The position numbers and the translations under genes are program-made. From NCBI GenBank assembly GCA_964592175.1, contig CAZQBU010000004.1:21412-85411 (forward strand): a stretch of 64,000 nucleotides of DNA, written 5' to 3'. Origin of the DNA: an uncultured Lentimicrobiaceae bacterium. Its GTDB lineage: Bacteria; Bacteroidota; Bacteroidia; Bacteroidales; F082. The notes under the pieces were generated by a model. That model did not search any database and had not been told where the DNA came from. It saw only the letters and a list, made by a program, of their open reading frames with translations. The number at the start of each line of letters is the position of its first letter. Positions within the stretch are counted from its first letter, which is position 1. This document shows, one piece after another, positions 1 to 64,000 of the stretch.

Positions 1-194
1 AATTCTTTGATGTAACTGCCTAATAATTTATGATTTATCAATTTATTGTAAAGCCTTTCCGAGCTCAACGAATAAAAATATGCTGTTAATAACAAGAATG
101 GCGTAGTGGGCAATCCGGGGATGAATACACCCAATACCCCCAATGCAAGTGCAATAGTTCCAAGTAGTAAAAAAAGTAGTTTTTTTGCAGTCAT
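1..194 (-). CDS. YbaN/DUF454-family inner-membrane protein, N-terminal part (gene runs off the left window edge)
   Basis: Hand translation of the minus strand from ATG at 194-192 gives MTAKKLLFLLLGTIALALGVLGVFIPGLPTTPFLLLTAYFYSLSSERLYNKL. The PGLPTTPFLLL signature is typical of DUF454/YbaN. It is absent from the ORF track because the window edge truncates it. Confidence 0.6.
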   Translation of the reverse strand, partial: MTAKKLLFLLLGTIALALGVLGVFIPGLPTTPFLLLTAYFYSLSSERLYNKLINHKLLGSYIKE

Positions 195-203
195 GATTTA
201 AAA

Positions 204-336
204 CCTGCTTAATTCATGAATTTAATTTATAATAAACACTTTATAAAATCCCTGGTAAAATCTCCTAACGCAATGTTCATGAGCTTATTACAATAAAGCT
301 AGATTGACAAGCTTATGAATTGGTGAATTATTCAGG
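204..336 (+). mobile_element. MITE-like repeat, short (about 133 bp) internally deleted copy
   Basis: Starts CCTGCTTAATTCATGAATT and ends AATTGGTGAATTATTCAGG, an imperfect terminal inverted repeat. Its right two-thirds align at high identity with the reverse complement of 21883-22110. It is flanked by AAAA on both sides. Confidence 0.6.
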
Positions 337-445
337 AAAAAAGCCGAAAAAGCCTGAATCAAATCAAGCTTTTATTCGGCAATTATCGTTTATTCATTAT
401 CCGAAATGCTCCACTGGCATTTCAAACTCTGTTGTCGAAAACAAA

Positions 446-1480
446 TCACACTTTATTGGATTTTTCATAAATCTCCATAAACTCGGGACTATGTTCTGCC
501 ATGAGTGCTTCCGCTTTTTCAACCATGGAACGGCTGCCTATAAACAGGGGCGAGCGTTGGTGGATATGTTCCGGTTGTATGTCGAGTATGCGTCTGAAAC
601 CGTCAGAAGCTTTTGCACCGGCTTGTTCGGCAATAAATGCCATGGGAATACATTCGTACAGCAGTCGTAATTTTCCTGATGGATTTTTCCTGGTGCCTGG
701 ATAAATATAAATTCCTCCGCGTAATAAGTTTCTATGGAAGTCGGATATGAGCGAGCCAATATAGCGTGTTGTATAAGGGCGGTTTGTTTCCGGATCGTCT
801 ACCTGACAATATTTGATGTATTTTTTTACCCCTTCGGGGAAATAAATATAGTTTGCTTCGTTTATTGAATAAATATTTCCCGGGTCTTTAATCTTCATAT
901 TTTCGTGCGAAAGTATAAAAAGTCCGCAGGTGGGGTCGTAGGTAAATCCATTCACACCATCACCGGTAGTGTACACCATCATGGTGGATGAGCCGTAGAT
1001 AATATATCCTCCGCAAACAAGCTCGGTACCGGCTTGTAGAATTTCTTCCATTGTAATGGTTTCGCTGATGCACTTGCGGCGATAAATTGCAAAAATGGTT
1101 CCTATAGGCACATTTACTTCGATATTTGAAGAGCCGTCGAGCGGATCAATTGCCACAATATACTTTGCTCCATCCGCAATATTATCCTCAAAAATGATTA
1201 CATCGTCATTTTCTTCCGATATAAGTGCCGCACATTGTTTTCCGTTACCCAATGCCTTAATGAATTCATTGTTGGCAATTACATCCAACTTTTTTTGATG
1301 CTCGCCTTGTACATTGGTAGAGCCTTCAAGTCCCAGTATATCAGCTAATCCCGCTCGATTAACATCACGGTTTACGATTTTTGCAGCTACGCTGATATCG
1401 TTTAAAAGATGGGAAAACTCACCTGTAGCGTTTCCGAATTTTTTACGCTGTTGCCAAATAAATTCTACTAATGTTCTCAT
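446..1480 (-). CDS. fbp: Fructose-1,6-bisphosphatase, class 1
   Basis: 344 aa. Start MRTLVEFI, then DPLDGSSN and GSSTMMVYT metal/substrate motifs and a C-terminal [20 protein letters not shown]-like block, all typical of class I FBPase. Confidence 0.9.
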
Positions 1481-1557
1481 ATAAATACCTGTTGGTTTTG
1501 ATTCATACTCATTCTACAGCAAATGTATTACTTTTGTTTCGCTAAAACAAACTTAAA

Positions 1558-2850
1558 ATGACTGCAGGCTATAAAGTGTATAAATTTGGAGGGGCATCGG
1601 TAAAAGATGCAGAATCCGTGAGAAAAATTGCACATATTTTAAGACAAAGCAATCACAACCGACTGCTTATAGTTGTTTCGGCAATGGGCAAAAACACCAA
1701 TGCACTGGAAAAAATACTGGAAACGACAAGGACTGTCAAACAGATTGATACACAGTTGTTTGATGAATTTAAAGACTTTCATTATTCAATCTGCGCCAAT
1801 TTATTTGAAACATGCCCGAGCGGACTTACCGAAAGTTTGGATATTTACTTTAATCAGCTGCAGGAAGCATTGCTCCGGCATCTGACTGATTCCTACGATT
1901 TTCATTATGACCAAACCGTGGTATTCGGCGAATTGATTGGAAGTGCAATTGTATCAGCATATTTAAAACAAGATGGCTTCGACATTGAATTATTGGATGC
2001 CAGGCAGTTGCTTTTCACCAATGAGCGTCATCGTGCCGCACAAATTAATTGGAAACTCACATCTGCTACCGTGCAGAAAGCTATACAAAACAAGGATGCA
2101 GAAATTATTTTAACTCAAGGATTTATTGGAGGTACGGAGAATGGGCTTTCAACCACTTTGGGAAGGGAAGGCTCCGATTACAGTGCTGCAATTATTGCCT
2201 ATTGTGTAGATGCAGAAGAAGTTACAATTTGGAAAGATGTGCGCGGATTATTGAATGCCGATCCTAAAAAGTATGATGCAACGGTAAAAATTCCTCGAGT
2301 CTCATATAGGGAAGCCATCGAGCTGGCATATTATGGTGCTACTATTATACATCCAAATACCTTAAAGCCTTTGCAAAACAAGGCTATCCCCTTGTATATA
2401 CGTTCGTTTTTAAATATTTCGGAAGCCCCCAGTGTAATTCGGCAAGAGCGCGATTGCGATGATAAAGTGACTTCTTTCATAGTGAAGGACAATCAAATGC
2501 TGTTGAGTGTGCGTCCTTTGGATTATGATTTTATGGATGAACGACGCTTACACCAGCTGTTTGGCTATTTAAATGAGTTGGGTATGCACGCCTTTATGGT
2601 ACAGATTTCTGCCTTGAGCTTATCCATTTGTTTGAACCATAACGAAAAGAAGTTTCAAGACTTGAAGCAATTTCTTGGAAACGATTATTCGATAAAATAC
2701 AATACCGGCTTGCAACTTATTACGGTACGCCATTATGATGAGGCCGTTTTGGAGAAATTATATAATGAAAAGGAAATTTTATTGGAGCAGCGTTCACGCT
2801 TAATGATTCAACTGGTTGTACGACCAAAGGAAATCACTGAAAATAGCTAG
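1558..2850 (+). CDS. lysC: Aspartate kinase
   Basis: 430 aa. N-terminal VYKFGGASV kinase signature, TLGREGSDYSAA motif and a C-terminal ACT-like region. Confidence 0.85.
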   Translation: MTAGYKVYKFGGASVKDAESVRKIAHILRQSNHNRLLIVVSAMGKNTNALEKILETTRTVKQIDTQLFDEFKDFHYSICANLFETCPSGLTESLDIYFNQLQEALLRHLTDSYDFHYDQTVVFGELIGSAIVSAYLKQDGFDIELLDARQLLFTNERHRAAQINWKLTSATVQKAIQNKDAEIILTQGFIGGTENGLSTTLGREGSDYSAAIIAYCVDAEEVTIWKDVRGLLNADPKKYDATVKIPRVSYREAIELAYYGATIIHPNTLKPLQNKAIPLYIRSFLNISEAPSVIRQERDCDDKVTSFIVKDNQMLLSVRPLDYDFMDERRLHQLFGYLNELGMHAFMVQISALSLSICLNHNEKKFQDLKQFLGNDYSIKYNTGLQLITVRHYDEAVLEKLYNEKEILLEQRSRLMIQLVVRPKEITENS

Positions 2851-2855
2851 GCTAT

Positions 2856-4352
2856 TTATGAATCTAATTGTTTTGGAATTTCTTCCAAATCAGCATAATA
2901 CAAGTCCATTACCACAATTACAGCCATGAGCCCCCATACGGGGATGGACAATTTATCGGTATCTAAGAAATTGTTTAGAAAGCCGTGAACAAAATAGCTT
3001 ATCAATGCTAAAGTAGCTGATAATGATAGGATTTGTGCTTCTTTTGTTTTCGCCTTTTGATAGGTTTTGATTCCCCTATAAACCATTATTGAAACCAACA
3101 CAAAAACGATGAGCATGCCAAACAGTCCCATTTCGGATAAAGGTCCGATATATTCACTGTGTGCATTGCCCATATCACCGGCATTTGTGCTGATAATTGT
3201 TTTTTCTTTAGCGCGTTGATAGGGTCCGTAAACAAACTGATATGTGCCGGGCCCCCAGCCAAATACGGGGCGTTCTTCAAAAAGGCGGAATGCCGCTTGC
3301 CAACGGTTGATGCGCTCAAGGTTGGAAGCATCTGACGAAATATTGTAAATCGATTGTACGTGCTCAATCAAGTCGGCTGACGAATCTTGTTTGTTCTTTT
3401 CCATCAAATCGATAATCTGATGTTGAAAACTGAAAAAGATACCGGTAAACAAAACCATGCCCAGTGCAATCCATCTGAACTTAATTCGCAATTTAACAAT
3501 GATAAATACGACTAAAGACACTGCAATGCTTACCCAGCTTGCACGGCTTACCGACATGATGGTAGCGGCAACAAGCAATACACTCATAGCTGCAACAAGC
3601 ATTCGTTTCATCTTGCTTATACCCGGATAAAACAAATAACCGACCGTCATTATTAAAAATATACCGAGTGCTGCTCCATATGCCGTATGGTCATTATAAA
3701 AGGGCGACATCACCCAGTGTGCCGACCTTTCGGAAAAGCCGAATTGGGCATGATGAATGGTCGTATAAATGATAACGATTACCAGTGCCGCATTATAAAG
3801 CCAAATAAATCGATGGATATTGGAAATGCGTTTAAATACCAATGAGCCAACAAAGTAGGCTGGAATTACAAACCATAATCTAGCCATGATATATTTTATG
3901 GATACAACGGGAAGCTCACTCGTGAAGGTCGTAATCAGCATCCAAAAAAACATCACATATATCACATGTGAGATAGGATGATTCGCCACTTTCATGTCGT
4001 ACTTTTGGTCATATAGGATTTTGGCAATAAATAAAATCATAATGCCAAACAGCAAGGGCTCAACCGGCAAACTAATGCCAAGGCCTATGTCCATATCTTG
4101 TATATCGATTGACAAAGGAGTGAGGAAGCTGACCAAGAGTAAGACTTTATCCAACGAGAAGACGTAAAGCAATAATACACCCAATAAGAGTGGGAGCGCA
4201 TACATATAATAAATGCCTTTTCCTATCATTAAATAGAAATTCACAGCAAGAAACAATGCTGCAACCAAATAAACCCAGGCTATTTTTTTACGTTCACTCA
4301 ATGCAAGAAGTTTATGATTGCTTCGATGTGAGTTTGTGTCTGTTTTCAACAA
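2856..4352 (-). CDS. O-antigen ligase/polymerase (Wzy_C-like) family multi-pass membrane protein
   Basis: 498 aa and about 10-12 hydrophobic helices. A soluble loop (RWQAAFRLFEERPVFGWGPGTY) resembles the Wzy/WaaL family loop. It lies next to Wzz-like and flippase genes. Confidence 0.65.
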   Translation of the reverse strand: MLKTDTNSHRSNHKLLALSERKKIAWVYLVAALFLAVNFYLMIGKGIYYMYALPLLLGVLLLYVFSLDKVLLLVSFLTPLSIDIQDMDIGLGISLPVEPLLFGIMILFIAKILYDQKYDMKVANHPISHVIYVMFFWMLITTFTSELPVVSIKYIMARLWFVIPAYFVGSLVFKRISNIHRFIWLYNAALVIVIIYTTIHHAQFGFSERSAHWVMSPFYNDHTAYGAALGIFLIMTVGYLFYPGISKMKRMLVAAMSVLLVAATIMSVSRASWVSIAVSLVVFIIVKLRIKFRWIALGMVLFTGIFFSFQHQIIDLMEKNKQDSSADLIEHVQSIYNISSDASNLERINRWQAAFRLFEERPVFGWGPGTYQFVYGPYQRAKEKTIISTNAGDMGNAHSEYIGPLSEMGLFGMLIVFVLVSIMVYRGIKTYQKAKTKEAQILSLSATLALISYFVHGFLNNFLDTDKLSIPVWGLMAVIVVMDLYYADLEEIPKQLDS

Positions 4353-5271
4353 TGAAAAGCACGAGTACTGATAATAGTGCTGCGCCTACGGCAGATAACA
4401 ACACAATGACCCAACGTACCGGAAATATTTTTTTGTCGGCGGCATAAGGTTTGCTGATAATGTTAGAATAGCTCAGTGTTACATCCAAAAAGCGTTGTGA
4501 TGTTTCGGAATCGAGCTTGGCATCAGCATATGCTTCGGCTTCTGCTTCCAGCAATGCTGTAAGTTTCAGCATTTCGCCACCGTACATACCTAAATTCTGA
4601 CGCAATTCTTCTACAGCTTTGCTGTTGACAGCAGCTCCACCTGTTATCGTACGCAAATAACCGCGCATGACCTCTTGAGATTGATAACTGAAATCGACCA
4701 GACCGTATTCGGTTCCCAAGACCATCATTCGCTCTTGAATTGAATCCATGGTGGCTTTTTTGTGTTTCAGCTGTTGCTGATACATATTATTTACCTCACG
4801 GAATTTGATTTTGTGCAGATAGTCTTGTTTGAGGTCATACTGCCTTAATATCTCATTGACCATTGCGGCGGCTCTTTCCGGATCTTTGTCGCGTACCGTA
4901 ATGGATACAGCATCGTAAGGAGTTTTCTTAATTTTCACATTTTGTGAATAAAAGTACATCATGGTGGAGTACATATACTTGTAGTTCGGATCCACTTTGT
5001 ATACTTCTAATAAGTTGAATTTATTGATGAGTGAATCTTTAATATCTTGACCCTGAATAACCTGCAGCATTTGCTCCGTAACGCTTTCATCCGAATTGCT
5101 CATGATGTTGGCAGGATATGCAATGGCTTCCGATTTGAAAAGCGGAGTGATAAAGAAAGGTCCTGAAAAGATGGCTCCCAATATCGCTGCCACGATGGTG
5201 ATGACTACCAAATGTTTTCGCCATTTAATAATCAAATTGACTAATGAGGTGTTGTTGAAAAAGTTATCCAT
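4312..5271 (-). CDS. Wzz-like polysaccharide chain-length determinant protein (no kinase domain)
   Basis: The ORF track gives 4312..5427. I prefer the internal start MDNFFNNTSLVNLIIKW at 5271, which removes the overlap with the upstream gene ending at 5294. It has an N-terminal TM, a coiled soluble domain and a C-terminal TM (PVRWVIVLLSAVGAALLSVLVLF), the PCP/Wzz topology. Confidence 0.6.
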   Translation of the reverse strand: MDNFFNNTSLVNLIIKWRKHLVVITIVAAILGAIFSGPFFITPLFKSEAIAYPANIMSNSDESVTEQMLQVIQGQDIKDSLINKFNLLEVYKVDPNYKYMYSTMMYFYSQNVKIKKTPYDAVSITVRDKDPERAAAMVNEILRQYDLKQDYLHKIKFREVNNMYQQQLKHKKATMDSIQERMMVLGTEYGLVDFSYQSQEVMRGYLRTITGGAAVNSKAVEELRQNLGMYGGEMLKLTALLEAEAEAYADAKLDSETSQRFLDVTLSYSNIISKPYAADKKIFPVRWVIVLLSAVGAALLSVLVLFIVENRHKLTSKQS

Positions 5272-5293
5272 GATGCTCCTATGTTGCGATTTG

Positions 5294-6388
5294 TTAGGTT
5301 TTAAGGCTCTTTTGAATGTTTGTTTTACCCAAATCAATTTTGTTTGGCTCTTGTTTGAATGATTTGAAGTTTTTTTTTTGAGTGCTTTGCTGCATTTGAT
5401 CAATAAAGATGACGACAAAAAGTGCAATCAGCAAGGTTGAAACCACACTGACAAGCATTATTAGCCATCGTATGGGATATGACTTTCGCTCAGCTTCAAA
5501 TGCCGAGTTAACCACAAATTTATGAGGTAAATTCTCTGTGGCATCTACTTTTGCCTCTTCATACTTGGCTTTTATTTGTGATAGCTGTTTGCGCTCATGT
5601 TCCAGCATATCTCGAAGTGAAACATATGTTCCTCCATATTGGCTTAGCAGCTCCAGCTTGTCGTTTAATGATTTAATTCCACTGCTGTTGTTACGTGCCA
5701 ATTCGATTGCCAACTGCCTGTTAATCATTTCGGCTTGGCTCTCATAATCGTGAATTCCCATCTTGCGAATCACATCCAACGAGTCTTCCATGGCTTTTAC
5801 CTGATCATGTAAATTGTGGTACTCGCCTTCAACAATGCGAAAAGCTTTGATTGCCACTTCCTTTTGCATGATATTCATGGTTGAATCGAAAAGCTCCGCT
5901 ATATCGTTGGCAATATTGGATGCAATTACTGGGTCCTTGTCCAAAACAGTTATTTTTACAGCCATATATTCCGTGCGCCGGAATTTGATTTTGCTGTCAT
6001 ACTCCTTGTAAAGCTTGGTGAATCGATAACTTGAGCCGGCGGGGATGGCATAATGCTCCATCAAATTATATTTTTCAATGATTCGATCCCTGATTTTATT
6101 GGAATTGAGAATCTGCAGCATGCGTTCCGTCTGCTCGTCTTCACCAAATTCAAGTAAATCCTTATTGCTGCTAAAGTTGGTGCTTAAAAGCGATTTGGAA
6201 ATGGAATTAGATGAAGTAGGATAAAGGATTACCATTGATTTATACAGTGGTGTAATAAATAATGGGCTGCTGAAAATTAATGCCAATAAAGCTGTGGCAA
6301 CAGCAATGATGGTAAATGTTATTCGATGACGTATAACAAGCTGTACAAGACTGAAGTTCGAAATATCTGCTCCGCTGGAATTATGCAT
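5294..6388 (-). CDS. Wzz-like polysaccharide chain-length determinant protein, paralog of 4312..5271
   Basis: 364 aa with the same topology and alignable blocks: SSPLFITPLYKS versus SGPFFITPLFKS, and YPIRWLIMLVSVV versus FPVRWVIVLLSAV. Confidence 0.6.
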   Translation of the reverse strand: MHNSSGADISNFSLVQLVIRHRITFTIIAVATALLALIFSSPLFITPLYKSMVILYPTSSNSISKSLLSTNFSSNKDLLEFGEDEQTERMLQILNSNKIRDRIIEKYNLMEHYAIPAGSSYRFTKLYKEYDSKIKFRRTEYMAVKITVLDKDPVIASNIANDIAELFDSTMNIMQKEVAIKAFRIVEGEYHNLHDQVKAMEDSLDVIRKMGIHDYESQAEMINRQLAIELARNNSSGIKSLNDKLELLSQYGGTYVSLRDMLEHERKQLSQIKAKYEEAKVDATENLPHKFVVNSAFEAERKSYPIRWLIMLVSVVSTLLIALFVVIFIDQMQQSTQKKNFKSFKQEPNKIDLGKTNIQKSLKT

Positions 6389-6458
6389 TTTTTTCTTTCA
6401 AAAGGAGGTCAAAATTAAACAAAAATCTTTATGTGTGATAAATTAGGCATAAAACTTA

Positions 6459-7973
6459 TCAATTCGGTTTGCTTTTATCCTTTTGCATTGATTCTGTTGC
6501 GGTAAGCAAAAGTTCTTTCAAGCTCTTGATATGAATCATCCGCGTAACAAAAATCAATACGAAGGCTACTAGCGTTCCTAGCAAGAAATTAAGCTTCCAG
6601 TCGAATGGTAAAATTTTGCTTCCGAAGGCAACAACAAACAGCAGAGCTGCAAACAAAAAGACTTGTCCTAAAAATCCTTTTTCAAATTTCAGTTTGAAAA
6701 GCCGCTTTGCGATAAAGAATTGAATGATTGCAGTAACAGACTGTACGCTAAAACTTGCCCAAGCTGCTCCAACCGCTTGAAATACCGGAATCAAACTGAA
6801 ATTCAAAGCCAAATTGATGACTACGCCTGTGGCGGCTACCGTGTTTAAAAGTTTTAAATTGCCGTTTGCAGTAAGTAAGGTGCCAAAAATATAGGTTGTT
6901 GAAATTGCCACAAAGCTCCCCATTAATAAACGAAGAATATGTGCCGATTCATGTATCCTCAAGCTGAACTCAGTTATGCTTTCTCCTTCACGCATGCCGT
7001 ATAACAGCGCCATCAGTTCATTACTGAAAGCAATTGATATCACTGCAACCAAAAGCGACATGCTAAGCATAATTCGAAACGACAACTGTACCAGCTGATT
7101 TACCGACTCATTCTTTTTTATCATTGAAGAAAACATAGGTAATAGCAGCACTGAAAACAGCAGTGAGATATTATTTCCTGCATCCATTAGGCGGAATGCT
7201 TTGCCGTAAATTCCCGTTTGTACATCACCTATTCCTTTTGGAAGCAATCGTTCGATAAGTACCGGCTCTAAGCGGTTGTAGAAGCTCATTAGCAGCACCA
7301 GCAACGCAAAAGGCAAGCTTTTGCGTATAATCATCAGCATAAACGGATAATTAAGCCGGAGACGGATTTTGCCCGAATGCTTTAAAACAAAGAGCAGAGC
7401 AGCAACGAGGGTGATAAGGTATGCTGCGGTTTGAGCATATACAAACCATTCAATTTGGAATTTACCCGGCATAATACCCGACCACAACAAGATGCTACAT
7501 ATGAGAATCATTAAAAGGCGGTCCAGCACCGAGAAAAAACTGTCGACACTAAATAGCAATAAGCCGCTTATGTTGGAGCGCAGATACAAAATAAACGAAA
7601 GCAACACCTGATTAAATCCGAGCCAAGCAAGCAGGTAAAGCTGCTGCCCTCTATAACCGATTGCCAAGCCAATTGCAAAAATAACAATGCCGTATAGCAA
7701 GCTTAGTAGGATTTTCAAACCGGAGATGCCGGCAAAATGCTTTGAAAGTAATTGGCTGTTTTGGGCAATATTTCTGTTGTTGAAATTTGTAATGCCCATA
7801 TCCAACACGATGGTAAATAAGAAGCTGAAGCTTAAAATCGACAAATAAATACCGTAAGCGCTATCGCCTACTATATTTTGCACACTCCTGTCAATGCCTA
7901 AAATCCAAAATGGTTTTATCAGCAGATTAAGTGATAACAGCAAAATAAGATTCTTGATAAACTGCTTTTGCAT
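6459..7973 (-). CDS. Oligosaccharide/polysaccharide flippase (Wzx-like, MOP superfamily)
   Basis: 504 aa, about 12-14 TM helices, and an N-terminus (FIKNLILLLSLNLLIKPFWILGIDRSVQN) typical of polysaccharide biosynthesis flippases. It lies in a polysaccharide gene cluster. Confidence 0.7.
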   Translation of the reverse strand: MQKQFIKNLILLLSLNLLIKPFWILGIDRSVQNIVGDSAYGIYLSILSFSFLFTIVLDMGITNFNNRNIAQNSQLLSKHFAGISGLKILLSLLYGIVIFAIGLAIGYRGQQLYLLAWLGFNQVLLSFILYLRSNISGLLLFSVDSFFSVLDRLLMILICSILLWSGIMPGKFQIEWFVYAQTAAYLITLVAALLFVLKHSGKIRLRLNYPFMLMIIRKSLPFALLVLLMSFYNRLEPVLIERLLPKGIGDVQTGIYGKAFRLMDAGNNISLLFSVLLLPMFSSMIKKNESVNQLVQLSFRIMLSMSLLVAVISIAFSNELMALLYGMREGESITEFSLRIHESAHILRLLMGSFVAISTTYIFGTLLTANGNLKLLNTVAATGVVINLALNFSLIPVFQAVGAAWASFSVQSVTAIIQFFIAKRLFKLKFEKGFLGQVFLFAALLFVVAFGSKILPFDWKLNFLLGTLVAFVLIFVTRMIHIKSLKELLLTATESMQKDKSKPN

Positions 7974-8108
7974 AATGCCTGTCGCTTCGTGCGATTTTAT
8001 ACCTATTTCCCTTTGTTTCGCAGAAATGAGATATGATTTTCAATGAGAAAGTTGCATCTCATCCGCCTTTAAATTCGAATTCTACTGATTAATACTGTTT
8101 CAGATGAA

Positions 8109-9317
8109 ATGAATTTCGGATATTTGCCACAAAGTTATGGTTTATTCAGTTTCATCAGCTTTAATTTTTCATTCTTGAAGATTGCAGTAAATACCAGGTT
8201 GCTCTTGCCGAATCGATTAGAAGGCATTGGATGGTTTACTTTTGAAAACCTGAGCAGGATAGTAGCGTCCAATCCGCAGCACGAATTTTATTTTTTCTTT
8301 GATAGGCAGCCTGACCCGAAATTTATTTTTGCCGAGAATGTAAAAGCAGTTGTGCTGAAGCCGCCTGCGCGACATCCGTTTTTATTTATTGTATGGTTTG
8401 AATGGTCGGTTACACGGGCGTTAAAGAAAATAAAACCGGATATATTTCTTTCTCCCGACGGCTATTTGAGTCTGCAAAGCAAAGTACCATCCATTGCCGT
8501 ATTTCATGATTTGAATTTCGAGCATTTTCCAAAAGATATTCCCAAGCTTGTACGCTGGCATTATAGTTACTTTTTTCCGCGCTTTGCCCGCAAAGCGGCG
8601 CGAATTGCCACCGTATCCGAATATTCAAAGCAGGATATTGTGGAACAATACGCTATTGATCCCGCAAAAATTGATGTAGTATATAATGGTGCAAATGAGC
8701 GCTTTACTCCTGTTTCGGAGGAGGTGCAAGCCCAAATTCGTGAAGAATATACCCAAGGTGCGCCTTATTTTTTATTTGTCGGGGCATTGCATCCGCGTAA
8801 AAATTTAGTGCGCTTATTTCAAGCTTTTGATCGCTACAAAGAAAAAACAGGCAGCAAGGTGAAGCTGTTGATTGTCGGTGAAAAAATGTTTCGCACCCAA
8901 TCCATTGAAAAAACCTATGATGCCATGAAATACCGTGATGAGGTCGTATTTTGCGGACGCGTTTCAAATGATGCATTGTATAAGATCATGGCTTCGGCTT
9001 TGGCTTTGACATATGTGTCTTATTTTGAGGGCTTTGGCATCCCGATTGTTGAAGCTTTTCGCAGCGGCACGGCGGTAATCACTTCCAACTGCACCTCCAT
9101 GCCGGAGGTGGCAGGCGATGCTGCCCTATTATGTGACCCTTATAATGTGGATTCCATCGCTGAAGCAATGGAACAAATCACATATGACGATAAATTACGC
9201 GAAGAATTGATAAAAAAAGGCTTGGAACGCAGCCGAATCTTTAGCTGGGATGCGGCGGCCGAGCGCCTTTGGAATACTGTTGAACGAACATTGGAACAAT
9301 CCAAAAACAAAAGATGA
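8109..9317 (+). CDS. Glycosyltransferase family 4 (GT-B, group 1)
   Basis: C-terminal EGFGIPIVEAFRSGTAVITSNCTSMPEVAGDAALL is the GT4 E-x7-E region. The real start may be the TTG at 8175 (LKIAVNTRLL), which resembles the usual MKIAVNTR start of this family. Confidence 0.8.
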   Translation: MNFGYLPQSYGLFSFISFNFSFLKIAVNTRLLLPNRLEGIGWFTFENLSRIVASNPQHEFYFFFDRQPDPKFIFAENVKAVVLKPPARHPFLFIVWFEWSVTRALKKIKPDIFLSPDGYLSLQSKVPSIAVFHDLNFEHFPKDIPKLVRWHYSYFFPRFARKAARIATVSEYSKQDIVEQYAIDPAKIDVVYNGANERFTPVSEEVQAQIREEYTQGAPYFLFVGALHPRKNLVRLFQAFDRYKEKTGSKVKLLIVGEKMFRTQSIEKTYDAMKYRDEVVFCGRVSNDALYKIMASALALTYVSYFEGFGIPIVEAFRSGTAVITSNCTSMPEVAGDAALLCDPYNVDSIAEAMEQITYDDKLREELIKKGLERSRIFSWDAAAERLWNTVERTLEQSKNKR

Positions 9318-10609
9318 TGAAGGTTTTATTACTGGGCTCGGGAGGGCGTGAACATGCGATGGCTTGGAAGCTTAAACAATCGCGAAAACTGAAGAAATTA
9401 TATATTGCACCCGGTAATGCCGGCACTTCCGCATTAGGCGTAAACCTGCCGATTGATGTTTCCGATTTTCCGCAGCTTCGCGAGGTGGTTATCGAAAAGG
9501 ATATTAATCTTGTTGTTGTAGGTCCTGAGCAGCCACTCGTAGATGGGCTTGCCGATTATTTTTTACAAGATAACTTATTGCGTGAAATTCCTGTCATCGG
9601 TCCGGCTGCCGAAGGAGCTAAGCTGGAAGGGAGTAAAGCATTTGCCAAAGCATTTATGCAACGCCACTCCATTCCCACCGCTCGCTATATGGAGGTGAGC
9701 AGCGAGAGCCTGGAAGAAGGTATTGCCTTTTTGCATGAGCTTGAAGCCCCTTATGTGCTTAAAGCCGATGGGCTGGCTGCCGGAAAAGGGGTGCTTATCA
9801 TTGAAGATAAGGAAGAGGCAGAGCAGGAGCTGAAAAATATGCTGGCAGGAAAGTTTGGAAAAGCGAGCCGCGTGGTGGTTATCGAAGAATATTTGAGTGG
9901 CATCGAGCTGTCATGCTTTGTGATTACCGACGGCAGCTCGTATAAGATGCTGCCTTCAGCAAAAGATTATAAGCGTATCGGTGTAAATGACAGCGGTCCG
10001 AATACCGGAGGGATGGGGGCGGTATCACCCGTTGTTTTTGCCGATAAGGTGTTTATGGAAAAAGTGGAAAACTCCATCATTGTCCCTACCATCGAAGGCT
10101 TACAGAAAGATAATATCCCGTATAAAGGATTTATTTTCTTCGGTATAATGAATGTGGATGGAGCGCCATATGTAATTGAATATAATGTACGTTTGGGCGA
10201 CCCGGAGGCAGAATGTATCTTGCCCCGCATAAAAAGTGATTTTGCTGACTTGTTAGATGCCTGTGCCAATGGCAGTTTAGATCAGTATAATCTCGAAATT
10301 GATGATGCAGCGGCAGTAACAGTAGTTATTGTTTCGGGAGGCTACCCGGGCGACTACGAAAAAGGCGAACCGATAGAAGGCTTGGATAGCCTTTCAAATT
10401 GTTTAACATTCCATTCCGGCACTTCCGTGGACGTAAACAGCGGCGGATATAAAACAAATGGAGGAAGGGTGTTGGCACTGACAGCTTTGGGTTACAGTAT
10501 TGAAGAAGCAAAATGGCTGGCTATGGAAAATGCCGAAAAGATTCAGTTTGAAGGGGCTTATTTCCGAAATGATATTGCAGATGATTTGTTACGTTATCGA
10601 ACTATTTAG
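9314..10609 (+). CDS. purD: Phosphoribosylamine--glycine ligase
   Basis: 431 aa. MKVLLLGSGGREHAMAWKL start, ATP-grasp core and a GGYPG motif. ATGA overlap with the upstream GT4. Confidence 0.95.
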   Translation: MMKVLLLGSGGREHAMAWKLKQSRKLKKLYIAPGNAGTSALGVNLPIDVSDFPQLREVVIEKDINLVVVGPEQPLVDGLADYFLQDNLLREIPVIGPAAEGAKLEGSKAFAKAFMQRHSIPTARYMEVSSESLEEGIAFLHELEAPYVLKADGLAAGKGVLIIEDKEEAEQELKNMLAGKFGKASRVVVIEEYLSGIELSCFVITDGSSYKMLPSAKDYKRIGVNDSGPNTGGMGAVSPVVFADKVFMEKVENSIIVPTIEGLQKDNIPYKGFIFFGIMNVDGAPYVIEYNVRLGDPEAECILPRIKSDFADLLDACANGSLDQYNLEIDDAAAVTVVIVSGGYPGDYEKGEPIEGLDSLSNCLTFHSGTSVDVNSGGYKTNGGRVLALTALGYSIEEAKWLAMENAEKIQFEGAYFRNDIADDLLRYRTI

Positions 10610-10611
10610 CC

Positions 10612-11601
10612 ATGCTGATACGCTTTTTTCGATCGAACTTTATCATTCAACAGCTAATCATCACGATTACGGCGCTGCTGCTGTGGTTTCCTGCCTTTTT
10701 GAAGCCGCTCGCACCTCAGACCTCAGATTCTTGGCAGCCCTTGTATAACTGGCTTGCATCCTGGCTATCATCTTTTCCGCTGCTTTCGGTGATACTTGCG
10801 TTTATCATATTGGTTTTAAGCGCATTTTATTTGAATCTAGTGCTTGCCGAAAATGGTTTTGTCGGAAGGACGGCATCCGCTGCGGCCTTTTTATTTGTGA
10901 TATTAAACAGTCTTTTCCCCACTCAAACCTATTTGAGTAGCTATATTTTGGCATTACCGATATTGGTTTTTACACTTTCGGTGCTGTTTAAAATGTACGA
11001 AGAAGCAGAAAATGAATTCAATTTGTTTAATGCAGCTTTTGGCATTGCCCTGCTAGGTATTTTAGATTTTTATTTGGTCACCTTATTGCTTTGGCTGTAT
11101 GTATCCCTTTTTGTATTACGTATGGTCAGACTAAACGAATGGCTTATCCCTATAATCGGTTTTATCACACCCTTTTTCTTCTTGGCATCCTATTTTTTCA
11201 TGCGAAACAAGCTTGTAAGCCAGGCCTTGCTGTTACAAACACAAATTGATGCCTTTTATTTTCAGCTCCCAGAAATGCCATCGATTTTTACGATTATCGG
11301 ATTGGTTCTAATTGTGCTGATGTTTATACAATCGGTTCAAATTGTTGCCTCTCCTGTTTCGGATCACGGTATTTTTATGCGCAAGAAAAAAGCCATTTTA
11401 AATGCGCTGGTCTTTTTCGGCTTTTTATTTCTTTTCTTCAATGAAGAAGCCTTGCAAAATAGTCAGCTGATGCTTATCCCTGTTACTGCTTATATCGGCT
11501 ACAGCTGGATGTTGTATAAACGCTATCTTATGCCGCAGCTGTATCTCTTGCTGTTGCTTTTATTTGCTTTTGTGAATCAATATGCGGGATTGATTTCATG
11601 A
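10612..11601 (+). CDS. Hypothetical multi-pass membrane protein
   Basis: 329 aa and almost entirely hydrophobic helices, with no recognisable motif. Tightly packed between purD (2-nt gap) and rnhB (4-nt overlap). Confidence 0.45.
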
Positions 11602-12200
11602 GTCAGCTTTTGGCATATTTTCAATCTGAACTACTCGAAGCCGGCTTGGATGAGGCCGGTAGGGGATGCCTTGCAGGTCCTGTGGTAGCTGCTGCGGTAA
11701 TCCTTCCGCATGATTTTGACCATCCTCGCCTGAACGACTCCAAAAAGCTGAGCGCCCTACATCGCTTGGAACTTCGTGAAGAAATCATTGCGCATGCAAT
11801 CAGCTATGGGATTGGATATGCAAGCGTGGATGAAATTGATGATATCAATATATTAAATGCTTCTTTCCTAGCCATGCATCGTGCTTTGGAGCAGCTGCAA
11901 CAAAAGCCGGAGCTGCTGCTAGTGGATGGGAACCGCTTTCGAAATCAAACCGAAATACCGTATCAATGTATTGTGGGCGGTGATGCAAAATATCGTAGCA
12001 TAGCAGCTGCCTCCATATTGGCAAAAGTGGCACGCGATACACTGATGGAACAGCTTGATGAAGAGTTTCCGCACTACAATTGGAAGCAAAATAAAGGCTA
12101 TCCCACCAAAGCACATAAACAAGCTATTGCAGCCCACGGCAGATGCATACATCACAGGAGAAGCTTTAATGTAGGCGAACAATTGCGCATCCAAATCTGA
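11598..12200 (+). CDS. rnhB: Ribonuclease HII
   Basis: 200 aa. [15 protein letters not shown] catalytic DEAGRG motif, DSKKLS, and a LLVDGN block. Confidence 0.9.
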
Positions 12201-12322
12201 TGAAGTTTGCTGTCGCAGCTTGTTTTTATAGTATGATTTCTTTGTGCTTTAATCTGATAAAATAAATTTATCAAAATCCGTAAAATTTTTTTGCAAAATG
12301 TATTGGTGTGAATGTAAAACTG

Positions 12323-12330
12323 TAAATTTG
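12323..12330 (+). promoter_or_regulatory. Possible Bacteroidota -7 promoter box (TAAATTTG, consensus TAnnTTTG)
   Basis: Exact match to TAnnTTTG, 44 nt upstream of the ATG at 12374. The -33 TTTG partner is not convincing. Confidence 0.25.
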
Positions 12331-12373
12331 TAGCACAAATAAAACCTAGTAGAACATTTAAAATCACCAAATT

Positions 12374-12883
12374 ATGAACAAACAGTTAATGAAAATGATT
12401 TCGCTTTTGTTAGCGACTTCAGTTTTACTGGCAAGTTGTGGCAGCACAACCATGATTCACTCTGATCCAAGTGGTGCAAAACTTTATCTTAATGGTGAGC
12501 CGGTAGGAACCACGCCATACTCTCACCGTGATACCAAAATAGTTGGAAGCACGACGATGGTAAAACTGGAAAAGGAAGGATACGAACCTTTAAACACCTC
12601 ATTTTCAAGAGATGAGGAAGTTGATGTAGGTGCAATTATTGGTGGGCTTTTTGTTTTAGTTCCATTTTTGTGGACCATGAAATATAAGCCGACACATACC
12701 TATGAGCTGATACCAAGTTCGAATTACGAACACTTACAAATTGAAACAGATTTACAGCAAACCGAATTCAGATCAAAAGCTGAAAGGCTGCGAGAACTAA
12801 AACAGCTTCTTGATGAAAATATCCTCACACAAGAAGAGTATGAAAAAGAAAAGGCAAAAATCTTGCAAGAAGACGAGAATTAA
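12374..12883 (+). CDS. Lipoprotein with PEGA domain and C-terminal SHOCT domain
   Basis: Lipobox LLASCGS. SDPSGAKLYLNGEPVGTTPY is a PEGA motif. There is an internal TM, and the C-terminal RLRELKQLLDENILTQEEYEKEKAKIL is a SHOCT-type motif. Confidence 0.6.
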   Translation: MNKQLMKMISLLLATSVLLASCGSTTMIHSDPSGAKLYLNGEPVGTTPYSHRDTKIVGSTTMVKLEKEGYEPLNTSFSRDEEVDVGAIIGGLFVLVPFLWTMKYKPTHTYELIPSSNYEHLQIETDLQQTEFRSKAERLRELKQLLDENILTQEEYEKEKAKILQEDEN

Positions 12884-12929
12884 ATCTTGATGAAACAAAA
12901 AAACAAAAATTAAAGGGGGTTTAAGTTAT

Positions 12930-12967
12930 CAGGGGTTTAAAATCCAATGTTTAAACCTCTGTTTTTT
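12930..12967 (+). terminator. Rho-independent terminator
   Basis: Stem AGGGGTTTAAA / TTTAAACCTCT with one mismatch and an 8-nt loop, followed by GTTTTTTT. Confidence 0.5.
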
Positions 12968-13102
12968 TATCCTCCCATAAAACCAAAATTACTTACATAT
13001 TTTGAACCTAATATTGTGGAAAATTGGATATTAGGTACAAAGAAAAATGTTAAAAATATCACAAATTAAAAATTTCATGATTATTTTAAATAGCTTTGTA
13101 TT

Positions 13103-14239
13103 GTGAGTACAAGAATTGAAAATATAAACAAAGATATTATTGAATGGGCTATCATCAGAAATGGTTTTAGCTTAGAGGAGTTTTATGCCCAAAATCCAAC
13201 TGTTGAGAGTTGGATTAAAGGAGAGAAATTTCCAACAATAAAGCAATTAGAAAGTTTTACTCACAAAGTTCACGTACCTTTTGGATATATGTTTCTTCCA
13301 GCCCCACCTGAAGAAAATATTTCTTTGCCATTTTTTAGAACTGCTCAGAAAAAAAGTACAAATAAGGTAAGTTTAAATGTATATCATACTATTCAAATGA
13401 TTCAGGATCGACAAAATTGGTTGACTGAATATTTAGATGAATTAGATTTTCCTGATTTGGAATTTGTAGGAAGATTTTCTGAAAGAGATAGTTATAAAGA
13501 AATAGTTGCTGATATAAGAAAAACATTGCAGATTGATTTAGATTGGGCATCCAAGTTTAGTAATTGGGAACAAACTTTAGATCATTTAACGGATAAAATT
13601 GAAGAAGCAGGAATTATTGTGACTTTCAATGGTGTTGTCGGTACTAATCCGCATAGAGTTATTGATGTAAATGAGTGTCGGGGGTTTGTGTTAGTGAATA
13701 ATAAAGCACCTTTTTTGTTTATTAATTCCAGTGATGCAAAAGCTGCTCAAATGTTCACTTTAATACATGAATTAGCACATGTTTGGTTAGGAGAAAGTGC
13801 TGGTTTTGATAATGAAAATATGCTTCCGGCATCCAATCCAATAGAAATAATATGCGACAAAGTTGCAGCGGAGTTTTTAGTTCCTGAGACTTATCTACTC
13901 CAAAGATGGCAAATGAATAAAGATTTTAAAGCCTTAAGTAGAATTTTTAAAGTTAGCCAAATTGTTATTGCCAGAAGAGCCTTGGACTTAGAGCTTATTA
14001 ATTTGACTGAATTTCAGTCTTTTTATAATAAATATATGCTTGACTTCAAGCAAAGACAGAGTAATCAAGCTTCCGGTGGAAACTTTTATGCTACGATGAA
14101 AAAAAGAACAAGTCTAAGATTTGCAGCTTTTGTGGACAATGCCGTGAAAGAAAACAAACTTTTATATAGGGATGCATATAAACTGACCAATATGAAAGCG
14201 TCAACTTATAATAAATTCATTCTAAAGCATTTGTACTAA
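13103..14239 (+). CDS. ImmA/IrrE-family zinc metallopeptidase with N-terminal HTH-like region
   Basis: 378 aa with a GTG start. HEXXH motif LIHELAHVWLGES (His222 codon at 13766), followed by AAEFLVP, a block typical of the DUF955/ImmA fold. The gene is visibly AT-rich. Confidence 0.8.
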   Translation: MSTRIENINKDIIEWAIIRNGFSLEEFYAQNPTVESWIKGEKFPTIKQLESFTHKVHVPFGYMFLPAPPEENISLPFFRTAQKKSTNKVSLNVYHTIQMIQDRQNWLTEYLDELDFPDLEFVGRFSERDSYKEIVADIRKTLQIDLDWASKFSNWEQTLDHLTDKIEEAGIIVTFNGVVGTNPHRVIDVNECRGFVLVNNKAPFLFINSSDAKAAQMFTLIHELAHVWLGESAGFDNENMLPASNPIEIICDKVAAEFLVPETYLLQRWQMNKDFKALSRIFKVSQIVIARRALDLELINLTEFQSFYNKYMLDFKQRQSNQASGGNFYATMKKRTSLRFAAFVDNAVKENKLLYRDAYKLTNMKASTYNKFILKHLY

Positions 14240-14736
14240 TGAGTAAGTTCTTGTTAGATAGTAATGTTTTTATTCAAGCCTACCGAATGCATTATCCTTT
14301 TGATGTGGTTCCTGGTTTTTGGAATAAATTGCTGGAATTATCTAAGCGCGATATAATTTTGAGTATTGATAAAGTAAAGAAAGAAATTTGTTATAGTGAA
14401 AAACAGGACGACTTAGCCTTATGGTGCATTAATTCAGTTGACAAAGAGTTTTTTGTTGACACTTCTTCATGTATTGACGAATATGCTGAACTTGCTAATT
14501 GGATAAATTCAAATAAACATTATACGCAAACTGCAAAAGCGGAATTTTTGAAAACAGATTTAGCTGACCCTTGGTTAATTGCCTACGTTAAAAAACACGA
14601 TTATATAATTGTAACTTACGAGCTTAGTCAACCAGGCAGGAAAAATATCATCAAAATTCCGGAACCTTGTCTTCATTTTGGTATCAAAAACCTATCACCT
14701 ATACAAATGTTTAGACAATTAGGCGAAACATTTTGA
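14239..14736 (+). CDS. DUF4411-family PIN-like nuclease
   Basis: 165 aa. The N-terminal KFLLDSNVFIQAYRMHYPFDVVPGFW matches the DUF4411 consensus as I remember it, with a PIN-like acidic Asp. The start overlaps the ImmA stop (TAATG). Confidence 0.7.
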   Translation: MSKFLLDSNVFIQAYRMHYPFDVVPGFWNKLLELSKRDIILSIDKVKKEICYSEKQDDLALWCINSVDKEFFVDTSSCIDEYAELANWINSNKHYTQTAKAEFLKTDLADPWLIAYVKKHDYIIVTYELSQPGRKNIIKIPEPCLHFGIKNLSPIQMFRQLGETF

Positions 14737-14888
14737 AATCACTGCAATACTCCTGATTCCTTTTATTTCATAAAATAGATCAAACAAAAAAAACAGCCCG
14801 GCATCTCCACCAAAACACATTTTGACCACAGCCATAATGAAACTTTCTTTATTTTTACAGAAACTTATACTGTGCAAAGTGTTTTCAG

Positions 14889-17800
14889 ATGATTTTAAAA
14901 CTTTTAAAGCCGAGAAAGGCATTAAATAAAGCCTTTTTAAAACTAAAACCTGTACGAAGCGATATCGAGCGCTTCAAAGCAAACCTGATTAACTTATTAG
15001 ACAAAATCAATGATGCCGAAAGCGAAGAATATCATAAAAACTTGCTTTCCGACTTCTTGAAAAACACTTATTACGAGCCGGCACATTTTATCAATACCAA
15101 AGGGCGTAACGATTTGGTGATTCATAACGGGAAAAGCCCTGCCAGTACCGTAGCTGTAATCCTAGAAACCAAAAAGCCTACCAATAAATCCGAGATGATT
15201 AGTGCTACCAAGCTGAATGTGAAAGCATTTCATGAGTTGGTGCTCTATTATATGCGCGAGCGAATTCAGTTGAAAAACTTGGAGATACGGCATTTAGTCG
15301 CAAGCAATATTTATGAATGGTATGTATTTGATGCCATTGATTTTGACCGTTTATTTGCACAAAATAAATCCTTTGTACAACAGTTTACCGATTTTGAAAA
15401 TGGCAGATTGGCGGATACGACCACCGATTTCTTTTATAATCAAATTGCAGCCCCTTTTATTGATTCAATAGGTTCAGAAATATTATGTACTCGATTTTAT
15501 CTGTCTGATTATCAGGAATTATTACATGCAACAGACAGAGAAGGCGATAAAAAACTGATTGCATTGTATAAGTTGTTATCTCCCGAGCATTTGCTGAAGC
15601 TTCCTTTCGTGAATGACAGCAATACCTTGGATAAACGCTTTTATGATGAGCTGCTTCATATCATCGGACTTACCGAAACCAAAGATGGCGGAAAGAAAGT
15701 CATTGGTCGCAACGCCGAAGCGAAACGAAATCCGGGCTCATTATTGGAAAATGCCATTGCACAATTGGACAGCCTTGATAAAATCAGTCGCTTGGAAAAG
15801 CCTGCTCGATATGGCGATAATTTACAAGAACGCTTTTTTAATGTGGCGCTTGAGCTTTGCATCAGCTGGATGAACCGTATTTTGTTTTTGAAACTATTGG
15901 AAGCGCAGCTGCTAAGCTATCATAATGGAGATACATCGTATGGCTTTTTAAATAGCGATAAAATTCAAAATTATGACGATTTAAACAGCTTGTTTTTTCA
16001 AGTGCTGGCACGTAAATACGAAGATAGGGACACCGAAGTATTGAAACAATTTGGCAAAGTTCCTTATTTAAACAGCTCTTTGTTTGAGCCTAGTGAATTA
16101 GAACATGACACCCTGTTTATCAGTAATCTACGTGATGAGCGTCAGCTGCCAATTTATGGCTCTACCGTTTTAAAAGACAGCTTGGGACGTAAAAAGACAG
16201 GTAGCTTAGCGGCTTTGGAATATCTTTTTGAGTTTTTGGATGCCTACGACTTCAGCAGCGAAGGCTCGGAAGATATTCAGGAAGAAAATAAAACCCTGAT
16301 TAACGCATCGGTGCTGGGACTTATTTTTGAAAAAATAAACGGCTACAAAGACGGCTCTTTCTTCACGCCCGGATTTATCACCATGTATATGTGCCGCGAA
16401 ACCATCCGTCGTGCCGTAGTACAGAAATTTAACGAAACCAAAGGCTGGAACTGTAGCGGATTGGATGAAATTTACGATAAAATAGAAGACCGTGATGAAG
16501 CAAACCGGATTGTAAACAGCATTAAAATTGTGGATCCTGCAGTAGGCTCCGGGCATTTCTTGGTTTCGGCACTAAATGAGATTATTGCTACAAAAAGCGA
16601 TTTAAAAATCTTGCAAGACCGCAATGGCAGGCGGCTTAAGGAGTATCATGTGGAAGTGGTAAACGATGAGCTGATTGTTACCGATGAAGACGCTGAATTG
16701 TTTGAATACAATCCTGCCAGCCCCGAAAGCCGGCGCGTGCAGGAAGCCCTTTTTCATGAAAAGCAAAGCATCATTGAAAACTGCTTATTTGGCGTGGATA
16801 TCAATAACAATTCGGTGAAAATATGCCGTTTGAGACTATGGATTGAATTATTGAAAAACGCATATTACAAGCCGGAAACCTTGTTAAACGGCAGTCTTCC
16901 TCAGTTGGAAACCTTGCCAAATATTGATATTAATATCAAGCAGGGTAATTCTTTGGTAAGCCGCTTCGCCTTGGATGCCGATTTGCGCCAAGCCTTGAAA
17001 AAGAGCAAGTGGAGCATTGAAAGCTATCGCTTGGCAGTGTCAAGCTACCGCAATGCGCGTAACAGGGAAGAAAAACGCGATATGGCAAGGCTGATACAAG
17101 CGATAAAAACCGACTTCCGCAGCGAAATTACCGAGAACGACCCTAAAGCAAAACGGCTGTATAAGTTACGTGGCGAACTGGTGAATCTGACCACACAACC
17201 TGAGCTTTTTGACCTGAATAAAAAAGAATTAGAACGCTGGAACAAGCAAGTTGAGGACCTTAGTTCCGATATACAAAAGCTGGAAGATGAAATTGAAGAA
17301 ATAAAAAGCAATAAAATTTACGAAAACGCTTTTGAATGGCGTTTTGAATTCCCCGAAGTGCTGAATGACGAAGGAGAATTTGTAGGCTTTGATGTGGTGA
17401 TTGGGAATCCTCCGTATATCAGGCAGGAGGAAATAAAAGAATTTAAGCCGTTTTTTAAATCTCACTATAAGCTTTATACGGGTACATCAGATATTTACAT
17501 TTTCTTTATAGAGAAAGGTTTTGAGATACTCAAACATCAAGGTTTGTTTACTTATATTATGCCTAATAAATTTATGCAGACTGGATACGGTAAACCGGCA
17601 AGAAAATATCTGTTAGAACAAAATTTAAAAGAGATTATTGATTTTGGCGATTTTCAGGTATTTGAAGAGGCAACTACTTATCCATTAATTCTAATGGCAG
17701 AAAAGAACAGTCCGGAAAGCGATTTTAAAACAGTGAAGATTAATTCGCCCGACTTTTCAATAGATTTTCCGCTTTATGTTGAAGAAAATAGCAATATCAT

Positions 17801-18665
17801 TGAGCACAAGTCCCTAAATGATGAAACTTGGATAATATCAAATGCAGCGGAGCAATCAATCTTAAATAAAATAGCATTCAAGTCTGAAAAATTGGAAGAT
17901 TATATCCATAATATAGCCAAATATGGAATTAAAACAGGATTAACAGAAGCATTTGTTATTGATTCAGTGCATGCTGAAGAGATATTGGCGACTCACAATA
18001 ATTATGAAAACCATCTATATCCCTTTTTACTCGGTAGAGAAGCTAAACCATATGTTGTAGAAGAACCATCAAAATATTTAATCAAGTTTGAAAAGGGATT
18101 TACTAATAGCGTGTTTTCAGGTAATCCGGAAAACTGGTTTATGAGTGAGTTTGAAGAGATATATAAACACTTGATTCAATTTAAAGATAGAGCAATTAAA
18201 AGAACAGATAAGGGTGATTATTATTGGGAGCTGAGAGCTTGTGATTATTATGATTTGTTTGATAAACCAAAAATAATGTATCAAAGATTCCAAGTAAAAC
18301 CATGTTTTATTTTTGATGAATCCGGCTTGTATTGTAATGATTCTATGTGGATAATCCCTTCTGATGATATGGTCTTACTTGGTATATTAAACTCAAAAAT
18401 GGGTTGGTGGTTAATTTCAAAATACTGCACAGCTATTCAAAATGGGTATCAATTGATTTGGAAATATTTTAGTCAAATTCCTATCGCTATAGGAAACGAG
18501 CCAATAAGGAATGAAATAAAATCACGTGTAAATTCAATCATCGATCTCAAAAAAGAAGATTCAACTGCCGACATTATTACTCTTGAAGCAGAAATCGACC
18601 AATTGGTTTATGAACTTTATGGTTTAAATGAAGAGGAAATCGCAATAGTAGAAAACGCAATATAA
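14889..18665 (+). CDS. Type IIG restriction-modification enzyme (PD-ExK nuclease + gamma-class N6-adenine methyltransferase + target-recognition region, Eco57I-like)
   Basis: 1258 aa. Nuclease motif D75 ... E93-T-K95 (NDLVIH...VILETKKP, 15111-15173). AdoMet motif VDPAVGSGHF (16530-16559). Catalytic motif VIGNPPYIRQEE (NPPY at 17406-17417). The C-terminal third resembles a TaqI-like specificity domain. Confidence 0.85.
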   Translation: MILKLLKPRKALNKAFLKLKPVRSDIERFKANLINLLDKINDAESEEYHKNLLSDFLKNTYYEPAHFINTKGRNDLVIHNGKSPASTVAVILETKKPTNKSEMISATKLNVKAFHELVLYYMRERIQLKNLEIRHLVASNIYEWYVFDAIDFDRLFAQNKSFVQQFTDFENGRLADTTTDFFYNQIAAPFIDSIGSEILCTRFYLSDYQELLHATDREGDKKLIALYKLLSPEHLLKLPFVNDSNTLDKRFYDELLHIIGLTETKDGGKKVIGRNAEAKRNPGSLLENAIAQLDSLDKISRLEKPARYGDNLQERFFNVALELCISWMNRILFLKLLEAQLLSYHNGDTSYGFLNSDKIQNYDDLNSLFFQVLARKYEDRDTEVLKQFGKVPYLNSSLFEPSELEHDTLFISNLRDERQLPIYGSTVLKDSLGRKKTGSLAALEYLFEFLDAYDFSSEGSEDIQEENKTLINASVLGLIFEKINGYKDGSFFTPGFITMYMCRETIRRAVVQKFNETKGWNCSGLDEIYDKIEDRDEANRIVNSIKIVDPAVGSGHFLVSALNEIIATKSDLKILQDRNGRRLKEYHVEVVNDELIVTDEDAELFEYNPASPESRRVQEALFHEKQSIIENCLFGVDINNNSVKICRLRLWIELLKNAYYKPETLLNGSLPQLETLPNIDINIKQGNSLVSRFALDADLRQALKKSKWSIESYRLAVSSYRNARNREEKRDMARLIQAIKTDFRSEITENDPKAKRLYKLRGELVNLTTQPELFDLNKKELERWNKQVEDLSSDIQKLEDEIEEIKSNKIYENAFEWRFEFPEVLNDEGEFVGFDVVIGNPPYIRQEEIKEFKPFFKSHYKLYTGTSDIYIFFIEKGFEILKHQGLFTYIMPNKFMQTGYGKPARKYLLEQNLKEIIDFGDFQVFEEATTYPLILMAEKNSPESDFKTVKINSPDFSIDFPLYVEENSNIIEHKSLNDETWIISNAAEQSILNKIAFKSEKLEDYIHNIAKYGIKTGLTEAFVIDSVHAEEILATHNNYENHLYPFLLGREAKPYVVEEPSKYLIKFEKGFTNSVFSGNPENWFMSEFEEIYKHLIQFKDRAIKRTDKGDYYWELRACDYYDLFDKPKIMYQRFQVKPCFIFDESGLYCNDSMWIIPSDDMVLLGILNSKMGWWLISKYCTAIQNGYQLIWKYFSQIPIAIGNEPIRNEIKSRVNSIIDLKKEDSTADIITLEAEIDQLVYELYGLNEEEIAIVENAI

Positions 18666-18705
18666 GCCCTATACAATTGCGTATGAATAACTTAGTGCAT
18701 CTTTA

Positions 18706-20037
18706 TCAAATCGTCTTTTTCCGCCAGCTTCCTTTTTTTAGGTAGAGATAGGATAAAATGGTGAGTAGTATGCCGTAAACTATTTCTGTAATCCAAGCGA
18801 CAGTTACATTCGCGTTGAAATGATAAATAGCCACATACACAAATAGTACATAAATGGGTATCACCACTGCTTCAATTAAAAACGAAACAGTTGTTTTTCC
18901 GGTGCCCATCACCCCGTTGAACAATATATTCCCCGAGGCTAAAAATATGGAGCTAATTCCTATCACCTTAAGCGGTCCTATGCTTTGTTTTATCAGCTCG
19001 CTATCATTGGTATAAACTTGAAGAATAAAATCCGGGAAGATAAACGACAAGCTGACAAGTATTCCTACTCCAACTATTGCCATCAATTCGATTCTTCGTA
19101 ACAGCAAAAATACCATATCGGACTTTTTCATGCCAATCAAATAGCTTACCATGGAGTTGGATGCGGCTGCAAAACCCCAAATCGGAATCATCAATACGAT
19201 GTATACGCTTCGGATGATATTAGAAACTGCCAATGCTTGTTCGCCTAATTTTTCAACAAACAAGAAAAAGCTAAACCATACGGCAAATGAAAAGAAATTT
19301 TGCACCATAATGGGTACGGCAAGGCGTGAGCTTCTGTTGAACAGCTTGCGGTCAAACCCACTAAACTTATACATCCCAAACTCTTTATGGTGCTTTTTAA
19401 GCTGTACATAGCCCATCAGATACACAAAAGTCACCCCTTCTGCTATGGTGGAGGCGAGGGCAGCCCCTTCCACGCCCATTTCCGGGAAGCCGAACTTTCC
19501 AAAGATAAGTGCATAATCCAAAAAGATATTCACCACTGCCATCACCACCGTGCTCCAGGTGATTATTTTCGTTTGGGCTATCCCTACATAAAATGCTCGA
19601 AAGATTACTTGTCCCGCCGCGAAAAATATCCCGTACATGCGGTAATTTAAAAAGCGCACCGAAGCCTTATATACTTCAGTCGAATCAATTACAAGCCGCA
19701 GTATAGGGTCGCCTAAGTATTTCATTATCAAGAAGCTGATAAGTGCGACCGGAATCATGAAATAAATGGCATGGTCAAAACTTTTCCCGATTAAATGTTT
19801 CCTTCCCTCACCAAATCGGCGCGACATCATAATTTGAAGTCCTGTTCCAAAGCCCATGCCAACAGTAAACAAGATCAAATAAAACATGCCGCCCAAGGCA
19901 GCAGCACCCAGCTCAATTTCTCCCACACGACCTAAAAATGCCGTGTCGGTCACATTTATGAGATTTTGGGCAACGCTACCCAAAATAATCGGGTAGGCGA
20001 TGGTCCAAATGCGCTTATAACTAATGTTTACTGCCAA
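18706..20037 (-). CDS. MATE-family efflux transporter
   Basis: 443 aa with 12 TM helices. N-terminal IWTIAYPIILGSVAQNLINVTDTAFLGRVG is typical of the MATE family. Confidence 0.85.
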   Translation of the reverse strand: MAVNISYKRIWTIAYPIILGSVAQNLINVTDTAFLGRVGEIELGAAALGGMFYLILFTVGMGFGTGLQIMMSRRFGEGRKHLIGKSFDHAIYFMIPVALISFLIMKYLGDPILRLVIDSTEVYKASVRFLNYRMYGIFFAAGQVIFRAFYVGIAQTKIITWSTVVMAVVNIFLDYALIFGKFGFPEMGVEGAALASTIAEGVTFVYLMGYVQLKKHHKEFGMYKFSGFDRKLFNRSSRLAVPIMVQNFFSFAVWFSFFLFVEKLGEQALAVSNIIRSVYIVLMIPIWGFAAASNSMVSYLIGMKKSDMVFLLLRRIELMAIVGVGILVSLSFIFPDFILQVYTNDSELIKQSIGPLKVIGISSIFLASGNILFNGVMGTGKTTVSFLIEAVVIPIYVLFVYVAIYHFNANVTVAWITEIVYGILLTILSYLYLKKGSWRKKTI

Positions 20038-20162
20038 AATTCGCTTAAAAAGACTGCAAAGATAAGGAGCTTCTTAAAATCTGCTAATTGATTTTTTAGT
20101 TTATACTCAATATAAACAAAAAAGCCTGCTGCTTTGTTATACTGTTAAAGCAAATCCAAACT

Positions 20163-21074
20163 ATGAAAATTATTTTAACCGGAGCTACGGGACTAATTGG
20201 GCAAGCATTGGTAAAACGCTTGCTGGGAAGGCATGAATTGATTGTTTTTTCGCGCAATATCCCAAGGGCACGTACAATTTTTAAGGATAGCGGCATTCAG
20301 TTTGCCGACTGGCATCAGCCTCCTTCCTGCTTGGCAGCCATGGTGGAGGGGAGCAGCGTACTCATTAATCTTGCCGGCGAAGGGATTGGAAACGGACGAT
20401 GGACCTCTACACGAAAAGAAGCTATTTTATGGAGTAGAATCCAATCAACTGAAATGATGTTTACGCTATTGGAAGCTGCCGAAATGAAGCTGAAAACAGT
20501 TATTCAGGCTTCAGCCATAGGCTATTACGGCTTTGACGATGAACGCAGCTTCACCGAAGAAGATGTGGCAGGCAGCGGCTTTTTGTCTGAAGTAAGTAAG
20601 CGATGGGAAAAGACGGCACAAAAGTTTGAACAACTCAGTGAGCGCTTGTTGGTCTTGCGTACCGGCATTGTATTGTCCAATCAAGGAGGTGTACTGCCGA
20701 AAATGGCATTGCCGTTTCGCTTTTTTGTAGGAGGGAAAATCGGAAGTGGCAATCAGTGGATGTCGTGGATTGATATTGAAGATGAAGTGGAAGCCATACT
20801 GTTTTTATTGGACAACAAATCAAGCAAAGGAGTGTATAATTTGACTGCTCCGGAGCCTGTACGCCAAAAAGAATTTGCAAAACAGCTGGGAATCACCTTA
20901 AAACGACCTTCAATACTGCCTATGCCGGCATCGCTAATGCGCCTTGTTATGGGTGAAATGGCTGAAGAGCTGCTTCTAAATGGCACGCGAGCCCTCCCTA
21001 AACGGCTTTTGGAAGAAGGATTTCGTTTTCATTTTACCCAATTGCAAGATTCCCTACACGATAAATTGAAATAA
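20163..21074 (+). CDS. TIGR01777/YfcH-like NAD-dependent epimerase family protein (DUF1731 C-terminus)
   Basis: 303 aa. MKIILTGATGLIGQAL Rossmann start, and GSGNQWMSWIDIEDEV followed by RALPKRLLEEGFRF, typical of YfcH. Confidence 0.8.
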   Translation: MKIILTGATGLIGQALVKRLLGRHELIVFSRNIPRARTIFKDSGIQFADWHQPPSCLAAMVEGSSVLINLAGEGIGNGRWTSTRKEAILWSRIQSTEMMFTLLEAAEMKLKTVIQASAIGYYGFDDERSFTEEDVAGSGFLSEVSKRWEKTAQKFEQLSERLLVLRTGIVLSNQGGVLPKMALPFRFFVGGKIGSGNQWMSWIDIEDEVEAILFLLDNKSSKGVYNLTAPEPVRQKEFAKQLGITLKRPSILPMPASLMRLVMGEMAEELLLNGTRALPKRLLEEGFRFHFTQLQDSLHDKLK

Positions 21075-21192
21075 ATTATCAAGCCGGAAGTTTGAGAAAT
21101 TGACTTTGTTTCAAAGTGGTTTAAGGCATGCTTTTTGCTTATTTATATATGTAGAAATACCTTATAAACATCTCTTTACAAAATTTTGCGCG

Positions 21193-21816
21193 ATGAAACG
21201 AGCCTATATATTTTTCATTCTTTTGGCTGGCATACTTCCATTTTCTGCTCATGCACAGCAAGGGAATCAAATTCGAGACATGCATACGATTGGCTTGTCT
21301 GTGGTGCCTTTTGGTACCAATTCGGCAATTCGCTTTGCAGCACTCGATGGGGCAGCTTCCTATAATGCCGATAAATTCTTTACAATTGGCTTTAATTACA
21401 GCCGCTTTCTTACTGAAAAGCTTGAAATAGAAACCGGATTGGAATACAGCAAGCAAAGTTTTATTGTTTCACATGCATATCACGAATTGCATTTTCTGTC
21501 GCCGCCGGTAAAGCTAAAATTAATGAGCATTCCGGTTTCAGTCCGCATTAATTTCGCAAAATATTTTTACGGCTTGGCGGGCATCTTATTCGATATTGAT
21601 GTGTTTGAGCGCCAAGTTATTTCCAAGCAATCCGGTATTGGTGCACAATTGGGTTTTGGTGCCAAATATGATTTTGCTTCCGGCTTTTCAGTTTTTGCAC
21701 AGCCTTATGCCAAAATGCATGCACTTATTCCGTTTCAATCGTCAAAATACCCTGAACGCATATTTGATGCCGGCTTGCGCATTGGAATAAGTTATCAGTT
21801 TGTGCAAAAAAAATAA
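21193..21816 (+). CDS. Small outer-membrane beta-barrel (porin-family) protein
   Basis: The ORF track starts at 21100. I prefer the ATG at 21193 (MKRAYIFFILLAGILPFSAHAQ), which gives a clean signal peptide. Alternating beta-strand pattern and a C-terminal aromatic strand (GISYQF). Confidence 0.55.
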   Translation: MKRAYIFFILLAGILPFSAHAQQGNQIRDMHTIGLSVVPFGTNSAIRFAALDGAASYNADKFFTIGFNYSRFLTEKLEIETGLEYSKQSFIVSHAYHELHFLSPPVKLKLMSIPVSVRINFAKYFYGLAGILFDIDVFERQVISKQSGIGAQLGFGAKYDFASGFSVFAQPYAKMHALIPFQSSKYPERIFDAGLRIGISYQFVQKK

Positions 21817-21832
21817 ATAGCAACTGATTTAT

Positions 21833-21858
21833 CCTGCTTAATTCATGAATTATGCAGC
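21833..21858. repeat. Collapsed TIR-only palindrome of the MITE-like family
   Basis: CCTGCTTAATTCATGAATTATGCAGC is the left TIR fused directly to the right TIR, a near-perfect palindrome. The 34-nt string ATTTATCCTGCTTAATTCATGAATTATGCAGCTT (21827-21860) recurs identically at 23105-23138. Confidence 0.55.
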
Positions 21859-21882
21859 TTATATAAACCAGATGCTATTTAT

Positions 21883-22110
21883 CCTGCATAATTCACCAAT
21901 TCATAAACTTGTCAATCTAACTTAATTGTAATAAGCTCATGAACATTGCGTTAGGAGATTTTACTAGTGATTTTATAAAGTGTTTATTATAAAATGAATT
22001 TTGATTTAATTTTGGCAATTTTTACGTTATGAGTTGTTCGCGGTAGTTTACTACAGCTTCACAGCTCACGCCTGAAAATTTCTCAAAATTAAATTCATGA
22101 ATTAAGCAGG
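21883..22110 (-). mobile_element. MITE-like repeat, full-length (228 bp) copy
   Basis: CCTGCATAATTCACCAATT ... AATTCATGAATTAAGCAGG. The reverse complement aligns end to end with 32462-32687, and with 204-336 apart from an internal gap of about 95 bp. Flanked by TTAT on both sides. Confidence 0.65.
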
Positions 22111-22160
22111 TTATGTCAATTTTAAGCTCTGAATATCAGCTTTTTGGCTGATTCCGAAAT

Positions 22161-22958
22161 TTATTCTGCATCTACTGCTTCAAAAATTGCCAAAGGCGCC
22201 ATACGTGCTTTGTTAAGTGATAATCTGCCATAGCCGATGCTGTAATTATCTACTATTTCAAATAGCTCGAACAGTTCTTTTTCAACTTCCATTTCGGGGC
22301 AAGCCATGAGTGTGGCAGCAATATTTCCAAAGCGCAGACGGAATTGTTCGGGATGTTCGTAGGTGCCGCTAAAGCCGTTACAGCCGCTATTTCCGTGTAC
22401 ATTATTGTCTTCGGCATTGAAGAAGATAAAGGCTTCCTTAAAATCTCCGTCAGGGATAATAGCTTTTCCGTTCAGCTCAATCAGCTTCCAATGTACGCCT
22501 TCAAGCTCCGAAGGAACTTCCTTTTTTCTGAGGATATATAAATCTGCCAGCTCGCCTGTGATGCGGTTGCCTTCTCTGTCGAGCATAAACAACTGATTTT
22601 CACCAACTAAAAAAGTATAGCCTTGATCGTCTTCGCTTTTTAGATGCACAGCACCATCATTATTTACCCATTCAAAGCTGCCGCTTTCTTCAAAACGATT
22701 CTTTTCTTTGCCCAAATAAGTGCTGGTAAGCGCATAATTTTCAGAATCATAAAGCACTAATCTCGTGAGTATTCCCTCGCAATCGGCACAAGGTAAAGTG
22801 CCTTCGTACACACCTGCCCAATCGAGTGAAATTCTACTAGTGTGCATATCCACTTGTTCGGGTATATTGTCGGCTTGTTCGCTTTGGTTTGCAGTATTTT
22901 GGCAAGCAAAACCAAAAAACATCAAAAATGTAATCAATAAAAGAAATTGTGATTTCAT
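22161..22958 (-). CDS. Lipoprotein with NlpE-N-like and META (HslJ-like) domains
   Basis: Lipobox FFGFAC. YEGTLPCADCEGILTRLVLY is the NlpE N-terminal CxxC motif. VHWKLIELNGK and GNSGCNGFSGTYE are META-domain motifs. Confidence 0.65.
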   Translation of the reverse strand: MKSQFLLLITFLMFFGFACQNTANQSEQADNIPEQVDMHTSRISLDWAGVYEGTLPCADCEGILTRLVLYDSENYALTSTYLGKEKNRFEESGSFEWVNNDGAVHLKSEDDQGYTFLVGENQLFMLDREGNRITGELADLYILRKKEVPSELEGVHWKLIELNGKAIIPDGDFKEAFIFFNAEDNNVHGNSGCNGFSGTYEHPEQFRLRFGNIAATLMACPEMEVEKELFELFEIVDNYSIGYGRLSLNKARMAPLAIFEAVDAE

Positions 22959-23110
22959 AATAAAAAAATGATTTATAAAACTATTGTTGAATTCAATTTT
23001 TGGAAAGTGTGTGCAAAGATATGGCGAAAATCCCTTGCTTTTGCTGTTTTTGTTTGTTTTTAAGCTTATTTATGGCATCAAATGCGTAAATTTGTGAGGA
23101 TATGCATTTA

Positions 23111-23136
23111 TCCTGCTTAATTCATGAATTATGCAG
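23111..23136. repeat. Collapsed TIR-only palindrome of the MITE-like family (second copy)
   Basis: Identical to 21833-21858, including 6 nt of left and 2 nt of right flank. Confidence 0.55.
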
Positions 23137-23296
23137 CTTGAATTGTCGGCTTGCGTGAATGCAGATGATAATTTCAATGCCGAAAAGATTGGATTAGTTG
23201 GCATAAAAAACACGATTTTCTGCTTTTGAGCGTTCAAATTACGGGCTGTCATGCCGAATTGGTTTATTTTTGTTGTGATTTCAATTCGATAAAGCA

Positions 23297-24805
23297 TTGA
23301 AAAAGATATATGGCTATGTTCTGAGGTCTTATCTGGGACCCTTGGTACTGACCTTTTTTATTGCCTTGTTTATATTGCTTTTGCAGTTTTTGTGGAAGTA
23401 CATAGACGATTTGGTGGGAAAAGGTCTTGAGTTTACCGTCATTGCACGCTTGATGTTTTATGCGAGCGCTACCTTTGTGCCATTGGCGCTACCTTTGGCA
23501 ATCTTGCTTTCGTCCTTGATGACCTTTGGAAATCTTGGCGAGCATTATGAGCTGGTAGCTGTAAAGGCATCCGGTATCTCCATTTGGAAGGTGATGCGCC
23601 CTTTGGTGTATTTATCTGTCTTTATCAGCTTGTTGGCATACGGCTTTTCGAATAATGTGCTTCCGGTGGCAAACCTTAAATTTCAGTCTTTGCTTTATGA
23701 TGTACGCCAACAAAAGCTGGCATTTAATATCAGCGAAGGCGTATTTTATAATGGTATTGAAAATTATATCATCCGCATCGGCAAAAAAGATAAAGACGGA
23801 AGCACCATTTATGATGTAAAGATTTATGACCATAGCGATAGGGCGGGAAATATTAAAGTAACCACGGCAAAATCGGGTTTTATGCAGCTCAGCCCTGACC
23901 AGCAACATATTATCTTCACGCTTTTTGACGGATACAACTATAACGATATTGTTTCTACTCGAAATTATCGAGATAATCGCCCTTTTGAACGTGTGGCATT
24001 TGAACAGCAGCGGATAAAATTCGACTTGAGTGAGTTTGACCTTACGCGAACCGATGAAAATCTGTTTAAAAGCCATTATACCATGCTGACTACAAGGCAG
24101 TTGACAATTTTTATCGATTCGCTAAACGATAATTTTGCTGAAAGGCGAAATCGTTTTGAAGATAATTTTTACCGGCGATATCAGAACCTTTCTACCATTG
24201 ATACGCTAGATAAACCCTTGACCCAACGGACAAGAAAACCCAAAATGCCCTTGCCCGAGGCCGATTCCTTGGTTTCTGACAGCTTAGAAATCGTGGCTGA
24301 GCAGCAAGAGTTGAAATGGCCTATCTTGGATAACTTCAACTCGGATGAACAATTTAGCATTATTGAAAATGCGCTTACGGCTTCGCGTAGCAATCGCAAC
24401 AACATAGCCGATAACCATAAACACTTGGATGTATTTGCCGAAAGCATTCGAAAGCACGAGATTGCATGGCATAAAAAGTTCAGCTTGTCGGTGGCATGTT
24501 TAATATTGTTTTTTGTGGGTGCCCCTTTGGGTGCCATTATCCGAAAAGGAGGGCTTGGGCTGCCCGTCGTAATGGCGGTTTTGTTGTTTGTGATTTATCA
24601 CATCATCAGTATTACAGGTGAAAAAATGACAAAAGTAGGTGATATTGAGGCACATATCGGTGTTTGGCTGTCGAGTGTCGCCTTGCTTCCGCTTGGGCTT
24701 TTTCTTACATTTAAGGCAGCTACTGATGCAGCTTTGCTGGATTCCGAAAGTTGGAAAAAGATGTTTGCACGCATGCTGAAAGGCGTAAAAAGAAAGGCAG
24801 TATGA
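23297..24805 (+). CDS. LptF/LptG-family (YjgP/YjgQ) permease
   Basis: 502 aa with a TTG start. IYGYVLRSYLGPLVLTFFIALFILLLQFLW is typical of the family. Three N-terminal TMs, a large periplasmic beta-jellyroll region and three C-terminal TMs. Confidence 0.8.
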   Translation: MKKIYGYVLRSYLGPLVLTFFIALFILLLQFLWKYIDDLVGKGLEFTVIARLMFYASATFVPLALPLAILLSSLMTFGNLGEHYELVAVKASGISIWKVMRPLVYLSVFISLLAYGFSNNVLPVANLKFQSLLYDVRQQKLAFNISEGVFYNGIENYIIRIGKKDKDGSTIYDVKIYDHSDRAGNIKVTTAKSGFMQLSPDQQHIIFTLFDGYNYNDIVSTRNYRDNRPFERVAFEQQRIKFDLSEFDLTRTDENLFKSHYTMLTTRQLTIFIDSLNDNFAERRNRFEDNFYRRYQNLSTIDTLDKPLTQRTRKPKMPLPEADSLVSDSLEIVAEQQELKWPILDNFNSDEQFSIIENALTASRSNRNNIADNHKHLDVFAESIRKHEIAWHKKFSLSVACLILFFVGAPLGAIIRKGGLGLPVVMAVLLFVIYHIISITGEKMTKVGDIEAHIGVWLSSVALLPLGLFLTFKAATDAALLDSESWKKMFARMLKGVKRKAV

Positions 24806-26019
24806 GAATATTATTTCTTTGTAATAAATCCCCTTATCCGGCTCTTGAAGGTGGTCCCATGGCGATGAACAGCATGATTGAAGGCATGCTTGAAGCCGGG
24901 CATGAAGTGAAAATCTTGGCGGTAAATTCTGAGAAATACAATATCAAGACGGAGGATATCCCTGCTGCCTATCGCAAAAAAACCTCCATTGAGCTGATAG
25001 ACCTTGATTTACGAATTAAAGCATTTGATGCCTTGCGCAATCTGCTTGCCGGTAAATCTTACCATGTGGAGCGTTTTATATCCGAAACATTTCGTCAAAA
25101 GCTGTTACAGGTCTTGGATGCAGCCCCTTATGATGTGGTACAGCTCGAAACCTTGTATATGATTCCTTATGTGCCCGACATACGTCGTCACAGCAAAGCG
25201 GTTGTGGTTTTGCGCGCACACAATATCGAACATTTGATTTGGGAGCGCATCGCACATCAAACCACATTTTTTCCTAAAAGATGGTATATCCGTCAGCTTG
25301 CTTCCAGCTTAAAACAGTTTGAAATCAACGCCTTGGCGCAGATTGACGGCATTGCAGCCATTACGCGAAACGACGCATCATTTTTTAAGCAATTTTCGCC
25401 TGCACCCGTCATCGATATTCCGTTTGGAATAAATCCCGCCCAATACGAATTGGCAGATGAAGCTGAAACGGCTTGGGACACATTATTTCATATCGGTGCC
25501 ATGAATTGGATGCCGAATGAAGAAGGCATAAGTTGGTTTTTGGAAGAAGTATGGTTCCTTGTGCACCAACGACTCCCGGAAACCAAACTGTTTTTGGCAG
25601 GAAGATATATGCCACGCTGGCTTATCGAAAAGAAATATCCAAATGTGGAAGTGCTTGGCGAGGTGCCTGATGCCCAAGATTTTGTTCGTGCGCACGGTAT
25701 TTCGGTGGTGCCTTTGTTGTCGGGAAGCGGCATACGAATTAAAATTATTGAAGCAATGGCGCTCGGAAAGCCGGTTGTAACCACACGAATAGGAGCGGAA
25801 GGTATTTTTTACAATCATGGCGAAAATATATTAATAGCCGAACAGCCTGAAGACTTTGCAAATGCAGTTGAATTACTGATAAATAAGCCGGAAAAGGCAA
25901 AAGAAATAGGACGAAATGCACGCAAACTGATTGAACAGCAGTATGACCATCAAAAACTGATTGAACGTATGTTGCTGTTTTATCAGGAGTTGATGCGAAG
26001 AAAGCAACGAATAAAATAA
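24802..26019 (+). CDS. Glycosyltransferase family 4
   Basis: I prefer the start MRILFLCNKSPYP at 24802 (ATGA overlap with the LptF/G-like gene) over the ORF-track 24751. GSGIRIKIIEAMALGKPVVTTRIGAEGI is the GT4 donor-binding region. Confidence 0.8.
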   Translation: MRILFLCNKSPYPALEGGPMAMNSMIEGMLEAGHEVKILAVNSEKYNIKTEDIPAAYRKKTSIELIDLDLRIKAFDALRNLLAGKSYHVERFISETFRQKLLQVLDAAPYDVVQLETLYMIPYVPDIRRHSKAVVVLRAHNIEHLIWERIAHQTTFFPKRWYIRQLASSLKQFEINALAQIDGIAAITRNDASFFKQFSPAPVIDIPFGINPAQYELADEAETAWDTLFHIGAMNWMPNEEGISWFLEEVWFLVHQRLPETKLFLAGRYMPRWLIEKKYPNVEVLGEVPDAQDFVRAHGISVVPLLSGSGIRIKIIEAMALGKPVVTTRIGAEGIFYNHGENILIAEQPEDFANAVELLINKPEKAKEIGRNARKLIEQQYDHQKLIERMLLFYQELMRRKQRIK

Positions 26020-26109
26020 ATCTGCCTCTCGCATTTTGATTGTTTTGTATGCATTTGTTAACTTCTTATCTTTGCACAATCACTGTCAATAAATCTAGAA
26101 AAACGGCGC

Positions 26110-27291
26110 ATGAAGATATTTGTACTACTCTCTCGTATACCTTGGCCTCTTGAAAAAGGTGATAAGCTTCGCGCCTTTCATCAAATAAGGGAACTGTCGG
26201 CAGAAAATGAAGTGGTGGTCTGTGCCTTAAATACCGACCCCAAAGCCGACAAACAAGCTGCATTTAGAGCATTACAACCTTATTGCGTTTCCGTTAATTT
26301 TATTGATTTGCCGTTTTATGTGATTGTATGGAATCTCTTTGTCGCATGGATTAGTGGACGACCCATGCAAACCGGCTATTTTTATGGTGCCGGAGCTGCA
26401 AAACGTGTCAAAAAACTGATTGCACACCATAAGCCGCAACTGCTTTATGGACAATTGCTCAGAGTAGCTGAATACATACGTAAAGAGCCCTATTTCAAGG
26501 TGTTGGACTATCAAGATGTATTTTCAAAAGGCATTCAAAGGCGCATCAAAAATGCACTATTTTGGAAGAAACCGCTGTTTAGGACAGAATATAAAAGACT
26601 GCTTCGTTACGAAGAAGCTATATTTGATGATTTCGACATAAAAACAATTATCAGCAAGCCCGATAGGGATTTGATTCCACATCCGGAAAGGGATAAAATA
26701 ATGATACTGCCTAATGGGGTGGATCATGATTTTTTCAAGCCGATTGAAAAAGAAAAGGAATATGATATTGTATTTACGGGCAATATGGCCTATCCGCCAA
26801 ATGTGAATGCTGCCGTATTTCTTGTACGCGATATCATGCCTTTGGTATGGAAGGAGCTGCCTTCTGCCAAGGTATTGATTGCAGGTGCCACACCGGATAA
26901 GCAGGTGAAGCTGCTCAAGCAGGAAAATGTATTTATCAGTGGTTGGCTCGACGATATCCGCGATGGATATTCCTCAGCAAAAGTATTTATTGCCCCCATG
27001 CGTATCGGCACAGGCTTGCAAAATAAATTGTTAGAAGCAATGTCGATGAAAATGCCGTCGGTAACTACTCCTTTGGCACACAGTGCTTTAGGTGGAGAGC
27101 CGGGTAAAGATTTGCTGGTAGAAGAATCGCCTGAAGCACTGGCACAAGCCCTTGTCCGCCTGCTGACAGATGCAGATTTTGCGGAAATAGTAGCTAAGAA
27201 TGGACATGATTTTGTGAAAAAGCAATACCATTGGGGAGAAACAATTCAAAGATTGCAAGATGAAATCAAAAAAATGCTGCCAAAAACCTAG
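26110..27291 (+). CDS. Glycosyltransferase family 4
   Basis: 393 aa. MKIFVLLSRIPWPLEKGDKLR start, and IGTGLQNKLLEAMSMKMPSVTT, a GT-B motif. Confidence 0.8.
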   Translation: MKIFVLLSRIPWPLEKGDKLRAFHQIRELSAENEVVVCALNTDPKADKQAAFRALQPYCVSVNFIDLPFYVIVWNLFVAWISGRPMQTGYFYGAGAAKRVKKLIAHHKPQLLYGQLLRVAEYIRKEPYFKVLDYQDVFSKGIQRRIKNALFWKKPLFRTEYKRLLRYEEAIFDDFDIKTIISKPDRDLIPHPERDKIMILPNGVDHDFFKPIEKEKEYDIVFTGNMAYPPNVNAAVFLVRDIMPLVWKELPSAKVLIAGATPDKQVKLLKQENVFISGWLDDIRDGYSSAKVFIAPMRIGTGLQNKLLEAMSMKMPSVTTPLAHSALGGEPGKDLLVEESPEALAQALVRLLTDADFAEIVAKNGHDFVKKQYHWGETIQRLQDEIKKMLPKT

Positions 27292-27359
27292 CAGACTAAA
27301 ATTTGATAGAAATACATTGATATTCAGGAATATATAATTAATAACTTAATTTATTTATA

Positions 27360-29039
27360 GTGTCAGACGATAAAAAAATTATTTTTTCCATGGTTGGGGT
27401 TAGTAAACTGATACCTCCGTCACGGACTATTTTAAAAGATATTTATTTATCCTTCTTTTATGGTGCTAAAATTGGCATTATTGGCTTAAACGGTTCGGGT
27501 AAATCCACCCTTTTGAGGATTATTGCAGGCAAAGACAAGTCGTATCAAGGTGAGGTAGTTTTTTCGCCTGGCTATTCGGTGGGTATGTTGGATCAGGAGC
27601 CGGAGCTTGATGATGCAAAAACAGTTAAAGAAGTTGTAGAAGAAGGTGTTCAGGAGGTGGTGGACATTTTAAAAGCCTATGAAGAAGTTAACAACCGCTT
27701 CATGGAGCCCATGTCGGACGACGAGATGAACGCATTGATTGAAGAACAAGGCAGGTTGACAGACCTTATCGAACAAAAGGATGCATGGGAGCTTGACAGC
27801 AAGCTGGAGCGCGCCATGGATGCATTACGTTGCCCCGAGCCGGAAACGCCTGTGAAAAATCTTTCGGGAGGGGAGCGCCGCCGAGTGGCATTATGCCGCC
27901 TCTTGCTCAGCGAACCGGATATCTTATTGCTCGACGAGCCCACAAACCACTTGGATGCCGAATCCGTCGAATGGCTGGAACAGCATTTGCAGCAATATAA
28001 AGGCACGGTGATCGCTGTTACGCACGACCGTTACTTCCTTGATCATGTAGCCGGATGGATTTTGGAATTAGATAGAGGAGAGGGTATCCCATGGAAAGGG
28101 AATTACTCTTCTTGGCTTGAACAAAAGACCAAACGCCTTGAGATGGAGGAAAAAACTGAAAGCAGAAGAAGGAAAACCTTGGAAAGGGAATTGGAATGGG
28201 TGCGTATGGCACCAAAAGCACGTCATGCCAAATCGAAAGCACGACTTTCGTCTTATGAACGACTGCTTCAGGAAGATGTGAAACAAAAAGAAGAACGCCT
28301 CGAGCTCTTTATTCCTAACGGTCCCCGCCTTGGAAATAAAGTGATTGAGTGTAATAACGTACGTAAAGCATACGGAGATAAGCTATTGTTTGAAGACCTC
28401 AGCTTCAGCTTGCCACCGGCCGGAATAGTAGGGGTAATCGGACCTAACGGAGCCGGAAAAACCACCCTGTTTCGCCTGATAATGGGACATGAAAAACCGG
28501 ATTCAGGTCATTTTGAAGTAGGAGAGACCGTACGTTTGGGATATGTGGACCAAGCACATGAAGAAATTGATCCCGAGAAAAATGTTTTTGAAATTATTTC
28601 GGGAGGACATGACGATATTCGACTTGGTAACCGTACCATTAACGCCAGAGCTTACGTGGCACGATTTAACTTTACGGGTAACGATCAAAATAAAAAAGCC
28701 GGCATCCTATCGGGCGGTGAGCGCAATCGCATGCACCTCGCATTGACGCTGAGGCAAGAAGCAAATGTGCTATTACTCGACGAACCCACAAACGATATTG
28801 ACGTGAATACGCTCAGGGCTTTGGAGGAAGGACTTGAAAATTTTGCAGGCTGCGCAGTCGTTATTTCACACGATAGATGGTTCCTCGACCGTATCGCAAC
28901 GCATATTCTCGCTTTTGAAGGCGATTCACAAGTTTATTTCTTCGAAGGAAGCTATACCGAATACGAAGAAAATAGAAGAAAACGACTTGGAGATAAAGGT
29001 CCCACACGAATACGCTATAAAAAGTTAAAGTCTGATTAG
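27360..29039 (+). CDS. ettA: Energy-dependent translational throttle protein EttA (ABC-F ATPase)
   Basis: 559 aa with a GTG start. Two ABC cassettes (GLNGSGKST and GPNGAGKTT Walker A motifs, LSGGERRR and LSGGERNR signatures) and an arm/linker typical of EttA. Confidence 0.9.
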   Translation: MSDDKKIIFSMVGVSKLIPPSRTILKDIYLSFFYGAKIGIIGLNGSGKSTLLRIIAGKDKSYQGEVVFSPGYSVGMLDQEPELDDAKTVKEVVEEGVQEVVDILKAYEEVNNRFMEPMSDDEMNALIEEQGRLTDLIEQKDAWELDSKLERAMDALRCPEPETPVKNLSGGERRRVALCRLLLSEPDILLLDEPTNHLDAESVEWLEQHLQQYKGTVIAVTHDRYFLDHVAGWILELDRGEGIPWKGNYSSWLEQKTKRLEMEEKTESRRRKTLERELEWVRMAPKARHAKSKARLSSYERLLQEDVKQKEERLELFIPNGPRLGNKVIECNNVRKAYGDKLLFEDLSFSLPPAGIVGVIGPNGAGKTTLFRLIMGHEKPDSGHFEVGETVRLGYVDQAHEEIDPEKNVFEIISGGHDDIRLGNRTINARAYVARFNFTGNDQNKKAGILSGGERNRMHLALTLRQEANVLLLDEPTNDIDVNTLRALEEGLENFAGCAVVISHDRWFLDRIATHILAFEGDSQVYFFEGSYTEYEENRRKRLGDKGPTRIRYKKLKSD

Positions 29040-29117
29040 ATTTTGATGGTATCAGATGCGCCTTGCTGAGCCAAACCGCGAAATTTTTCTACTTTTGCCT
29101 TTCTAACGAAAGCAATT

Positions 29118-30488
29118 ATGATGCAAAAACCTGCAATACCGAAAGGAACAAGAGATTTCGGACCAAAAATTATGGTGGGTCGAAACTATATTTTCGACCA
29201 GATACGTGATGTGTTTAAAAGATACGGCTATCAACCTATTGAAACTCCGGCAATTGAAAATTTGTCAACCCTGCTTGGAAAATATGGAGACGAAGGTGAT
29301 AAGCTGCTTTTCAGAATACTTGATTCAGGAGATTTTTTACGCAATGTACAGTTCACGGCAGATACGAAAGCCGAAGAGCTCTCGCCTCAAATTAGCGAAA
29401 AAGGATTGCGCTACGACCTGACAGTCCCCTTTGCACGTTTTGTTGTGCAAAATAGAAATGATATCAGCTTTCCTTTCAAACGTTATCAAATTCAACCGGT
29501 TTGGCGGGCTGACAGACCCCAAAAAGGCAGATACAGAGAGTTTTATCAATGTGATGTGGATGTGGTGGGAAGCGATTCACTGCTGAATGAAGCCGAACTG
29601 GTGCATATAGTGGATGATGTATTTGACAAGCTTGGAATTGATGTCATTGTAAAAATAAATAATCGAAAAATATTGGCAGGTATAGCCGAATATATCGAAT
29701 GTCCGGATGAATTAATCACCATTACCGTTGCCATCGATAAACTAGATAAAATTGGCTTGGATGGAGTGACCAAAGAATTGTTGGACAGAGGAATTCCGGC
29801 AGCTTCAATTGAGCGTTTGAAGCCCATTTTATTTATGAAAGGCGATAATACCGACAAACTAAATACCCTTGCCCTCATTTTACAATCTTCGGAAATCGGC
29901 ATGAAAGGCATTGAAGAAATGCGCGATCTTTTCGATTATTTAAAGCAAATGAATTTGAAGCTGCATTCGGAGCTTGACCTTACGCTTGCCAGGGGATTAA
30001 ATTATTATACCGGAGCAATTTTTGAAGTAAAAGCACGCGATTTTGATATTGGCAGCATCTGCGGAGGCGGGCGCTACGACGATTTAACCGGAATCTTTGG
30101 CTTGAAAGACGTTTCGGGCGTAGGAATCAGCTTTGGTGCCGATAGGATTTATGATGTGATGAGTGCCAAAGGACTTTTCCCAGAAGAAACCACCGACACC
30201 ACTAAGCTGCTGTTTGTGAATTTCGGCGCAAAAGAACTTACATACTGCCTGCCCTATCTGCAGCAGCTGAGAAAAGCAGGAATTAATGCAGAAATTTATC
30301 CCGATGCCGACAAGCTTAAAAAGCAGATGAGATATGCCGATCAAAAAGAAATTCCACTGGTTATTATGGCAGGTGAAACCGAAATACAACAACAAACTTT
30401 TGGCTTGAAATGGATGAAAACAGGCGAACAAACACAAATTCCGGCCGATGAACTCATAGCAACACTCATTAAAAAGTTTAACGAATAA
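29118..30488 (+). CDS. hisS: Histidine--tRNA ligase
   Basis: 456 aa. PKGTRDF, class II motif 2 (FRYEVPQ-like: [26 protein letters not shown]), a GGGRYD motif and a C-terminal anticodon-binding domain. Confidence 0.95.
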
Positions 30489-30557
30489 ATAGAGCGGAAA
30501 ATCGTAACAAGAAATAAATAGGAAAAGAACGAAATTATAAACTGCAAGCATTATTGT

Positions 30558-32075
30558 ATGAAAACACATTATATCAGTTCAGACAAACTCACTTTTCAAA
30601 CTTTGTTTGATATTATAAAAGAAGGTCATAAACTGGCTCTTTCTGACACGGCAAAAGAAAAAATCAGCCATTGCCGCGCATACCTCGATGAGAAGATGAG
30701 CTCGCACAAAGAGCCGGTTTACGGGATTACCACCGGTTTTGGCTCCTTGTACAATAAAAAGATTTCATCCGAAGATTTGGGGACGTTGCAAAAAAACTTG
30801 GTCATGTCGCATGCCTGCGGCATAGGCGAAGAAGTTCCTGCAGAAATTGTCCGTCTGATGCTGATTTTAAAAATTCAAAGCTTGTCATACGGGCATTCAG
30901 GCGTTCAACTTCAAACGGTGGAGCGCTTGATTGACTTTTTCAATCACGATATACTCCCCATAGTGTATCAGCAAGGTTCATTAGGTGCTTCGGGCGACCT
31001 GGCTCCTTTGGCACATTTGAGCTTGCCTTTGTTGGGCTTGGGAGAAGTTTTGTATAAAGGCAAGCGTCAGCCTGCAGCCGATGTGCTTCAGTCCTTTGGC
31101 TGGCAAGCTATTGAGTTGCAATCAAAAGAAGGGCTTGCACTCCTTAACGGAACTCAGTTTATGAGTGCATATGGTGTGTTTATACTCATGAAATCCTTCC
31201 GCTTGTCAATATTGGCAGATATTATTGCTTCTATTTCTCTTGATGCGTTTGATGGCAGGATTGAAGCCTTTTATGAGCAGGTACATCGTATCCGAAATCA
31301 TAAAGGACAGCTTGATACCGCAGCACGTATCCGTCAGCTATTAAATGGAAGTCAAATTATCAGCCGTCCCAAACAACATGTGCAGGATCCTTACAGCTTC
31401 CGCTGTATCCCACAGGTACACGGCGCTTCCAAAGATGCCGTAAACTATGCTGCACAGGTATTTTCCAATGAAATTAATGCCGTAACCGATAACCCGACGA
31501 TCTTTCCTGATGAAGATTTGATCATATCGGCCGGTAACTTCCACGGTCAGCCTCTGGCATTAGCTTTGGATCAGCTTGCCATAGCCCTTGCCGAATGGGG
31601 AAGCATCTCGGAGCGAAGAACGTATCAGCTGCTGTTTGGTAAGCGCGATTTACCCTCATTTTTGGTTGCCAATCCCGGCTTGAACTCCGGCTTTATGATT
31701 CCGCAATATACTGCAGCAAGTTTGGTAAGTCAAAACAAACAACTGTGCATGCCGGCTTCCGTGGATACCATCGATTCTTCGCAAGGTCAAGAAGATCATG
31801 TGAGTATGGGCGCCAATGCCGCCACACGTACCTATCGCGTACTCATGAACCTTGAACGTATCTTGGCAATAGAACTGTTTAATGCCGCACAAGCACTCGA
31901 TTTTAGACGACCGCTGAAGTCATCCGATTTTATTGAAGACTTCGTGGCTCAATATCGAACAAAGGTTGACTTCGTCGAGCAAGACAAGATTATGTACACC
32001 GAAATGCAGAAATCGGTTGAATTTTTAAGAGAAGTGGAGCTGAAAATAGCAGCTGCCTTGGTAAAAGGTGTATAA
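30558..32075 (+). CDS. hutH: Histidine ammonia-lyase
   Basis: 505 aa. The MIO-forming triad sits in GSLGASGDLAPLAHL. The substrate-selectivity position reads LVMSHACGIG (Ser-His), as in HAL rather than TAL or PAL. Confidence 0.9.
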   Translation: MKTHYISSDKLTFQTLFDIIKEGHKLALSDTAKEKISHCRAYLDEKMSSHKEPVYGITTGFGSLYNKKISSEDLGTLQKNLVMSHACGIGEEVPAEIVRLMLILKIQSLSYGHSGVQLQTVERLIDFFNHDILPIVYQQGSLGASGDLAPLAHLSLPLLGLGEVLYKGKRQPAADVLQSFGWQAIELQSKEGLALLNGTQFMSAYGVFILMKSFRLSILADIIASISLDAFDGRIEAFYEQVHRIRNHKGQLDTAARIRQLLNGSQIISRPKQHVQDPYSFRCIPQVHGASKDAVNYAAQVFSNEINAVTDNPTIFPDEDLIISAGNFHGQPLALALDQLAIALAEWGSISERRTYQLLFGKRDLPSFLVANPGLNSGFMIPQYTAASLVSQNKQLCMPASVDTIDSSQGQEDHVSMGANAATRTYRVLMNLERILAIELFNAAQALDFRRPLKSSDFIEDFVAQYRTKVDFVEQDKIMYTEMQKSVEFLREVELKIAAALVKGV

Positions 32076-32080
32076 TGCTG

Positions 32081-32401
32081 TTATTCAGAGAATAAAAGAT
32101 TGTACGGACGCTCGATGGCAGCAGCTATTTGTGCGGTGGAAACATATTTACTCCAGCGCTGAAACTCCCTTTCTTGGAAAAATACAATGAAAGTTGGGTT
32201 GGAAAACACATTGTAAGATGCCGCAATCTCGGGATGGGCTTCCGAATCTATAAAAAGGATTTTGATGTTAGGGAAATCCACATCAATTAATTCTTGAATT
32301 TTAGGGCGCAGACTCACGCATGGAGCGCAACGGTCACTATAAAAATAAAGTAAGATTGCATCCTGTTGTGCAATTTCTTGTTCAATAAGTTGTTTATCCA
32401 C
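32081..32401 (-). CDS. Thioredoxin-family protein
   Basis: 106 aa. CAPC active-site motif in FYSDRCAPCVSLRP, and a thioredoxin-fold length. Confidence 0.7.
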   Translation of the reverse strand: MDKQLIEQEIAQQDAILLYFYSDRCAPCVSLRPKIQELIDVDFPNIKILFIDSEAHPEIAASYNVFSNPTFIVFFQEREFQRWSKYVSTAQIAAAIERPYNLLFSE

Positions 32402-32461
32402 AAAAATAATTTTTCGGCAAAGATACTATGAAAGCTATGATTAAAAGCCTTAATTTTGAAT

Positions 32462-32687
32462 CCTGCTTAATTCATGAATTTAATTTTGAGAAATTTTCAG
32501 GCATGAGCTGTGAAGCTGTAGCCAACTACCGCGAACAGCTTATAACGCAAAAGTTGCCAAAATTAAATCAAAATTCATTTATAATAAATAGTTTTTTAGT
32601 TACCATTAAAATCTCTTAAGACAATGATTATAAGCTTATTACGATAAAGTTAGCTTTATAAACTTATGAATTGGTGAATTATGCGGG
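32462..32687 (+). mobile_element. MITE-like repeat, full-length (226 bp) copy
   Basis: CCTGCTTAATTCATGAATT ... AATTGGTGAATTATGCGGG, flanked by GAAT on both sides (32458-32461 and 32688-32691). The left half is near-identical to the reverse complement of 21883-22110; the right half is more diverged. Confidence 0.65.
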
Positions 32688-32749
32688 GAATGTTGTTAAT
32701 CAAAGTCAGGTTTTTAAAGGCTTTTGAGCAAATTGAGCCGACTTTTTGA

Positions 32750-33241
32750 ATGAATTTATTCAGGTTTGGAAGAAAAATCGTTTTTCCGAATCCTTTTGTG
32801 AATTTGAAAATTGATAAAGTAGTGATGGTACAGCAGAAACGACCGCCGGTCTTGACTTTTATATGTGTTTTGAGTTTTATTGGAAGCGGATTGACGGCAT
32901 TGAGTAATTTATTCGTGTATGTCAATTATAATCTGGTGATGGAATCTCTTAAAAGCATGGATTTTGATTTATTTGAATTTGATCCGGCTTTATTTTTGGC
33001 AATAAAACGACCTTATTTTATTTTAACCGGCTTGTTGGCAATTTTTTCGTTTTTAGGCGTAAAACGTATATGGAATCTGCAAAAAATTGGTCTTCATATG
33101 TATGCTATTGCTCAAATTGTATTACTAATTGTATCATCCGTACATATTTATCGACCGATCGGGCAAATCCCAATCTTCGATTTGATGTTGACCACACTAT
33201 TTATTTTAATGTATCTTCGTTTTAAAGAAATTATGAACTGA
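32750..33241 (+). CDS. Hypothetical small membrane protein
   Basis: Four predicted TM helices. The likely real start is MVQQKRPP at 32825. No recognisable motif. Confidence 0.4.
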   Translation: MNLFRFGRKIVFPNPFVNLKIDKVVMVQQKRPPVLTFICVLSFIGSGLTALSNLFVYVNYNLVMESLKSMDFDLFEFDPALFLAIKRPYFILTGLLAIFSFLGVKRIWNLQKIGLHMYAIAQIVLLIVSSVHIYRPIGQIPIFDLMLTTLFILMYLRFKEIMN

Positions 33242-33264
33242 TTTTACGCCGGCATTCAAAGAAT

Positions 33265-33687
33265 ATGGAAGAACAAGCAACATATAAGCCTAAAAAGACC
33301 GGTATTTGGTCCAAGCTATTTTTCACATTTGCGTTTGTATATTACGCCAGCACTGCTATCTGGATATTCTTGGCATTATTTTTTCACGACTTCATAAAAG
33401 ATATGGCAGCGCTTTATATTGATGAATTTGCCATGTCGAATGTGTTGTTTTTTCTCCTCTTGCTATTGGTTTTCGGCTTATATGCAATGCTCCTTACCGG
33501 TTTATTGTTTATGTACAAGGGATTGCCTAAGCTTGGCTTAATATTTTTTCTCACCTCCTCTTTAATTATTCTGGGGCTTCAAACCTCTATCATAAACTCT
33601 GTTGGCTACCATAAATTATACCTTGATTTGGGCATAATGGTGGCAGTAATCTTGTTTCAATGGGTTAGAATGGCACAAAAAGCATAA
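33265..33687 (+). CDS. Hypothetical small membrane protein
   Basis: 140 aa with four hydrophobic helices. No recognisable motif. Confidence 0.4.
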   Translation: MEEQATYKPKKTGIWSKLFFTFAFVYYASTAIWIFLALFFHDFIKDMAALYIDEFAMSNVLFFLLLLLVFGLYAMLLTGLLFMYKGLPKLGLIFFLTSSLIILGLQTSIINSVGYHKLYLDLGIMVAVILFQWVRMAQKA

Positions 33688-34005
33688 AAATTTTGACTTT
33701 TAAGCGAAAAAAGTTGACAAATACGATTAAAGTCAATATTTTTGAAGATTATAATACGTGATATCGGCATAAACTAGCTTTAAGCCGTATCTCGGATATA
33801 TGATTTTATGTTTGTTTTAAAGCCGAAAATCACAAGATGAAAGTGCTTCAAACTTGTTGTCTGCAAATAAAACAAGCAAAAATAATGTTGTATTAAATAA
33901 ATTTATTAATATTGTAGTCTTGTTCAAAATAAAAAAGGACAAATATTATTTATGTTTAAGTTTATAAGTATTTATTAATCAATTCACTAACCAAAATTCA
34001 TCATT

Positions 34006-37000
34006 ATGAGAAAAATTACGTTTATGTTAGTGTTCTTGCTTGCCGTAGGCATCAGCGGTGCTTTTGCGCAAACAAGGACCGTGACTGGTAAGGTTACCAG
34101 CTCACAGGATGGAGAGGGAATTCCTGGTGTTACGGTGAGGGTAAAGGGTACTACTATAGGTGCCATTACCAATTTTGATGGATATTATGAGCTCAATGTA
34201 CGTCCTGAGCACCGTACATTGGTCTTCTCATTTATATCCATGAAGACACAGGAGGTTGAACTTGGTGCACAAACTAGCATTAATATCGAGATGGAGCCTG
34301 ATGTGATCCAGATTGATGAGGTGGTGGTCACTGCATTGGGAATTTCCAGAGAGAAAAAGTCATTGGGTTATGCTGTGCAAACAGTGGCCGACGATGAGCT
34401 GGTTCGTACAGGAAATACCAGTTTGGTAGGAGCCATGCAGGGTAAAATTGCGGGGGTTGACATTAAGCCTTCCAGCGGTATGCCCGGTGCTTCTTCACAA
34501 ATGGTAATTCGTGGAGCCCGTTCATTTACCGGTGACAACACTCCCTTGTATGTTATTGATGGGATGCCTATTTCATCAACAGCACCTTACTCAACAGGAA
34601 ATAGTGTTACCGGAACCGACGTTGCAAACCGTGCGCTCGACATTAACCCCGCCGATATCGAAAGCATCGACATCCTTAAAGGACAGGCAGCTGCCGCTCT
34701 TTACGGTATCCGTGCTTCAAACGGTGTGATTATTATTACTACAAAAAGCGGACGTGGCCTCGCAGCCGGAAGACCGGTGGTTACCTTTAACCACAATACC
34801 AGCTTTGATGTAGTATCTCGTACTCCCGACTTCCAAACTACTTATGCTCAAGGTAGCTATGGCGTGTACCAGCCCACCGCTTCCTATTCATGGGGTCCAA
34901 AAATTACTGACCTCCCGAATGACCCAAGATATGGTGGAAATACCGATAACTCTTATACAGCAGAGTGGGGACTTCAAGAAGGAAAATATTTTGTTCCTCA
35001 GCTTGATCAAGCCGGAGTAAATCCTTGGCTGACACCTCAGGTATATAATAACTGGGACGATTATTTCCAAACAGGATATACTGTTTCAAATAACCTGAAT
35101 GTTTCACAAGCCAATGCTGACGGAAACTTTGCCATAGGCGTTAGCATGACAGACCAAAAGGGTATTGCCCTTGCTACAGGTATGAAACGCTACAATGCCA
35201 AAGCTTCGGGTGAAAGAAATTTGAATAAAAACTTTACCGTTGGATATAATGCCAACTATTCAAAAAGTAATATTGATAAGCTGTCAGGTGCTAACGACGG
35301 TTCCTTGACAGGACCTTTGGCTGCTCCTTCAAGCTATAACTTAAAAGGAACACCTTATCATGTACCGGGCGATCCATACAGACAAATTTACTTCCGTGGA
35401 GGTTCATTTGACAACTCATACTGGGTTCCGGACAATAACACCTTTAACGAAAAGAACGATCGCTTCTTCGGAAACGGTTTTGTGAATTATATCGCAAATC
35501 TGAATGAAGGAATGATTCTTCGTTTACGCTATCAAGCAGGTGTTGATACCTATTCCACTCACTTCCAAGATATCTTTGGATACGGAAGCCGTGGTAACTC
35601 AAAAGGTGTGATTGACAACTACGGAACTACCTATGCACTGTTTAACTCAACTGCTACTGCTAACTTCGACTGGAAGATTAACAGTGATTTTGACTTTAAT
35701 TTCATGTTAGGTAATGAGTTGAACCATAGCACCAGAAAAACCTACTGGGAATCAGGAACTGACTTTAACTTTGGCGGATGGAACCATATTGGAAATGCCA
35801 GTATCGTTACTGCCGGTGAAGGACAAAATTCATTCCGTGATGTGGGTGTATTCGGTAGCTTGGCATTAAGCTGGAGATCCATGTTGTTCCTCAATGCTAC
35901 AGGAAGAAATGACGTGGTATCACAAATGCCCAGAGACAATCGTACATTCTTCTATCCTTCAGTTTCATTAGGCTTTGTAGTAACTGAACTTCCCGGCCTT
36001 GACGAAGTTAACTGGTTGTCATTTGCAAAACTTAGAGCATCATACGCCGAAGTTGGACAAGCAGGTCGTTATCTTGAAAACTATTATGTAACTCCAGGTT
36101 ACGGTGGCGGTTTCTGGCAGTCAGACCCAATCCAATATCCTATTGGTGGTGTGAATGCATACATGCCGAGCACTACTCATTATGACCCCAACCTGAGACC
36201 ACAGAATACTGCTTCCTATGAGTTGGGTGTTGACTTGAAGTTCTTTGATAACCGTTTCGGAATCGACTATAACTTCTCACACCAAACTGTTACTGACCAA
36301 ATCTTCCCCGTACCGCTTGCCGGTTCAACAGGAGCAGCTCAGTTAGTAATGAACGGTGGTAAAGTTCAAACCGACGTACACGAATTAATGATGTATGTTA
36401 CTCCTGTGAGAACACGTCAGTTCCAATGGGATATGAGCTTCAACTTTGCAGCAGTAAAGAACGAAGTTCTTGAATTGGCCGACGGTGTTGAAAGTATTTT
36501 CTTAGGTGGATTCGTTACACCTCAAGTGCGTGCCGGAATTGGATATACCTATCCTGTAATTTATGGTACTTCATTTGCAAGACATGAAAATGGTGAAATC
36601 TTGGTTGTTGACAATCCGGGTGCATGGAACCACGGTATGCCGATGACCGGTGAACCAGCTGTAATCGGTGAAGTATCACCCGATTTCATCCTTGGTGCAA
36701 CCAATACTTTCAGCTTTAAAGAATTTTCATTAAGTGCCACATTCGAATGGAAGAACGGCGGTGAAATGTATTCCGGATCTAACGGACTGTTAGACTTATA
36801 CGGAATGTCATCTGTAACAGAAAATAGAGATGATACCTTTATATTTAAAGGTGTGAAGCCCGATGGCACGCCAAACGATATCGTTAGAGGAGGTGTAAAC
36901 GATCCTGAAGCAATTCAAGATTTATATGCCAACGTACTGTCAGATGTAGATGAATATTACATCCATGATAATTCGTTTGTAAAACTGCGTGAGCTTTCAC

Positions 37001-37203
37001 TCAGATATCAGTTTGCAAAACCGATTTATAAAACCATGAATGTAGGCGTATCATTATATGCCAGAAATATTCTATTGTGGACTGCATTACGTAATCTTGA
37101 CCCCGAAACCTCACAAGGTAATAACAATATGGGAGGTTCATTCGAAAGATTCTCATTGCCACAGACTACCAGCTATGGATTTGGTTTTGATATAACATTC
37201 TAA
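34006..37203 (+). CDS. SusC/RagA-family TonB-dependent outer-membrane transporter
   Basis: 1065 aa. Signal peptide, then a carboxypeptidase-regulatory-like domain (VTGKVTSSQDGEGIPGVTVRVKGTTIGAITNFDGYYEL). Plug motif (IESIDILKGQAAAALYGIRASNGVIIITTK) and a C-terminal beta-barrel ending in F. Confidence 0.9.
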   Translation: MRKITFMLVFLLAVGISGAFAQTRTVTGKVTSSQDGEGIPGVTVRVKGTTIGAITNFDGYYELNVRPEHRTLVFSFISMKTQEVELGAQTSINIEMEPDVIQIDEVVVTALGISREKKSLGYAVQTVADDELVRTGNTSLVGAMQGKIAGVDIKPSSGMPGASSQMVIRGARSFTGDNTPLYVIDGMPISSTAPYSTGNSVTGTDVANRALDINPADIESIDILKGQAAAALYGIRASNGVIIITTKSGRGLAAGRPVVTFNHNTSFDVVSRTPDFQTTYAQGSYGVYQPTASYSWGPKITDLPNDPRYGGNTDNSYTAEWGLQEGKYFVPQLDQAGVNPWLTPQVYNNWDDYFQTGYTVSNNLNVSQANADGNFAIGVSMTDQKGIALATGMKRYNAKASGERNLNKNFTVGYNANYSKSNIDKLSGANDGSLTGPLAAPSSYNLKGTPYHVPGDPYRQIYFRGGSFDNSYWVPDNNTFNEKNDRFFGNGFVNYIANLNEGMILRLRYQAGVDTYSTHFQDIFGYGSRGNSKGVIDNYGTTYALFNSTATANFDWKINSDFDFNFMLGNELNHSTRKTYWESGTDFNFGGWNHIGNASIVTAGEGQNSFRDVGVFGSLALSWRSMLFLNATGRNDVVSQMPRDNRTFFYPSVSLGFVVTELPGLDEVNWLSFAKLRASYAEVGQAGRYLENYYVTPGYGGGFWQSDPIQYPIGGVNAYMPSTTHYDPNLRPQNTASYELGVDLKFFDNRFGIDYNFSHQTVTDQIFPVPLAGSTGAAQLVMNGGKVQTDVHELMMYVTPVRTRQFQWDMSFNFAAVKNEVLELADGVESIFLGGFVTPQVRAGIGYTYPVIYGTSFARHENGEILVVDNPGAWNHGMPMTGEPAVIGEVSPDFILGATNTFSFKEFSLSATFEWKNGGEMYSGSNGLLDLYGMSSVTENRDDTFIFKGVKPDGTPNDIVRGGVNDPEAIQDLYANVLSDVDEYYIHDNSFVKLRELSLRYQFAKPIYKTMNVGVSLYARNILLWTALRNLDPETSQGNNNMGGSFERFSLPQTTSYGFGFDITF

Positions 37204-37211
37204 TTTAAAAA

Positions 37212-38669
37212 ATGAAGAACATGAAAAAGAAAATAAATATAGTGCTGGCAGCCATGCTTCTAATGATTGCATGGTCGTGCTCAAAAGATACCATGGACGA
37301 CATTAATAAGAATGTCAACGACCCAACGAATGTTGCTGCTAATCTGATTATTACTGATGCGATGATTAAATCTGCTTTCAGTATTACAGGAAGTGATTTG
37401 GCGTTCTATGCATCCATTTATATGGAACATAATGTTGGCGTCTGGAGCCAAGGCTATAGTGCTGAAATTCGTACCGGTGAACCCACTAGTGCGACAACCT
37501 ATAACAATAACTGGAACACTACCTATATTAACTTGGGTAACTTAAAAACCATTATAGAAAAATGTTCCCCCGGTGGACCGGAAGAAGATAATGTGTATAC
37601 CTTAGGTATTGCACAAGTGTTGATGGCTCATAACCTCGCCACCTTAACCGACTTGATGGGTGACGTGCCATGGGAAGAAGCCTTACAGCCCGGAATTATC
37701 TATACTCCGAAACTGGATAAACAAGAAGATTTGTATAAAGAAGTATTCAGACTGCTCGATGCAGCCATTGAAAACTTTAACAAAGAATCAATTATCTTTT
37801 TAGGTGCACAAGACTTTATTTATAGTGGAAATGCCGCTTCAATCAAATTGTGGGAAAAATTCGCCTACGGTCTGAAAGCTCGTTACACTATGAGATTGTC
37901 ACATAAAAACCCACAATATGGTAAAGTTATCGAATATGCTGAAAAATCATTTGCTTCAAGCAGTGAGCAGGCTCAGTTGAATTACAACGGTAGCACCATG
38001 ATTAGTCCTTTCCAAAAGTTTTATAACGACCGCGACTACTTTGGTGCAAGCGAAAGCTTTTATAACAAACTCGATGATCGTAATGACCCCAGATTAGATG
38101 TGTACTGGAAAATCCATCCAAAGGGAGACGAATTCTTATTGGCTCCAAACGGATCACCTGACCAGGTGCAAGGAATGTATGCAGTATCTGCAATTACAGA
38201 TGCGAAAGCTCCAACTTATTTGTTGAGCTATCACGAACTTGAGTTCTTAAAAGCAGAAGCTTATGCTCGTGACAATAATACACCTGATGCACAAACAGCA
38301 TTAGAGAAAGCTATCACAGCCGCATTCCAAAAAGTAAATGTTGGACTTACCGCTGAAGATGCCGAAGAATACTTTAATGATGAGGTTCTACCGAAATTCA
38401 ATGCCAATGCTCTTTCCGAAATTATGAACCAAAAGTATTTTGCGTTCTTTGAAGAAGAAGCTTTGGAAGTTTATCACGACTATCGTAGGCTGAAAGCAAT
38501 GGGTAATAACTTTATCCAATTGTCAAATCCAAAGAATGCAGATCGCTTCCCATTGAGATTTACTTATGGAAATAGCGATGTGACTACGAATGTGAATGTA
38601 CGCGAAGCATATGGCGATGGAACCTATGTATTTACTGAAAATGTATGGTGGGCCGGTGGCTCTCGTTAA
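37212..38669 (+). CDS. SusD/RagB-family nutrient-binding lipoprotein
   Basis: 485 aa, directly downstream of SusC. Lipobox AWSCSKD and TPR-like helical content (ELEFLKAEAYAR block). Confidence 0.85.
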   Translation: MKNMKKKINIVLAAMLLMIAWSCSKDTMDDINKNVNDPTNVAANLIITDAMIKSAFSITGSDLAFYASIYMEHNVGVWSQGYSAEIRTGEPTSATTYNNNWNTTYINLGNLKTIIEKCSPGGPEEDNVYTLGIAQVLMAHNLATLTDLMGDVPWEEALQPGIIYTPKLDKQEDLYKEVFRLLDAAIENFNKESIIFLGAQDFIYSGNAASIKLWEKFAYGLKARYTMRLSHKNPQYGKVIEYAEKSFASSSEQAQLNYNGSTMISPFQKFYNDRDYFGASESFYNKLDDRNDPRLDVYWKIHPKGDEFLLAPNGSPDQVQGMYAVSAITDAKAPTYLLSYHELEFLKAEAYARDNNTPDAQTALEKAITAAFQKVNVGLTAEDAEEYFNDEVLPKFNANALSEIMNQKYFAFFEEEALEVYHDYRRLKAMGNNFIQLSNPKNADRFPLRFTYGNSDVTTNVNVREAYGDGTYVFTENVWWAGGSR

Positions 38670-38702
38670 TATTAATTTTGTCGAAAATTAAATAGATAAG
38701 AT

Positions 38703-39509
38703 ATGAAAAAGATAAAATATTTAAGCTTTATTACCGCACTTATCCTTGTAATAACGGCTTGCGAAACCAAAGTGGTCGACCCAGCGGGTGACCGCGATGT
38801 AGCTCCCGTACCAGGAATAGTGGATTTGAACCCGGCTACCTTCGACGTATATAACCTGGAAACTACCTTTGTGAAGTTTACTGTTGTTTTAGATGACTCA
38901 AGAGTAAGTGAAGCAAAAGTGCTCGTTTCTTATAAAGGTAATAAAAAGCGTGTTGAAGTAGCAAAGGTGAGCAGCTTCCCGAAAACTTTAGAAATTACAG
39001 CAAAAGATGTGGCAGCCAAACTTGGATTACAGTTAGATGATGTGAAAGAAGCTGATGTGTTCAACTTCGAAGTACAAACTGTAGTTGGTGGCGATGTCTA
39101 TTTCTCCAGTGCAGCATTTAATGTTGCCGTAGTTTGTGCATATGATGTTGCAAATGTTTCAGGAGCATATACCGCTGTAAGTGAGGACTGGGGACTTGAA
39201 GCAGATGTTGAAATCGTGGTAGACCCGAATGATGACTATGTGCTTTATGTACACGGACTTGCTGAAGGAGACGGCCTTGTTGAAACCGGACCACTTAAGC
39301 TGGTTGTAGACGAGCTTGACTTTTCTGTTAAAGCCGGCAAATCAGTTTTAGCTGCCGATACCGAACCATGGGATCTTCCTTATACCGGATTCAACTATGA
39401 AGGCTCCGGTGAATTGAATACCTGTAACGGTACATATACATTAGCTATTACAGTAGGTGTAGACCAAGGTACTTGGGGATTGAAGAATTTCGTATTCACC
39501 AAGAAATAA
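38703..39509 (+). CDS. Hypothetical surface lipoprotein encoded downstream of SusC/SusD
   Basis: 268 aa, lipobox LVITACE and beta-rich sequence. Its position is analogous to SusE/F-like accessory lipoproteins, but I see no sequence signature. Confidence 0.45.
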   Translation: MKKIKYLSFITALILVITACETKVVDPAGDRDVAPVPGIVDLNPATFDVYNLETTFVKFTVVLDDSRVSEAKVLVSYKGNKKRVEVAKVSSFPKTLEITAKDVAAKLGLQLDDVKEADVFNFEVQTVVGGDVYFSSAAFNVAVVCAYDVANVSGAYTAVSEDWGLEADVEIVVDPNDDYVLYVHGLAEGDGLVETGPLKLVVDELDFSVKAGKSVLAADTEPWDLPYTGFNYEGSGELNTCNGTYTLAITVGVDQGTWGLKNFVFTKK

Positions 39510-39570
39510 AAACCTGAAATGAAATTGCTTGCTTGAGAAAATCAAATAGGCTATTTCTAATATATTTGTA

Positions 39571-39600
39571 AAAGGCTGCCTAATTGCTAGGCGGCCTTTT
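39571..39600 (+). terminator. Rho-independent terminator after the SusCD unit
   Basis: AAAGGCTGCCTA / TAGGCGGCCTTT, a 12-bp stem with one G-U pair and a 5-nt loop, ending in TTTT. Confidence 0.6.
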
Positions 39601-39704
39601 ACATTTTATAGCTGCCCAATAGTCTGGTTAAGGAAATGTATGAAAGAAATTTCATGGGAAAATGGATTTAAATTTTCTCCGGATAAAGCCGAAATATAGA
39701 ATGC

Positions 39705-40232
39705 TTATTGCTTTACGATTTGCTCCATGCAGCTTGGGCAAAAGTTTTTTGATTTTTGATCAATATCTTCCACATAGGTGCTTGATTGCATGACACAGTC
39801 CGGATGATGGCAGTGAATGAGCCCAAAGGAATGCCCGAGTTCGTGGTTGATTTCTTTGATGAGGCGGTCTTGTAATAATAAATCGTTCTTTTTTAAGCCA
39901 TAAAGCTCATTTTGCAAGCGGTATAGTGAAGCGATTGCCGAATTACCGTTTAAGTAGGCCTGCCCGAAAATGTATGTTAAAATTGGAATAAATAAATCTA
40001 CACTTACCAAGCCGATGGTTTTGTGCGATTTATGGTTTAATTCCTTTTCTACATAATCCAGCAGCATATTGGCATTATATTGTTTTCTGTTGGAATCGTA
40101 ATAAGGCTCAAGATCGTGAAAATGAACTTTTGTTTCTACAGTTAATTTAAACGAGTTTGACACATCTTCTGCAACAACTTCTAAAAGTTGTCTGTCAAAA
40201 TATCCTAAGCTTATTAATCGGATGACGGTCAT
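39705..40232 (-). CDS. Archaemetzincin-like zinc metallopeptidase (peptidase M54)
   Basis: 175 aa. HELGHSFGLIHCHHPDCVM then 16 residues then CPSC, which matches the archaemetzincin signature HExxHxxGxxHCxxxxCxM...CxxC. Confidence 0.85.
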   Translation of the reverse strand: MTVIRLISLGYFDRQLLEVVAEDVSNSFKLTVETKVHFHDLEPYYDSNRKQYNANMLLDYVEKELNHKSHKTIGLVSVDLFIPILTYIFGQAYLNGNSAIASLYRLQNELYGLKKNDLLLQDRLIKEINHELGHSFGLIHCHHPDCVMQSSTYVEDIDQKSKNFCPSCMEQIVKQ

Positions 40233-40282
40233 TTGGTATTTTTGAAATTTGAAAAAAGAACGGTTTTGATTCCTACTGTGTT

Positions 40283-41623
40283 TTATTCCGGTTTTTCAAT
40301 TTCATATTTCTTCATTTTATTATAAAGCGTTACCCTGTCAATGCCGAGTACCCTGGCAGTTCTGGAAATATTCCATTCATATTTTTCCAGTATCTGGTGA
40401 ATATGTTTCTTTTCCAATTCATCGAGGCTTTCAACAGTAGAAGTGTTTGCAGCTTTTGATAAGGGTAAGTCTCTTACTTTTATTTCTTTCCCATTGCCAA
40501 TCACTATGGCACGCTCAATCATATTTTCAAGCTCTCTCACATTGCCTGGAAAATCAAACTCTTGAAGACGCTCCAAAGCGGCTTTTTCAATTGTTACGAG
40601 ATTTTTGCTCATTGCGGTGCAGAATTTTTTAATAAAATGATCTACAAGCAATGGGATATCGCTTTTTCGTTCGCGTAATGCAGGTATTCGAATGTTTACC
40701 ACATTTAATCTGTAATACAAGTCTTCTCTGAAGGTGCCTGCGTCTACCATTTGTTTTAAATCACGGTTTGTGGCACATATTACGCGGAAGTCGGAAGTGA
40801 TTTGTTTGTTTCCTCCAACCCTCATAAAGCTTTTTGTTTCGAGCACACGCAGCAGTTCAATTTGCATTTTAGCAGAGATAGTAGCAATCTCATCTAAGAA
40901 AATGGTGCCGCTATCTGCCATTTCAAATCTTCCTTTACGGTTATATACTGCCCCTGTAAACGCTCCTTTTTCATGCCCAAACAGCTCGCTTTCCAATAAA
41001 CTTTCGCTCAAAGCACCGCAATGTACGCTGATAAGTGGGAAAAAGCGTCTTTGAGAGTTGGCATGTATGGCACGTGCAATAATTTCTTTTCCGGTACCGC
41101 TTTCTCCGGTCAAAATAACTGTTGCATTGGACTGTGCCACGCGTTCCACTTCTTTGAGCAGCTCTTGCATAGGCTCACTTTCTCCAATGATGTCCTCCAC
41201 ATTTTCCAAGCTAATGACCTGCTCACGTAAGCGCATATTTTCGTCTTTTAAATTCACTTGCAGTGAAGCATTTCGGATGAGGTGCGATAAATCATCCGGG
41301 TCGAAAGGCTTGGTGACATAATCGAATGCGCCATCCTTTAATGCTTGTACGGCAGTATCCACGGTGGCAAAAGCGGTCATCACGATTACAATGGCATCGG
41401 GCTTGAGGCTTTTGATGCGCTTAAGCATTTCCAAACCATCCATGCCGGGCATTTTAATATCCGTTAAGATGATGTCAAATACTTCTTCCTCAAGCATCTG
41501 CAATGCTGTTTTAGCATTTTCGGCACAGCTTACTCTATATCCGTCCTCCTGAAACCAATTGGCTAATGAGTCACGGACAGAAGATTCATCGTCTACAATA
41601 AGTAATGATATTTTTTTAGGCAT
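40283..41623 (-). CDS. Sigma-54-dependent response regulator (NtrC family: REC + AAA+ + Fis-type HTH)
   Basis: 446 aa. REC domain (LLIVDDE ... DIILTDIKMPGMDG). AAA+ Walker A GESGTGKE, GAFTGA sigma-54 contact loop and ESELFGHEKGAFTGA. C-terminal HTH ISRTARVLGIDRVTLYNKMKKY. Confidence 0.9.
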   Translation of the reverse strand: MPKKISLLIVDDESSVRDSLANWFQEDGYRVSCAENAKTALQMLEEEVFDIILTDIKMPGMDGLEMLKRIKSLKPDAIVIVMTAFATVDTAVQALKDGAFDYVTKPFDPDDLSHLIRNASLQVNLKDENMRLREQVISLENVEDIIGESEPMQELLKEVERVAQSNATVILTGESGTGKEIIARAIHANSQRRFFPLISVHCGALSESLLESELFGHEKGAFTGAVYNRKGRFEMADSGTIFLDEIATISAKMQIELLRVLETKSFMRVGGNKQITSDFRVICATNRDLKQMVDAGTFREDLYYRLNVVNIRIPALRERKSDIPLLVDHFIKKFCTAMSKNLVTIEKAALERLQEFDFPGNVRELENMIERAIVIGNGKEIKVRDLPLSKAANTSTVESLDELEKKHIHQILEKYEWNISRTARVLGIDRVTLYNKMKKYEIEKPE

Positions 41624-43313
41624 TGCTTTGTTTATTTTGATCTAATAGTGGGAAAGTGATATGAAAAGCGGTTCCTTTACCAAGCTCTGAACTGACTTCG
41701 ATTTTTGCTTTATGGCTTTGGATAATGCCATGTACAATGGCTAAACCAAGACCAATACCGCTTGCTTCATGTTTAGTAGAATAAAAAGGCTCAAAAATAT
41801 GTTCAATATTTTCCGGGTCCATGCCTCTGCCGTTATCGATAATTGAAATACGTACCGAGTTTGGATTGGGATTAAAAGTATGTAGGGTGATTTCGCCGGT
41901 GATATTCGGTTGCATTGCTTCACTGGCGTTCACTATCATTGCAATACAAGCTTGTTTAATCTGGTTTGGCGTGCATTGGATTAAATCTTCCGTTGCAGTG
42001 AAATGCTTGTTGAAGCTGATGTTTTTCATTTTCATCGGATGCTTCATCAACTCATGCGTACTTTCTAAAATATCGTGCAAATGACTGATTTCTTGATGTT
42101 CATCGTCTTTACGTGAAAAATCCAACAGCCCTTTTACGATATCACCGCAGCGTTTTGTTTCGTTTTCAATGAGTTTTAATTTGCTTAAAATACCTTGTTT
42201 CTTTTCTTCATCCAAATTGGGATTGCTAAGCTGTTTGTGTACTAATTTGGTATACACCAAAATACCTGATAAGGGATTATTCAGTTCGTGTGCTACGGAT
42301 GAAGAAAGTTTACCTAATGACGCAATACGTTCAATCTGAATGAGTTCTTGTTGCACCGAGCTCAGTTCCTCACTTTTTTTACGCACCTTATATTCTAATT
42401 GTCTCGACCAGTTTTCAAGTTCAATATTTGCGGCTTGAAGTTTGTCGAGCATTTTATTAAAAGCGTATGACACCAATTTAATATCGTCTAATTCGTCAGC
42501 CATCGGCTGTAGGCGGGTTTCGGTTTCACCCCTTGCCACCGAAAGACTTGCATCAATCAAGGCATTTAAAGGACGTTTTACATTCTTTTGGGTGAAAAAC
42601 ACCAAGAATAACGCCACTAATACGGTAATACTCAATGCAAACAAGAAATACTTGGTTGAAGACTCACGAATTGATGTGTCAAGCTGTCCCAGCGGCATCT
42701 TGATAATAAGTGAGCCCAACATGGTTTCTTCCGGGAAATGTGCATGGCAATCGGCTGTGAAGCAGGATGATTCGTTAAGTATTGGGTTTCTTATCAGCAG
42801 ATAACGCTCGTTATTGTCTGTAAGAAACATTTCGCATTTGCTTTTGCCGTCAATAATATGGTAGGTTTTTTCCTCTCCGGGAAAAATTTGATCCAAGGAG
42901 AGGTGGCAGTTCATGCAGTCCGGGTCTTCGTACTCATCTATGGGTTTGGTAGAGTAGGAGGTGTAAACCATATAGTCCGTATTGTCGTATAACTCCACCT
43001 CGTCAATACCCGAGAGTGTATTAATTAAATCTAGGGTGTTATAAAGTTCGGTTTTATCGTTGCGTAACATCGAATGATATAAAGCTCCCTCAACTATTGC
43101 TCCGACATTATTTCCGTTTTGATAAATCAAATTTTGCAGAAAATGCTCGTTAACCGTCCTGAATATAATTACATAAGTGCCTAGCAATAATGCAGATAGG
43201 GCTGCTATAATTATAACAACCCGGCTGTATATTGATGAATGAAACCGCACATATTGTTTGACGATTTTATTCTTTTTGGCTTTTGATTTCCTCCGCCACA
43301 TCCTTTTTGTCAT
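41616..43313 (-). CDS. Sensor histidine kinase with Cys/His-motif periplasmic domain, HAMP, HisKA and HATPase_c
   Basis: 565 aa. TM1 at aa 31-51. A periplasmic region of about 170 aa contains CMNCH (aa 133-137) and CFTADCH (aa 184-190). TM2 at aa 222-240, then HAMP, the H-box SSVAHELNNPLSGI and a G-box GIGLGLAIV. 8-nt overlap with the response-regulator gene. Confidence 0.85.
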   Translation of the reverse strand: MTKRMWRRKSKAKKNKIVKQYVRFHSSIYSRVVIIIAALSALLLGTYVIIFRTVNEHFLQNLIYQNGNNVGAIVEGALYHSMLRNDKTELYNTLDLINTLSGIDEVELYDNTDYMVYTSYSTKPIDEYEDPDCMNCHLSLDQIFPGEEKTYHIIDGKSKCEMFLTDNNERYLLIRNPILNESSCFTADCHAHFPEETMLGSLIIKMPLGQLDTSIRESSTKYFLFALSITVLVALFLVFFTQKNVKRPLNALIDASLSVARGETETRLQPMADELDDIKLVSYAFNKMLDKLQAANIELENWSRQLEYKVRKKSEELSSVQQELIQIERIASLGKLSSSVAHELNNPLSGILVYTKLVHKQLSNPNLDEEKKQGILSKLKLIENETKRCGDIVKGLLDFSRKDDEHQEISHLHDILESTHELMKHPMKMKNISFNKHFTATEDLIQCTPNQIKQACIAMIVNASEAMQPNITGEITLHTFNPNPNSVRISIIDNGRGMDPENIEHIFEPFYSTKHEASGIGLGLAIVHGIIQSHKAKIEVSSELGKGTAFHITFPLLDQNKQSNA

Positions 43314-43393
43314 TGTATCCTTCCTTAATTACAAAAATAGTGATTTTCAGATACAATCAGCTATTATTTGTTTAAAAATCTAAGCTACTCATT

Positions 43394-43975
43394 TCAAGAG
43401 CCACTAAACAGAAAATCTTGCGCCAAATCCTTCCATATTTCTTGAGGAAGTATCTGCAATATTTGAGGGCGTAATTCTCCGCCGTCATAAAGCACTTGCG
43501 CACTGCCTGCTTGATTATTTTTCCAAAGGGAGGCAGCTAAAAAGTCTCTGAAACGTATTGTTTCCGATTTAAACCATGCATCGGAACTTTCTTCGGCTAG
43601 GGTATGTGCTCTTTCATTAATCCAGTTGGAGGGCTTAATCGTAAATAGCCATGCTGATTCCTGCTTTGTGTCTGTATCTGCCAAAACAGCTGCTTCTTTA
43701 TTTATTGCTAAAATTTCTCCGGAAAGCGGACTAAGAATATCTAAATACTTATCTTTTTGTTGGATTTGGCCGATGTATTCACCTTTCGTTAATTTCGCCC
43801 CTTCTTGCAGCTGTGGGTTAAATTTCGCATCTCCGATGACTTTGCTTAGGAATGGTCCTAGATGAATGCGAATAGCCCCTTCCGACTCAACTATTAACTG
43901 TAAATGATTTATACTGTGGAAACTGCCTTTTTGGCTTACCAAAGAATCAAATTTATGTTTGTTTTGCTTTTTCAT
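43394..43975 (-). CDS. Soluble GcvH-like (lipoyl/swinging-arm fold) domain protein with C-terminal extension
   Basis: 193 aa. IGDAKFNPQLQEGAKLTKGEYIGQIQQKDKYLDILSPLSGEILAINKEA aligns by eye with the GcvH core (lGdivfvelPevG..v..gd.fg.vESvKa.sdlysPvSGevvevN). WLFTIKPSNW matches the GcvH GWlfkik block. Confidence 0.5.
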   Translation of the reverse strand: MKKQNKHKFDSLVSQKGSFHSINHLQLIVESEGAIRIHLGPFLSKVIGDAKFNPQLQEGAKLTKGEYIGQIQQKDKYLDILSPLSGEILAINKEAAVLADTDTKQESAWLFTIKPSNWINERAHTLAEESSDAWFKSETIRFRDFLAASLWKNNQAGSAQVLYDGGELRPQILQILPQEIWKDLAQDFLFSGS

Positions 43976-44146
43976 AAACTAATTATGCATTTAATTGTTA
44001 AAAAGAAGGCTGCCGCTTTGCCCGAATGCCAAGTTGTGGGCGTATTAGCTGACAGCCTTTATGTTTGCACGATTATCGCTTAGAACTTTTTATTTTGATT
44101 TCGCAAATGAAATATTATTAATTGATTATCAGTTCACTAAGTCAGA

Positions 44147-45643
44147 TTATTTTAAAAATTCAGCTTCGAATTCTACCCACATTTCAGGTGTCATTTCACT
44201 CATAAAGCCTGTTTTTAGTTCGCCACCGTCTTGATAAGCTACTGTTTCTAGGCTCATATACTGTTGATTAATCATGGAAGCAACAAACTCTCTCAAACGA
44301 TTAAATTCTTGTTTTACCCATTGACGATATGCATCTGCCATGAATAAAAACTCGGTTTCGCGTTTCCAGTTTGCCGGCTGAATTTTATAAATCCATGAGC
44401 TTGTCAAATCTTCATTTCCCATGATGGAATTGATGTCTTTGTTGATTTCGGTGATAACTCCCGAAACGGAAGCGATAAGCTTTACTTTTTTACCTTGGTA
44501 GTGAATGGAAGCAAGTACATCACCTTTTTTAATTTCGCTGTTGATGTCTTTGAATTCAATTTTGTCGGCTTTACCAAAGGCTTTGCGTAAAAAATCATCC
44601 AAACCGATTTTTACTTTTCCTGAAGTTTCTAAAAATGCCCAAGTATGGGTTTTGTCGTACAGCAAACCGTTTGGCGTATCCAATGCTTGTGGAGCAAAAT
44701 CTTCACTTCTATTTTCCTTAGCCATGCTGTAGCCTTTTGCTTTTCTGCTTAAGAGCAAGGTTACTACATAACCTGCAATTGCTATTCCTGCGATAATAAT
44801 GAGTAGGAGGGCAGCCCAATTATCTTTTGTAGCTGCAGATTCTTCGGTTTGAATCGGATTAATTGCTTTTACTTGTGCAATCAGTTCGTGTGGTTTTGGA
44901 TTTGCAAATCCGTGCTCGGCAAGAATTCCTTTTCCGGAAGCAAGCATCCAGCTCATATAATTAATGTCGGCTTCGCTCAACTCAAGTTCATAGCTTACAA
45001 GACTCAAGTTGTTCATCAAAATACGGGGATATTTTCCAACCCACAGTGCATGCTGTAAGCTTTCGATTGATGAATAAAAATCTTCTTGTGCATCAATTTT
45101 TCCGTTTCCGTTTCTGTCAACAGCTATAATTTGGATGGCTGCAGACGGATTTTCTTCCATGAAGCGGATATAATCGGATAAATAACAGAATCCGACTGCC
45201 GTAGGATTTTTAGTTGCCATTGCAACGAAATTTTCGATGCTTCCGGCAGCTTCTGCTTGTATACCGTTATTAAATCTGAAATTTAAATGACTAATTATAT
45301 CATCAGTAATATAGGTAATGGTGTTTTCCATAGGATTGGAAAAATATGCAAAAGGAATACCTTGTTCCATTAGCTCTACAATCTCCGGATTGTTTTGTGC
45401 GCTAATTGGAATAATTGCATCGCGTGCAATTAAAAACTGATGAATTGCTGTGCCTTCATTACGAATTAGATCGTTGTCAGTTTGAATCACTAAATTAAGT
45501 TGTGAAGCATCAATTTTATCCGAAGGGATTGCTTCGGTAACAATGCTTTCTACTTGTTCTGCTTTCGTGAAATTTGGATTGAAACTTGCAAAAGCTGTGT
45601 TGATGATCATCAGAAGGCTGAAAAGAATTAGGTTTGTTTTCAT
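44147..45643 (-). CDS. Membrane protein: signal peptide + periplasmic domain of about 250 aa (substrate-binding-protein-like) + one TM + cytoplasmic GcvH-like domain
   Basis: 498 aa. Signal peptide MKTNLILFSLLMIINTAFA, TM at aa 276-298. The GcvH-like region is aa 326-445 (44309-44668): YDKTHTWAFLETSGKVKIGLDDFLRKAFGKADKIEFKDINSEIKKGDVLASIHYQGKKVKLIASVSGVITEIN ... WIYKIQPANW. The C-terminal tail is paralogous to that of 43394..43975. Confidence 0.5.
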   Translation of the reverse strand: MKTNLILFSLLMIINTAFASFNPNFTKAEQVESIVTEAIPSDKIDASQLNLVIQTDNDLIRNEGTAIHQFLIARDAIIPISAQNNPEIVELMEQGIPFAYFSNPMENTITYITDDIISHLNFRFNNGIQAEAAGSIENFVAMATKNPTAVGFCYLSDYIRFMEENPSAAIQIIAVDRNGNGKIDAQEDFYSSIESLQHALWVGKYPRILMNNLSLVSYELELSEADINYMSWMLASGKGILAEHGFANPKPHELIAQVKAINPIQTEESAATKDNWAALLLIIIAGIAIAGYVVTLLLSRKAKGYSMAKENRSEDFAPQALDTPNGLLYDKTHTWAFLETSGKVKIGLDDFLRKAFGKADKIEFKDINSEIKKGDVLASIHYQGKKVKLIASVSGVITEINKDINSIMGNEDLTSSWIYKIQPANWKRETEFLFMADAYRQWVKQEFNRLREFVASMINQQYMSLETVAYQDGGELKTGFMSEMTPEMWVEFEAEFLK

Positions 45644-45690
45644 GATTATAATTTTTTTAGATTATTTTTTTATCAATTTACCTTTATATA

Positions 45691-45707
45691 GGCGAATACC
45701 GTGCCAA
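45691..45707 (-). promoter_or_regulatory. Candidate sigma-54 (-24/-12) promoter for the 45643..39705 operon
   Basis: The minus strand reads TTGGCACGGTATTCGCC. TGGCACG matches the -24 element exactly, the spacing is GG-N10-GC, and the -12 element is TCGC versus consensus TTGC. The -12 GC lies about 48 nt upstream of the ATG at 45643. The operon encodes a sigma-54 activator. Confidence 0.5.
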
Positions 45708-45748
45708 ACTTTGTAAAGTATCAGTAAATCAACAAGATACACTAAATA

Positions 45749-45877
45749 GTTGAAAAAATATACAACGCTAACTGTTGAAAAAATATACAGTCATATCCGG
45801 TTAGTTGCCTAAGCAATTGATAATGAACATTATAAGTTGAGTGTTTAAAAATGCAACAGCTGTTGAAAAAATATACA
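45749..45877. promoter_or_regulatory. Three perfect direct copies of GTTGAAAAAATATACA (candidate activator-binding/UAS sites)
   Basis: Copies at 45749-45764, 45774-45789 and 45862-45877; copies 2 and 3 share an extended CTGTTGAAAAAATATACA. They lie 42-170 bp upstream of the putative -24 element, in the 622-bp divergent intergenic region. Confidence 0.4.
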
Positions 45878-46265
45878 TACACTTGTAACAAATTGGAAGA
45901 CTGTGGATTGTATTAATGGATTTATTCTATTCGATGCTGTTGTGTCAATAAGTAGGATGAAAAACAAGTCCAATCTTTCTTTCCGAAAAAAACAACTTTA
46001 TTCAAACTATTACATGCTTGTTCGAGAAAAATGAGGCAAGTTGCAGATTCATGAAATATAGATTTGGAATGATTTCCTCAAGCTGCATTCGTGTATTTTA
46101 AAAATGCCAATGCTTTAACATCTAAAACTTTATCATCTGATTTTGTTGTCATCTTATTTTTAATCTTACTTAGATTAATTATAAATTGCAGGAAATCAAC
46201 AACTAAGCGATTTTATAAGCCAAACTTTGTTTAATTTAGATGCAAAATATTTGAAGGGATAGCTT

Positions 46266-49200
46266 ATGAGTCAGTATATCAAAATCACTATAAATGGCAA
46301 GCAATTAACCGGCTTCGAGGGCGAATCCGTTTACGATTGTGCATTGCGTCATGGAATTGAAATACCTTGTATGTGTTATGATCCACGATTGGAACCCTTG
46401 AACTCTTGTGGTATTTGCATGGTGGAAATTGAAGGCAAGCAGCGCTTACATTCTGCAAACCTCACCTATTTATATAAGGATATCTCAATAATTACTGAAA
46501 GCGATGTGCTTAGTACTTATCGCCGAAAAACTTTGGAAGATAAGCTTCGTACTCATTTTGCAGATTGCCTACCACCTTGTACTACGGTTTGTCCTGTTGG
46601 AGTTGACATTCAAGCTGTGATTGCATTACTGAAGAATAATAGGCTTCAAGATGCTGCATATCGCCTGGCTGAACGGAATCCGCTTGCAAATATTTGTGCT
46701 GCAATTTGTCCGCACCCTTGCGAATTTGCTTGTGGTGAAAGACATGATTCAAATGGCTCCAAAGTTTCAATCAGGGAGATTGAGAAGGCTGTTGCCGCAC
46801 AACGGCAATCGCTTATTGAAGACAATAAAATTGAATCTAACGGAAAGTCGGTTGTGATATTTGGCTCCGCTGCGGCTGCCTTGCTGGCATCCTATTTATT
46901 GAATCAAAAAGGATATCGTGTACAAATACTTGATTCCTCTGCTTCTTTCGGAGGCTGGATGCGTACTGCTGCCCGGGATAAGCAGCTTTCAGAGGGCTTA
47001 TTGGATAAAGACATTGATTTTATTGCTGCTTCTGGTGTAGACTTTTCTTCCTTAAAGGAGTATGAGGAATCATCTATATTATCGGAGGTTTTACAAAAAG
47101 CAGATGCATTATTGCTTACAACAGAAATAATGGATTCAAGTCGTTTGGCTCAACTTATTCGTGATTTACATTCGAATGATGACTCAATCATGGATAAAAC
47201 GCAATTGCAAGCCCTATCAGATTCCTTGCAAACTGCAATTCCTTTTGTATTTGCCTTAAAAGATTTTGATGAAAAACCTGAATTGTTTGTTGATCAACTA
47301 AAACAAGCCATTATAGCAGCTGATTCGATTGATAGCTATCTTATGAATCGTCCTTTTAAACCGCAATCTGAAGCGTTTTTGAGTAAAAAGAAACATTTTA
47401 TTGCGGTTGATATACCTCATGCCACTGCCGAAATCAGTCAAAGTTCTCAAAATATTTCGGATATAATTGCTGACTGTACTGAATGTGGCTGTTTGAGCTA
47501 TTATGACTGCAAGTTGCGTTTGTATTCCGACCGTTATGGTGCCAAACAAAAGGATGTGGATAGGCGTGTCATCGATATGAAGATTGACAGCCGCCATCCA
47601 TTCATACGATTGGAGCCTGCAAAATGTATAGGATGTGGGCGCTGCGTGCGTGTTTGTGCGGAAATAGTGGGTGCTAAGGCATTGGAAATGCGAGAAACCG
47701 AAATAAAATCCTTTGCTGCCCCTGTGAATTCATTAGCTTTGACAGAAACCAATTGTGAATCCTGCGGAATGTGTATTACAAGCTGTCCGGTAGGAGCAAT
47801 TTCTGAAAATCATGACTTTAGTTTTGGTCCATTACCTGTACAAGCCATACATTCGATTGATATGGTAGGCTCCGAAGGTTATGAAATTGAACTATTCAAT
47901 TACCGTGATGCCTTATATGCCGCAAGACCTTTGCAGCATGAAATGAACCGCTTGAGTTTGATCAACCGCCGTCAGTTATTTGGATATAAGCATTTTAGCG
48001 ATAGGGATCGTATTAGTAAACCCATGCTTCGTACAGTAGATACCTGGAAAGAAATTGAATTTCAAGAAGCTTTTAAGCTGATTGCGGAACGTATAAAAGC
48101 AGTTTCAGCGGATGAAAATGCATGTTTTGGAGGTGCCCGCCTATCGAATGAAGAATTATATATGATACAAAAGCTGGCTCGCACCGGCGCAAAAACCAAT
48201 AATACGGCAAGCTTCCATTATATGGGAAGGGGGGAAGGCTATGTACGAAATTCCAATGAAAATGCGATTTATTGCGATATACGCGGTGCTTCAAAACTGT
48301 TTGTGGCAGGAGGGGAGCTGCACTTGAATCATCCTATCGTAAACCACCTGATTATGAATACCCGCCATAAGGAAGGTATTGAATTGGTGCATATTACGAC
48401 AAAAGCTGATTCCTGGTTTAGTAAAAAAGCCGATCAACAAATTCGGATACGCAATTATTTTCACTTCATTAAAGCAGTCAATTATTACATCATTAAAGAA
48501 AAACGATATAACGAAGATTTCGTAAACAGCCGTACCGAAGACTTTGAAGCATATATGAAATCCATGCTTTCGGAAGATTATGATACCTTGTTGCGTGCAG
48601 CCGGTGTAAGCCATGAAGTAGTTTCCGGTTTTGCCGAAGATTATATCAATGAAATGAATGCCCTGCTTATTTTTGAAGAAAAGGAGCTTTCGGCAAATAC
48701 GGGTATGTCCATGCATAATTTGGCGATGCTTACCGGCAAATTAGGTAAGACCGCCACCGGTATCATTGCGCTAAAAGAGCGAAATAACAGTCACGGAATT
48801 TTCGATATGGGGGTCAGCCCGCAGCTTGGCCCCGGTGCAGAAGCTATTTGCGATCCTGATTTGCAATACCGCATGGCATTCTTATGGAAGACGGACGAAT
48901 TACCTTCTACTATTTTGGATGTGAATACGTTATTCCATCAAGGCAAGTTGCGTAATGCCTTTATCTTTGGTGAAGACCCTGCAGGATGTGCCGTAGATAA
49001 GGAGCACATCATCGATAAGCTGAAGCAGATTGACTTTTTGATGGTTCAAGACTTCTTTATGTCGGATACGGCACGTATGGCGGATTTGATACTTCCGGCT
49101 TCTTTCCCATGGGAGATGGGGGGAAGTTATACCAATTCGCAGCGGCGTATACAGCAGATTGACAAACAATTAGAAGGACCGCTTCGCATGAATTCATTTG

Positions 49201-49442
49201 AACAGTTGCTGGAAATCACAAAGCTATTGACACTCGTAACTACCGACAGTCCGCAAGAAGCAATGGATGAAGCCTTAAGCTTGTTTCCAAGGCGTGGAGA
49301 TTATAAAGAACTGCGTTTTGTGTACAAAGAAAAAGACAATGCCAACCGTCAGTTTGAATACGGATGCGATGTGCTGAATAAGCGTATTGATGAAGAATTT
49401 GCCGAAAAGTTGGGTGGGAAGTTTGTTGTTGCTAGTACTTGA
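46266..49442 (+). CDS. Multidomain Fe-S protein: 2Fe-2S ferredoxin-like + GltD-N-like Fe-S + degenerate FAD/NAD Rossmann-like + 2x[4Fe-4S] ferredoxin + molybdopterin-oxidoreductase (Fdh/NuoG)-like domain lacking canonical ligands
   Basis: 1058 aa. IPCMCYDPRLEPLNSCGICMVEIEGK resembles a NuoG/Fdh 2Fe-2S domain. CLPPCTTVCPVGVDI...NPLANICAAICPHPCEFAC resembles the GltD N-terminal domain. KSVVIFGSAAAALLASYLLNQKGYRVQILD and FVFALKD resemble the Rossmann region and the GD motif. KCIGCGRCVRVCAE and CESCGMCITSCPVGA are ferredoxin motifs. DRISKPMLR, SNEELYMIQKLAR and DFLMVQDFFMSDTARMADLILPAS are MopB blocks. Confidence 0.7.
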   Translation: MSQYIKITINGKQLTGFEGESVYDCALRHGIEIPCMCYDPRLEPLNSCGICMVEIEGKQRLHSANLTYLYKDISIITESDVLSTYRRKTLEDKLRTHFADCLPPCTTVCPVGVDIQAVIALLKNNRLQDAAYRLAERNPLANICAAICPHPCEFACGERHDSNGSKVSIREIEKAVAAQRQSLIEDNKIESNGKSVVIFGSAAAALLASYLLNQKGYRVQILDSSASFGGWMRTAARDKQLSEGLLDKDIDFIAASGVDFSSLKEYEESSILSEVLQKADALLLTTEIMDSSRLAQLIRDLHSNDDSIMDKTQLQALSDSLQTAIPFVFALKDFDEKPELFVDQLKQAIIAADSIDSYLMNRPFKPQSEAFLSKKKHFIAVDIPHATAEISQSSQNISDIIADCTECGCLSYYDCKLRLYSDRYGAKQKDVDRRVIDMKIDSRHPFIRLEPAKCIGCGRCVRVCAEIVGAKALEMRETEIKSFAAPVNSLALTETNCESCGMCITSCPVGAISENHDFSFGPLPVQAIHSIDMVGSEGYEIELFNYRDALYAARPLQHEMNRLSLINRRQLFGYKHFSDRDRISKPMLRTVDTWKEIEFQEAFKLIAERIKAVSADENACFGGARLSNEELYMIQKLARTGAKTNNTASFHYMGRGEGYVRNSNENAIYCDIRGASKLFVAGGELHLNHPIVNHLIMNTRHKEGIELVHITTKADSWFSKKADQQIRIRNYFHFIKAVNYYIIKEKRYNEDFVNSRTEDFEAYMKSMLSEDYDTLLRAAGVSHEVVSGFAEDYINEMNALLIFEEKELSANTGMSMHNLAMLTGKLGKTATGIIALKERNNSHGIFDMGVSPQLGPGAEAICDPDLQYRMAFLWKTDELPSTILDVNTLFHQGKLRNAFIFGEDPAGCAVDKEHIIDKLKQIDFLMVQDFFMSDTARMADLILPASFPWEMGGSYTNSQRRIQQIDKQLEGPLRMNSFEQLLEITKLLTLVTTDSPQEAMDEALSLFPRRGDYKELRFVYKEKDNANRQFEYGCDVLNKRIDEEFAEKLGGKFVVAST

Positions 49443-49555
49443 TGGATATGAGCTATAAACTAGCACATAGGTAAGAACCATTGTTTCATTAAAAAATAAT
49501 GGTTGAAACTATATAAAAAGTGATTTAATATCCAGAAAAATTAAATTGTTGGAAT

Positions 49556-51484
49556 ATGGCTAAAATGCGTATAAAACTTGACGAACTGGCAAACCCAGAT
49601 GAGAAGAAAGTATATAAAATTCTTGAAACTAAATTGTCAGATGATTATCATGTTTGGCCTAACTTTAATTTTCATAAAGTTGGCCGTGAAATAGATTTTG
49701 TAATACTTCATCCACTTGACGGTATATACGTCCTTGAAGTTAAAGGTTGGTTAAAACAAAATATTAACTTTAACAGTGAAGGGAAATTACAATTTGTTAA
49801 TTCAAAAGGTGAGAAATCGATACAATCAAATCCATTAGATCAGGTTAAATTAAATGTTCAACTGATATTGGCTGAATTAATAAAGAAAGTAGAATTTCAA
49901 CAAGATTCCGGATATTATAAGGGGAGATTAATATTCCCTATTAGTTATGGCGTTGTTTTTACTAATATTCGTGCTGAAGAAATTGAAAAAAATAATTGGT
50001 CAGAAAAATTCCCCCTTAATTCGATTTTAGATAAAGGGTTTGCTAATGGTGAATACTTCAATGAACAGGATTATGAAGACTCTTTAAAACAACTTAGGAA
50101 GCTGACATATACTAATCCAAGAAGCTTAACTAATAAACAGTGGGAAATTATCTCTAGTTTCTTTGGTACTACTATTATTCAAAATGTAAATGATGATGCG
50201 GTTATAGGGGTTTTAGATGAGTTTCAAGAGGAGTTAGTTCGCCATGAAATAACTAAAACTGTTATTTTTGAAGGTCCTGCCGGAAGTGGTAAATCAATAG
50301 TATTAGTTAATCGAGCAGAATTTATTCATGAGCAAAACCCAAATAGTAAAATTGGTGTATTTTGTTTTAATGTTGTGATGGCTAATATGTTAAGAAGTTT
50401 GCTGAATAAGAGAGAGTTTAATGATAATATAGAAGTACATCATTTTGATAGCAATTATATTGATAAGTTTCCAGAAAAATACTTTGATGCAATACTCATA
50501 GATGAAGCTCAAGATATGGAAGATAAACATTTTAATAAAATATTCGATCTTTTGAAAACTGAATCCTTATCAATATTTTATGACCCAAAACAAAATATAT
50601 ATAATAGGAGTAGTTTGCAGTCTCTACTTGAAGGACATGGTATAGTTGCAGAGTATACTAAGAAATTAATTCGTCAACAAAGGTCACCTCTACTTTTACT
50701 TGCACAAATCATGTATGATTCGATTATGCAGTTTGAAGAAGATGATAGTGATATATATATAGATAATATAGATCAAGTCATTGAGAAAGTCCTTAGTCAA
50801 GCACCTCAATATTTTGAATCTGCTTCGGACCCAATTTCATCAATTGCCACTGGTGCAGCTAGACATTTTACTATTGAAGGTCAAGAATTATCAGAGCTTA
50901 CTTTAACTGAAATGCTATCTTTTAGAATTGAAGTAAAAGAAATGAAATATGTTAAAGATATTATTAAAGATTTCATTGAAATTATTAAGGATTTTGTTGA
51001 TGTAGAGATAGCTACTTATAATGATTTTGCTATTATTTTTCCAGCGCGTAAACTATATGATGGTTATCAGGCTGTTTCAATCGAATATTGGGCTAAAAGA
51101 TTATTTGAGGAAGAAAAAATTCCAATTCGGATTATTAATAATAAACAAGGAAGAGTTATTCAAGCACCGGAATTTGAGGAGATTATGGAAAATGATAATA
51201 GAGAATTTGATTTTGAGGATGATGTAGTGCGATGTACTACTATAAATCAATTTAAAGGGTTAGATGCAAAATATATTGCGATAGTTGGTTTTGAGAATAT
51301 AACAAATCGTATTGAGAATAATCGTTATACTGATTTTGAATCAGATAAAAAGAAAAGTGCATCCTTGGCTTATGCGGGACTAACACGAGCTACTGAACAA
51401 TGTTGGGTTTATTATATACAATCAAACAAATCAATAGAAATTTTAGAGCATGTGCTTGAAAGTGAGTATTTAGTTTTTAGCTAG
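49556..51484 (+). CDS. NERD-domain nuclease fused to a UvrD-like SF1 helicase (P-loop NTPase)
   Basis: 642 aa. N-terminal NERD pattern (EKKVYKILETKL..YHVWPNFNF...REIDFVILHPLDGIYVLEVKGW). Walker A GPAGSGKS and Walker B AILIDEAQD. The C-terminal blocks TTINQFKGLDAKYIAIVGF and AYAGLTRATEQCWVY are UvrD_C-like. The gene is strongly AT-rich. Confidence 0.8.
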   Translation: MAKMRIKLDELANPDEKKVYKILETKLSDDYHVWPNFNFHKVGREIDFVILHPLDGIYVLEVKGWLKQNINFNSEGKLQFVNSKGEKSIQSNPLDQVKLNVQLILAELIKKVEFQQDSGYYKGRLIFPISYGVVFTNIRAEEIEKNNWSEKFPLNSILDKGFANGEYFNEQDYEDSLKQLRKLTYTNPRSLTNKQWEIISSFFGTTIIQNVNDDAVIGVLDEFQEELVRHEITKTVIFEGPAGSGKSIVLVNRAEFIHEQNPNSKIGVFCFNVVMANMLRSLLNKREFNDNIEVHHFDSNYIDKFPEKYFDAILIDEAQDMEDKHFNKIFDLLKTESLSIFYDPKQNIYNRSSLQSLLEGHGIVAEYTKKLIRQQRSPLLLLAQIMYDSIMQFEEDDSDIYIDNIDQVIEKVLSQAPQYFESASDPISSIATGAARHFTIEGQELSELTLTEMLSFRIEVKEMKYVKDIIKDFIEIIKDFVDVEIATYNDFAIIFPARKLYDGYQAVSIEYWAKRLFEEEKIPIRIINNKQGRVIQAPEFEEIMENDNREFDFEDDVVRCTTINQFKGLDAKYIAIVGFENITNRIENNRYTDFESDKKKSASLAYAGLTRATEQCWVYYIQSNKSIEILEHVLESEYLVFS

Positions 51485-51586
51485 TTTATGGCTTTCAAAT
51501 AAATTTATAGTTTATTATCTACATCTAATAGGATATTTCATATTTCGCATCAGTTGGCGATTCCTATTGGCAAGCGCTAAAAAAAT

Positions 51587-51612
51587 AAGGTGTTACTTTT
51601 CAGCAACACCTT
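51587..51612. terminator. Hairpin between convergent genes (possible bidirectional terminator)
   Basis: AAGGTGTT / AACACCTT, an 8-bp stem with a 10-nt loop. An A-run precedes it (a T-run on the minus strand) and an AT-rich tract follows. Confidence 0.4.
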
Positions 51613-51635
51613 ATATTATGTAGCACAAAAAAATA

Positions 51636-53108
51636 TTAGAATTTAAAACGTGTGGTCAAAACAAAATGATTGTTAATAATCTTTTGTTGGGTAGGATTGG
51701 TAATCCAATTATTGGAGCTGTACAAGAAATAATCTTGATTCATGCTACCGTTTATCCAGGCTAAATCCAATCCAAAATTATTTTCCGAATATCCTATTCC
51801 GAATGAAATATTTTGCAGTGCGCCATCATTCACTCCTTCTGCATAGGGGCTTCCATATAAGGCATAGCCCCCACGGAAGTTGAAGTTACTGAAACGCCAT
51901 TCTGTTCCAAAGCGGAGGTTCACCACCGACTGGAAATTATTTTTTATTGAATTGTTTTCATTGTTAAAGCTATAATCATTTGCTCTGAGGCGCATTTTGC
52001 TGTAGTCAACAAACTCCACATCTGCACTTATCAAGCCCAGATTACCAAAAATAAATGCAGCACTTCCTGTGCTACGCAAAGGCGTGCTCAGCTCGTACAT
52101 ATATTCACCGGTAGGCGAATCTTTTTTGTTGTAATCCGGTCCGATATATGCTTCAGTACTTGTTTGCCACACATCCATCAAATTACCGTAATAGGTGGGC
52201 GTATGTATGGAGGCTCCTAATCTGAGCCAATCTACGGGCCAGGCGATGACACCCAGCTTGAAGTTCAAGCCCCAGCCGTGTGTTTCCAAGAGTTCGGTAT
52301 AGCTCCATTCGTCAAAGTCGTACACATCTTCCCACACCAGATTATATTCCGTGAAGGTGGTAGAGCGGTAAAAGCGCGTATAAGGCAATCCCAGGGTACC
52401 ACCTATATATAATCTGTCATTCAAGTTGGCACCTGCAGAAAACAGCCATTCATTGGTGGAGCCGTAGCTGCTCATCACTTCTGACTGCAGCAATCCACCC
52501 GGTGGAATAGGGCTGTCATAATATAATAGTCCGTCGCTGCCACGGATGGTGTCAAGCACATATACATACCATGCTGGATACAAGTCAAACGGATAATTAT
52601 CCTGATTGATGTTTGCAGGATCCACTCCGTCGAGCCTGTCTAAATAAATATCGATTAAAGAATGTTCCCAATTTTCGCCTTCTATTGCACTTCTGCTTCC
52701 AAAGTGATTGGTACGATTCATTCCGATACCATAATGATAAAATTTCCATGGAGAAGTTTTACCGTTCATCTGAGGTATTTCATTTGTAAATACCATTCCG
52801 AAGTTTCCAAGGTTAAAGCGCATACGCGAATCATCGGCAAATGAGTTGTTATATGTTGACTCGATGCTTCTATTGAAGAGCCCCGGGCTGAAGCTAAATT
52901 CGGAGCTTCGATATAATGCGATACCTGCGGGGTTTGTGCTGAGTGTTGAAAAATCGGCACCCAAAGCCCCAAATGCCCCTCCCATTGCCATGCTACGGGC
53001 TGTGCCTTGGTAAAACTGTTGTGATAATCGAAGTGCATCAACTTCATTTTGAGCTGTCAACAGTGTGGCAGTGAGCAGGAAGGATGCAATAATCAGTATT
53101 TTTTTCAT
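51636..53108 (-). CDS. FadL/PorV-like outer-membrane beta-barrel protein
   Basis: 490 aa. Signal peptide ending TAQ. GTARSMAMGGAFGALGADFSTLSTNPAGIAL resembles the N-terminal hatch motif of FadL-superfamily barrels. C-terminal TTRFKF. Confidence 0.5.
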   Translation of the reverse strand: MKKILIIASFLLTATLLTAQNEVDALRLSQQFYQGTARSMAMGGAFGALGADFSTLSTNPAGIALYRSSEFSFSPGLFNRSIESTYNNSFADDSRMRFNLGNFGMVFTNEIPQMNGKTSPWKFYHYGIGMNRTNHFGSRSAIEGENWEHSLIDIYLDRLDGVDPANINQDNYPFDLYPAWYVYVLDTIRGSDGLLYYDSPIPPGGLLQSEVMSSYGSTNEWLFSAGANLNDRLYIGGTLGLPYTRFYRSTTFTEYNLVWEDVYDFDEWSYTELLETHGWGLNFKLGVIAWPVDWLRLGASIHTPTYYGNLMDVWQTSTEAYIGPDYNKKDSPTGEYMYELSTPLRSTGSAAFIFGNLGLISADVEFVDYSKMRLRANDYSFNNENNSIKNNFQSVVNLRFGTEWRFSNFNFRGGYALYGSPYAEGVNDGALQNISFGIGYSENNFGLDLAWINGSMNQDYFLYSSNNWITNPTQQKIINNHFVLTTRFKF

Positions 53109-53222
53109 CTGTGTATTTATTATAAGCTTTTCAAAAAATCTCTTGTAAATCAGGCGTTTTCGCAGCCTATTTTTTGTGAGATTATATTCTTACAAAAATT
53201 TATTTATGCTATACTATTCATT

Positions 53223-54692
53223 TTAGCGGCGTCCACCTGAGCTTGTTGCTGAGCTGCTGCTTCCTCTGGATGCGCCTGATGACGAAGAGCCTGATGATGA
53301 GCTTCTTGCCGGTGCCGAGTAGGAGGGCGAGCTGCTTCTTGCCGGTGCTGAATAGGATGAGCTTCTGTTATTTGAAGGTGCCGAATAGCTTCTGCTGTTC
53401 GATGTTCCTGAACTGCGTGCAGGTGCTGATTGACTCCTTACTGTATTTGTCTGACGCTGTACCGGTGCTTGATTTCTGTTTATGGTACCGGAATTTTGGC
53501 GTGGTGTTGCTTGCGGACGTACATATTCATTACTTGACTTAGGTTGACGTGTACTGGGTGAAGTATACGATCTGGGTCTTTCATATTGTTGTGTTCTGCT
53601 TTGTGCATTTGATGAGGCAGGGCGATCGTAGCGTTGACGGTATTCCGAAACCTTATCTTGTGTACTGGGTCTTGTGGTTTGTCCTGCTGATGTTCCGGGT
53701 CTTGTAGCACGTGTCACAGTTTGTTGTCTGTCTTGTGTGGTGCCGCTGGCACTTCCTGTACCTCTGTTTACAGCAGTGCCTCTTGCTTCGCCACTTTGTA
53801 CGGAAGAACCCCTTTCGGCAGCACGTGCGCTGGTGCCGACAGCTGGATCATTAATACGCGTGCCGCGATTGTTACCTACACTATTACCTTGTATATTGTC
53901 GCTGCGGTTACCCCTTGGAGCGCCGGAAGCAACAGTAGTTCCACCTCCGGTAGTAGCACGTGGTCCATATACATAGCTGCTTGATTTCCAGTAAAACGGA
54001 TTATCAATATTGTTTCCGTAATAATAACCGTCGTAGAAACCGTGGCGATAACCTGCCCAATAGCTGCCGTATCCGTATCCGTAATAGCCGCCATATCCCC
54101 AATAGTTGTAGCGCCAAGGATTATAATATCCATAACCGTATCCATACCAGGGTGAGTACCAAGGATCATAGAAGAATGAGTTATAATAACCCATATGGGA
54201 ACGATAATATGGATAGCCGTAGCTGTAGGAGAGGCCGAGTCCGTAGGGATAGCCGTAGCTTAATGCAAAGCTGCTGCCTGAGCAGTCGAAGCAATTGCTG
54301 TTATAACCGTCATAATATCCGAATGAACTGTTGAGCCCACTGTCAAATCTCCTGAAACGGCTTGCATAATCGGAATCGTAATAAGTTTCGGTAGTTGAAT
54401 AACTCGTACCGTCCGGCTCGATAATGGTTTCGTTTGTGGTATAAACCGGATTGACGGAAGTGCTTTGAACCTGTGAGGCCGCATTGTCCTGATAATAGCT
54501 TTGGTATTCATAATCACCGTTTGTACTTTGTGTTACAACACGTTTTTGCACATCGGGTGCACTAGCCATCTGTTGTTCGTAACTTGCATTTTTGCTACGT
54601 GAATAATAGATGTCGTCATACACATGACTGCTTGTGGAACAGGCACTCAAGGCGAATACCACGAGAATGGTAAGAATGTTAAAAGTTTTCAT
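53223..54692 (-). CDS. Low-complexity lipoprotein (Tyr/Gly-rich core, Ser/Arg/Thr-rich repetitive tail)
   Basis: I prefer the start [19 protein letters not shown] at 54692 (lipobox). The core reads [33 protein letters not shown]. The tail carries the repeats [33 protein letters not shown]. The opposite-strand ORFs here are compositional shadows. Confidence 0.6.
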
Positions 54693-54795
54693 TTTATTGA
54701 TCTCCATATTTTTATTGTGCAAAATCTGCATGGTTTTATTATTTTTGCCACTAGATTTATCTACAATTAAGTTACAAATATTATACCAAACTTCA

Positions 54796-56268
54796 ATGGC
54801 AAAAGATTTTAGTTCACGCGAAGATAACTATTCTCAGTGGTATACCGACATAGTTACGAAGGCTGATTTAGCAGAAAACTCTGCAGTACGCGGCTGCATG
54901 GTCATAAAACCCTATGGTTATGCCATATGGGAAAAGATGCAAGCTGCTCTAGATAAGATGTTTAAGGATACAGGACACCAAAATGCATATTTCCCTCTTT
55001 TTATTCCGAAATCTTTTTTCAGTAAAGAGGCAAGCCATGTGGAAGGCTTCGCAAAAGAGTGTGCGGTAGTGACGCATTATCGTTTAAAGAACGATCCTGA
55101 TGGGCAAGGCATCGTAGTGGATGAGACTGCCAAGCTGGAAGAAGAGCTGATTGTGCGTCCTACGAGCGAAACAATTATCTGGGACACCTATAGAAATTGG
55201 ATTCAGTCGTATCGTGACCTTCCTTTATTAATTAATCAATGGGCAAATGTGGTGCGTTGGGAAATGCGTACGCGTTTATTTTTACGTACTGCCGAATTTT
55301 TATGGCAGGAAGGGCATACGGCACATGCTACGAAGGAAGAAGCTGTTGCTGAAGCAGAATTGATGCTGAAGGTGTATGCCACTTTTGCCGAGGAATGGAT
55401 GGCATTGCCTGTACTACAAGGTGTGAAGTCGATAAATGAACGCTTTGCCGGTGCAGAAGATACCTATTGTATTGAAGCATTGATGCAGGATGGAAAAGCA
55501 TTGCAAGCCGGTACTTCACATTTCCTTGGACAAAATTTTGCAAAAGCATTTGATGTGCAGTTTTTGAGCAAAGAAAATAAGCTGGAATATGTTTGGGCAA
55601 CTTCTTGGGGTGTTTCCACCCGATTGATGGGTGCATTAATTATGACTCATTCGGATGATAACGGCTTGGTGCTGCCACCAAAACTGGCTCCTATTCAAGT
55701 GGTTATTGTACCTATTTATCGTAATGACGAGCAATATGAAGCTGTTTGTGGTAAAGGAGAAGAACTTAAAAAGCAGCTTGAAGCAGTAGGAATTCGTGTG
55801 AAATTAGACGATCGCGATACCCAAAAGCCCGGTTTCAAATTTAATGAATGGGAGTTTAAAGGGGTACCTGTGCGTTTGGTAATTGGACCGCGTGACCTTG
55901 AAAATAATACGGTAGAAATGGCGCGCCGCGATACCATGGAAAAAGAAGTATTGCAAATGGAAGGCATTGAAACGAAGATACAGCATGTGCTTGACCGTAT
56001 TCAGTCCAATCTTTTCCAACGGGCATTGGATTTTCGTGAACAAAATACACATCAAGCAGATAGTTGGGAAGAATTTAACGAACTGATTGAAAAAGGTGGT
56101 TTCATTTTGGCACATTGGGACGGCACTGCCGAAACCGAACAGCTGATTAAAGATGAAACAAAAGCTACGATTCGATTAATACCTATTGACGGTAAAATGG
56201 AAGAAGGAAAATGTATTTATAGCGGAAAACCTTCAAAACAACGCGTAGTTTTTGCACGCGCATACTAA
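54796..56268 (+). CDS. proS: Proline--tRNA ligase (archaeal/eukaryote-like type, about 490 aa)
   Basis: I prefer the start [20 protein letters not shown] at 54796; the ORF-track extension to 54634 overlaps the divergent lipoprotein gene. Class II motifs are present (FRDEMRPR-like: [24 protein letters not shown]), as is the C-terminal zinc-type ProRS domain ending in Y. Confidence 0.95.
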
Positions 56269-56307
56269 ATTTTTATTGAAACTAAAGAAAGGTTGGGGAC
56301 GAATGAA

Positions 56308-57384
56308 TTAATTTCCTGCGGGGATTAGTTTTCCGGATCCATTTCCTTTTGGATCACCGAACTCGGGATTTCCGTAGTAATATACATTTCCGGCACCAAA
56401 AATACCTACAGTTAAGGACTCCTCTGCGCGGATATGACAGTCCCTGTTGGAGTAATTATCACATTCTGCCAGATTTGCATAAAAATCTCTTGTATCAATA
56501 AATCCAAAGCATTCCGTCATTTGGCTGAAAAATAGTTTTTCCCCCTTTCCTCGTAAGACTATTTCGGCCGAGCCGTAATGATATTTAATATAGGTTTGAT
56601 TGAATTCATTGGTCTCCAAATCGAGAAAAAGGTCTCCGGCGCCCTCTTTCACTTGTAGCATAAACCTTGAATAGTTGGGCCATGAGTCGATGGCTTCCTG
56701 TTTTGCTTTTCTTATTATGCTATTGATGCTGTCATTCATGGTTTCATCCGGTACAAAATCAGGGTCGTAGGTTGTTTTTGTATGTGTTGGACCATCATAT
56801 GTGAATGCAAAATAGTTTTTTGTTAAAGTGATGGGCTCAGGGCATGTAATATCTCCAATAGAGCGATATTCAATATGTTCAATCGGGTTTACATAATAAA
56901 CAACAGCTTTCACTTTCTTTTTTTGATAATCTGATAAAGCATGTTTGTTTCTTATACTCAAACGTTTATAATGTCCTTCGATGTTTTTGAATTCAAACTC
57001 CATCATCATATACACTTTTGCACTCGTATTTTTTTCACCTATTTTCCCTTCAAGATATACTGATTTTCCAATAACTTTTTTGAAATCATTGAAGCCGCCA
57101 TCACTAAAGTCTTCGATGTCTGTGTCGATTTTATCAATAAGATGTTTTCCTCCTGTTAACTCTATGCGAGCATTTTCACCCGGAGCAGCTTTGCGCAATT
57201 CAATATCTATATTATCATATAAGGCAATGGCGTTAAAATCATCTAAGTCCATGGTTTTTGTTGTTGTTTCACCATCAAAGCCAACCCAATTGCCATCTTT
57301 GTCGCAACTGCTAAAAAGCAGTCCGAGGCTGAATAAGCTGAGTATAAAAGCAGCAAATAAGCTATGTGCGCCGTGTTTTTTCAT
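56308..57384 (-). CDS. Hypothetical lipoprotein
   Basis: 358 aa with lipobox LLFSSCDKD. DDFNAIALYDNIDIELRKA faintly resembles DUF2807/GIN-type beta-helix proteins. 1-nt spacing from the upstream gene. Confidence 0.45.
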   Translation of the reverse strand: MKKHGAHSLFAAFILSLFSLGLLFSSCDKDGNWVGFDGETTTKTMDLDDFNAIALYDNIDIELRKAAPGENARIELTGGKHLIDKIDTDIEDFSDGGFNDFKKVIGKSVYLEGKIGEKNTSAKVYMMMEFEFKNIEGHYKRLSIRNKHALSDYQKKKVKAVVYYVNPIEHIEYRSIGDITCPEPITLTKNYFAFTYDGPTHTKTTYDPDFVPDETMNDSINSIIRKAKQEAIDSWPNYSRFMLQVKEGAGDLFLDLETNEFNQTYIKYHYGSAEIVLRGKGEKLFFSQMTECFGFIDTRDFYANLAECDNYSNRDCHIRAEESLTVGIFGAGNVYYYGNPEFGDPKGNGSGKLIPAGN

Positions 57385-57385
57385 C

Positions 57386-58660
57386 TTACCATTTGCCTTT
57401 TGCGTAGTTTCTACTTAAATAATACTTCACATCCCATTTGTAGCCTATTCCAAAGCCGATAAAATCTGCTCGTCCCCCATGTGCAGTAAGTGCAATGGAG
57501 CCAAATACATTGTCTGTGAAATGATACTTCATTCCTAATTTCTGATACACAATTCCTTTTGTTATCAACTTATTTTCAATAGGATCCGAATCTTCTATTG
57601 TTTTGATTTTCCTGCCTGCCAAATTATGATAACCCAAATGAAAAATAAAAGAAGTTTTTGACATCATCAGTTCATAGGCTAAACCGGCACCAAATTTTAT
57701 TAGATGGAAGTCGTTTTCATAAATCAACTCTTCGGTTCCTTGGCTTTTTTTATGGTCCAGCATCGCTTTGTCCGATCCATCAAAAGTCATTTCGAGTCCC
57801 AAACCAATTTTATATTTCAGGGCGAAAGGAAGCATGATATTGGCTGATGTATTGCTTACAAAATAACGTTCTCCAAGTTGTTGGCTCATATCGCGTGTAC
57901 CCACTGACTGCATGATTTCAACCGAAAACCACTTTTTATTGTCATATTCGAAAGGACGTAATATTGGCAGAAATTTTGCTTCCAAATATGGATTTGGGCG
58001 TGTGAGGTAAAAGTTTATTCCTGCAACGGCAGTCAGCATATTTAGCCCGTAATTGGGTGTTTTTGTGGAACCGTTGGAAAAATGTGTCAGTCCTGCTGCT
58101 GCTACGAATGTAAAGCGCGGGCTGATGTTTTTTCGATAATCAAAAAATAAGCTTGCTGCCGCATTCAAGTGACTGCCAATCGCAAAGTTTTTGGGATTAT
58201 TTTCAATATCAAACTTATTTGTAAGATATCCCAAACCTACTCCCAGCCTGAAGTTGATTCGGTTGTCCACATCCCGGTTAAGCGGAAAATTTATAAATGG
58301 ATAGACTGCATAAACCTCACCAATTTCCTCAAATCCTCCCATTCCTGAATAAAAAAATGAAAAACCGATGATGGGATAGGCATATAATGCTTCCCAGCGT
58401 TGGTTTCCGTAGGTGGAGCGCTGAAATGCAAGCTCAAAAGAAGGAAAAGTGGCATTGAAACGACGAAATTCGAGATGGTGGTGCAGGTAAAACCCGTAAT
58501 GCGTACGTACTTCGAGTTGGTAATTATTTTTTGGCAGTGGCGGACGGGCTTGTGCTCGTGTCACTTGCGGGAGGGCAATAAACATCAGCCCTAGGGCAGT
58601 AATGAATAACAGCCGACTGCAATAATTTTTAATATGTTTTAATTTGTTTGTGTACTTCAA
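57386..58660 (-). CDS. Outer-membrane beta-barrel, acyloxyacyl hydrolase / lipid A deacylase (PagL)-like
   Basis: 424 aa with a signal peptide. HYGFYLHHH...FELAFQRSTYGNQRWEALYAYPIIGFSF resembles the Bacteroidota PagL-like family pattern as I remember it. This is not a verified assignment. Confidence 0.45.
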   Translation of the reverse strand: MKYTNKLKHIKNYCSRLLFITALGLMFIALPQVTRAQARPPLPKNNYQLEVRTHYGFYLHHHLEFRRFNATFPSFELAFQRSTYGNQRWEALYAYPIIGFSFFYSGMGGFEEIGEVYAVYPFINFPLNRDVDNRINFRLGVGLGYLTNKFDIENNPKNFAIGSHLNAAASLFFDYRKNISPRFTFVAAAGLTHFSNGSTKTPNYGLNMLTAVAGINFYLTRPNPYLEAKFLPILRPFEYDNKKWFSVEIMQSVGTRDMSQQLGERYFVSNTSANIMLPFALKYKIGLGLEMTFDGSDKAMLDHKKSQGTEELIYENDFHLIKFGAGLAYELMMSKTSFIFHLGYHNLAGRKIKTIEDSDPIENKLITKGIVYQKLGMKYHFTDNVFGSIALTAHGGRADFIGFGIGYKWDVKYYLSRNYAKGKW

Positions 58661-58858
58661 TGGAATAATAAATTCAGTATGGCATTTGCCCCTTTAGCCC
58701 ATTCTTTGTGAAAAACGCTGCAAAAGTAACTAAAAGCATTTACATGATTTATGTTGCCATAAACGAAAAAGCTGTATTCATATTGTTTTTAGCTTTGATT
58801 ATTCTATAAACCGGCAGTGGATGGGCTGTAATAATTGGCTTAGCTAAGCTTAAAACCG

Positions 58859-58866
58859 TATTTTTG
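58859..58866 (+). promoter_or_regulatory. Possible Bacteroidota -7 promoter box (TATTTTTG)
   Basis: Matches TAnnTTTG, 18 nt upstream of the mazG ATG at 58884. Confidence 0.3.
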
Positions 58867-58883
58867 CAAACAAATTACAAGCT

Positions 58884-59657
58884 ATGCAAGAAAAACTTGA
58901 ATCCTTTGCCCGCCTGTTGACGATTATGGACGAGCTACGGGCAGGATGTCCTTGGGACAAAGACCAAACAATCGAAAGTTTACGTCATTTAACCATTGAA
59001 GAAACCTTTGAGCTGAGCGATGCCATCTTATCGAAGGATTTGATGCAGGTAAAGCAGGAGTTGGGCGATTTAATGCTGCATCTGGTGTTTTACTCTAAAA
59101 TAGCATCGGAGCAGGGTGCTTTTAGTATTAAAGAGGTGCTGGATGGAATTTCGGACAAGCTTGTGGTGCGTCATCCGCACATTTACGGCGAAGTTTCTGT
59201 TGATGATGCCAAAGGAGTAAAAGATAATTGGGAAAAGATAAAACTGGCTCAAGGCTCGCGCTCGGTTTTGGGCGGTGTCCCTAAGTCTTTGCCTGCTTTG
59301 CTAAAGGCATACCGCATGCAAGAAAAAGCTGGCGGTGTAGGCTTTGAATGGGAGAAACGAGATGAAGTTTGGGAAAAAATTGAAGAAGAGCTGAACGAGC
59401 TGCGTACCGAAGTTGATTCAGCAGCACCCAAAGAGCGTGTGGAAGAAGAATTTGGCGATTTACTCTTCGCCTTGGTGAATTACGCACGTTATATAGGAGT
59501 AAATCCGGAAGATGCACTCGAAAAGACCAATATCAAGTTTAAGTCACGCTTTGAATATATTGAAAAGCAAGCCGCCGAAAAGGGCAAAAAGCTACATGAA
59601 ATGGGCTTGAAGCAGATGGACGGCTTATGGAACGAAGCGAAAGAAAAAGGGATGTAA
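58884..59657 (+). CDS. mazG: Nucleoside triphosphate pyrophosphohydrolase MazG
   Basis: 257 aa. Tandem MazG domains with EETFELSDAI and EEFGDLLFALVN EExxE/D motifs, and a CPWDKDQT motif. Confidence 0.9.
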   Translation: MQEKLESFARLLTIMDELRAGCPWDKDQTIESLRHLTIEETFELSDAILSKDLMQVKQELGDLMLHLVFYSKIASEQGAFSIKEVLDGISDKLVVRHPHIYGEVSVDDAKGVKDNWEKIKLAQGSRSVLGGVPKSLPALLKAYRMQEKAGGVGFEWEKRDEVWEKIEEELNELRTEVDSAAPKERVEEEFGDLLFALVNYARYIGVNPEDALEKTNIKFKSRFEYIEKQAAEKGKKLHEMGLKQMDGLWNEAKEKGM

Positions 59658-59789
59658 CTACCTAAGATATTCGTTATCTTACTGTGTATCAATTCATATC
59701 TTTATTAAAATATTTTTAACCGCCTTTTGAAACCGATGTCAAAGGCATGTATGTTTTGTGTATTTTTGTTTGAGTAATGGCAATAGCAT

Positions 59790-61514
59790 ATGATTAATAT
59801 TTACCAACTGTTTCCACGTGTTTTTGGCAACAAAAGTTTCCAGATGCAGCTTGACGGCAGCATTGAAGCCAACGGTTGCGGGAAGTTTAACGATATCAAT
59901 GATGCGGCGCTTGCTTCCATTAAAGATATGGGCTTTACGCATATCTGGCTTACCGGAATCATACGACATGCTTCCCTGACGGATTATAGTGCCTACCGTA
60001 TTCCTCGGCAGCATCCTTCCTTGGTGAAGGGCAGGGCAGGCTCACCTTATGCCATTACCGATTATTATGATGTAGACCCCGACCTTGCTGAAAATATCCC
60101 ATTGCGCATGCAGGAGTTTGAACAGCTTGTGAAGCGTATTAAAGCGCATGGAATGAAGCTGTTAATCGACTTTGTGCCAAATCACTTGGCAAGGGAGTAC
60201 CAATCGGTGATGAAACCGGAAGCTGAGAATGACTTTGGTACACATGATATTAGTTGGCAAAGCTTTTCGCCTGACAACAATTTTTATTATCTGCCCGGAC
60301 AGTCCTTTTTTCCACCTTTGCGCGAAGAAGAAATGTATCATGGCGATAAACCTTATATCGAACAGCCTGCAAAAGTTACCGGAAACGATTGCTTTACGGC
60401 ATCGCCCGGCTTAAACGACTGGTTTGAAACCGTAAAATTAAATTATGGTGTCGATTACGGAGATATGCTGAGCCATCACTTTGAGCCGATACCGGATACC
60501 TGGTTGAAGATGCGCAGCATACTGAAATATTGGCTTGAAAAAGGAGTAGATGGCTTTCGTACCGATATGTCCGAGATGGTACCTACCGCTTTTTGGCAAT
60601 GGCTGATAAGCGATTTGCGGAAACAATTTCCCGAACTATTGATGATGGCAGAAATTTATCAGCCGGGCCTTTATCGCGACTTCATCAATGTCGGCTTTGA
60701 CCTGCTTTATGATAAGGTGGGCTTGTATAACAGCCTTGAAAATATATTACGCCACGGACATAATGCCGAAATCATTTCAAATTGTTGGCGTCAGACTGAA
60801 GGTATCAACCACCATATGTTGCGTTTCATGGAAAATCATGATGAAATGCGGTTGGCTTCCCAACATTTTATGGGCACTACACGTGCGGCATTGCCGGCTG
60901 TAGTGGTAAGTGCCTTGATGCATCCGGGCGGTTTTATGGTATATAACGGACAAGAGCTTGGTGAAAATGCGGAGGGAGCGGTAGGTTACAGCAAAGATGA
61001 CGGAAAGACTTCGATTTATGATTATTGCCGCATGCCCATGCATCAGCGATGGATGAATAATGGGCTTTTCGACGGAGGAGGGATGTTGTATGAGCAGCAG
61101 TTTTTACGAAAATATTATCGCAAACTCTTGCGAATGCGCCTTGAGTGGGAAGCTTTTAGCGAAGGAGAATTTTATGATTTGATGTGGGCGAATCCTTGGT
61201 TTTCTAATTTTGATCCTCAATTTGTGTATGCTTTTTTCCGTTATACACCGAAGCAACGCATCCTTGTCATTACCAACTTCAATCGCCTTGAGCGTCGTGA
61301 AGTATCGTTAAAAATACCGCTTCATGCCCAAAAACTTTCCGGCATGCTGTCGGAAGGAGCCGAGCAGTGGATTGCCGTGGAGCTGATGGAAGAAGAAGCG
61401 GAGCAATATACATTTTCTTTGGAGCAGCTGGCAACGGAAGGGATTCAATTGATGATTCCTGCCTCCGGCTCGAAAGTATTTCATCTTCAACCACATAACA
61501 ACAAAACAAGTTAA
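59790..61514 (+). CDS. Alpha-amylase-family glycoside hydrolase (GH13)
   Basis: 574 aa. DFVPNHLA (region I), VDGFRTDMSEMVP (region II, nucleophile Asp), MMAEIY (region III Glu) and FMENHDEMR (region IV). Confidence 0.85.
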   Translation: MINIYQLFPRVFGNKSFQMQLDGSIEANGCGKFNDINDAALASIKDMGFTHIWLTGIIRHASLTDYSAYRIPRQHPSLVKGRAGSPYAITDYYDVDPDLAENIPLRMQEFEQLVKRIKAHGMKLLIDFVPNHLAREYQSVMKPEAENDFGTHDISWQSFSPDNNFYYLPGQSFFPPLREEEMYHGDKPYIEQPAKVTGNDCFTASPGLNDWFETVKLNYGVDYGDMLSHHFEPIPDTWLKMRSILKYWLEKGVDGFRTDMSEMVPTAFWQWLISDLRKQFPELLMMAEIYQPGLYRDFINVGFDLLYDKVGLYNSLENILRHGHNAEIISNCWRQTEGINHHMLRFMENHDEMRLASQHFMGTTRAALPAVVVSALMHPGGFMVYNGQELGENAEGAVGYSKDDGKTSIYDYCRMPMHQRWMNNGLFDGGGMLYEQQFLRKYYRKLLRMRLEWEAFSEGEFYDLMWANPWFSNFDPQFVYAFFRYTPKQRILVITNFNRLERREVSLKIPLHAQKLSGMLSEGAEQWIAVELMEEEAEQYTFSLEQLATEGIQLMIPASGSKVFHLQPHNNKTS

Positions 61515-61520
61515 ATTCTT

Positions 61521-63545
61521 ATGCCTATGAAAGCAGATGTCATGCCTATCGTAAAAGCCGACCCTTGGCTGGAGCCGGTTGCAAAAGCGGTGGAGGAGCG
61601 TTACCAACGCTTCCTTAGTAGAAAGAAAAATATTGAATCTTTTTATGGCAGCTTGTATACCTTTGCTTCTGCCGATTTGCTGTTCGGTTTTAACTATGAT
61701 CCTATTCGAAAAGGCTGGTGGTACCGTGAATGGGCTCCTGCAGCGGCAGCACTTTTCCTGATGGGCGACTTCAACGGCTGGAATCGATACAGTCACCCTT
61801 TAACAAATAATGGAAGAGGCGTTTGGGAGTTGTTTTTACCGGATAAGACCTATAAAACCAAGCTGTTGCATCAAAGCTTGCTTAAGCTAATTGTGCAATC
61901 GAAGATGGGTGAAGAGGAAAAGATTCCCGTATACATCAAACGTGTGGTTCAGGATGAAAACAGCAAGGATTTTAGCGGGCAGCTATGGAATCCGGATGAG
62001 CCGTATCAGTTTCAATTTGCATCACCCCAGCTTGAAGCGGATACCCCTTTGTTGATTTATGAAACCCATGTGGGCATGGCACAGGAAGCAGCAGCAGTAG
62101 GGACTTATAATGAATTCAGAGAAATTACACTGCCTTATATTGCAGCTGCCGGATACAATGCCATACAAGTCATGGCCATAGCCGAACATCCGTATTATGG
62201 CTCTTTTGGCTATCATGTAGCTAATTTCTTTGCCCCCAGCTCACGATTTGGCACTCCCGAAGAGCTGAAGCAGCTGATAGATGAAGCCCATAAGCTTGGA
62301 ATTTTGGTTATCATGGATATTGTTCATTCGCATACGGTAAAAAACACCCGTGAAGGCGTGAATTTGTTCGACGGAACGGATTACCAATACACCCATGCCG
62401 GCGAGCGCGGGAATCATCCGCAATGGGGTTCCAAACTGTTTAACTATGGCAAAGATGAAGTGCTGCAGCTGCTGTTGTCAAATCTACGTTATTGGATGGA
62501 AGAATTTCGCTTTGACGGATTTCGCTTCGATGGAGTTACTTCAATGATGTATTTTCATCACGGCAATGATGTGGTCTTTGATACGCCTGAAAAATATTTT
62601 CTCGATGGGGTGGAATATGATGCAATTACCTATCTGCAACTGGCAAACACCTTAATCCACGAGATAAATCCCAAGGCAATCAGTATTGCGGAAGATGTGA
62701 GCGGCATGCCCGGATTGTGTCGTCCTATAACCGAAGGAGGAATTGGATTTGATTATCGCTTGGGAATGGGATTGCCGGACTTTTGGATAAACTATTTAAA
62801 AGATTTGCCGGATGACCGATGGAATATGGAAGAAATGTATCATGCAATGACAAATCGTTTGTTTGACATAAAAACGATTGCGTATGTGGAGTCGCATGAT
62901 CAGGCGATGGTAGGGGATAAGACCATTGCTTTCAGGCTGATGGACAAGGAGATGTATGATTTCATGAGTAAAGATAGTGAAAGCCTGATAGTAGATCGCG
63001 GCATTGCCCTGCATAAGATGATTCGATTCTTTAGCTTGGTGCTGGGAGGTGAAGGCTGGCTTAATTTTATGGGAAATGAATTTGGGCATCCGGAATGGAT
63101 TGACTTTCCGCGAGAGGGAAATGATTGGAGCTATCAGCATGCACGCCGACAATGGTCTTTGCTCAAAAAAGAGTATTTAAAATATCATTGGTTAGCCGAT
63201 TTTGATAAGGCAATGTTGGATTTCGTGAAAATGCATCATTTGTTGCTCGCCCTTCCGCCATGGAAACTGCTGTCCGATGAAGATGCCAAAACCATTGTCT
63301 TCGAACGCGGGAAGTTGATTTTTGTGTTTAACTGGCATCCTACGCAAACATTGCCTGATTATGAAATACCGCTGCGGGAATCCGGTGAATATATGCTTGT
63401 GTTTAGTTCGGATGATTCTAGTTTTGGAGGATATGCCCGATTGAATAAGGAAACCGTATATTACTCCTATCTAAAAGATTCACAGCCTGTTATGAAAATA
63501 TATAATATCAACAGGGCGGTGATGGTGTTTGCTAAGAAAGAATAA
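61521..63545 (+). CDS. glgB: 1,4-alpha-glucan branching enzyme (GH13, eukaryote-like subfamily with N-terminal CBM48)
   Basis: 674 aa. DIVHSH, FDGFRFDGVTSMMY, ISIAEDVSGMP and YVESHDQA conserved regions. Confidence 0.9.
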   Translation: MPMKADVMPIVKADPWLEPVAKAVEERYQRFLSRKKNIESFYGSLYTFASADLLFGFNYDPIRKGWWYREWAPAAAALFLMGDFNGWNRYSHPLTNNGRGVWELFLPDKTYKTKLLHQSLLKLIVQSKMGEEEKIPVYIKRVVQDENSKDFSGQLWNPDEPYQFQFASPQLEADTPLLIYETHVGMAQEAAAVGTYNEFREITLPYIAAAGYNAIQVMAIAEHPYYGSFGYHVANFFAPSSRFGTPEELKQLIDEAHKLGILVIMDIVHSHTVKNTREGVNLFDGTDYQYTHAGERGNHPQWGSKLFNYGKDEVLQLLLSNLRYWMEEFRFDGFRFDGVTSMMYFHHGNDVVFDTPEKYFLDGVEYDAITYLQLANTLIHEINPKAISIAEDVSGMPGLCRPITEGGIGFDYRLGMGLPDFWINYLKDLPDDRWNMEEMYHAMTNRLFDIKTIAYVESHDQAMVGDKTIAFRLMDKEMYDFMSKDSESLIVDRGIALHKMIRFFSLVLGGEGWLNFMGNEFGHPEWIDFPREGNDWSYQHARRQWSLLKKEYLKYHWLADFDKAMLDFVKMHHLLLALPPWKLLSDEDAKTIVFERGKLIFVFNWHPTQTLPDYEIPLRESGEYMLVFSSDDSSFGGYARLNKETVYYSYLKDSQPVMKIYNINRAVMVFAKKE

Positions 63546-63607
63546 TGAGCCATGTATAGATGATGTTCTGATACTCGACTGTATCCGGTTAAAGGACATG
63601 AACCTTG

Positions 63608-63639
63608 AAAAGCATATATCCTAAGCTTTATGCTTTTTT
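63608..63639 (+). terminator. Rho-independent terminator after glgB
   Basis: AAAAGCATA / TATGCTTTT stem with a 12-nt loop, followed by a T-run. Confidence 0.55.
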
Positions 63640-63729
63640 AGTCGATACACATCATCACGGTCATTCATAATGAGATAGACATTGTCCTTCTCGGAGAAAC
63701 TCTCCCGCATCGCAGAAACTTCACGATTT

Positions 63730-64000
63730 TTATTTATCCTCAACGATTAAATTCAAAATTCCTGCCAGAATCATAAATCCACCGCCCAGTATCAGCGTAT
63801 AAATAGCGTGCCCCTGGAAAAGATGCTTAGTAAGGCTGCCCAGAATGGTAGCAGCCAGTATTTGTGGCAGCACAATAAAAAAGTTAAAAATTCCCATGTA
63901 AGTACCCATTTTATTGGATGGAAGTGAACCGGTCAGCATCGCATAAGGCATCGATAAAATACTTGCCCAGGCCACTCCCACGCCAAACATGCTTACAATC
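63730..64000 (-). CDS. MFS sugar transporter (SLC45/GPH-like), C-terminal part; gene runs off the right window edge
   Basis: The reading frame stays open upstream of the ORF-track Met at 63990. The last two or three TM helices include GTYMGIFNFFIVLPQILAA, typical of sucrose/maltose-type MFS symporters. The glycogen/starch gene context fits. Confidence 0.65.
   Translation of the reverse strand, partial: IVSMFGVGVAWASILSMPYAMLTGSLPSNKMGTYMGIFNFFIVLPQILAATILGSLTKHLFQGHAIYTLILGGGFMILAGILNLIVEDK

Follow-up and report, generated by a model that had tools for sequence, protein, structure and literature searches.

A probable VapBC52-type toxin-antitoxin operon with an HTH-M78 antitoxin and a DUF4411 PIN toxin in an uncultured Lentimicrobiaceae bacterium

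The pairing of DUF4411 with an HTH-protease protein was predicted to be a toxin-antitoxin (TA) system in 2009, in a paper that names Rv2515c (PMC2701414), and DUF4411.1 with HTH-DUF955 was again predicted as TA in 2017 (PMC5499597). Toxicity and rescue were demonstrated in 2019 (PMC6504116), and in June 2026 Singh et al. (NAR) described the structure and mechanism of VapBC52 (Rv2515c/Rv2514c) of Mycobacterium tuberculosis (PMC13273310, PDB 9vzy/9vzz). VapBC52 forms a 1:2 complex, ssDNA triggers the self-cleavage of VapB52, and tRNA is cleaved. By cutting at an F-R motif, the VapB52 peptidase removes the N-terminal domain of its own chain, which binds the toxin; C229 is the fourth Zn ligand, and the cysteine-switch loop holds the peptidase off until ssDNA binds. 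D6, E48, D99 and E117 of VapC52 are needed for RNase activity (PMC13273310).

Related peptidases are found in other systems. CapP and IrrE have an ssDNA groove between their peptidase and GAF domains; IrrE has no cysteine switch, and the switch is missing in some homologues (CapP preprint). CapP cleaves CapH at F82|R83. NetFlax noted an association of PIN-like toxins with antitoxin nodes of the ImmA type (Ernits et al. 2023, PMC10440598).

We analysed a gene pair in a 64,000-nt stretch of DNA (the window) from an uncultured Lentimicrobiaceae bacterium (Table 1). A preliminary description, made from the letters alone, had reported two genes overlapping by one base, more AT-rich than their flanks and immediately upstream of a Type IIG restriction-modification (R-M) gene. 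All of this was recovered: the GC content of the pair is 32.1%, compared to 41.3% in the housekeeping flanks, the low-GC tract around it extends from about 12700 to 15100, and the R-M gene is intact (PADLOC REase_MTase_IIG, 9.2e-275, aligned over 12-1256 of 1258 aa). The surrounding genes encode a glycosyltransferase, PurD, RNase HII, a lipoprotein, a MATE pump and an epimerase. Upstream of the pair, a hairpin followed by a T run is predicted to terminate the PEGA/SHOCT lipoprotein gene and to shield the module from read-through. We conclude that the pair is probably an intact, self-contained type II TA operon of the VapBC52 type. It is a new and distant member of a known, widespread TA family and not an uncharacterised system, and the correct annotation is a VapBC52-type (HTH-M78 antitoxin/DUF4411 PIN toxin) TA module. 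The view that the pairing has no defined mechanism has thus been overtaken by the literature, as both proteins match the VapBC52 chains of PDB 9vzy, directly as well as by family profile.

Table 1. Features of the gene pair and its surroundings (window coordinates, or residues of the antitoxin where indicated).
Feature	Position	Strand	Remark
Terminator-like hairpin, then T run	12930..12961	+	12-bp stem, 8-nt loop, TTTTTTTATC tail
Possible eroded left end of ancestral cassette	13046..13058	+	AAATGTTAAAAAT, aligns with ...TAATGTTAAAAC in loci L005 and L002; weak evidence
Bacteroidota sigma-A -7 box	13091..13098	+	TAGCTTTG (consensus TAnnTTTG), exactly 4 nt upstream of GTG
ORF A, antitoxin gene	13103..14239	+	GTG start, 378 aa
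Codons of F78-R79, predicted self-cleavage site	13334..13339	+	aligns with VapB52 F75-R76; matches the CapH F82|R83 site
HELAH, zinc-binding and catalytic motif of M78 peptidase	13766..13780	+	residues 222-226; H222, E223, H226
F235	13805..13807	+	aligns with VapB52 cysteine-switch residue C229; Phe here, no Cys
E248, third zinc ligand, in ExxC[DN] motif	13844..13846	+	VapB52 E245, by alignment
TAATG stop/start overlap	14237..14241	+	last base of ORF A TAA (14237-14239) is first base of ORF B ATG (14239-14241); translational coupling of antitoxin and toxin genes
ORF B, toxin gene	14239..14736	+	ATG start, 165 aa
Catalytic D7 of toxin	14257-14259	+	VapC52 D6, predicted from alignment
Catalytic E49 of toxin	14383-14385	+	VapC52 E48, predicted from alignment
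Catalytic D110 of toxin	14566-14568	+	VapC52 D99, predicted from alignment
Catalytic E128 of toxin	14620-14622	+	VapC52 E117, predicted from alignment
Probable eroded right end of ancestral cassette	14739..14747	+	AATCACTGC
Type IIG R-M gene	14889..18665	+	intact, 152 nt downstream of pair
N-terminal Xre-like five-helix domain of antitoxin	residues about 1-73		predicted
Flexible linker of antitoxin with F78-R79 motif	between N-terminal and middle domains		predicted
Middle M78 peptidase and HTH-motif domain of antitoxin	residues about 91-320		predicted
C-terminal four-helix domain of antitoxin	residues about 328-378		predicted

The toxin starts with MSKFLLDSNVF, in which the preliminary description had recognised the acidic motif of a PIN-like DUF4411 nuclease. 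Indeed, Pfam DUF4411 (PF14367) matched at 8.4e-44 over the full protein (residues 4-165 against model positions 1-159 of 159). The family profile of the toxin found VapC52 (PDB 9vzy) at 6.6e-12, and the residues corresponding to the four catalytic acids of VapC52 were all invariant in 30 toxin homologues. The AF2 model (pLDDT 88.9) resembles VapC toxins that cleave tRNA, with VapC11, VapC5 (3h87) and Shigella VapC as its top folds in Foldseek, and also the PIN-like RNase P HARP. The toxin is therefore classified, by sequence and model, as a predicted single-domain PIN-fold nuclease of the DUF4411 family with a complete acidic tetrad. No PADLOC family, including the RmrT models, matched it at E <= 0.1. 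Since the family comprises 5277 clusters at 50% identity and PADLOC v2.0.0 holds no model that matches the toxin, surveys of defence and TA systems can miss it.

The assignment of the upstream protein to the ImmA/IrrE-type HEXXH proteases was borne out by Pfam Peptidase_M78 (PF06114, 5.9e-15, residues 199-293) and the HELAH motif. Its family profile aligned with VapB52 (9vzy_A) at E 5.9e-43, positions 8-379 against 2-385, indicating a VapB52-like antitoxin that is homologous to VapB52 over its full length. An HTH-like N-terminus had also been proposed. Pfam made no call there, but this part of the claim holds on other grounds: the family profile matches C.Csp231I and MBF1 (E 0.008 and 0.002), the modelled N-terminal five-helix bundle finds C.Csp231I, the BldD DNA-binding domain and an Xre antitoxin in Foldseek (probability 0.9-0.98), and the domain is homologous to the N-terminal domain of VapB52. 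The AF2 model, of moderate confidence (pLDDT 74.6), contains five N-terminal and four C-terminal helices. Its Foldseek neighbours are those listed for VapB52, i.e. IrrE (3dti), PrpR (6cz6/6d2s) and C.Csp231I (4jcy), and additionally PprI bound to ssDNA (8sln); the structural comparison with VapBC52 is indirect, since the Foldseek PDB library used (cut-off April 2026) does not contain 9vzy. Among the PADLOC models, which carry no curated cut-off, 13 RmrA models matched the antitoxin (best 3.4e-17 over residues 33-310), and the capP model matched residues 188-297 only (2e-10). The NCBIfam spr1629-family repressor/antitoxin NF052239 was rejected as an identity: the antitoxin scored 38.4 bits against a curated cut-off of 335 bits.

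The residues on which peptidase activity and self-cleavage would depend were compared in 321 antitoxin relatives. HExxH is present in all of them, and the ExxC[DN] motif occurs in 320/321. H222, E223, H226, E248 and R79 are invariant in the antitoxin family alignment; in the 321 relatives, the F-R position reads FR in 287, LR in six and YR in four ([F/L/Y]R in 297/321). In the AF2 model, the motif lies in the linker of lowest confidence (residues 78-87, pLDDT <50). By contrast, none of the 321 relatives has a Cys within 18 residues after HExxH, and the cysteine switch of the VapB52/CapP type is thus absent from the antitoxin and its relatives. The members from Bacteroidota show the F-R self-cleavage motif, and not the cysteine switch, to be the conserved core of the family, which bears directly on the triggering of antitoxins gated by a protease.

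Compared to VapBC52, the pair in the window shows the same order of genes (antitoxin, then toxin), a DUF4411 PIN toxin with the same four catalytic acids, and an unusually large antitoxin with an Xre-like N-terminus, an F-R linker, HExxH plus Glu, an HTH and a four-helix C-terminus. It differs by the exchange of C229 for Phe in a loop that is free of Cys in the 321 relatives, by the overlap of the genes and by a -7 box that abuts the start codon. Canonical VapBC systems (PF01850 PIN toxin) share the PIN fold, the probable tRNA-directed RNase and the bicistronic order with the antitoxin first; their antitoxins, however, are 8-13 kDa DNA-binding proteins (RHH/AbrB/Phd), whereas the antitoxin studied here has 378 aa and an enzymatic domain, its toxin belongs to a separate Pfam family, and its neutralisation is presumably asymmetric (1:2). 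RosmerTA (RmrT/RmrA; Millman et al. 2022; PMC10440598) likewise combines a toxin with an antitoxin carrying an HTH and an M78/ImmA peptidase, but in Rosmer systems the order of the genes varies, the characterised Rosmer toxins are unrelated (one, for example, is membrane-depolarising), and our toxin matches no RmrT model.

The antitoxin also shares its peptidase fold and zinc site with CapP/CapH and IrrE(PprI)/DdrO. CapH is cleaved before Arg after a hydrophobic residue, matching F78-R79, and IrrE resembles the antitoxin in having no cysteine switch. Unlike the module in the window, these regulators carry a GAF domain that forms the ssDNA groove and regulate transcription by acting in trans on a repressor distinct from the peptidase; here, peptidase and substrate would be fused without GAF, and the output would be the release of a nuclease. 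The identification of the pair as a CapP/CapH regulator was rejected, as Pfam found no GAF domain in the antitoxin and no small HTH gene adjoins the pair in the window. ImmA/ImmR of ICEBs1 and prophages has in common with it the M78 peptidase and the principle that an HTH domain is inactivated by proteolysis, but the window holds neither a separate ImmR gene nor an ICE or prophage context, and the partner is a nuclease toxin.

A survey of co-occurrence had been suggested in the preliminary description. It showed that the two genes are conserved as a unit: 95 independent loci contain a toxin homologue, and in 94 of them the gene immediately upstream, in the same orientation, encodes the antitoxin, with a gap or overlap of -4 to +9 nt in 90 of these 94. 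A 4-nt overlap (ATGA type) was found at 47 loci and the 1-nt overlap at 14. This pairing is far beyond chance. No third gene, including a separate HTH gene, is conserved beside the pair in the 95 loci, and we therefore consider it an autonomous two-gene unit, in line with the proposed TA-type module of an ImmA/IrrE-family protease-HTH protein and a DUF4411 nuclease.

By analogy with VapBC52, one antitoxin would bind a toxin dimer, with its N-terminal domain on the outer face and its C-terminal domain plugging the active site. As with VapB52, CapP and IrrE, the signal may be stress in the form of ssDNA, produced when DNA is damaged or a phage replicates. It would cause the M78 peptidase to cut its own linker at F78|R79, and the loss of the toxin-binding N-terminal domain would free the Mg2+-dependent RNase. 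Once free, the RNase would cleave tRNAs in the anticodon or variable loops, leading to a stop of translation and to growth arrest or abortive infection. That a sensor protease gates a nuclease effector had already been put forward for this locus, and this logic matches the published VapBC52 model. Because the identity to VapBC52, the only characterised member and one from Actinobacteria instead of Bacteroidota, is low (23% for the antitoxin and 20% for the toxin), stoichiometry, trigger and RNA targets are extrapolated. Two features of the antitoxin count against the analogy: it lacks the cysteine switch, which explains the gating by ssDNA in VapB52 and CapP, and it lacks the GAF domain that borders the ssDNA groove of CapP and IrrE. 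Since the cysteine switch is missing, gating must work otherwise than in VapB52; it may be looser and IrrE-like, via substrate positioning or zinc availability. A more far-reaching scenario would make the Bacteroidota clade a switch-less variant that responds to a trigger other than cysteine switch and ssDNA (a phage protein, zinc or redox state), is a genuine abortive-infection module, is read from a leaderless mRNA and spreads by integron-like attC-type recombination new to Flavobacteriia, with the copy in the window as a fossilised cassette. As a whole, we hold this scenario to be doubtful. The members from Bacteroidota make it tractable to test whether the intact module, as opposed to the over-expressed toxin, protects from phage.

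The same module could also serve addiction, stabilising the DNA that carries it, be it a cassette array, an island or a plasmid, through post-segregational killing, with neither phage defence nor dedicated sensing, and the protease would then only set the turnover of the antitoxin. In marine Flavobacteriaceae, the pair forms one cassette in arrays of attC-like repeats, which is reminiscent of the TA cassettes that stabilise the chromosomal integrons of Vibrio. Members of the family were also found on 34 plasmids, and the 136 genes lying immediately beside the pair in other genomes, tallied per family with PADLOC and Pfam, are mostly housekeeping rather than defence genes, with few R-M genes. 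In addition, over-expression of VapC52 alone was protective against phage D29, whereas VapB52 and VapC52 co-expressed gave no protection (PMC13273310). However, a dedicated signal input is suggested by VapB52, which cleaves itself when triggered by ssDNA, the antitoxin relative RmrA belongs to validated defence systems, and in the window the pair adjoins an R-M gene; addiction is a possible function, though not one we consider likely. We judge it improbable that the module is a three-component circuit as proposed in 2009, in which the substrate of the M78 protease would be another protein, cut in trans (a further Xre repressor or a phage protein), and the PIN toxin would be set free as a secondary effect. 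ImmA/ImmR, IrrE/DdrO and CapP/CapH all act in this manner, the missing Cys switch makes the antitoxin more IrrE-like, and the preliminary description had mentioned such cleavage of a repressor by ImmA-type proteases. Nevertheless, VapB52 cleaves itself, the F-R motif in the protease protein's own disordered linker fits cleavage in cis, and the surveyed loci share no separate HTH gene, all of which goes against cleavage of a separate repressor.

Two further readings concern the surroundings of the pair. It might be what is left of the immunity region of a prophage or ICE, with an ImmA-type anti-repressor and DUF4411 as unrelated cargo. PHROG families exist for both proteins, and homologues are present on 15 IMG/VR contigs and in two phage records, but according to Pfam no phage, integrase or conjugation genes flank the pair in the window, tRNA and Rfam scans of the window gave no matches, and the pair is kept as a unit in 80 chromosomal contexts, in different species and with unrelated neighbours. 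The flanks and the conservation of the pair already contradict this origin, which we regard as extremely improbable. Equally close to negligible is the chance that the pair is a controller or accessory of the adjacent R-M gene. Both share a strand, no terminator is predicted between the toxin gene and the R-M gene, and the N-terminal domain of the antitoxin is structurally similar to C-proteins (C.Csp231I); the equivalent domain of VapB52, however, binds the toxin. Because none of the 95 related loci contains a homologue of the R-M gene and Type IIG enzymes make up only three of the 136 immediate neighbours, the position of the pair beside it is incidental.

The GC content of the pair is below that of the flanks in 55/59 loci, and we conclude that the module is probably a horizontally moving cassette and that its adjacency to the R-M gene is co-location, not coupling. 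An attC-bounded cassette would have inverted boundary repeats, with GTT... at the 5' end and ...AAC after the stop codon, and then a palindromic recombination site. In the relatives, the boundary repeats are clear; in the closest relatives, ...TAATGTTAAAAC follows the GTTATGGG boundary repeat. The window retains only short boundary remnants and no copy of the repeat element. On the right, AATCACTGC reproduces the initial 9 nt of AATCACTGCCCATAAC, the right boundary repeat in the closest relative, and its offset from the stop codon is almost unchanged, with 2 nt in the window and 3 nt in L005. A flanking inverted repeat in the window reached 10/13 matches, not above shuffled controls (mean 9.7), and the search for direct repeats or att sites around 12100-19000 returned only short matches at chance level. 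Tyrosine recombinases are absent from the 25 commonest Pfam families of 150 genes near the cassette arrays, a tally in which single occurrences may be hidden. When island-less relatives were sought among metagenome contigs carrying the upstream PEGA/SHOCT lipoprotein (80 loci), none shared another gene with the window. Because this empty-site search gave no syntenic locus, the insertion borders are drawn from composition and from alignment with relatives. Together, the cassette-like boundaries and the attC-like arrays of marine Flavobacteriaceae hint at machinery for cassette exchange in Bacteroidota, where integrons are reportedly very rare.

Upstream of the pair, a 14-nt inverted repeat (13001-13014/13028-13041) was considered as an operator and rejected, as the best inverted repeats of the relatives agree neither in where they lie nor in their letters. 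Upstream of the pair, the relatives conserve only the -7 box, which in Flavobacterium occupies positions -12 to -5 (PMC9723704). It is located 4-6 nt before an in-frame start in 63 of 78 related loci, and exactly 4 nt before it in 57; in other genes, the same spacing was found in 6/792. Given this spacing, the start codon is predicted to form the very 5' end of the transcript, i.e. the pair would be transcribed as a leaderless mRNA from its own promoter.

A sequence search of the PDB returned a single entry, 9vzy, in which both window proteins have homologues. With single sequences, the antitoxin matched the 393-residue 'HTH cro/C1-type domain-containing protein' (4.2e-10), while the toxin reached only 0.18 against the 'DUF4411 family protein'. 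Family profiles made both matches unambiguous: the toxin family alignment (A1) found its chain at 6.6e-12, and the antitoxin alignment (A2) matched at 5.9e-43, with profile positions 8-379 corresponding to chain residues 2-385 and thus to all three domains. Entry 9vzy is the M. tuberculosis VapBC52 complex (Rv2515c/Rv2514c) of Singh et al., NAR 2026 (PMC13273310). According to this study, VapC52 is a PIN RNase that cuts tRNA in the anticodon or variable loop, and a VapC52 dimer is held by one 46-kDa VapB52 (1:2), whose N-terminal Xre-like domain provides interface I and whose C-terminal helices block the VapC52 active site. Once activated by ssDNA, the M78 peptidase of VapB52 cuts VapB52 itself at a conserved F-R motif, severing the N-terminal domain, and the fourth zinc position in the complex is taken by a 'cysteine switch', C229. 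Earlier, fused Xre-COG2856 proteins, Rv2515c among them, had been tied to PIN toxins (Makarova et al. 2009, PMC2701414), DUF4411.1 downstream of HTH-DUF955 fusions had been proposed as a potential TA system (Matelska et al. 2017, PMC5499597), Rv2514c had proved toxic in M. smegmatis with rescue by Rv2515c (TASmania 2019, PMC6504116), and ImmA/Rosmer antitoxin nodes had been paired with PIN-like toxins (Ernits et al. 2023, PMC10440598). In view of this work, the statement in the preliminary description that the pairing has no experimentally defined mechanism is out of date. Its interpretation as a protease-nuclease module was right in kind, but the novelty claim was wrong, as this is a known TA family whose mechanism is now described. 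We consider the window pair very probably a VapBC52-type TA module.

The operon of two genes is intact, translationally coupled and equipped with its own promoter. In the antitoxin, HELAH occupies residues 222-226 and Pfam Peptidase_M78 is recognised (5.9e-15); the toxin starts with MSKFLLDSNVF and matches DUF4411 over its full length (8.4e-44). The GC content of the pair is 32.1% compared to 41.3% in the flanks, within a low-GC tract from about 12700 to 15100. The one-base overlap, the AT-richness, the ImmA/IrrE-type HEXXH motif, the PIN-like LLDSNVF protein and the adjacent Type IIG gene had all been described correctly from the sequence.

Coordinates of the TA pair and associated features (window positions unless a locus with homologues, L, is named)
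Feature	Position	Strand	Remarks
PEGA/SHOCT lipoprotein gene	12374-12883		GC ~0.38, intermediate
Terminator-like hairpin	12930-12961		end of upstream gene
Inverted repeat	13001-13014 / 13028-13041		14-nt arms, 13/14 complementary, 13 nt apart
Possible boundary remnant AAATGTTAAAAAT	13046-13058		
Bacteroidota sigma-A -7 box TAnnTTTG (TAGCTTTG)	13091-13098		exactly 4 nt before GTG
ORF A (antitoxin gene)	13103..14239	+	GTG start, 378 aa
TAATG stop/start overlap of ORF A and ORF B	14237-14241	+	one base common to both
ORF B (toxin gene)	14239..14736	+	ATG start, 165 aa
Probable boundary remnant AATCACTGC	14739-14747		
Type IIG restriction-modification gene, intact	14889..18665		152 nt downstream of pair; PADLOC REase_MTase_IIG 9.2e-275
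purD, marine Flavobacteriaceae	L040:1754-3025; L049:556-1827		~4-5 kb upstream of TA pair
~130-nt element, Algibacter pectinivorans	L042:654-9779		7 copies in 10.5 kb, single orientation
~130-nt-type element, Wocania	L029:5472-14413		4 copies
~130-nt-type element, Aquimarina litoralis	L039:1521-10507		3 copies
61-nt direct repeat, Flavobacteriaceae MAG	L008:6727-6787 and 58-118 nt past toxin stop		87% identical, both sides of TA pair

Pairwise identity to the M. tuberculosis proteins is low (antitoxin 23%, toxin 20%). The activity-abolishing sites of VapC52, D6, E48, D99 and E117, align with D7, E49, D110 and E128 of the window toxin, which are invariant in 30 homologues; no member of the catalytic tetrad is missing from this PIN-fold DUF4411 protein. 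The nearest folds to its model (pLDDT 88.9) are tRNA-cleaving VapC toxins and the PIN-like RNase P HARP. The antitoxin is homologous to VapB52 over its full length; its zinc site (H222/E223/H226 and E248, invariant among relatives) is intact, and its linker bears an F-R motif, F78-R79. R79 is invariant, and a simple pattern found (F/L/Y)-R in 297 of 321 relatives. In the AlphaFold2 model (pLDDT 74.6), five N-terminal helices, a peptidase/HTH core and four C-terminal helices were observed, and F-R falls in a low-confidence linker (residues 78-87). Foldseek neighbours were IrrE (3dti), Mtb PrpR (6cz6/6d2s) and PprI with ssDNA (8sln), and C.Csp231I for the N-terminal domain; IrrE 3dti, PrpR 6d2s and C.Csp231I 4jcy are also among the structural neighbours reported for VapB52 (PMC13273310). 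The cysteine switch, however, fails here: F235 occupies the C229 position of the alignment, and this loop is without cysteine in all 321 relatives. The window clade also lacks a GAF domain. The pair is a new, distant, switch-less Bacteroidota member of a known, mechanistically described TA family. PADLOC RmrA antitoxin models of RosmerTA match the antitoxin (best 3.4e-17), but the toxin finds no match among the PADLOC models, so that PADLOC would call no system here. With the NCBIfam spr1629 antitoxin model, the antitoxin scored far under the cut-off.

By homology, the antitoxin would grip the toxin dimer via its N- and C-terminal domains, a signal would lead the peptidase to cleave in cis between F78 and R79 with loss of the N-terminal domain, and the freed RNase would cleave tRNA and arrest translation. 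A peptidase site at F78-R79 agrees with the CapP cut in CapH, placed between F82 and R83 in the same line of work as a 2026 CapP preprint. According to that preprint, the switch is missing from some CapP homologues, and IrrE, which has none, is active without ssDNA yet stimulated by it. We lean slightly towards release by self-cleavage in the window module as well. The trigger may be ssDNA, the best guess from VapB52, CapP and IrrE, but one that we hold only tentatively, as neither the switch nor a GAF domain is present in the window clade. Phage defence by the native module is plausible, if slightly less likely than not in our view. In M. smegmatis, however, the VapC52 toxin alone protected against D29, but co-expressed VapB52 and VapC52 did not (PMC13273310). 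A role as a stabilising (addiction) module is a serious alternative.

The -7 box is the sole conserved upstream element of the pair. It lies 4-6 nt ahead of an in-frame start in 63 of 78 related loci, at exactly 4 nt in 57, compared to 6 of 792 among the remaining genes of these loci. The adjacent start codon is ATG in 46 of the 63 and GTG in 17, as in the window, and the spacing supports GTG 13103 as the true antitoxin start. In Flavobacterium psychrophilum, the box is located at -12 to -5 from the transcription start, and leaderless mRNAs make up only 5.5% of transcripts (PMC9723704). Together, the conserved 4-nt spacing and this position predict a leaderless operon mRNA whose 5' end would coincide with the first nucleotide of the start codon. 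The inverted repeat ~60-100 nt ahead of the antitoxin start, which shows no conservation in relatives, may represent a strain-specific operator or what is left of a recombination site.

A GTDB scan with one genome per species gave 349 toxin relatives, of which the best 80 were kept, and IMG/VR added 15. Most of these best 80 belong to Bacteroidota, among them Flavobacterium, Chryseobacterium, Maribacter, Aquimarina, Pedobacter and Cytophagales. The pair proved a conserved unit: in 94 of 95 loci, the toxin gene is immediately preceded by an antitoxin homologue on its own strand, and the lone exception is cut off by a contig end. The two genes overlap by 4 nt in 47 loci and by 1 nt in 14, and their spacing falls between -4 and +9 nt in 90 of the 94. 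Clustering of all 1252 neighbouring genes revealed no third gene common to the genomic loci, and a homologue of the window Type IIG gene was found in 0 of 95 related loci. What emerges is an autonomous, mobile module, co-located with the R-M gene in the window but without a conserved functional link to it. Among 136 immediate neighbours, PADLOC found at most three per family (Type IIG 3; Type I S, Type IV and mad 2 each), and housekeeping functions predominate by Pfam. In 55 of 59 loci, the flanks are richer in GC than the pair, with a mean difference of 5 points. When 1.84 billion representative proteins were searched with a profile, 5277 clusters matched at E <= 0.001, and 2429 matched at <= 1e-10; of the 150 listed, nearly all have a length of ~160-175 aa. 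Homologues occur on 34 plasmids and in 2 phage records, PHROG families are known for both proteins, and the window context recurs in two other metagenome assemblies. Five IMG/VR viral-contig loci (L083-L087), with toxins 36% identical to that of the window, share a block of at least 8 conserved neighbour genes and represent one prophage-like element bearing the module.

The window pair is flanked upstream by housekeeping genes (glycosyltransferase, purD, membrane protein, RNase HII, PEGA/SHOCT lipoprotein) and, further downstream, by others (MATE pump, epimerase, outer-membrane beta-barrel protein). Phage, integrase or conjugation genes are absent near the pair, and tRNA and Rfam scans of the whole window gave zero matches. 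The lipoprotein has 80 metagenomic homologues (L098-L177; 54-80% identity), none of whose loci shares other window neighbours, indicating that this gene too has variable contexts. The purD of two marine Flavobacteriaceae loci (L040, L049) is 58% identical to the window purD, 2.5 kb upstream of the pair; this proximity may be fortuitous, or it may reflect a common neighbourhood of insertion. The Type IIG gene (domains DUF7149, DUF7814, Eco57I and TaqI_C) has a mosaic GC content, ~0.39-0.44 in the middle (15500-17300) and 0.30-0.33 over the final ~1400 nt, which span the N6-methylase catalytic region and the TaqI_C specificity domain, suggesting that its C-terminal module was swapped. The N-terminal 470 residues comprise the recently defined DUF7149 and DUF7814.

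In ~18 of the 80 genomic loci, conservation starts at GTTGTAGGTAATG, which precedes the antitoxin start by 50-75 nt, and stops at the inverted complement CACTACCTACAAC or CACTGCCCATAAC, 2-6 nt past the toxin stop; in the clade nearest the window, the left repeat is GTTATGGGTAATG. Boundary repeats are present in L002, L005, L007, L011, L023, L034-L036, L043, L046-L048, L050, L056 and L067. Inverted repeats GTTGTAGGTAATG ... CACTACCTACAAC bound the pair in marine Flavobacteriaceae and the clade nearest the window, where it forms part of arrays of a palindromic element repeated in one orientation. Beyond the right repeat lies this element, an imperfect palindrome of 55-135 nt ending at another GTT, which, together with the first bases of the cassette, folds as ssDNA (z -5.6 to -6.7 in three of five cases, -3.0 and -2.5 in the other two). 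The fold has a 10-bp outer stem, an asymmetric internal loop, a bulged second stem and a variable tip, a topology that, with its AAC...GTT ends, we take to be that of integron attC sites. In the Algibacter array (L042), the elements separate one- or two-gene units, all on the same strand; other array units also hold one or two genes, e.g., an EcoRI-like methylase and a 387-aa protein. A tyrosine recombinase was absent from the frequent families of the array flanks, no integrase was seen within 8 kb, and integrons are reported in the literature to be very rare in Bacteroidetes. The window copy lies outside any such array and has only short putative remnants of the boundaries found in its closest relatives. 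Vibrio chromosomal integrons contain self-promoted TA cassettes, and a cassette origin of this kind would explain the module's own promoter and scattered distribution. The direct repeats on both sides of the pair in the Flavobacteriaceae MAG (L008) are another sign of insertion between repeated elements.

Follow-up and report, generated by a model that had tools for sequence, protein, structure and literature searches.

Gene content and layout of the locus

The window, i.e. the whole stretch of 64,000 nucleotides analysed, carries six ORFs between positions 39705 and 49442. Five of them are located on the minus strand and encode a 498-aa protein (G1; 44147–45643), a 193-aa protein (G2; 43394–43975), a sensor histidine kinase of 565 aa (41616–43313), an NtrC/AtoC/ZraR-type sigma-54 activator of 446 aa (40283–41623) and an archaemetzincin-family Zn metalloprotease of 175 aa (39705–40232). 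The genes are separated by gaps of 171, 80 and 50 nt, while those of the kinase and the regulator overlap by 8 nt (41616–41623). The sixth gene, encoding a 1058-aa protein (46266–49442, plus strand), diverges from G1 across a spacer of 622 bp (45644–46265). All these coordinates and distances agree with a preliminary description of the region. A hairpin with a 16-bp stem (39567–39603) is situated between the archaemetzincin gene and a convergent gene for a 268-aa protein and is likely a bidirectional terminator closing the minus-strand unit.

As anticipated, domain scans detected GCV_H in the 193-aa and 498-aa proteins, Peptidase_M54 in the 175-aa protein, and Molybdopterin, Fer4_20 and Fer2_4 in the 1058-aa protein. 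When the 30 remaining ORFs of 200 aa or more in the window were scanned with Pfam, the noted absence of partner genes was also borne out: gcvT/gcvP/lpd, lipoate ligase, and Moco or fdh accessory genes were not found. Because of these domain matches and the missing partners, the locus can be assigned to neither glycine cleavage nor formate dehydrogenase, in agreement with the preliminary description. According to dN/dS, all its genes are under purifying selection.

Sensor kinase, activator and protease

The kinase is composed of TM1, a periplasmic Cache-fold domain, TM2, and HAMP, HisKA and HATPase domains (Pfam HAMP, HisKA, HATPase_c). In 68 sequences, invariant columns of the sensor domain form the motifs C133-x2-C136-H137, C160 and C184-x4-C189-H190-A-H192, and the invariant residues are M82, C133, H137, C160, C184, C189, H190 and H192. 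Foldseek searches with the AF2 model (pLDDT 78) retrieved the sCache domain of WalK and the heme-c sensor GSU0935 (3b42, E 1.4e-4), and the DUF3365/Tll0287 Pfam model did not match the sensor. CxxCH and Cx4CH are heme-c-type motifs within a Cache fold, a reading of the Cys/His motifs missed in the preliminary description; heme attachment is predicted, with precedent in the sCache_heme sensor family (PMC12889525).

The activator consists of REC, an AAA+ domain with GAFTGA and a Fis-type HTH (Response_reg, Sigma54_activat, HTH_8). Identity to its orthologues in the related loci L002 and L010 is 85–89%, with a dN/dS of 0.03. The archaemetzincin matches NF033823 (168 bits, cut-off 145) and PF07998. 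Its HELGHSFGLIH motif and four Cys are intact, and the active-site motifs are kept in 55 orthologues. By these features, the product of this always-syntenic gene is predicted to be an intact protease.

The GcvH-fold proteins G1 and G2

G1 comprises a signal peptide, a periplasmic PstS/ModA-like binding domain with an EF-hand-like loop, a TM helix, an H-protein fold and a C-terminal QDGGE extension. Foldseek searches with the AF2 model (pLDDT 80) returned PstS/ModA-type matches for the N-terminal domain and superposed the GcvH part on the E. coli H-protein with a TM-score of 0.87 (3ab9; rmsd 1.8–2.0 Å). The positive-inside rule suggests that the GcvH domains are cytoplasmic. G1 has a dN/dS of 0.034, and its GcvH part shows 0 nonsynonymous versus 32 synonymous differences. 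G2 (PF01597, E 1.4e-6; dN/dS 0.21) combines a GcvH fold with a YDGGEL extension at the C-terminus. The N-terminal TM helix seen in its orthologues of about 240 aa is missing, and in tblastn only residues 60–233 of the L002 orthologue match the window.

At the hairpin of the GcvH fold, G-K (G384-K385) is invariant in 113 G1 sequences and may be a modification site; relative to the lipoyl-lysine register, this Lys is shifted by one residue. Conservation of the Lys in G2 is below 90% in a 69-sequence alignment (at least 90% in a 17-sequence subset). A role of the GcvH-fold domains as docking or regulatory modules is more likely than one as glycine-cleavage carriers.

Putative promoter and activator sites upstream of G1

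The previously noted sigma-54 -24/-12 match (TGGCACGGTATTCGC; 45692–45706, minus strand) is present 49 nt upstream of the G1 ATG. Taken alone, TGGCACGGTATTCGC is not significant, as the window holds 8 one-mismatch matches compared to 5.0 expected. The promoter is convincing only because the element is conserved in relatives: among about 80 non-redundant loci, only 5 lack TGGCAY upstream of G1, and 71 have the fuller pattern TGGCAY-N5-TTG. The -12 element of the window promoter reads TCGC rather than TTGC/TTGA. No sigma-54 promoter facing the 1058-aa gene was found in the locus.

The spacer indeed contains three copies of a perfect 16-nt direct repeat, GTTGAAAAAATATACA (45749–45764, 45774–45789, 45862–45877). 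Across about 70 species, 2–4 TGTTGA-N5-TCAACA sites are present at fixed distances upstream of G1, amounting to 170 sites in 71 loci versus 0.02 per locus in shuffled sequences. Relatives carry them at -182, -163, -93 and -69. The window has predicted activator sites at -171 (TGTTGAAAAAATATACA; 45861–45877), -152 (TGTTTAAAAATGCAACA; 45842–45858) and -83 (TGTTGAAAAAATATACA; 45773–45789) from the -24 element. A weak fourth predicted site (45748–45764), corresponding to repeat copy 1 and deviating from TGTTGA-N5-TCAACA at three positions, starts, by manual count, some 58 nt further upstream than the -24 element; some relatives have a site at -69. The cluster occurs only once in the 64 kb. We infer that the three direct repeats are conserved activator sites; binding of the activator to TGTTGA-N5-TCAACA and sigma-54 dependence of G1 are predicted from the same patterns.

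A Bacteroidota-wide operon family and its reduced form

Relatives of G1 are encoded in at least 542 Bacteroidota species genomes, which is a lower bound, and the G1 profile hits 652 clusters (50% identity) at E ≤ 1e-30. Cultured carriers include Tangfeifania diversioriginum DSM 27063, Sunxiuqinia elliptica and Maribellus sp. YY47. The family core consists of G1, the Cache-sensor kinase, the NtrC-type activator and the archaemetzincin. Synteny was counted in 80 species-level loci. The order G1-B-C-G2 (B, HmcB-like; C, HmcC-like) is found in 65 of them, and 4 further truncated contigs still contain B or C. The kinase directly follows G1 in 7 loci, 2 have the layout of the window and 2 are uninformative. 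The archaemetzincin gene follows the regulator gene in 61 of 61 informative loci. The HmcB- and HmcC-like genes, which sit between G1 and G2 in at least 65 of the 80 relatives, are both absent from the window, where the 171-nt G1/G2 gap occupies their place. This reduction had gone unnoticed in the preliminary description. Its claim that the minus-strand genes form a syntenic unit under sigma-54/two-component control is backed by very strong comparative evidence, and a published description of the operon was not found, in line with the earlier statement that no such system is described. Genes 39705–45643 represent, in reduced form, a sigma-54 signalling locus that is found across Bacteroidota.

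In most relatives, the HmcB-like protein (305 bits to HmcB, 207 bits to HybA), which has a Tat signal and four Cys clusters, is a Tat-exported 4x[4Fe-4S] HmcB/HybA-like protein, its periplasmic location following from the Tat signal. The HmcC-like protein (about 316–317 bits to HmcC, 215 bits to HybB) is an HmcC/HybB (NrfD)-like quinone-interacting membrane protein. Between G2 and the kinase, 24 of 56 relatives carry a terminator-like hairpin. The five genes may therefore represent two transcription units rather than one, and autoregulation of kinase and regulator is putative; the 80-nt G2/kinase gap of the window has no such hairpin.

The window and L010 have the same deletion boundaries in their StnC homologue (see below), and their kinases, regulators and proteases (82%, 89% and 77% identity) are closer than those of the window and L002 (74%, 85% and 65%). 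Judged by these two features, both belong to a single reduced clade, G1 identity being only 44%. The HmcBC-like pair would have been lost once, in the window lineage and its sister L010. The window lineage would further have lost the membrane anchor of G2, with the rest retained under purifying selection.

The 1058-aa protein is an orphan StnC-type subunit

The 1058-aa protein, considered unexplained in the preliminary description, falls into the characterised StnC/NfnA family of Bfu-type transhydrogenases (PDB 9bov_A, E 3.9e-98; 8oh5_C, E 2e-93), and the earlier hypothesis is therefore refuted for this component. Pfam matches are Fer2_4, Fer4_20, NAD_binding_8, Fer4_7 and Molybdopterin. The protein consists of a 2Fe-2S domain, in which Asn65 replaces the fourth ligand Cys, two Fer4_20 clusters, a GltD remnant, NuoG/HoxU-like 4Fe-4S clusters and an FdhF-like domain, which is catalytically inactive in the solved StnC (PMC10482914). 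The GltD remnant has GSAAAA in place of the FAD motif GxGxxG and has lost its Rossmann core for NADPH: residues 290–319 replace residues 289–458 of 9bov_A, about 140 residues being missing. In the 1237-aa relatives, to which the protein was also aligned, the deleted stretch holds the Rossmann motif GGGNTAMD, taken to be the NADPH-binding site. Domain-wise dN/dS is 0.04–0.09, and 0.24 for the GltD remnant. Remnants of stnA/stnB or of hmcB/hmcC-like genes were not found within the window. The gene 46266–49442 encodes the large subunit of an electron-bifurcating transhydrogenase of the StnABC/NfnABC type, whose partner genes are gone.

Synteny, predicted for all homologues, applies to the minus-strand genes, found in 80 species loci, but not to the 1058-aa gene, which adjoins the operon in only 2 of the 80. 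In addition, a homologue adjoins the operon on the two metagenome contigs L002 and L007, there as part of a complete stnABC-like operon with NuoE-like and NuoF-like subunits.

Two neighbours or one module?

We consider it probable (roughly 0.6) that the region comprises two evolutionarily separable neighbours, a reduced sigma-54 signalling locus and an orphan StnC-type large subunit. Since both are kept together in the two reduced lineages with one intergenic region between them, they may be functionally linked within this clade.

It is doubtful that the GcvH-fold proteins are cofactor-bearing carriers of a new membrane pathway, both membrane-tethered in the full operon and forming a quinol-linked thiol/disulfide (lipoamide-type) relay with the HmcBC-like quinone module, of which the window keeps the carriers only. 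Such a relay would be loosely comparable to sHdr sulfur oxidation with its LbpA proteins. The invariant G-K, the canonical H-protein core motifs and the co-occurrence of carriers and HmcBC-like genes in 65 of 80 loci would fit, and PMC6067878 provides precedent for lipoate-binding proteins outside glycine cleavage. However, the Lys is off register by one and is less well conserved in G2, G1 occurs without HmcBC-like genes in seven lineages as well as in the window clade, and no lipoate-ligase gene was seen within the window. Moreover, the HmcB-like protein is periplasmic while the GcvH domains are predicted to be cytoplasmic, and electron transfer across the membrane is not expected of NrfD-type subunits because they hold no cofactor, according to PMC8076601.

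Somewhat less probable still is the earlier idea of one electron-relay module of all six genes, in which lipoylated GcvH-like swinging arms shuttle reducing equivalents between the membrane protein G1 and the cytoplasmic Fe-S protein under two-component/sigma-54 control. The 622-bp control region is common to both units, every part is under purifying selection, and the GcvH fold with its invariant hairpin Lys is genuine. The Fe-S protein, found beside the operon in both reduced lineages despite 44% G1 identity, must have another partner, as its NADPH site and StnAB are lost. Yet adjacency in only 2 of 80 loci leaves swinging-arm coupling without comparative support, and the complete stnABC-like operon in L002 and L007 indicates that the neighbourhood is older than any new function. 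The family core occurs in about 70 species without such an Fe-S protein nearby, no sigma-54 promoter points toward the 1058-aa gene, and the Lys register and scores far under the GcvH cut-offs also speak against lipoylated arms.

That the locus is a decaying, non-functional leftover of two operons is very improbable. This reading is favoured by the losses (hmcB/hmcC-like and stnA/stnB genes, NADPH subdomain and FAD motif, one 2Fe-2S ligand, membrane anchor of G2) and by the higher dN/dS of the GltD remnant (0.24) and G2 (0.21). Against it, ORFs are all intact in the window, its close relatives L004–L006 and the separate L008/L010 lineage, and dN/dS is 0.03–0.10 for G1, kinase and regulator as well as for the Fe-S and FdhF-like parts. 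Moreover, no nonsynonymous change is seen in the GcvH domain of G1, and the reduced layout persists down to 44% G1 identity.

Under the two-neighbour reading, the kinase would sense periplasmic redox state or a heme ligand. The phosphorylated activator would then bind the repeats and open the sigma-54 promoter. The output would consist of G1, with its periplasmic oxyanion-type binding domain, TM and cytoplasmic H-protein fold, and G2, joined in most relatives by the HmcB/HybA-like and HmcC/HybB-like proteins. By analogy with ZraP of ZraPSR, G1 might act as effector or feedback co-sensor of the kinase. The 1058-aa protein might persist as an Fe-S scaffold with a new partner after loss of the NADPH subdomain and the StnA/StnB module.

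Comparison with known systems

The 1058-aa protein keeps the domain order of StnC in StnABC/NfnABC (8oh5_C; 9bov_A, 9n5u_A), i.e. N-terminal 2Fe-2S, GltD-like part with two 4Fe-4S clusters, NuoG/HoxU-like clusters and FdhF-like domain, but differs from StnABC in lacking the NADPH subdomain, the FAD motif, one 2Fe-2S Cys and stnA/stnB. The two genes of the G1-G2 interval in relatives match the NrfCD-type modules HmcB/HmcC of the Desulfovibrio Hmc complex and HybA/HybB of E. coli hydrogenase 2, with scores below the cut-offs of 420 and 550. Unlike in Hmc and hydrogenase 2, genes for a hydrogenase, a multiheme cytochrome or an HdrD-like subunit are absent from the operon.

G1 and G2 share the H-protein fold and the core motifs HxW, GxxD, PxSG and GW with GcvH. 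In contrast to GcvH, the domains of this family are tethered to the membrane, have a QDGGE extension of 60 residues at their C-terminus and a Lys shifted by one, and score 29–57 bits against a cut-off of 117, in a window without gcvT/gcvP. Besides GcvH, the non-canonical H-like proteins GcvH-L and LbpA are the nearest comparison. With sCache_heme sensors (DUF3365/Tll0287; GSU0582, GSU0935), the kinase has in common a Cache fold in the periplasm into which an invariant CxxCH is inserted. Cx4CH(A)H as a second motif, one more Cys and a Met are also invariant in the kinase, and it has no match to the Pfam model.

Best NCBIfam matches of the two-component pair are AtoC (487 bits), ZraR, AtoS and ZraS, all under the respective equivalog cut-offs. 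ZraPSR is sigma-54-dependent, and ZraP is an envelope protein. The locus differs from ZraPSR and AtoSC in its sensor, a Cache fold with two heme-c-type motifs, and in its output, a bitopic binding-domain/GcvH-fold protein plus, in most species, the HmcBC-like pair. Nevertheless, it resembles these systems in the predicted dyad activator sites upstream of a sigma-54 promoter and in the gene for an envelope protein adjoining those of kinase and regulator.

Synteny and size of the operon family

All six ORFs outlined in the preliminary description were recovered in the window, with the strands and gaps (50, 80 and 171 nt) given there. Kinase and regulator genes overlap by 8 nt, and the 622-bp divergent spacer contains the three perfect 16-nt repeats. 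On the minus strand, the genes for a 498-aa protein (G1; 44147-45643) and a 193-aa second GcvH-like protein (G2; 43394-43975) are followed by those for a sensor kinase (41616-43313), a response regulator (40283-41623) and an archaemetzincin (39705-40232). The gene for a 1058-aa Fe-S protein (46266-49442, plus strand) diverges from G1. Pfam and NCBIfam bore out each of the domain assignments. As described, no glycine-cleavage, lipoate, molybdenum-cofactor or formate dehydrogenase accessory gene is found among the 30 further large ORFs, which comprise housekeeping, polysaccharide, SusC/D and restriction-type functions. Scanning the window with Rfam and for tRNAs gave no match.

Relatives of G1 number in the hundreds, all of them from Bacteroidota, and are labelled by JGI as H-protein/phosphate-binding-protein fusions. 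A scan covering one genome per species detected a relative in at least 542 genomes, including those of Tangfeifania diversioriginum, Maribellus, Draconibacterium, Prolixibacter and Mariniphaga as well as a Lentimicrobiaceae MAG that matches the window at 98% protein identity. An exhaustive search with a G1 profile yielded 652 clusters at 50% identity (E ≤ 1e-30), a number that describes family size, not gene context.

The usual gene order in these relatives is G1, a 288-aa Fer4_11 protein (gene B), a 408-aa NrfD protein (gene C), a ~240-aa G2 (GCV_H), kinase, sigma-54 regulator and Peptidase_M54. HmcB (305 bits) and HybA are the best matches of gene B, whose product carries a twin-arginine signal and four Cys clusters, and HmcC (317 bits) and HybB are those of gene C. 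Layouts were counted by tblastn in 80 species loci, i.e. the best 80 of the at least 542 genomes. The full layout G1-B-C-G2 was present in 65/80 loci, and in four further loci the contig is truncated but B or C is still present; two loci were uninformative. The window type, G1-G2-kinase, is represented by two loci only, the window's own species and contig L010. In the remaining seven, the kinase follows G1 directly. This third architecture (L017, L028, L030, L045, L053, L079, L080) comprises G1, kinase, regulator and archaemetzincin, without HmcBC-like genes and G2, and keeps the same enhancer and promoter layout. The archaemetzincin gene follows the regulator in 61 of the 61 informative loci. 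Synteny of the minus-strand genes is thus strict across relatives. Remnants of hmcB, hmcC, stnA or stnB were sought in the 171-nt and 622-bp spacers and elsewhere in the window and none was found; since no trace of the HmcB- and HmcC-like genes is left, the 171-nt gap represents a clean deletion. In a search with a G2 profile that was aimed at relatives outside Bacteroidota, the best 120 matches listed all belonged to the same family.

Two low-GC regions of the window were recorded in addition. The first (13103-18665, plus strand; GC 34-35%) encodes an IrrE/M78-type peptidase and, behind it, a fused Eco57I/MmeI-type restriction-methylase of 1258 aa, and is a probable defence islet. The second is a NERD-domain and UvrD/SF1-helicase gene (49556-51484, plus strand; GC ~31% vs ~39% around it), which weakly matches the N-terminus of MADS6 and looks defence-related. 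This gene is missing from the otherwise collinear MAG contig L004 (94-96% identical) and is therefore a strain-specific insertion.

A conserved sigma-54 promoter with upstream dyads precedes G1

A sequence scan of the window located the -24/-12 match TGGCACGGTATTCGC at 45692-45706 on the minus strand, which by itself is not significant (8 one-mismatch matches vs 5.0 expected). A strict TGGCAC-N5-TTGC scan of the relatives gave almost no matches. Direct reading of their upstream sequences revealed TTGA/TTGG as the -12 element of the family. A TGGCAY element precedes G1 in all but 5 of ~80 non-redundant loci, and the fuller pattern TGGCAY-N5-TTG in 71 loci. Dyads of the type TGTTGA-N5-TCAACA are located at positions -182, -163, -93 and sometimes -69 relative to the -24 element; allowing up to 2 mismatches, 170 such sites were counted in 71 loci, vs 0.02 per locus in shuffled sequences. 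In the window, this layout is shifted by roughly one turn of the helix: dyads are located at -171, -152 and -83, and we place a weaker fourth one ~58 nt before the -24 element. The three 16-nt repeats noted before are three of these sites, and a dyad cluster occurs only once in the 64 kb. As predicted from the conserved sequences, dyads and promoter form the classical arrangement of an enhancer-binding protein. The layout holds for loci containing G1 only as well, and G1 is therefore the universal output. The proposed sigma-54 unit is real, and it is undescribed as far as our literature search shows: queries for the gene combination, archaemetzincin operons, NrfD-like complexes and Bacteroidota sigma-54 regulons returned no description of the operon.

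A hairpin followed by a T-run is present between G2 and the kinase gene in 24/56 relatives (0.26 expected), so that kinase, regulator and protease often constitute a unit separate from the sigma-54-controlled cargo. Such terminator-like hairpins were seen in L002, L010, L013, L020, L021, L027, L031 and other contigs; in L027, the gap also carries a 1.4-kb insertion. The 80-nt gap of the window lacks the hairpin, and read-through is therefore possible, albeit unproven. The gap between G2 and the kinase gene shows no enrichment of the Bacteroidetes-type motif TAnnTTTG (11 vs 8.5 expected). Of note, the divergent spacer contains two copies of the 12-mer GCCAAACTTTGT: one (45703-45714) lies on the strand opposite to the -24 element and overlaps it, and the other (46219-46230) precedes the ATG of the Fe-S protein gene by 36 nt. 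This duplication may be due to chance.

G1 and G2 carry H-protein folds outside a glycine cleavage context

G1 consists of a signal peptide, a periplasmic type-II binding domain with weak PDB matches to PstS and ModA, a single TM helix, a cytoplasmic H-protein-fold domain and a 60-residue C-terminal extension with an invariant Q-D-G-G. Residues ~325-450 superpose on the E. coli H-protein (Foldseek TM-score 0.87, rmsd 1.8-2.0 Å). G2 is a paralogue of this cytoplasmic part and matches PF01597; its relatives possess an N-terminal TM helix, which is absent from the window copy. GCV_H matches are weak in both proteins, and the family cut-offs are missed by far: NF002270 scored 57 bits for G1 and 29 bits for G2 vs a cut-off of 117, and TIGR00527 46 and 31 bits, respectively, vs 116. 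HMMER alignment to 1onl and 2ka7 places the column of the lipoyl-lysine at G384 of the hairpin of G1, one residue before K385, both residues being invariant. No gcvT or gcvP was detected among window ORFs of at least 200 aa or in the gene tables of relatives L001-L008. In NCBI and JGI records, membrane-anchored proteins of the G2 family go under the name "glycine cleavage system protein H". This label is probably a systematic misannotation, judging from the displaced Lys, the TM anchor, the extension at the C-terminus and the surrounding operon.

In its periplasmic part, G1 contains an EF-hand-like loop (residues 176-187, D176-x-N-x-N-G-x-I-D-x-x-E187), which is invariant in 113 family members and suggests a structural or regulatory Ca2+ site.

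The kinase is a candidate heme-binding Cache sensor

The kinase combines a sensor of ~165 residues, located between two TM helices, with HAMP-HisKA-HATPase domains. Residues M82, C133, H137, C160, C184, C189, H190 and H192 of the sensor are invariant in 68 sequences, and C136 is conserved in at least 90% of them. An AF2 model of the sensor (pLDDT 78) adopts a Cache/PDC fold, for which Foldseek retrieved the extracellular sCache domain of WalK and the heme-c sensor GSU0935. No Pfam profile, including that of sCache_heme, matched the sensor region at E ≤ 1. An inserted CxxCH motif of just this kind is the defining trait of sCache_heme domains (preprint, PMC12889525). We infer that the sensor could bind one or two hemes covalently.

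The regulator matches PF00072, PF00158 (236 bits), PF25601 and PF02954, and the GAFTGA motif is visible in its translation. The archaemetzincin scored 168 bits with NF033823 (Peptidase M54; cut-off 145), and its HELGHSFGLIH (HExxHxxGxxH), CHHPDC and CPSC motifs, with the four Cys of the second metal site, are kept in 55 orthologues.

The 1058-aa Fe-S protein is an eroded StnC homologue

In the preliminary description the 1058-aa protein had figured as unexplained. This view does not hold: the protein belongs to the characterised StnC family. It is a lineage-specific neighbour of the operon, adjoining G1 in only 2/80 species loci. It contains Fer2_4, Fer4_20, a short NAD_binding_8 stretch, dicluster 4Fe-4S domains and a Molybdopterin domain; full-length homology and domain order agree with StnC/NfnA(Bfu). 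Among solved structures, 9bov_A (E 3.9e-98) and 8oh5_C (E 2e-93) match best, each aligning in 3-4 collinear stretches. 8oh5_C is StnC of the electron-bifurcating transhydrogenase StnABC of Sporomusa ovata. In this subunit, a 2Fe-2S domain is joined by a GltD-like domain for FAD and NADPH that carries two 4Fe-4S clusters, by NuoG-like clusters and by an FdhF-like domain without catalytic activity; StnA (NuoE-like) and StnB (NuoF-like) constitute the bifurcating module (PMC10482914).

Metagenome contigs L002 and L007, whose synteny with the window extends to the SusC/D pair, carry a complete operon for NuoE-like, NuoF-like and 1237-aa proteins divergent from G1. StnA and StnB are missing from the window as well as from the L008/L010 lineage, and tblastn with StnA and StnB of L002 against the window gave no match below E = 1. 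The same lineage and the window share, with identical boundaries, a deletion of ~140 residues that comprises the second Rossmann motif; this motif reads GGGNTAMD in the relatives of 1237 aa and is taken here as the putative NADPH site. The window protein exhibits two further lesions: GSAAAA replaces the GxGxxG (GxGPxG) motif for FAD, and Asn65 occupies the position of the fourth 2Fe-2S ligand, which is Cys in 9bov_A, 8oh5_C, L002 and L008. The other ligands of this N-terminal cluster (C37, C48, C51) are kept, as are all remaining cysteines of the clusters, and the FdhF-like domain is conserved.

The reduced locus is under purifying selection

Close relative L004 served as reference for dN/dS. 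Values of 0.034 for whole G1, 0.03 for kinase and regulator and 0.04-0.09 for the Fe-S and FdhF-like parts of the StnC homologue were obtained, and the GcvH part of G1 showed 0 nonsynonymous vs 32 synonymous changes. Higher values were calculated for the GltD remnant of the StnC homologue (0.24) and G2 (0.21). On these ratios, pseudogenisation was rejected. The window shares 82, 89 and 77% identity with L010 in kinase, regulator and protease, respectively, and 74, 85 and 65% with L002. Window and L010 are thus sisters relative to L002, and the reduction therefore happened once; the reduced layout was kept while G1 diverged to 44% identity. Accelerated evolution of G1 and G2 following loss of HmcBC was considered and dismissed, as G1 is equally divergent between relatives possessing HmcBC.

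The comparison with L004 also disclosed a mosaic. From 34158 to ~43650 (SusC/D, protease, regulator, kinase) DNA identity is ~99%; from there to 49450 (G2, G1, spacer, StnC homologue) it is 83-95%, and dS jumps at ~43650 from 0.01-0.04 to 0.3-0.4. Drop and jump together place a recombination breakpoint inside the G2 gene.

Proposed function

The observations of the preliminary description stand, and so does its sigma-54 unit; its relay of swinging-arm GcvH-like carriers is without comparative support. Our data directly support the family and its synteny, the promoter/enhancer layout, the folds, the lesions of the StnC homologue and purifying selection. We rate the locus as an envelope/redox circuit under sigma-54 two-component control, whose output is unusual and unstudied. 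In our model, the kinase would sense the periplasmic redox state or a heme ligand, and the activator would bind the dyads and drive sigma-54-dependent transcription of G1 and, where present, of the HmcBC-like proteins and G2. G1 might act as effector or feedback co-sensor, a role modelled on ZraP of the ZraPSR system, and the HmcBC-like pair would link a periplasmic partner to the quinone pool. On a bolder reading, the core of G1, kinase, regulator and archaemetzincin, usually with the HmcBC-like pair and G2, could represent an undescribed envelope-redox signalling/respiratory complex of Bacteroidota, in which tethered H-folds bear a cofactor or serve in docking, independently of glycine cleavage; in the window's clade, an NADPH-less StnC remnant would have been recruited as cytoplasmic Fe-S partner after loss of the quinone module. 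This reading is tentative, with a probability of roughly 0.15.

The operon family is large and strictly syntenic, and its sigma-54 enhancer layout is among the cleanest conserved, yet databases list its parts as "hypothetical protein" or under the probably incorrect name "glycine cleavage system protein H". It offers a testable regulon in cultured anaerobic Bacteroidota: a Cache kinase that may carry two hemes, a defined DNA site and, as output, proteins with H-protein-fold domains. The orphan StnC is a case in which the large subunit has outlasted both the pyridine-nucleotide site and the bifurcating partners of its transhydrogenase and is still under selection, which bears on the re-use of Bfu-type modules. 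For annotation, GCV_H or Molybdopterin matches need not mean glycine cleavage or formate dehydrogenase. These aspects are relevant to Bacteroidota physiology, signal transduction and flavin-based bifurcation.

Comparison with known systems

The 1058-aa protein differs from formate dehydrogenase alpha subunits in family score (TIGR01591, 253 bits vs 666, covering only model positions 12-500 of 672) and in the C-terminal molybdopterin-dinucleotide-binding domain PF01568, for which it gave no match. G1 shares the fold of GcvH, but its lysine is not in the canonical hairpin column for lipoylation. The HmcBC/HybAB (NrfCD-type) quinone module is kept by at least 65/80 relatives, whereas the window lacks both the Fe-S and the NrfD-like subunit. 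Compared to StnC/NfnA(Bfu), the window protein is devoid of the GltD-like FAD/NADPH sites, the fourth 2Fe-2S Cys and co-encoded StnA/StnB. With sCache_heme domains (DUF3365/Tll0287) the kinase has in common the Cache fold and a strictly conserved CxxCH, to which it adds a second Cx4CH motif. Finally, the regulator is NtrC/AtoC/ZraR-like in combining REC, a sigma-54 AAA+ domain with GAFTGA and a Fis-type HTH, and phylogenetic footprinting of ~70 loci assigns to it a cognate -24/-12 promoter and upstream dyads as putative binding sites.

Follow-up and report, generated by a model that had tools for sequence, protein, structure and literature searches.

Membrane-anchored and soluble GcvH-like paralogues encoded beside a histidine kinase with haem-c motifs in an uncultured Lentimicrobiaceae bacterium

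With few exceptions, the H-protein fold has been described in soluble proteins that carry a lipoyl group. It is represented by GcvH (PF01597/TIGR00527), a soluble protein of about 125-130 aa, and by GcvH-L of Streptococcus pyogenes (5a35). As for sensory systems, periplasmic binding proteins are co-sensors of histidine kinases in TorT-TorS and LuxP-LuxQ, while ZraP-ZraSR and AtoSC combine an NtrC-class regulator with a -24/-12 promoter and enhancer sites ahead of accessory genes located beside those of the kinase and regulator. Finally, HmcBC, NhcBC and HybAB are quinone-interacting modules that associate a Tat-exported ferredoxin with an NrfD-type membrane protein.

A locus with features of each of these systems was analysed in a window of 64,000 nucleotides of an uncultured Lentimicrobiaceae bacterium (assembly GCA_964592175.1, contig CAZQBU010000004.1, positions 21,412 to 85,411). 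It encodes two GcvH-like paralogues, of 498 aa (BIG) and 193 aa (SMALL), followed on the same strand by a sensor histidine kinase, a response regulator and a metalloprotease (Table 1). No paper on this gene cluster was found in the literature. BIG and SMALL have the barrel-sandwich hybrid fold in common with GcvH and GcvH-L, and their families keep the GcvH motifs HxW, GxxD(F/Y), PxSG and GW. Unlike GcvH, they show Gly or Asp in the canonical lysine column and a conserved Lys at +1; BIG and the typical SMALL are anchored by a transmembrane (TM) helix; and both carry a tail of 55-65 aa that is found nowhere else. Nor do their loci offer the glycine-cleavage, ligase or SirTM/macrodomain context of GcvH and GcvH-L.

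Concerning the co-sensor systems, the binding-protein-like domain of BIG is, as in TorT-TorS and LuxP-LuxQ, encoded beside a specific kinase with which it always co-occurs, but it is TM-anchored and continues into a cytoplasmic GcvH-like unit, and its contact with the kinase is putative. A ferredoxin and an NrfD-type protein of the HmcBC/NhcBC/HybAB kind lie between the two GcvH-like genes in 33 of 37 loci, although, unlike in HmcBC, neither an HmcA-type multihaem cytochrome nor a hydrogenase accompanies them, and the kinase is the sole protein of the cluster with c-haem motifs. The arrangement of regulator, promoter, enhancer sites and accessory genes recalls ZraP-ZraSR and AtoSC, though here the sensor domain carries a pair of haem-c motifs and none of the accessory proteins is related to ZraP.

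Table 1. Features of the GcvH-like locus, in the direction of transcription (positions in the window)
Feature	Position	Strand	Basis
Three enhancer-like TGT-N11-ACA sites (18-nt repeats at 45747-45764, 45772-45789 and 45860-45877)	45747..45877	-	
Sigma-54-type -24/-12 promoter TGGCACGGTATTCGC, about 50 nt upstream of the BIG start codon	45692..45706	-	
BIG ORF, 498 aa	44147..45643	-	ORF list
BIG signal peptide, about residues 1-20, MKTNLILFSLLMIINTAFA followed by S	45584..45643	-	Hydropathy peak and A-x-A motif
BIG periplasmic type-II binding-protein-like domain, about residues 45-262	44858..45511	-	Foldseek
EF-hand-like Ca2+-loop pattern D176-R-N-G-N-G-K-I-D-A-Q-E187 in the BIG periplasmic domain	45083..45118	-	
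BIG single TM helix, residues 274-301, then a positively charged SRKAK facing the cytoplasm	44741..44824	-	
BIG cytoplasmic GcvH-like barrel, residues 321-445	44309..44683	-	Pfam, PDB sequence matches, Foldseek
BIG G384-K385: Gly in the canonical lipoyl-lysine column, Lys next	44489..44494	-	Alignments to 1onl and 2ka7
BIG C-terminal tail, residues 446-498	44150..44308	-	Invariant columns
BIG-SMALL gap, 171 bp, where 33/37 related loci hold FeS and NrfD-like genes	43976..44146	-	Synteny
Folded segment with a stable hairpin, before a U-run, in the BIG-SMALL gap	44005..44075		
SMALL, 193-aa soluble paralogue: GcvH-like barrel and BIG-type tail	43394..43975	-	Pfam, paralogy
SMALL K76, counterpart of BIG K385, after the turn K74-D75	43748..43750	-	Alignment to 3klr
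Sensor histidine kinase, 565 aa	41616..43313	-	Pfam HAMP/HisKA/HATPase_c
Sigma-54-dependent response regulator: REC, AAA+ sigma-54 activator, Fis-type HTH	40283..41623	-	Pfam, NCBIfam
Archaemetzincin-family (M54) Zn metalloprotease, last gene of the cluster	39705..40232	-	Pfam PF07998

Architecture of the two GcvH-like paralogues

Both proteins score above the Pfam GCV_H gathering score of 22.2, BIG with 57.2 bits (E 2e-15, residues 327-445) and SMALL with 28.7 bits (E 1.4e-6, residues 27-128), and each matches solved H-proteins by sequence. With Foldseek, their AlphaFold models superpose on the E. coli and bovine H-proteins with TM-scores of 0.87 and 0.77, the BIG barrel aligning with 3ab9 at E 1.4e-9, a TM-score of 0.87 and an rmsd of 2.0 Å. 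The H-protein fold, which the first-pass annotation had recognised by eye in both proteins, is thus borne out by profile and structure comparisons. As for the equivalog models, BIG and SMALL reach 46.3 and 30.6 bits, respectively, with TIGR00527 (cutoff 115.85), and 57.1 and 29.2 bits with NF002270 (cutoff 117), all far below the cutoffs. The paralogy of the two proteins, tail included, had also been claimed, and it holds both for the single sequences (full-length SMALL against BIG residues 307-497 by BLASTP: E 8e-21, 25% identity) and for the family profiles (probability 100%, E 3.6e-66, 204 columns).

The tail of BIG is made up of a long helix, a loop with an invariant Q-D-G-G-E and a terminal helix carrying W489 and F492. 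A profile of this tail retrieved 575 representatives (clusters at 50% identity), in which it is always C-terminal and occurs in two architectures; no Pfam or PDB match was obtained for it. BIG and SMALL are members of large uncharacterised Bacteroidota families: the 328 homologues of BIG, mostly 500-590 aa in length, are found in records that are unnamed or labelled 'hypothetical'.

By hydropathy, the N-terminal hydrophobic region of BIG covers residues 3-23 and ends in AFA before S, and a hydrophobic start is also present in the consensus of the family. The TM helix has a mean Kyte-Doolittle value of 2.76 and is modelled by AlphaFold as a helix spanning residues 276-301, in a model with a pLDDT of 80 overall and of 91-95 in the GcvH-like barrel. 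These data agree with the topology proposed earlier (signal peptide, periplasmic domain, single TM helix, cytoplasmic GcvH-like domain): BIG is exported and held in the membrane, its degenerate PstS/ModA-like domain facing outwards while the GcvH-like barrel and its tail stay in the cytoplasm.

The description of the periplasmic region as substrate-binding-protein-like stands in part. Foldseek matched it to the PstS/ModA-type structures 4jwo, 4gd5, 8k8l and 1twy (E 1e-5 to 2e-4), but the same matches have TM-scores of just 0.4-0.49 and rmsd values of 7-12 Å, and a Pfam search at E ≤ 1 gave no match to PF12849 in the window BIG. The L002 homologue reaches 18.4 bits with PF12849, below the threshold of 27, and a precomputed match to this family is on record for many homologues. 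ABC permease or ATPase partner genes belong to the conserved cluster at none of the loci analysed. The EF-hand-like loop of the same domain gave weak Pfam matches to EF-hand_5 and EF-hand_1 (residues 174-187), and its D176, N178, N180 and E187 are invariant among 113 homologues; its residue pattern suggests that the loop from D176 to E187 binds Ca2+.

No TM helix was found in the 193 residues of SMALL. Members of its family are usually 236-262 aa long and N-terminally anchored, an N-terminal motif plus TM helix being present in 110 of 120, and the window protein is a truncated outlier missing ~45 N-terminal residues, anchor included. The Trp of HxW is replaced by Gln, while K76, PxSG and the DGGE motif of the tail are still present, and AlphaFold predicts a confident, compact fold (pLDDT 82, pTM 0.78). 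Two diverged strains (dS about 0.3) have intact ORFs for BIG and SMALL, and both genes are under purifying selection, with dN/dS values well below 1: 0.03 for BIG (vs. L001) and 0.21 for SMALL.

Position and conservation of the shifted lysine

In alignments with solved H-proteins, the lipoyl-lysine column falls on G384 in BIG and on D75 in SMALL. K385 and K76 lie one residue C-terminal of it, at P-7 vs. the canonical P-8, the 'P' of PxSG being a Ser in BIG (A-S-V-S-G); the off-by-one lysine pointed out in the first-pass annotation was therefore recovered in both proteins. In the AlphaFold model of BIG, DSSP strands 376-382 and 385-390 flank the turn Q383-G384, so that K385 is the first residue after a two-residue turn, and in SMALL the strands 67-73 and 76-81 place K76 just past a turn of the same length.

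At the family level, the canonical position of BIG is Gly in 119 of 123 homologues and the next one is Lys in 122; in the SMALL family, the canonical column is Gly in 94 of 120 and the shifted Lys is present in all 120. Pooling both families, 242 of the 243 sampled homologues have it. The shifted lysine characterises both families almost without exception and is no accident of the window copies, and such conservation indicates that it is clearly under functional constraint. In a model lipoyl domain, moving the target lysine by a single residue abolishes lipoylation (PMC6270654, section 4.2). Lipoylation had earlier been left open, and this question can now be sharpened: canonical lipoylation of K385 and K76 is unlikely, because the canonical column is occupied by Gly or Asp and the conserved Lys comes one residue later, after the turn. 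Nevertheless, a near-invariant lysine beside the turn looks exactly as the modified lysine of a swinging arm would, and a dedicated modifying enzyme may conceivably be encoded elsewhere in the genome.

The conserved gene cluster and its sigma-54-type promoter

Gene order was compared among the 37 loci whose sequence extends 7 kb or more downstream, referred to as long loci. Thirty-three of them have the order BIG, FeS protein, NrfD-type protein, SMALL, kinase, regulator and M54 protease; the FeS and NrfD-type genes are missing from three, and one has BIG directly followed by the kinase, regulator and protease. BIG and these last three genes form an invariant core, since they are present in all 37: downstream of BIG, each locus encodes the response regulator, the archaemetzincin (the window protein scores 168 bits with NCBIfam NF033823, cutoff 145) and a kinase with the family-specific sensor domain. 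The first-pass annotation had described BIG as a transmembrane receptor architecture with a GcvH-like output; the receptor idea is compatible with the data, BIG being linked to a specific sensor kinase in every long locus, and an output function of the GcvH-like domain is putative. The cluster context, the truncation of SMALL and the conservation of the lysine were absent from that annotation because they required comparison with other genomes.

The FeS protein of the related loci has a Tat signal and a four-cluster ferredoxin domain, with HmcB as best match (E 1e-97), followed by HybA; the NrfD-type membrane protein is closest to HmcC (E 2e-121), then HybB. Both score below the HmcB/HmcC equivalog cutoffs. 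These two genes are lacking in the window, which comes from a Lentimicrobiaceae metagenome-assembled genome and has a reduced version of the cluster, and the hairpin in the BIG-SMALL gap has a folding energy of -22.2 kcal/mol (z -3.27). A sister lineage (L005/L009/L010) also retains BIG and SMALL without FeS/NrfD, whereas L045 has kept BIG and the kinase, with neither SMALL nor FeS/NrfD. The N-terminal motif and TM helix of SMALL are found in 53/53 loci with FeS/NrfD and in 0/4 loci without, a correlation that amounts to one or two independent loss events. Genes for gcvT/gcvP and lpd are not conserved members of the cluster among 88 loci, nor, in the loci analysed, are genes for a ligase, LipA/LipB or dihydrolipoamide dehydrogenase, or for a catalytic subunit (molybdoenzyme, hydrogenase, or multihaem cytochrome besides the kinase).

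The periplasmic domain of the kinase, between TM helices 25-54 and 218-245, carries CMNCH (133) and CFTADCH (184). Among the orthologous kinases, CxxCH is present in 47/47 and Cx4CH in 46/47, and haem would be attached at these two haem-c motifs. The best NCBIfam matches were AtoS/ZraS for the kinase and AtoC/NtrC/ZraR for the regulator, all well below the equivalog cutoffs. Upstream of BIG, the pattern TGGCA[CT]-N5-TTG[AG] was found in 74 of 83 related loci, mostly about 50 nt ahead of the ATG, with TTGA or TTGG as -12 element vs. the textbook TTGC. In 62 distinct loci, there are 3.0 TGT-N11-ACA sites per locus vs. 0.08 in shuffled sequences, clustering 50-100 and 150-200 nt ahead of the -24 element, and the half-site GTGTTGA is enriched 24-fold. 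The NtrC-class regulator encoded in the cluster is predicted to bind these sites.

Possible roles of the cluster

We tentatively favour, as a working model, that BIG and SMALL, rather than being glycine-cleavage proteins, belong as accessory subunits or co-sensors to an autoregulated two-component module that senses redox state. The kinase would sense the redox state of the periplasm or of the quinone pool via its haems, which the HmcBC-like pair, where present, might wire to menaquinone. BIG would have the role of a co-sensor or of a scaffold, in which its periplasmic domain contacts the sensor domain of the kinase, a small ligand or Ca2+, and its cytoplasmic GcvH-like barrel and tail serve as a protein-interaction module on the kinase or regulator and not as a lipoyl carrier. 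SMALL would normally tether the same kind of unit to the NrfD-type subunit through its N-terminal anchor; in the window lineage, the quinone module would have been lost, and the anchor of SMALL along with it, leaving BIG, a soluble SMALL and the kinase/regulator pair. The sigma-54 operon position fits BIG and SMALL equally well as the regulated output. In that case, the kinase and regulator would switch on a membrane complex, with or without the HmcBC-like pair, that has an envelope or electron-transfer task, the window copy being a reduced form of this effector. An effector is favoured by the place of BIG as leading gene of the operon, right after the conserved promoter and enhancer sites, and by the normally bioenergetic, not sensory, function of modules of the HmcBC/HybAB type (PMC8076601); on the other hand, the cluster has no conserved catalytic subunit, HmcBC is dispensable in some lineages while BIG and the kinase are never separated, and the L045 lineage keeps just BIG with the kinase. 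Such an output, which is not mutually exclusive with a role as feedback modulator, seems to us somewhat unlikely. By comparison, the idea of an ordinary glycine-cleavage H protein next to a phosphate ABC-transporter binding protein deserves almost no credence: JGI and some NCBI records do use the names 'glycine cleavage system H protein' and 'ABC-type phosphate transport system substrate-binding protein', and Pfam GCV_H is above threshold, but the GcvH equivalog scores (46 and 31 bits vs. 115.85) contradict it, the lipoyl lysine is absent, the proteins have membrane anchoring and an extra tail, no locus has gcvT/gcvP or ABC permease/ATPase genes in the cluster, and PF12849 is sub-threshold or absent.

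The conservation of the lysine raises another possibility, namely that the GcvH-like domains carry a covalently modified lysine (with a lipoyl, other acyl or prosthetic group), produced by a non-canonical or dedicated enzyme, and work as membrane-tethered cytoplasmic swinging arms, e.g. a dithiol/disulfide relay, in an HmcBC-linked complex. The post-turn Lys is kept in 122/123 and 120/120 members of families only about 25% identical, the H-protein fold, HxW and PxSG are well kept, and lipoylated H-like proteins outside glycine cleavage do exist, GcvH-L (5a35) being among the structural matches. Yet the Lys is one residue off the turn position, itself a conserved Gly; the flanking acidic or ESVK/DKA context is missing; such a displacement blocks lipoylation in the model domain (PMC6270654); and no modifying or lipoyl-pathway gene is conserved in the loci analysed. 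A modified lysine is on these grounds unlikely, and its more specific form, in which a lipoyl-like or other group on the shifted lysine lets BIG and SMALL link HmcBC and the haem kinase to cytoplasmic redox or acyl chemistry, is decidedly so. NrfD-type subunits are not known to have cofactors able to carry electrons to the cytoplasmic face (PMC8076601), which also counts against the modified lysine. Finally, the window pair, and above all the 193-aa gene, could be a functionless, decaying remnant left by deletion of the HmcBC-like genes, as suggested by the loss of FeS/NrfD, of the SMALL N-terminus with its anchor and of the HxW Trp, by a dN/dS 7-fold higher in SMALL than in BIG, and by the hairpin and U-run between them. 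The intact ORFs in two diverged strains with dN/dS well below 1, the retention of K76, PxSG and DGGE in a confidently modelled fold, and the L005/L009/L010 lineage, which likewise holds both genes without FeS/NrfD, make decay very improbable.

The two paralogous families described here place the H-protein fold in a membrane-tethered module on the cytoplasmic side, give it a private tail and are locked to a kinase with haem-c motifs and a sigma-54 activator, with an NrfCD-type quinone module alongside in most cases. Anaerobic Bacteroidota of sediments, digesters and similar habitats commonly have this gene cluster, which spans hundreds of sequence clusters at 50% identity. It is currently annotated as 'hypothetical' or else, wrongly, as GcvH or phosphate-binding protein, a systematic mis-annotation to correct. 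The reduced versions (the window, L005/L009/L010 and L045) constitute a natural deletion series showing which parts are the core. The cluster offers a test of whether lipoyl-type domains have been repurposed for signalling or are modified at a non-canonical position; were a prosthetic group on the shifted lysine to be confirmed, the H-protein fold would have a role in transmembrane redox signalling that was not known before. Understanding the cluster would add a new module, for signalling or bioenergetics, to what is known of an ecologically important phylum.

Fold, topology and paralogy of the two GcvH-like proteins

Both the 498-aa large protein (residues 327-445, 57.2 bits) and its 193-aa small paralog (residues 27-128, 28.7 bits) match Pfam GCV_H above its gathering score of 22.2, and both also match solved H-proteins by sequence. 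AlphaFold models built from family alignments agree with the GcvH-like fold that the first-pass annotation had recognised by eye: pLDDT is 80 overall and 91-95 within the GcvH domain of the large protein, 82 (pTM 0.78) for the small paralog, and the models superpose on the E. coli and bovine H-proteins with TM-scores of 0.87 and 0.77. Plain H-proteins were the sole Foldseek matches of the compact model comprising barrel and tail.

The proposed paralogy, including the shared C-terminal tail, was borne out end to end: the small paralog aligns in full with residues 307-497 of the large protein (BLASTP, E 8e-21), and hhalign matches the profiles of the two families across 204 columns (E 3.6e-66), from the juxtamembrane linker through the barrel into the tail, so that the shared tail is real. 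A tail-only profile run against 1.84 billion representative proteins found 575 proteins, 329 of them at E<=1e-10. Among the best 150 of the 575, the tail is always the extreme C-terminus of a large- or small-type architecture, the shorter matches look like fragments, and no other architecture hinting at function was found. Also, no counterpart of the tail was found in Pfam or the PDB.

As for topology, hydropathy gives the large protein an N-terminal signal-like stretch (residues 3-23, AFA|S) together with a single transmembrane helix (274-301; 276-301 in the AlphaFold model) followed by SRKAK, which places the GcvH+tail unit in the cytoplasm of the predicted protein, as first suggested. The substrate-binding-protein-like character attributed to the periplasmic region stood only in part: by Foldseek it comes closest to type-II binding proteins of the PstS and ModA types, at TM-scores of only 0.4-0.49, and the window's protein has no Pfam PBP match. 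This region also carries an EF-hand/dockerin-like Ca2+-loop pattern with weak Pfam EF-hand matches, whose family form is D176-x-N-x-N-G-x-I-D-x-x-E187; D176, N178, N180 and E187 are invariant across 113 homologues.

Two sister families and their shifted lysine

The two proteins belong, by profile comparison, to two large sister families. More than 300 homologues of the large protein (500-590 aa) were found, which are unnamed, 'hypothetical' or carry the JGI automatic label 'glycine cleavage system H lipoate-binding protein / ABC-type phosphate transport system substrate-binding protein'; the named records come from Bacteroidales, Prolixibacteraceae or Bacteroidota MAGs. Concerning the small paralog, a single-sequence word-based search gave only three relatives; the family emerged with a profile built from its full-length members. 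Its members are uniformly 236-262 aa long, and 110 of 120 start with M-[DE]-G-F-x-Y-x-N-I-F-E-T-K-G-I-E-Y followed by a transmembrane helix. The window's small protein is without this entire N-terminal motif and transmembrane segment and has Gln instead of Trp in the HxW motif, which marks it as a shortened outlier of its family.

The off-by-one lysine register noted by eye was confirmed by alignment to solved H-proteins: the canonical lipoyl-lysine column is G384 in the large protein and D75 in the small one, with K385 and K76 directly after. In the large family (n=123; consensus I-I-Q-N-G-K-Q-L-N-L-Y-A-P-V-S-G) the canonical column is Gly in 119 members and the next column Lys in 122; in the small family (n=120) the next column is always Lys, the canonical one being Gly in 94 and Asp in 15. 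The hairpin turn has two residues in both models (Q383-G384; K74-D75), and the conserved lysine, for which a place at the hairpin tip had been raised, opens the following strand just after the turn, not within it. With the lysine near-invariant in both families and directly after the turn in both models, its shift is no accident: an N/D-G turn with Lys next to it is strongly constrained and characteristic of the families. According to PMC6270654 (section 4.2), moving the target lysine by one position abolished lipoylation of a model lipoyl domain. Since the lysine is shifted in just this way and the ESVK/DKA context is missing from both proteins, canonical LplA/LipB lipoylation of K385 or K76 is unlikely.

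A conserved cluster and its reduced form

Gene context was sampled from eight homologues on their own contigs and 80 metagenomic loci, with ORFs scored by HMMs, one per cluster component; gene order was counted in the 37 loci that have 7 kb or more of sequence downstream of the large gene. Thirty-three of them have the order large gene, HmcB-like FeS protein, HmcC/NrfD-like membrane protein, small gene, histidine kinase, sigma-54 regulator and M54 peptidase. In three loci (L001, of the window's own lineage, L009 and L010) the FeS and NrfD genes are absent, as they are from L005, on a shorter contig, and in one (L045) the small gene is absent as well. The L045 type, with the large gene directly before kinase, regulator and peptidase, points to the large protein plus the two-component system as the minimal unit. 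L045-like reduced variants were also seen on two short contigs (L037, L080).

The FeS protein, with a Tat signal and a C-terminal anchor, is most like HmcB (E 1e-97) and HybA, and the membrane protein is most like HmcC (E 2e-121) and HybB, although both score under the equivalog cutoffs. No comparable module is described in a review of the NrfD family (PMC8076601). The N-terminal motif and helix of the small protein occur in 53/53 loci with FeS/NrfD and in none of the four without them. This co-occurrence hints at a partnership between the anchor and the NrfD-type subunit, though the pattern reflects just one or two loss events. Judged by gene content, the window holds a reduced form of the cluster, from which the quinone module and the anchor of the small protein are gone.

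A periplasmic CxxCH is found in all 47 full-length kinase orthologues and Cx4CH in 46 of them; the window's kinase has CMNCH at 133 and CFTADCH at 184. The sensor domain has no Pfam match and its PDB sequence search was empty. Going by its motifs alone, it would be a dihaem c-type sensor domain, apparently of a kind not yet described.

Features of the cluster and its surroundings, in window positions
Feature	Position	Strand	Remark
Large gene	44147..45643	-	498-aa ORF, first in gene order
EF-hand-like loop	45083-45118	-	residues 176-187, D-R-N-G-N-G-K-I-D-A-Q-E
Gap between large and small genes			171 bp
RNA hairpin	44005-44060	-	between large and small genes
Small gene	43394..43975	-	193-aa ORF
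Histidine kinase	41616..43313	-	565 aa
Kinase periplasmic domain	42700-43150	-	residues 55-217
Sigma-54-dependent response regulator	40283..41623	-	446 aa
M54/archaemetzincin peptidase	39705..40232	-	175 aa
Sigma-54-type promoter TGGCACGGTATTCGC	45692-45706		~50 nt upstream of large gene
12-mer GCCAAACTTTGT, first copy	45703-45714		overlaps -24 element
12-mer GCCAAACTTTGT, second copy	46219-46230		exact repeat, 516 nt further upstream
TGGCAC-N5-TNGC match	23468-23482	-	inside 502-aa ORF on opposite strand
Fusion protein gene	46266-49442	+	1058 aa, divergent from operon
Insertion relative to L001	49448-51536		no counterpart in L001
NERD + UvrD-like helicase gene	49556..51484	+	642 aa, within insertion
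SusC-like TonB-dependent receptor and SusD-like lipoprotein pair	34006-38669	+	adjoins cluster

Among 83 related loci, 74 have an equivalent of the sigma-54-type promoter, TGGCA[CT]-N5-TTG[AG], whose spacing to the start codon is mostly unchanged. Further upstream, the window carries an 18-nt repeat three times, each copy including TGT-N11-ACA; over 62 distinct loci, such sites number 3.0 per locus vs. 0.08 in shuffles and fall into two groups, 50-100 and 150-200 nt before the -24 element, with a 24-fold enrichment of the half-site GTGTTGA. This is the layout of a standard sigma-54 promoter with an enhancer-binding protein. The NtrC-class regulator encoded in the cluster is the obvious candidate binder, from which we infer that the operon is probably autoregulated. 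The only TGGCAC-N5-TNGC match elsewhere in the window is probably due to chance. The upstream copy of the 12-mer gives TGGCTT-N..-TCGC, in which the spacing is wider by one base; it could represent an additional, weaker promoter-like element or else the scar of a duplication. A generic scan of the region for sigma-70 promoters and terminators gave fewer matches than shuffles and was uninformative. The hairpin between the large and small genes (-22.2 kcal/mol, z -3.27, 0/200 shuffles as stable), followed by UUCUUUUU, lies where other genomes carry the FeS/NrfD genes and may be a terminator or attenuator.

L001, an uncultured Lentimicrobiaceae MAG contig (Bacteroidota), has 99-100% DNA identity to the window over 9 kb (34.2-43.46 kb), falling to 81-95% at 43.46-55.3 kb, which places a strain-level recombination breakpoint at ~43460, exactly at the boundary between the small gene and the kinase. 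This explains why dS is ~0.3 in the GcvH-like genes and 0.01-0.04 in the kinase, regulator and M54 genes; divergence specific to the former was rejected, everything from 43.46 kb rightwards being affected.

Regarding the flanks, the fusion protein combines 2Fe-2S, a GltD-like NAD(P)-binding region, 4Fe-4S clusters and a molybdopterin oxidoreductase domain; its Fdh-alpha match ends at profile position 500/672, so that the protein seems to lack a C-terminal cap domain. A window-like 1078-aa version occurs in L005, and in loci L004 and L006 the protein is 1237 aa long, with NuoE- and NuoF-like genes ahead of it; this neighbour is kept only within the window's clade. A SusD-like gene also follows the M54 peptidase in L004 and L006, consistent with a shared Bacteroidota genomic backbone. 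The helicase has matches in the PADLOC candidate defence family 'NERD+UvrD' (C3a187, E 3e-46) and among GajB-like helicases; neither the GcvH-like genes nor the archaemetzincin matched any defence system in PADLOC. No RNA families were found by an Rfam scan of the whole window.

Readings of the cluster

Tentatively, and a little short of an even chance, we read the large and small proteins as co-sensor or accessory subunits within a redox-sensing kinase module. The kinase would sense redox state via its c-type haems, and the HmcBC-like pair, where present, would link these haems to the menaquinone pool; the natural partner of HmcB is a periplasmic multihaem cytochrome, in the Hmc complex. The large protein, which alone among these proteins always accompanies the kinase, would act as co-sensor or scaffold with its GcvH+tail unit as a cytoplasmic interaction module, and the small protein would tether another GcvH+tail unit to the NrfD-type partner. 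Both proteins could instead be regulated output and not part of the sensor, which is unlikely without being far-fetched. Rather unlikely, too, is a non-canonical modification on the invariant lysine, which would make them true swinging-arm carriers.

Decay of the locus is improbable. Relative to L001, dN/dS is 0.21 for the small gene, which is relaxed, yet this is no pseudogene: K76, PxSG and the DGGE motif are all retained, and its predicted fold is confident. Both genes are under purifying selection despite a dS of ~0.3, dN/dS being 0.03 for the large one. The database reading, a GcvH together with a phosphate-binding protein, is almost certainly incorrect, both 'true GcvH' and 'phosphate-binding protein' having been tested and rejected. 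The public names 'glycine cleavage system protein H' (P0188, P0251 and many JGI entries of the small family) and 'ABC-type phosphate transport system substrate-binding protein' (P0007 and others of the large family) are, in view of the absent lipoyl lysine and of the gene context, probably wrong.

Full-text literature searches found no description of the cluster or of either family. The kinds of component are already known (H-protein fold, binding-protein fold, NrfCD module, NtrC-class two-component system); what appears to be undescribed is the membrane-tethered GcvH+tail unit in which an invariant lysine is shifted, the duplication of this unit to give two paralogs and its fixed association with a kinase bearing haem-c motifs. 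The interest of the cluster lies in its being widespread, mis-annotated and directly testable.
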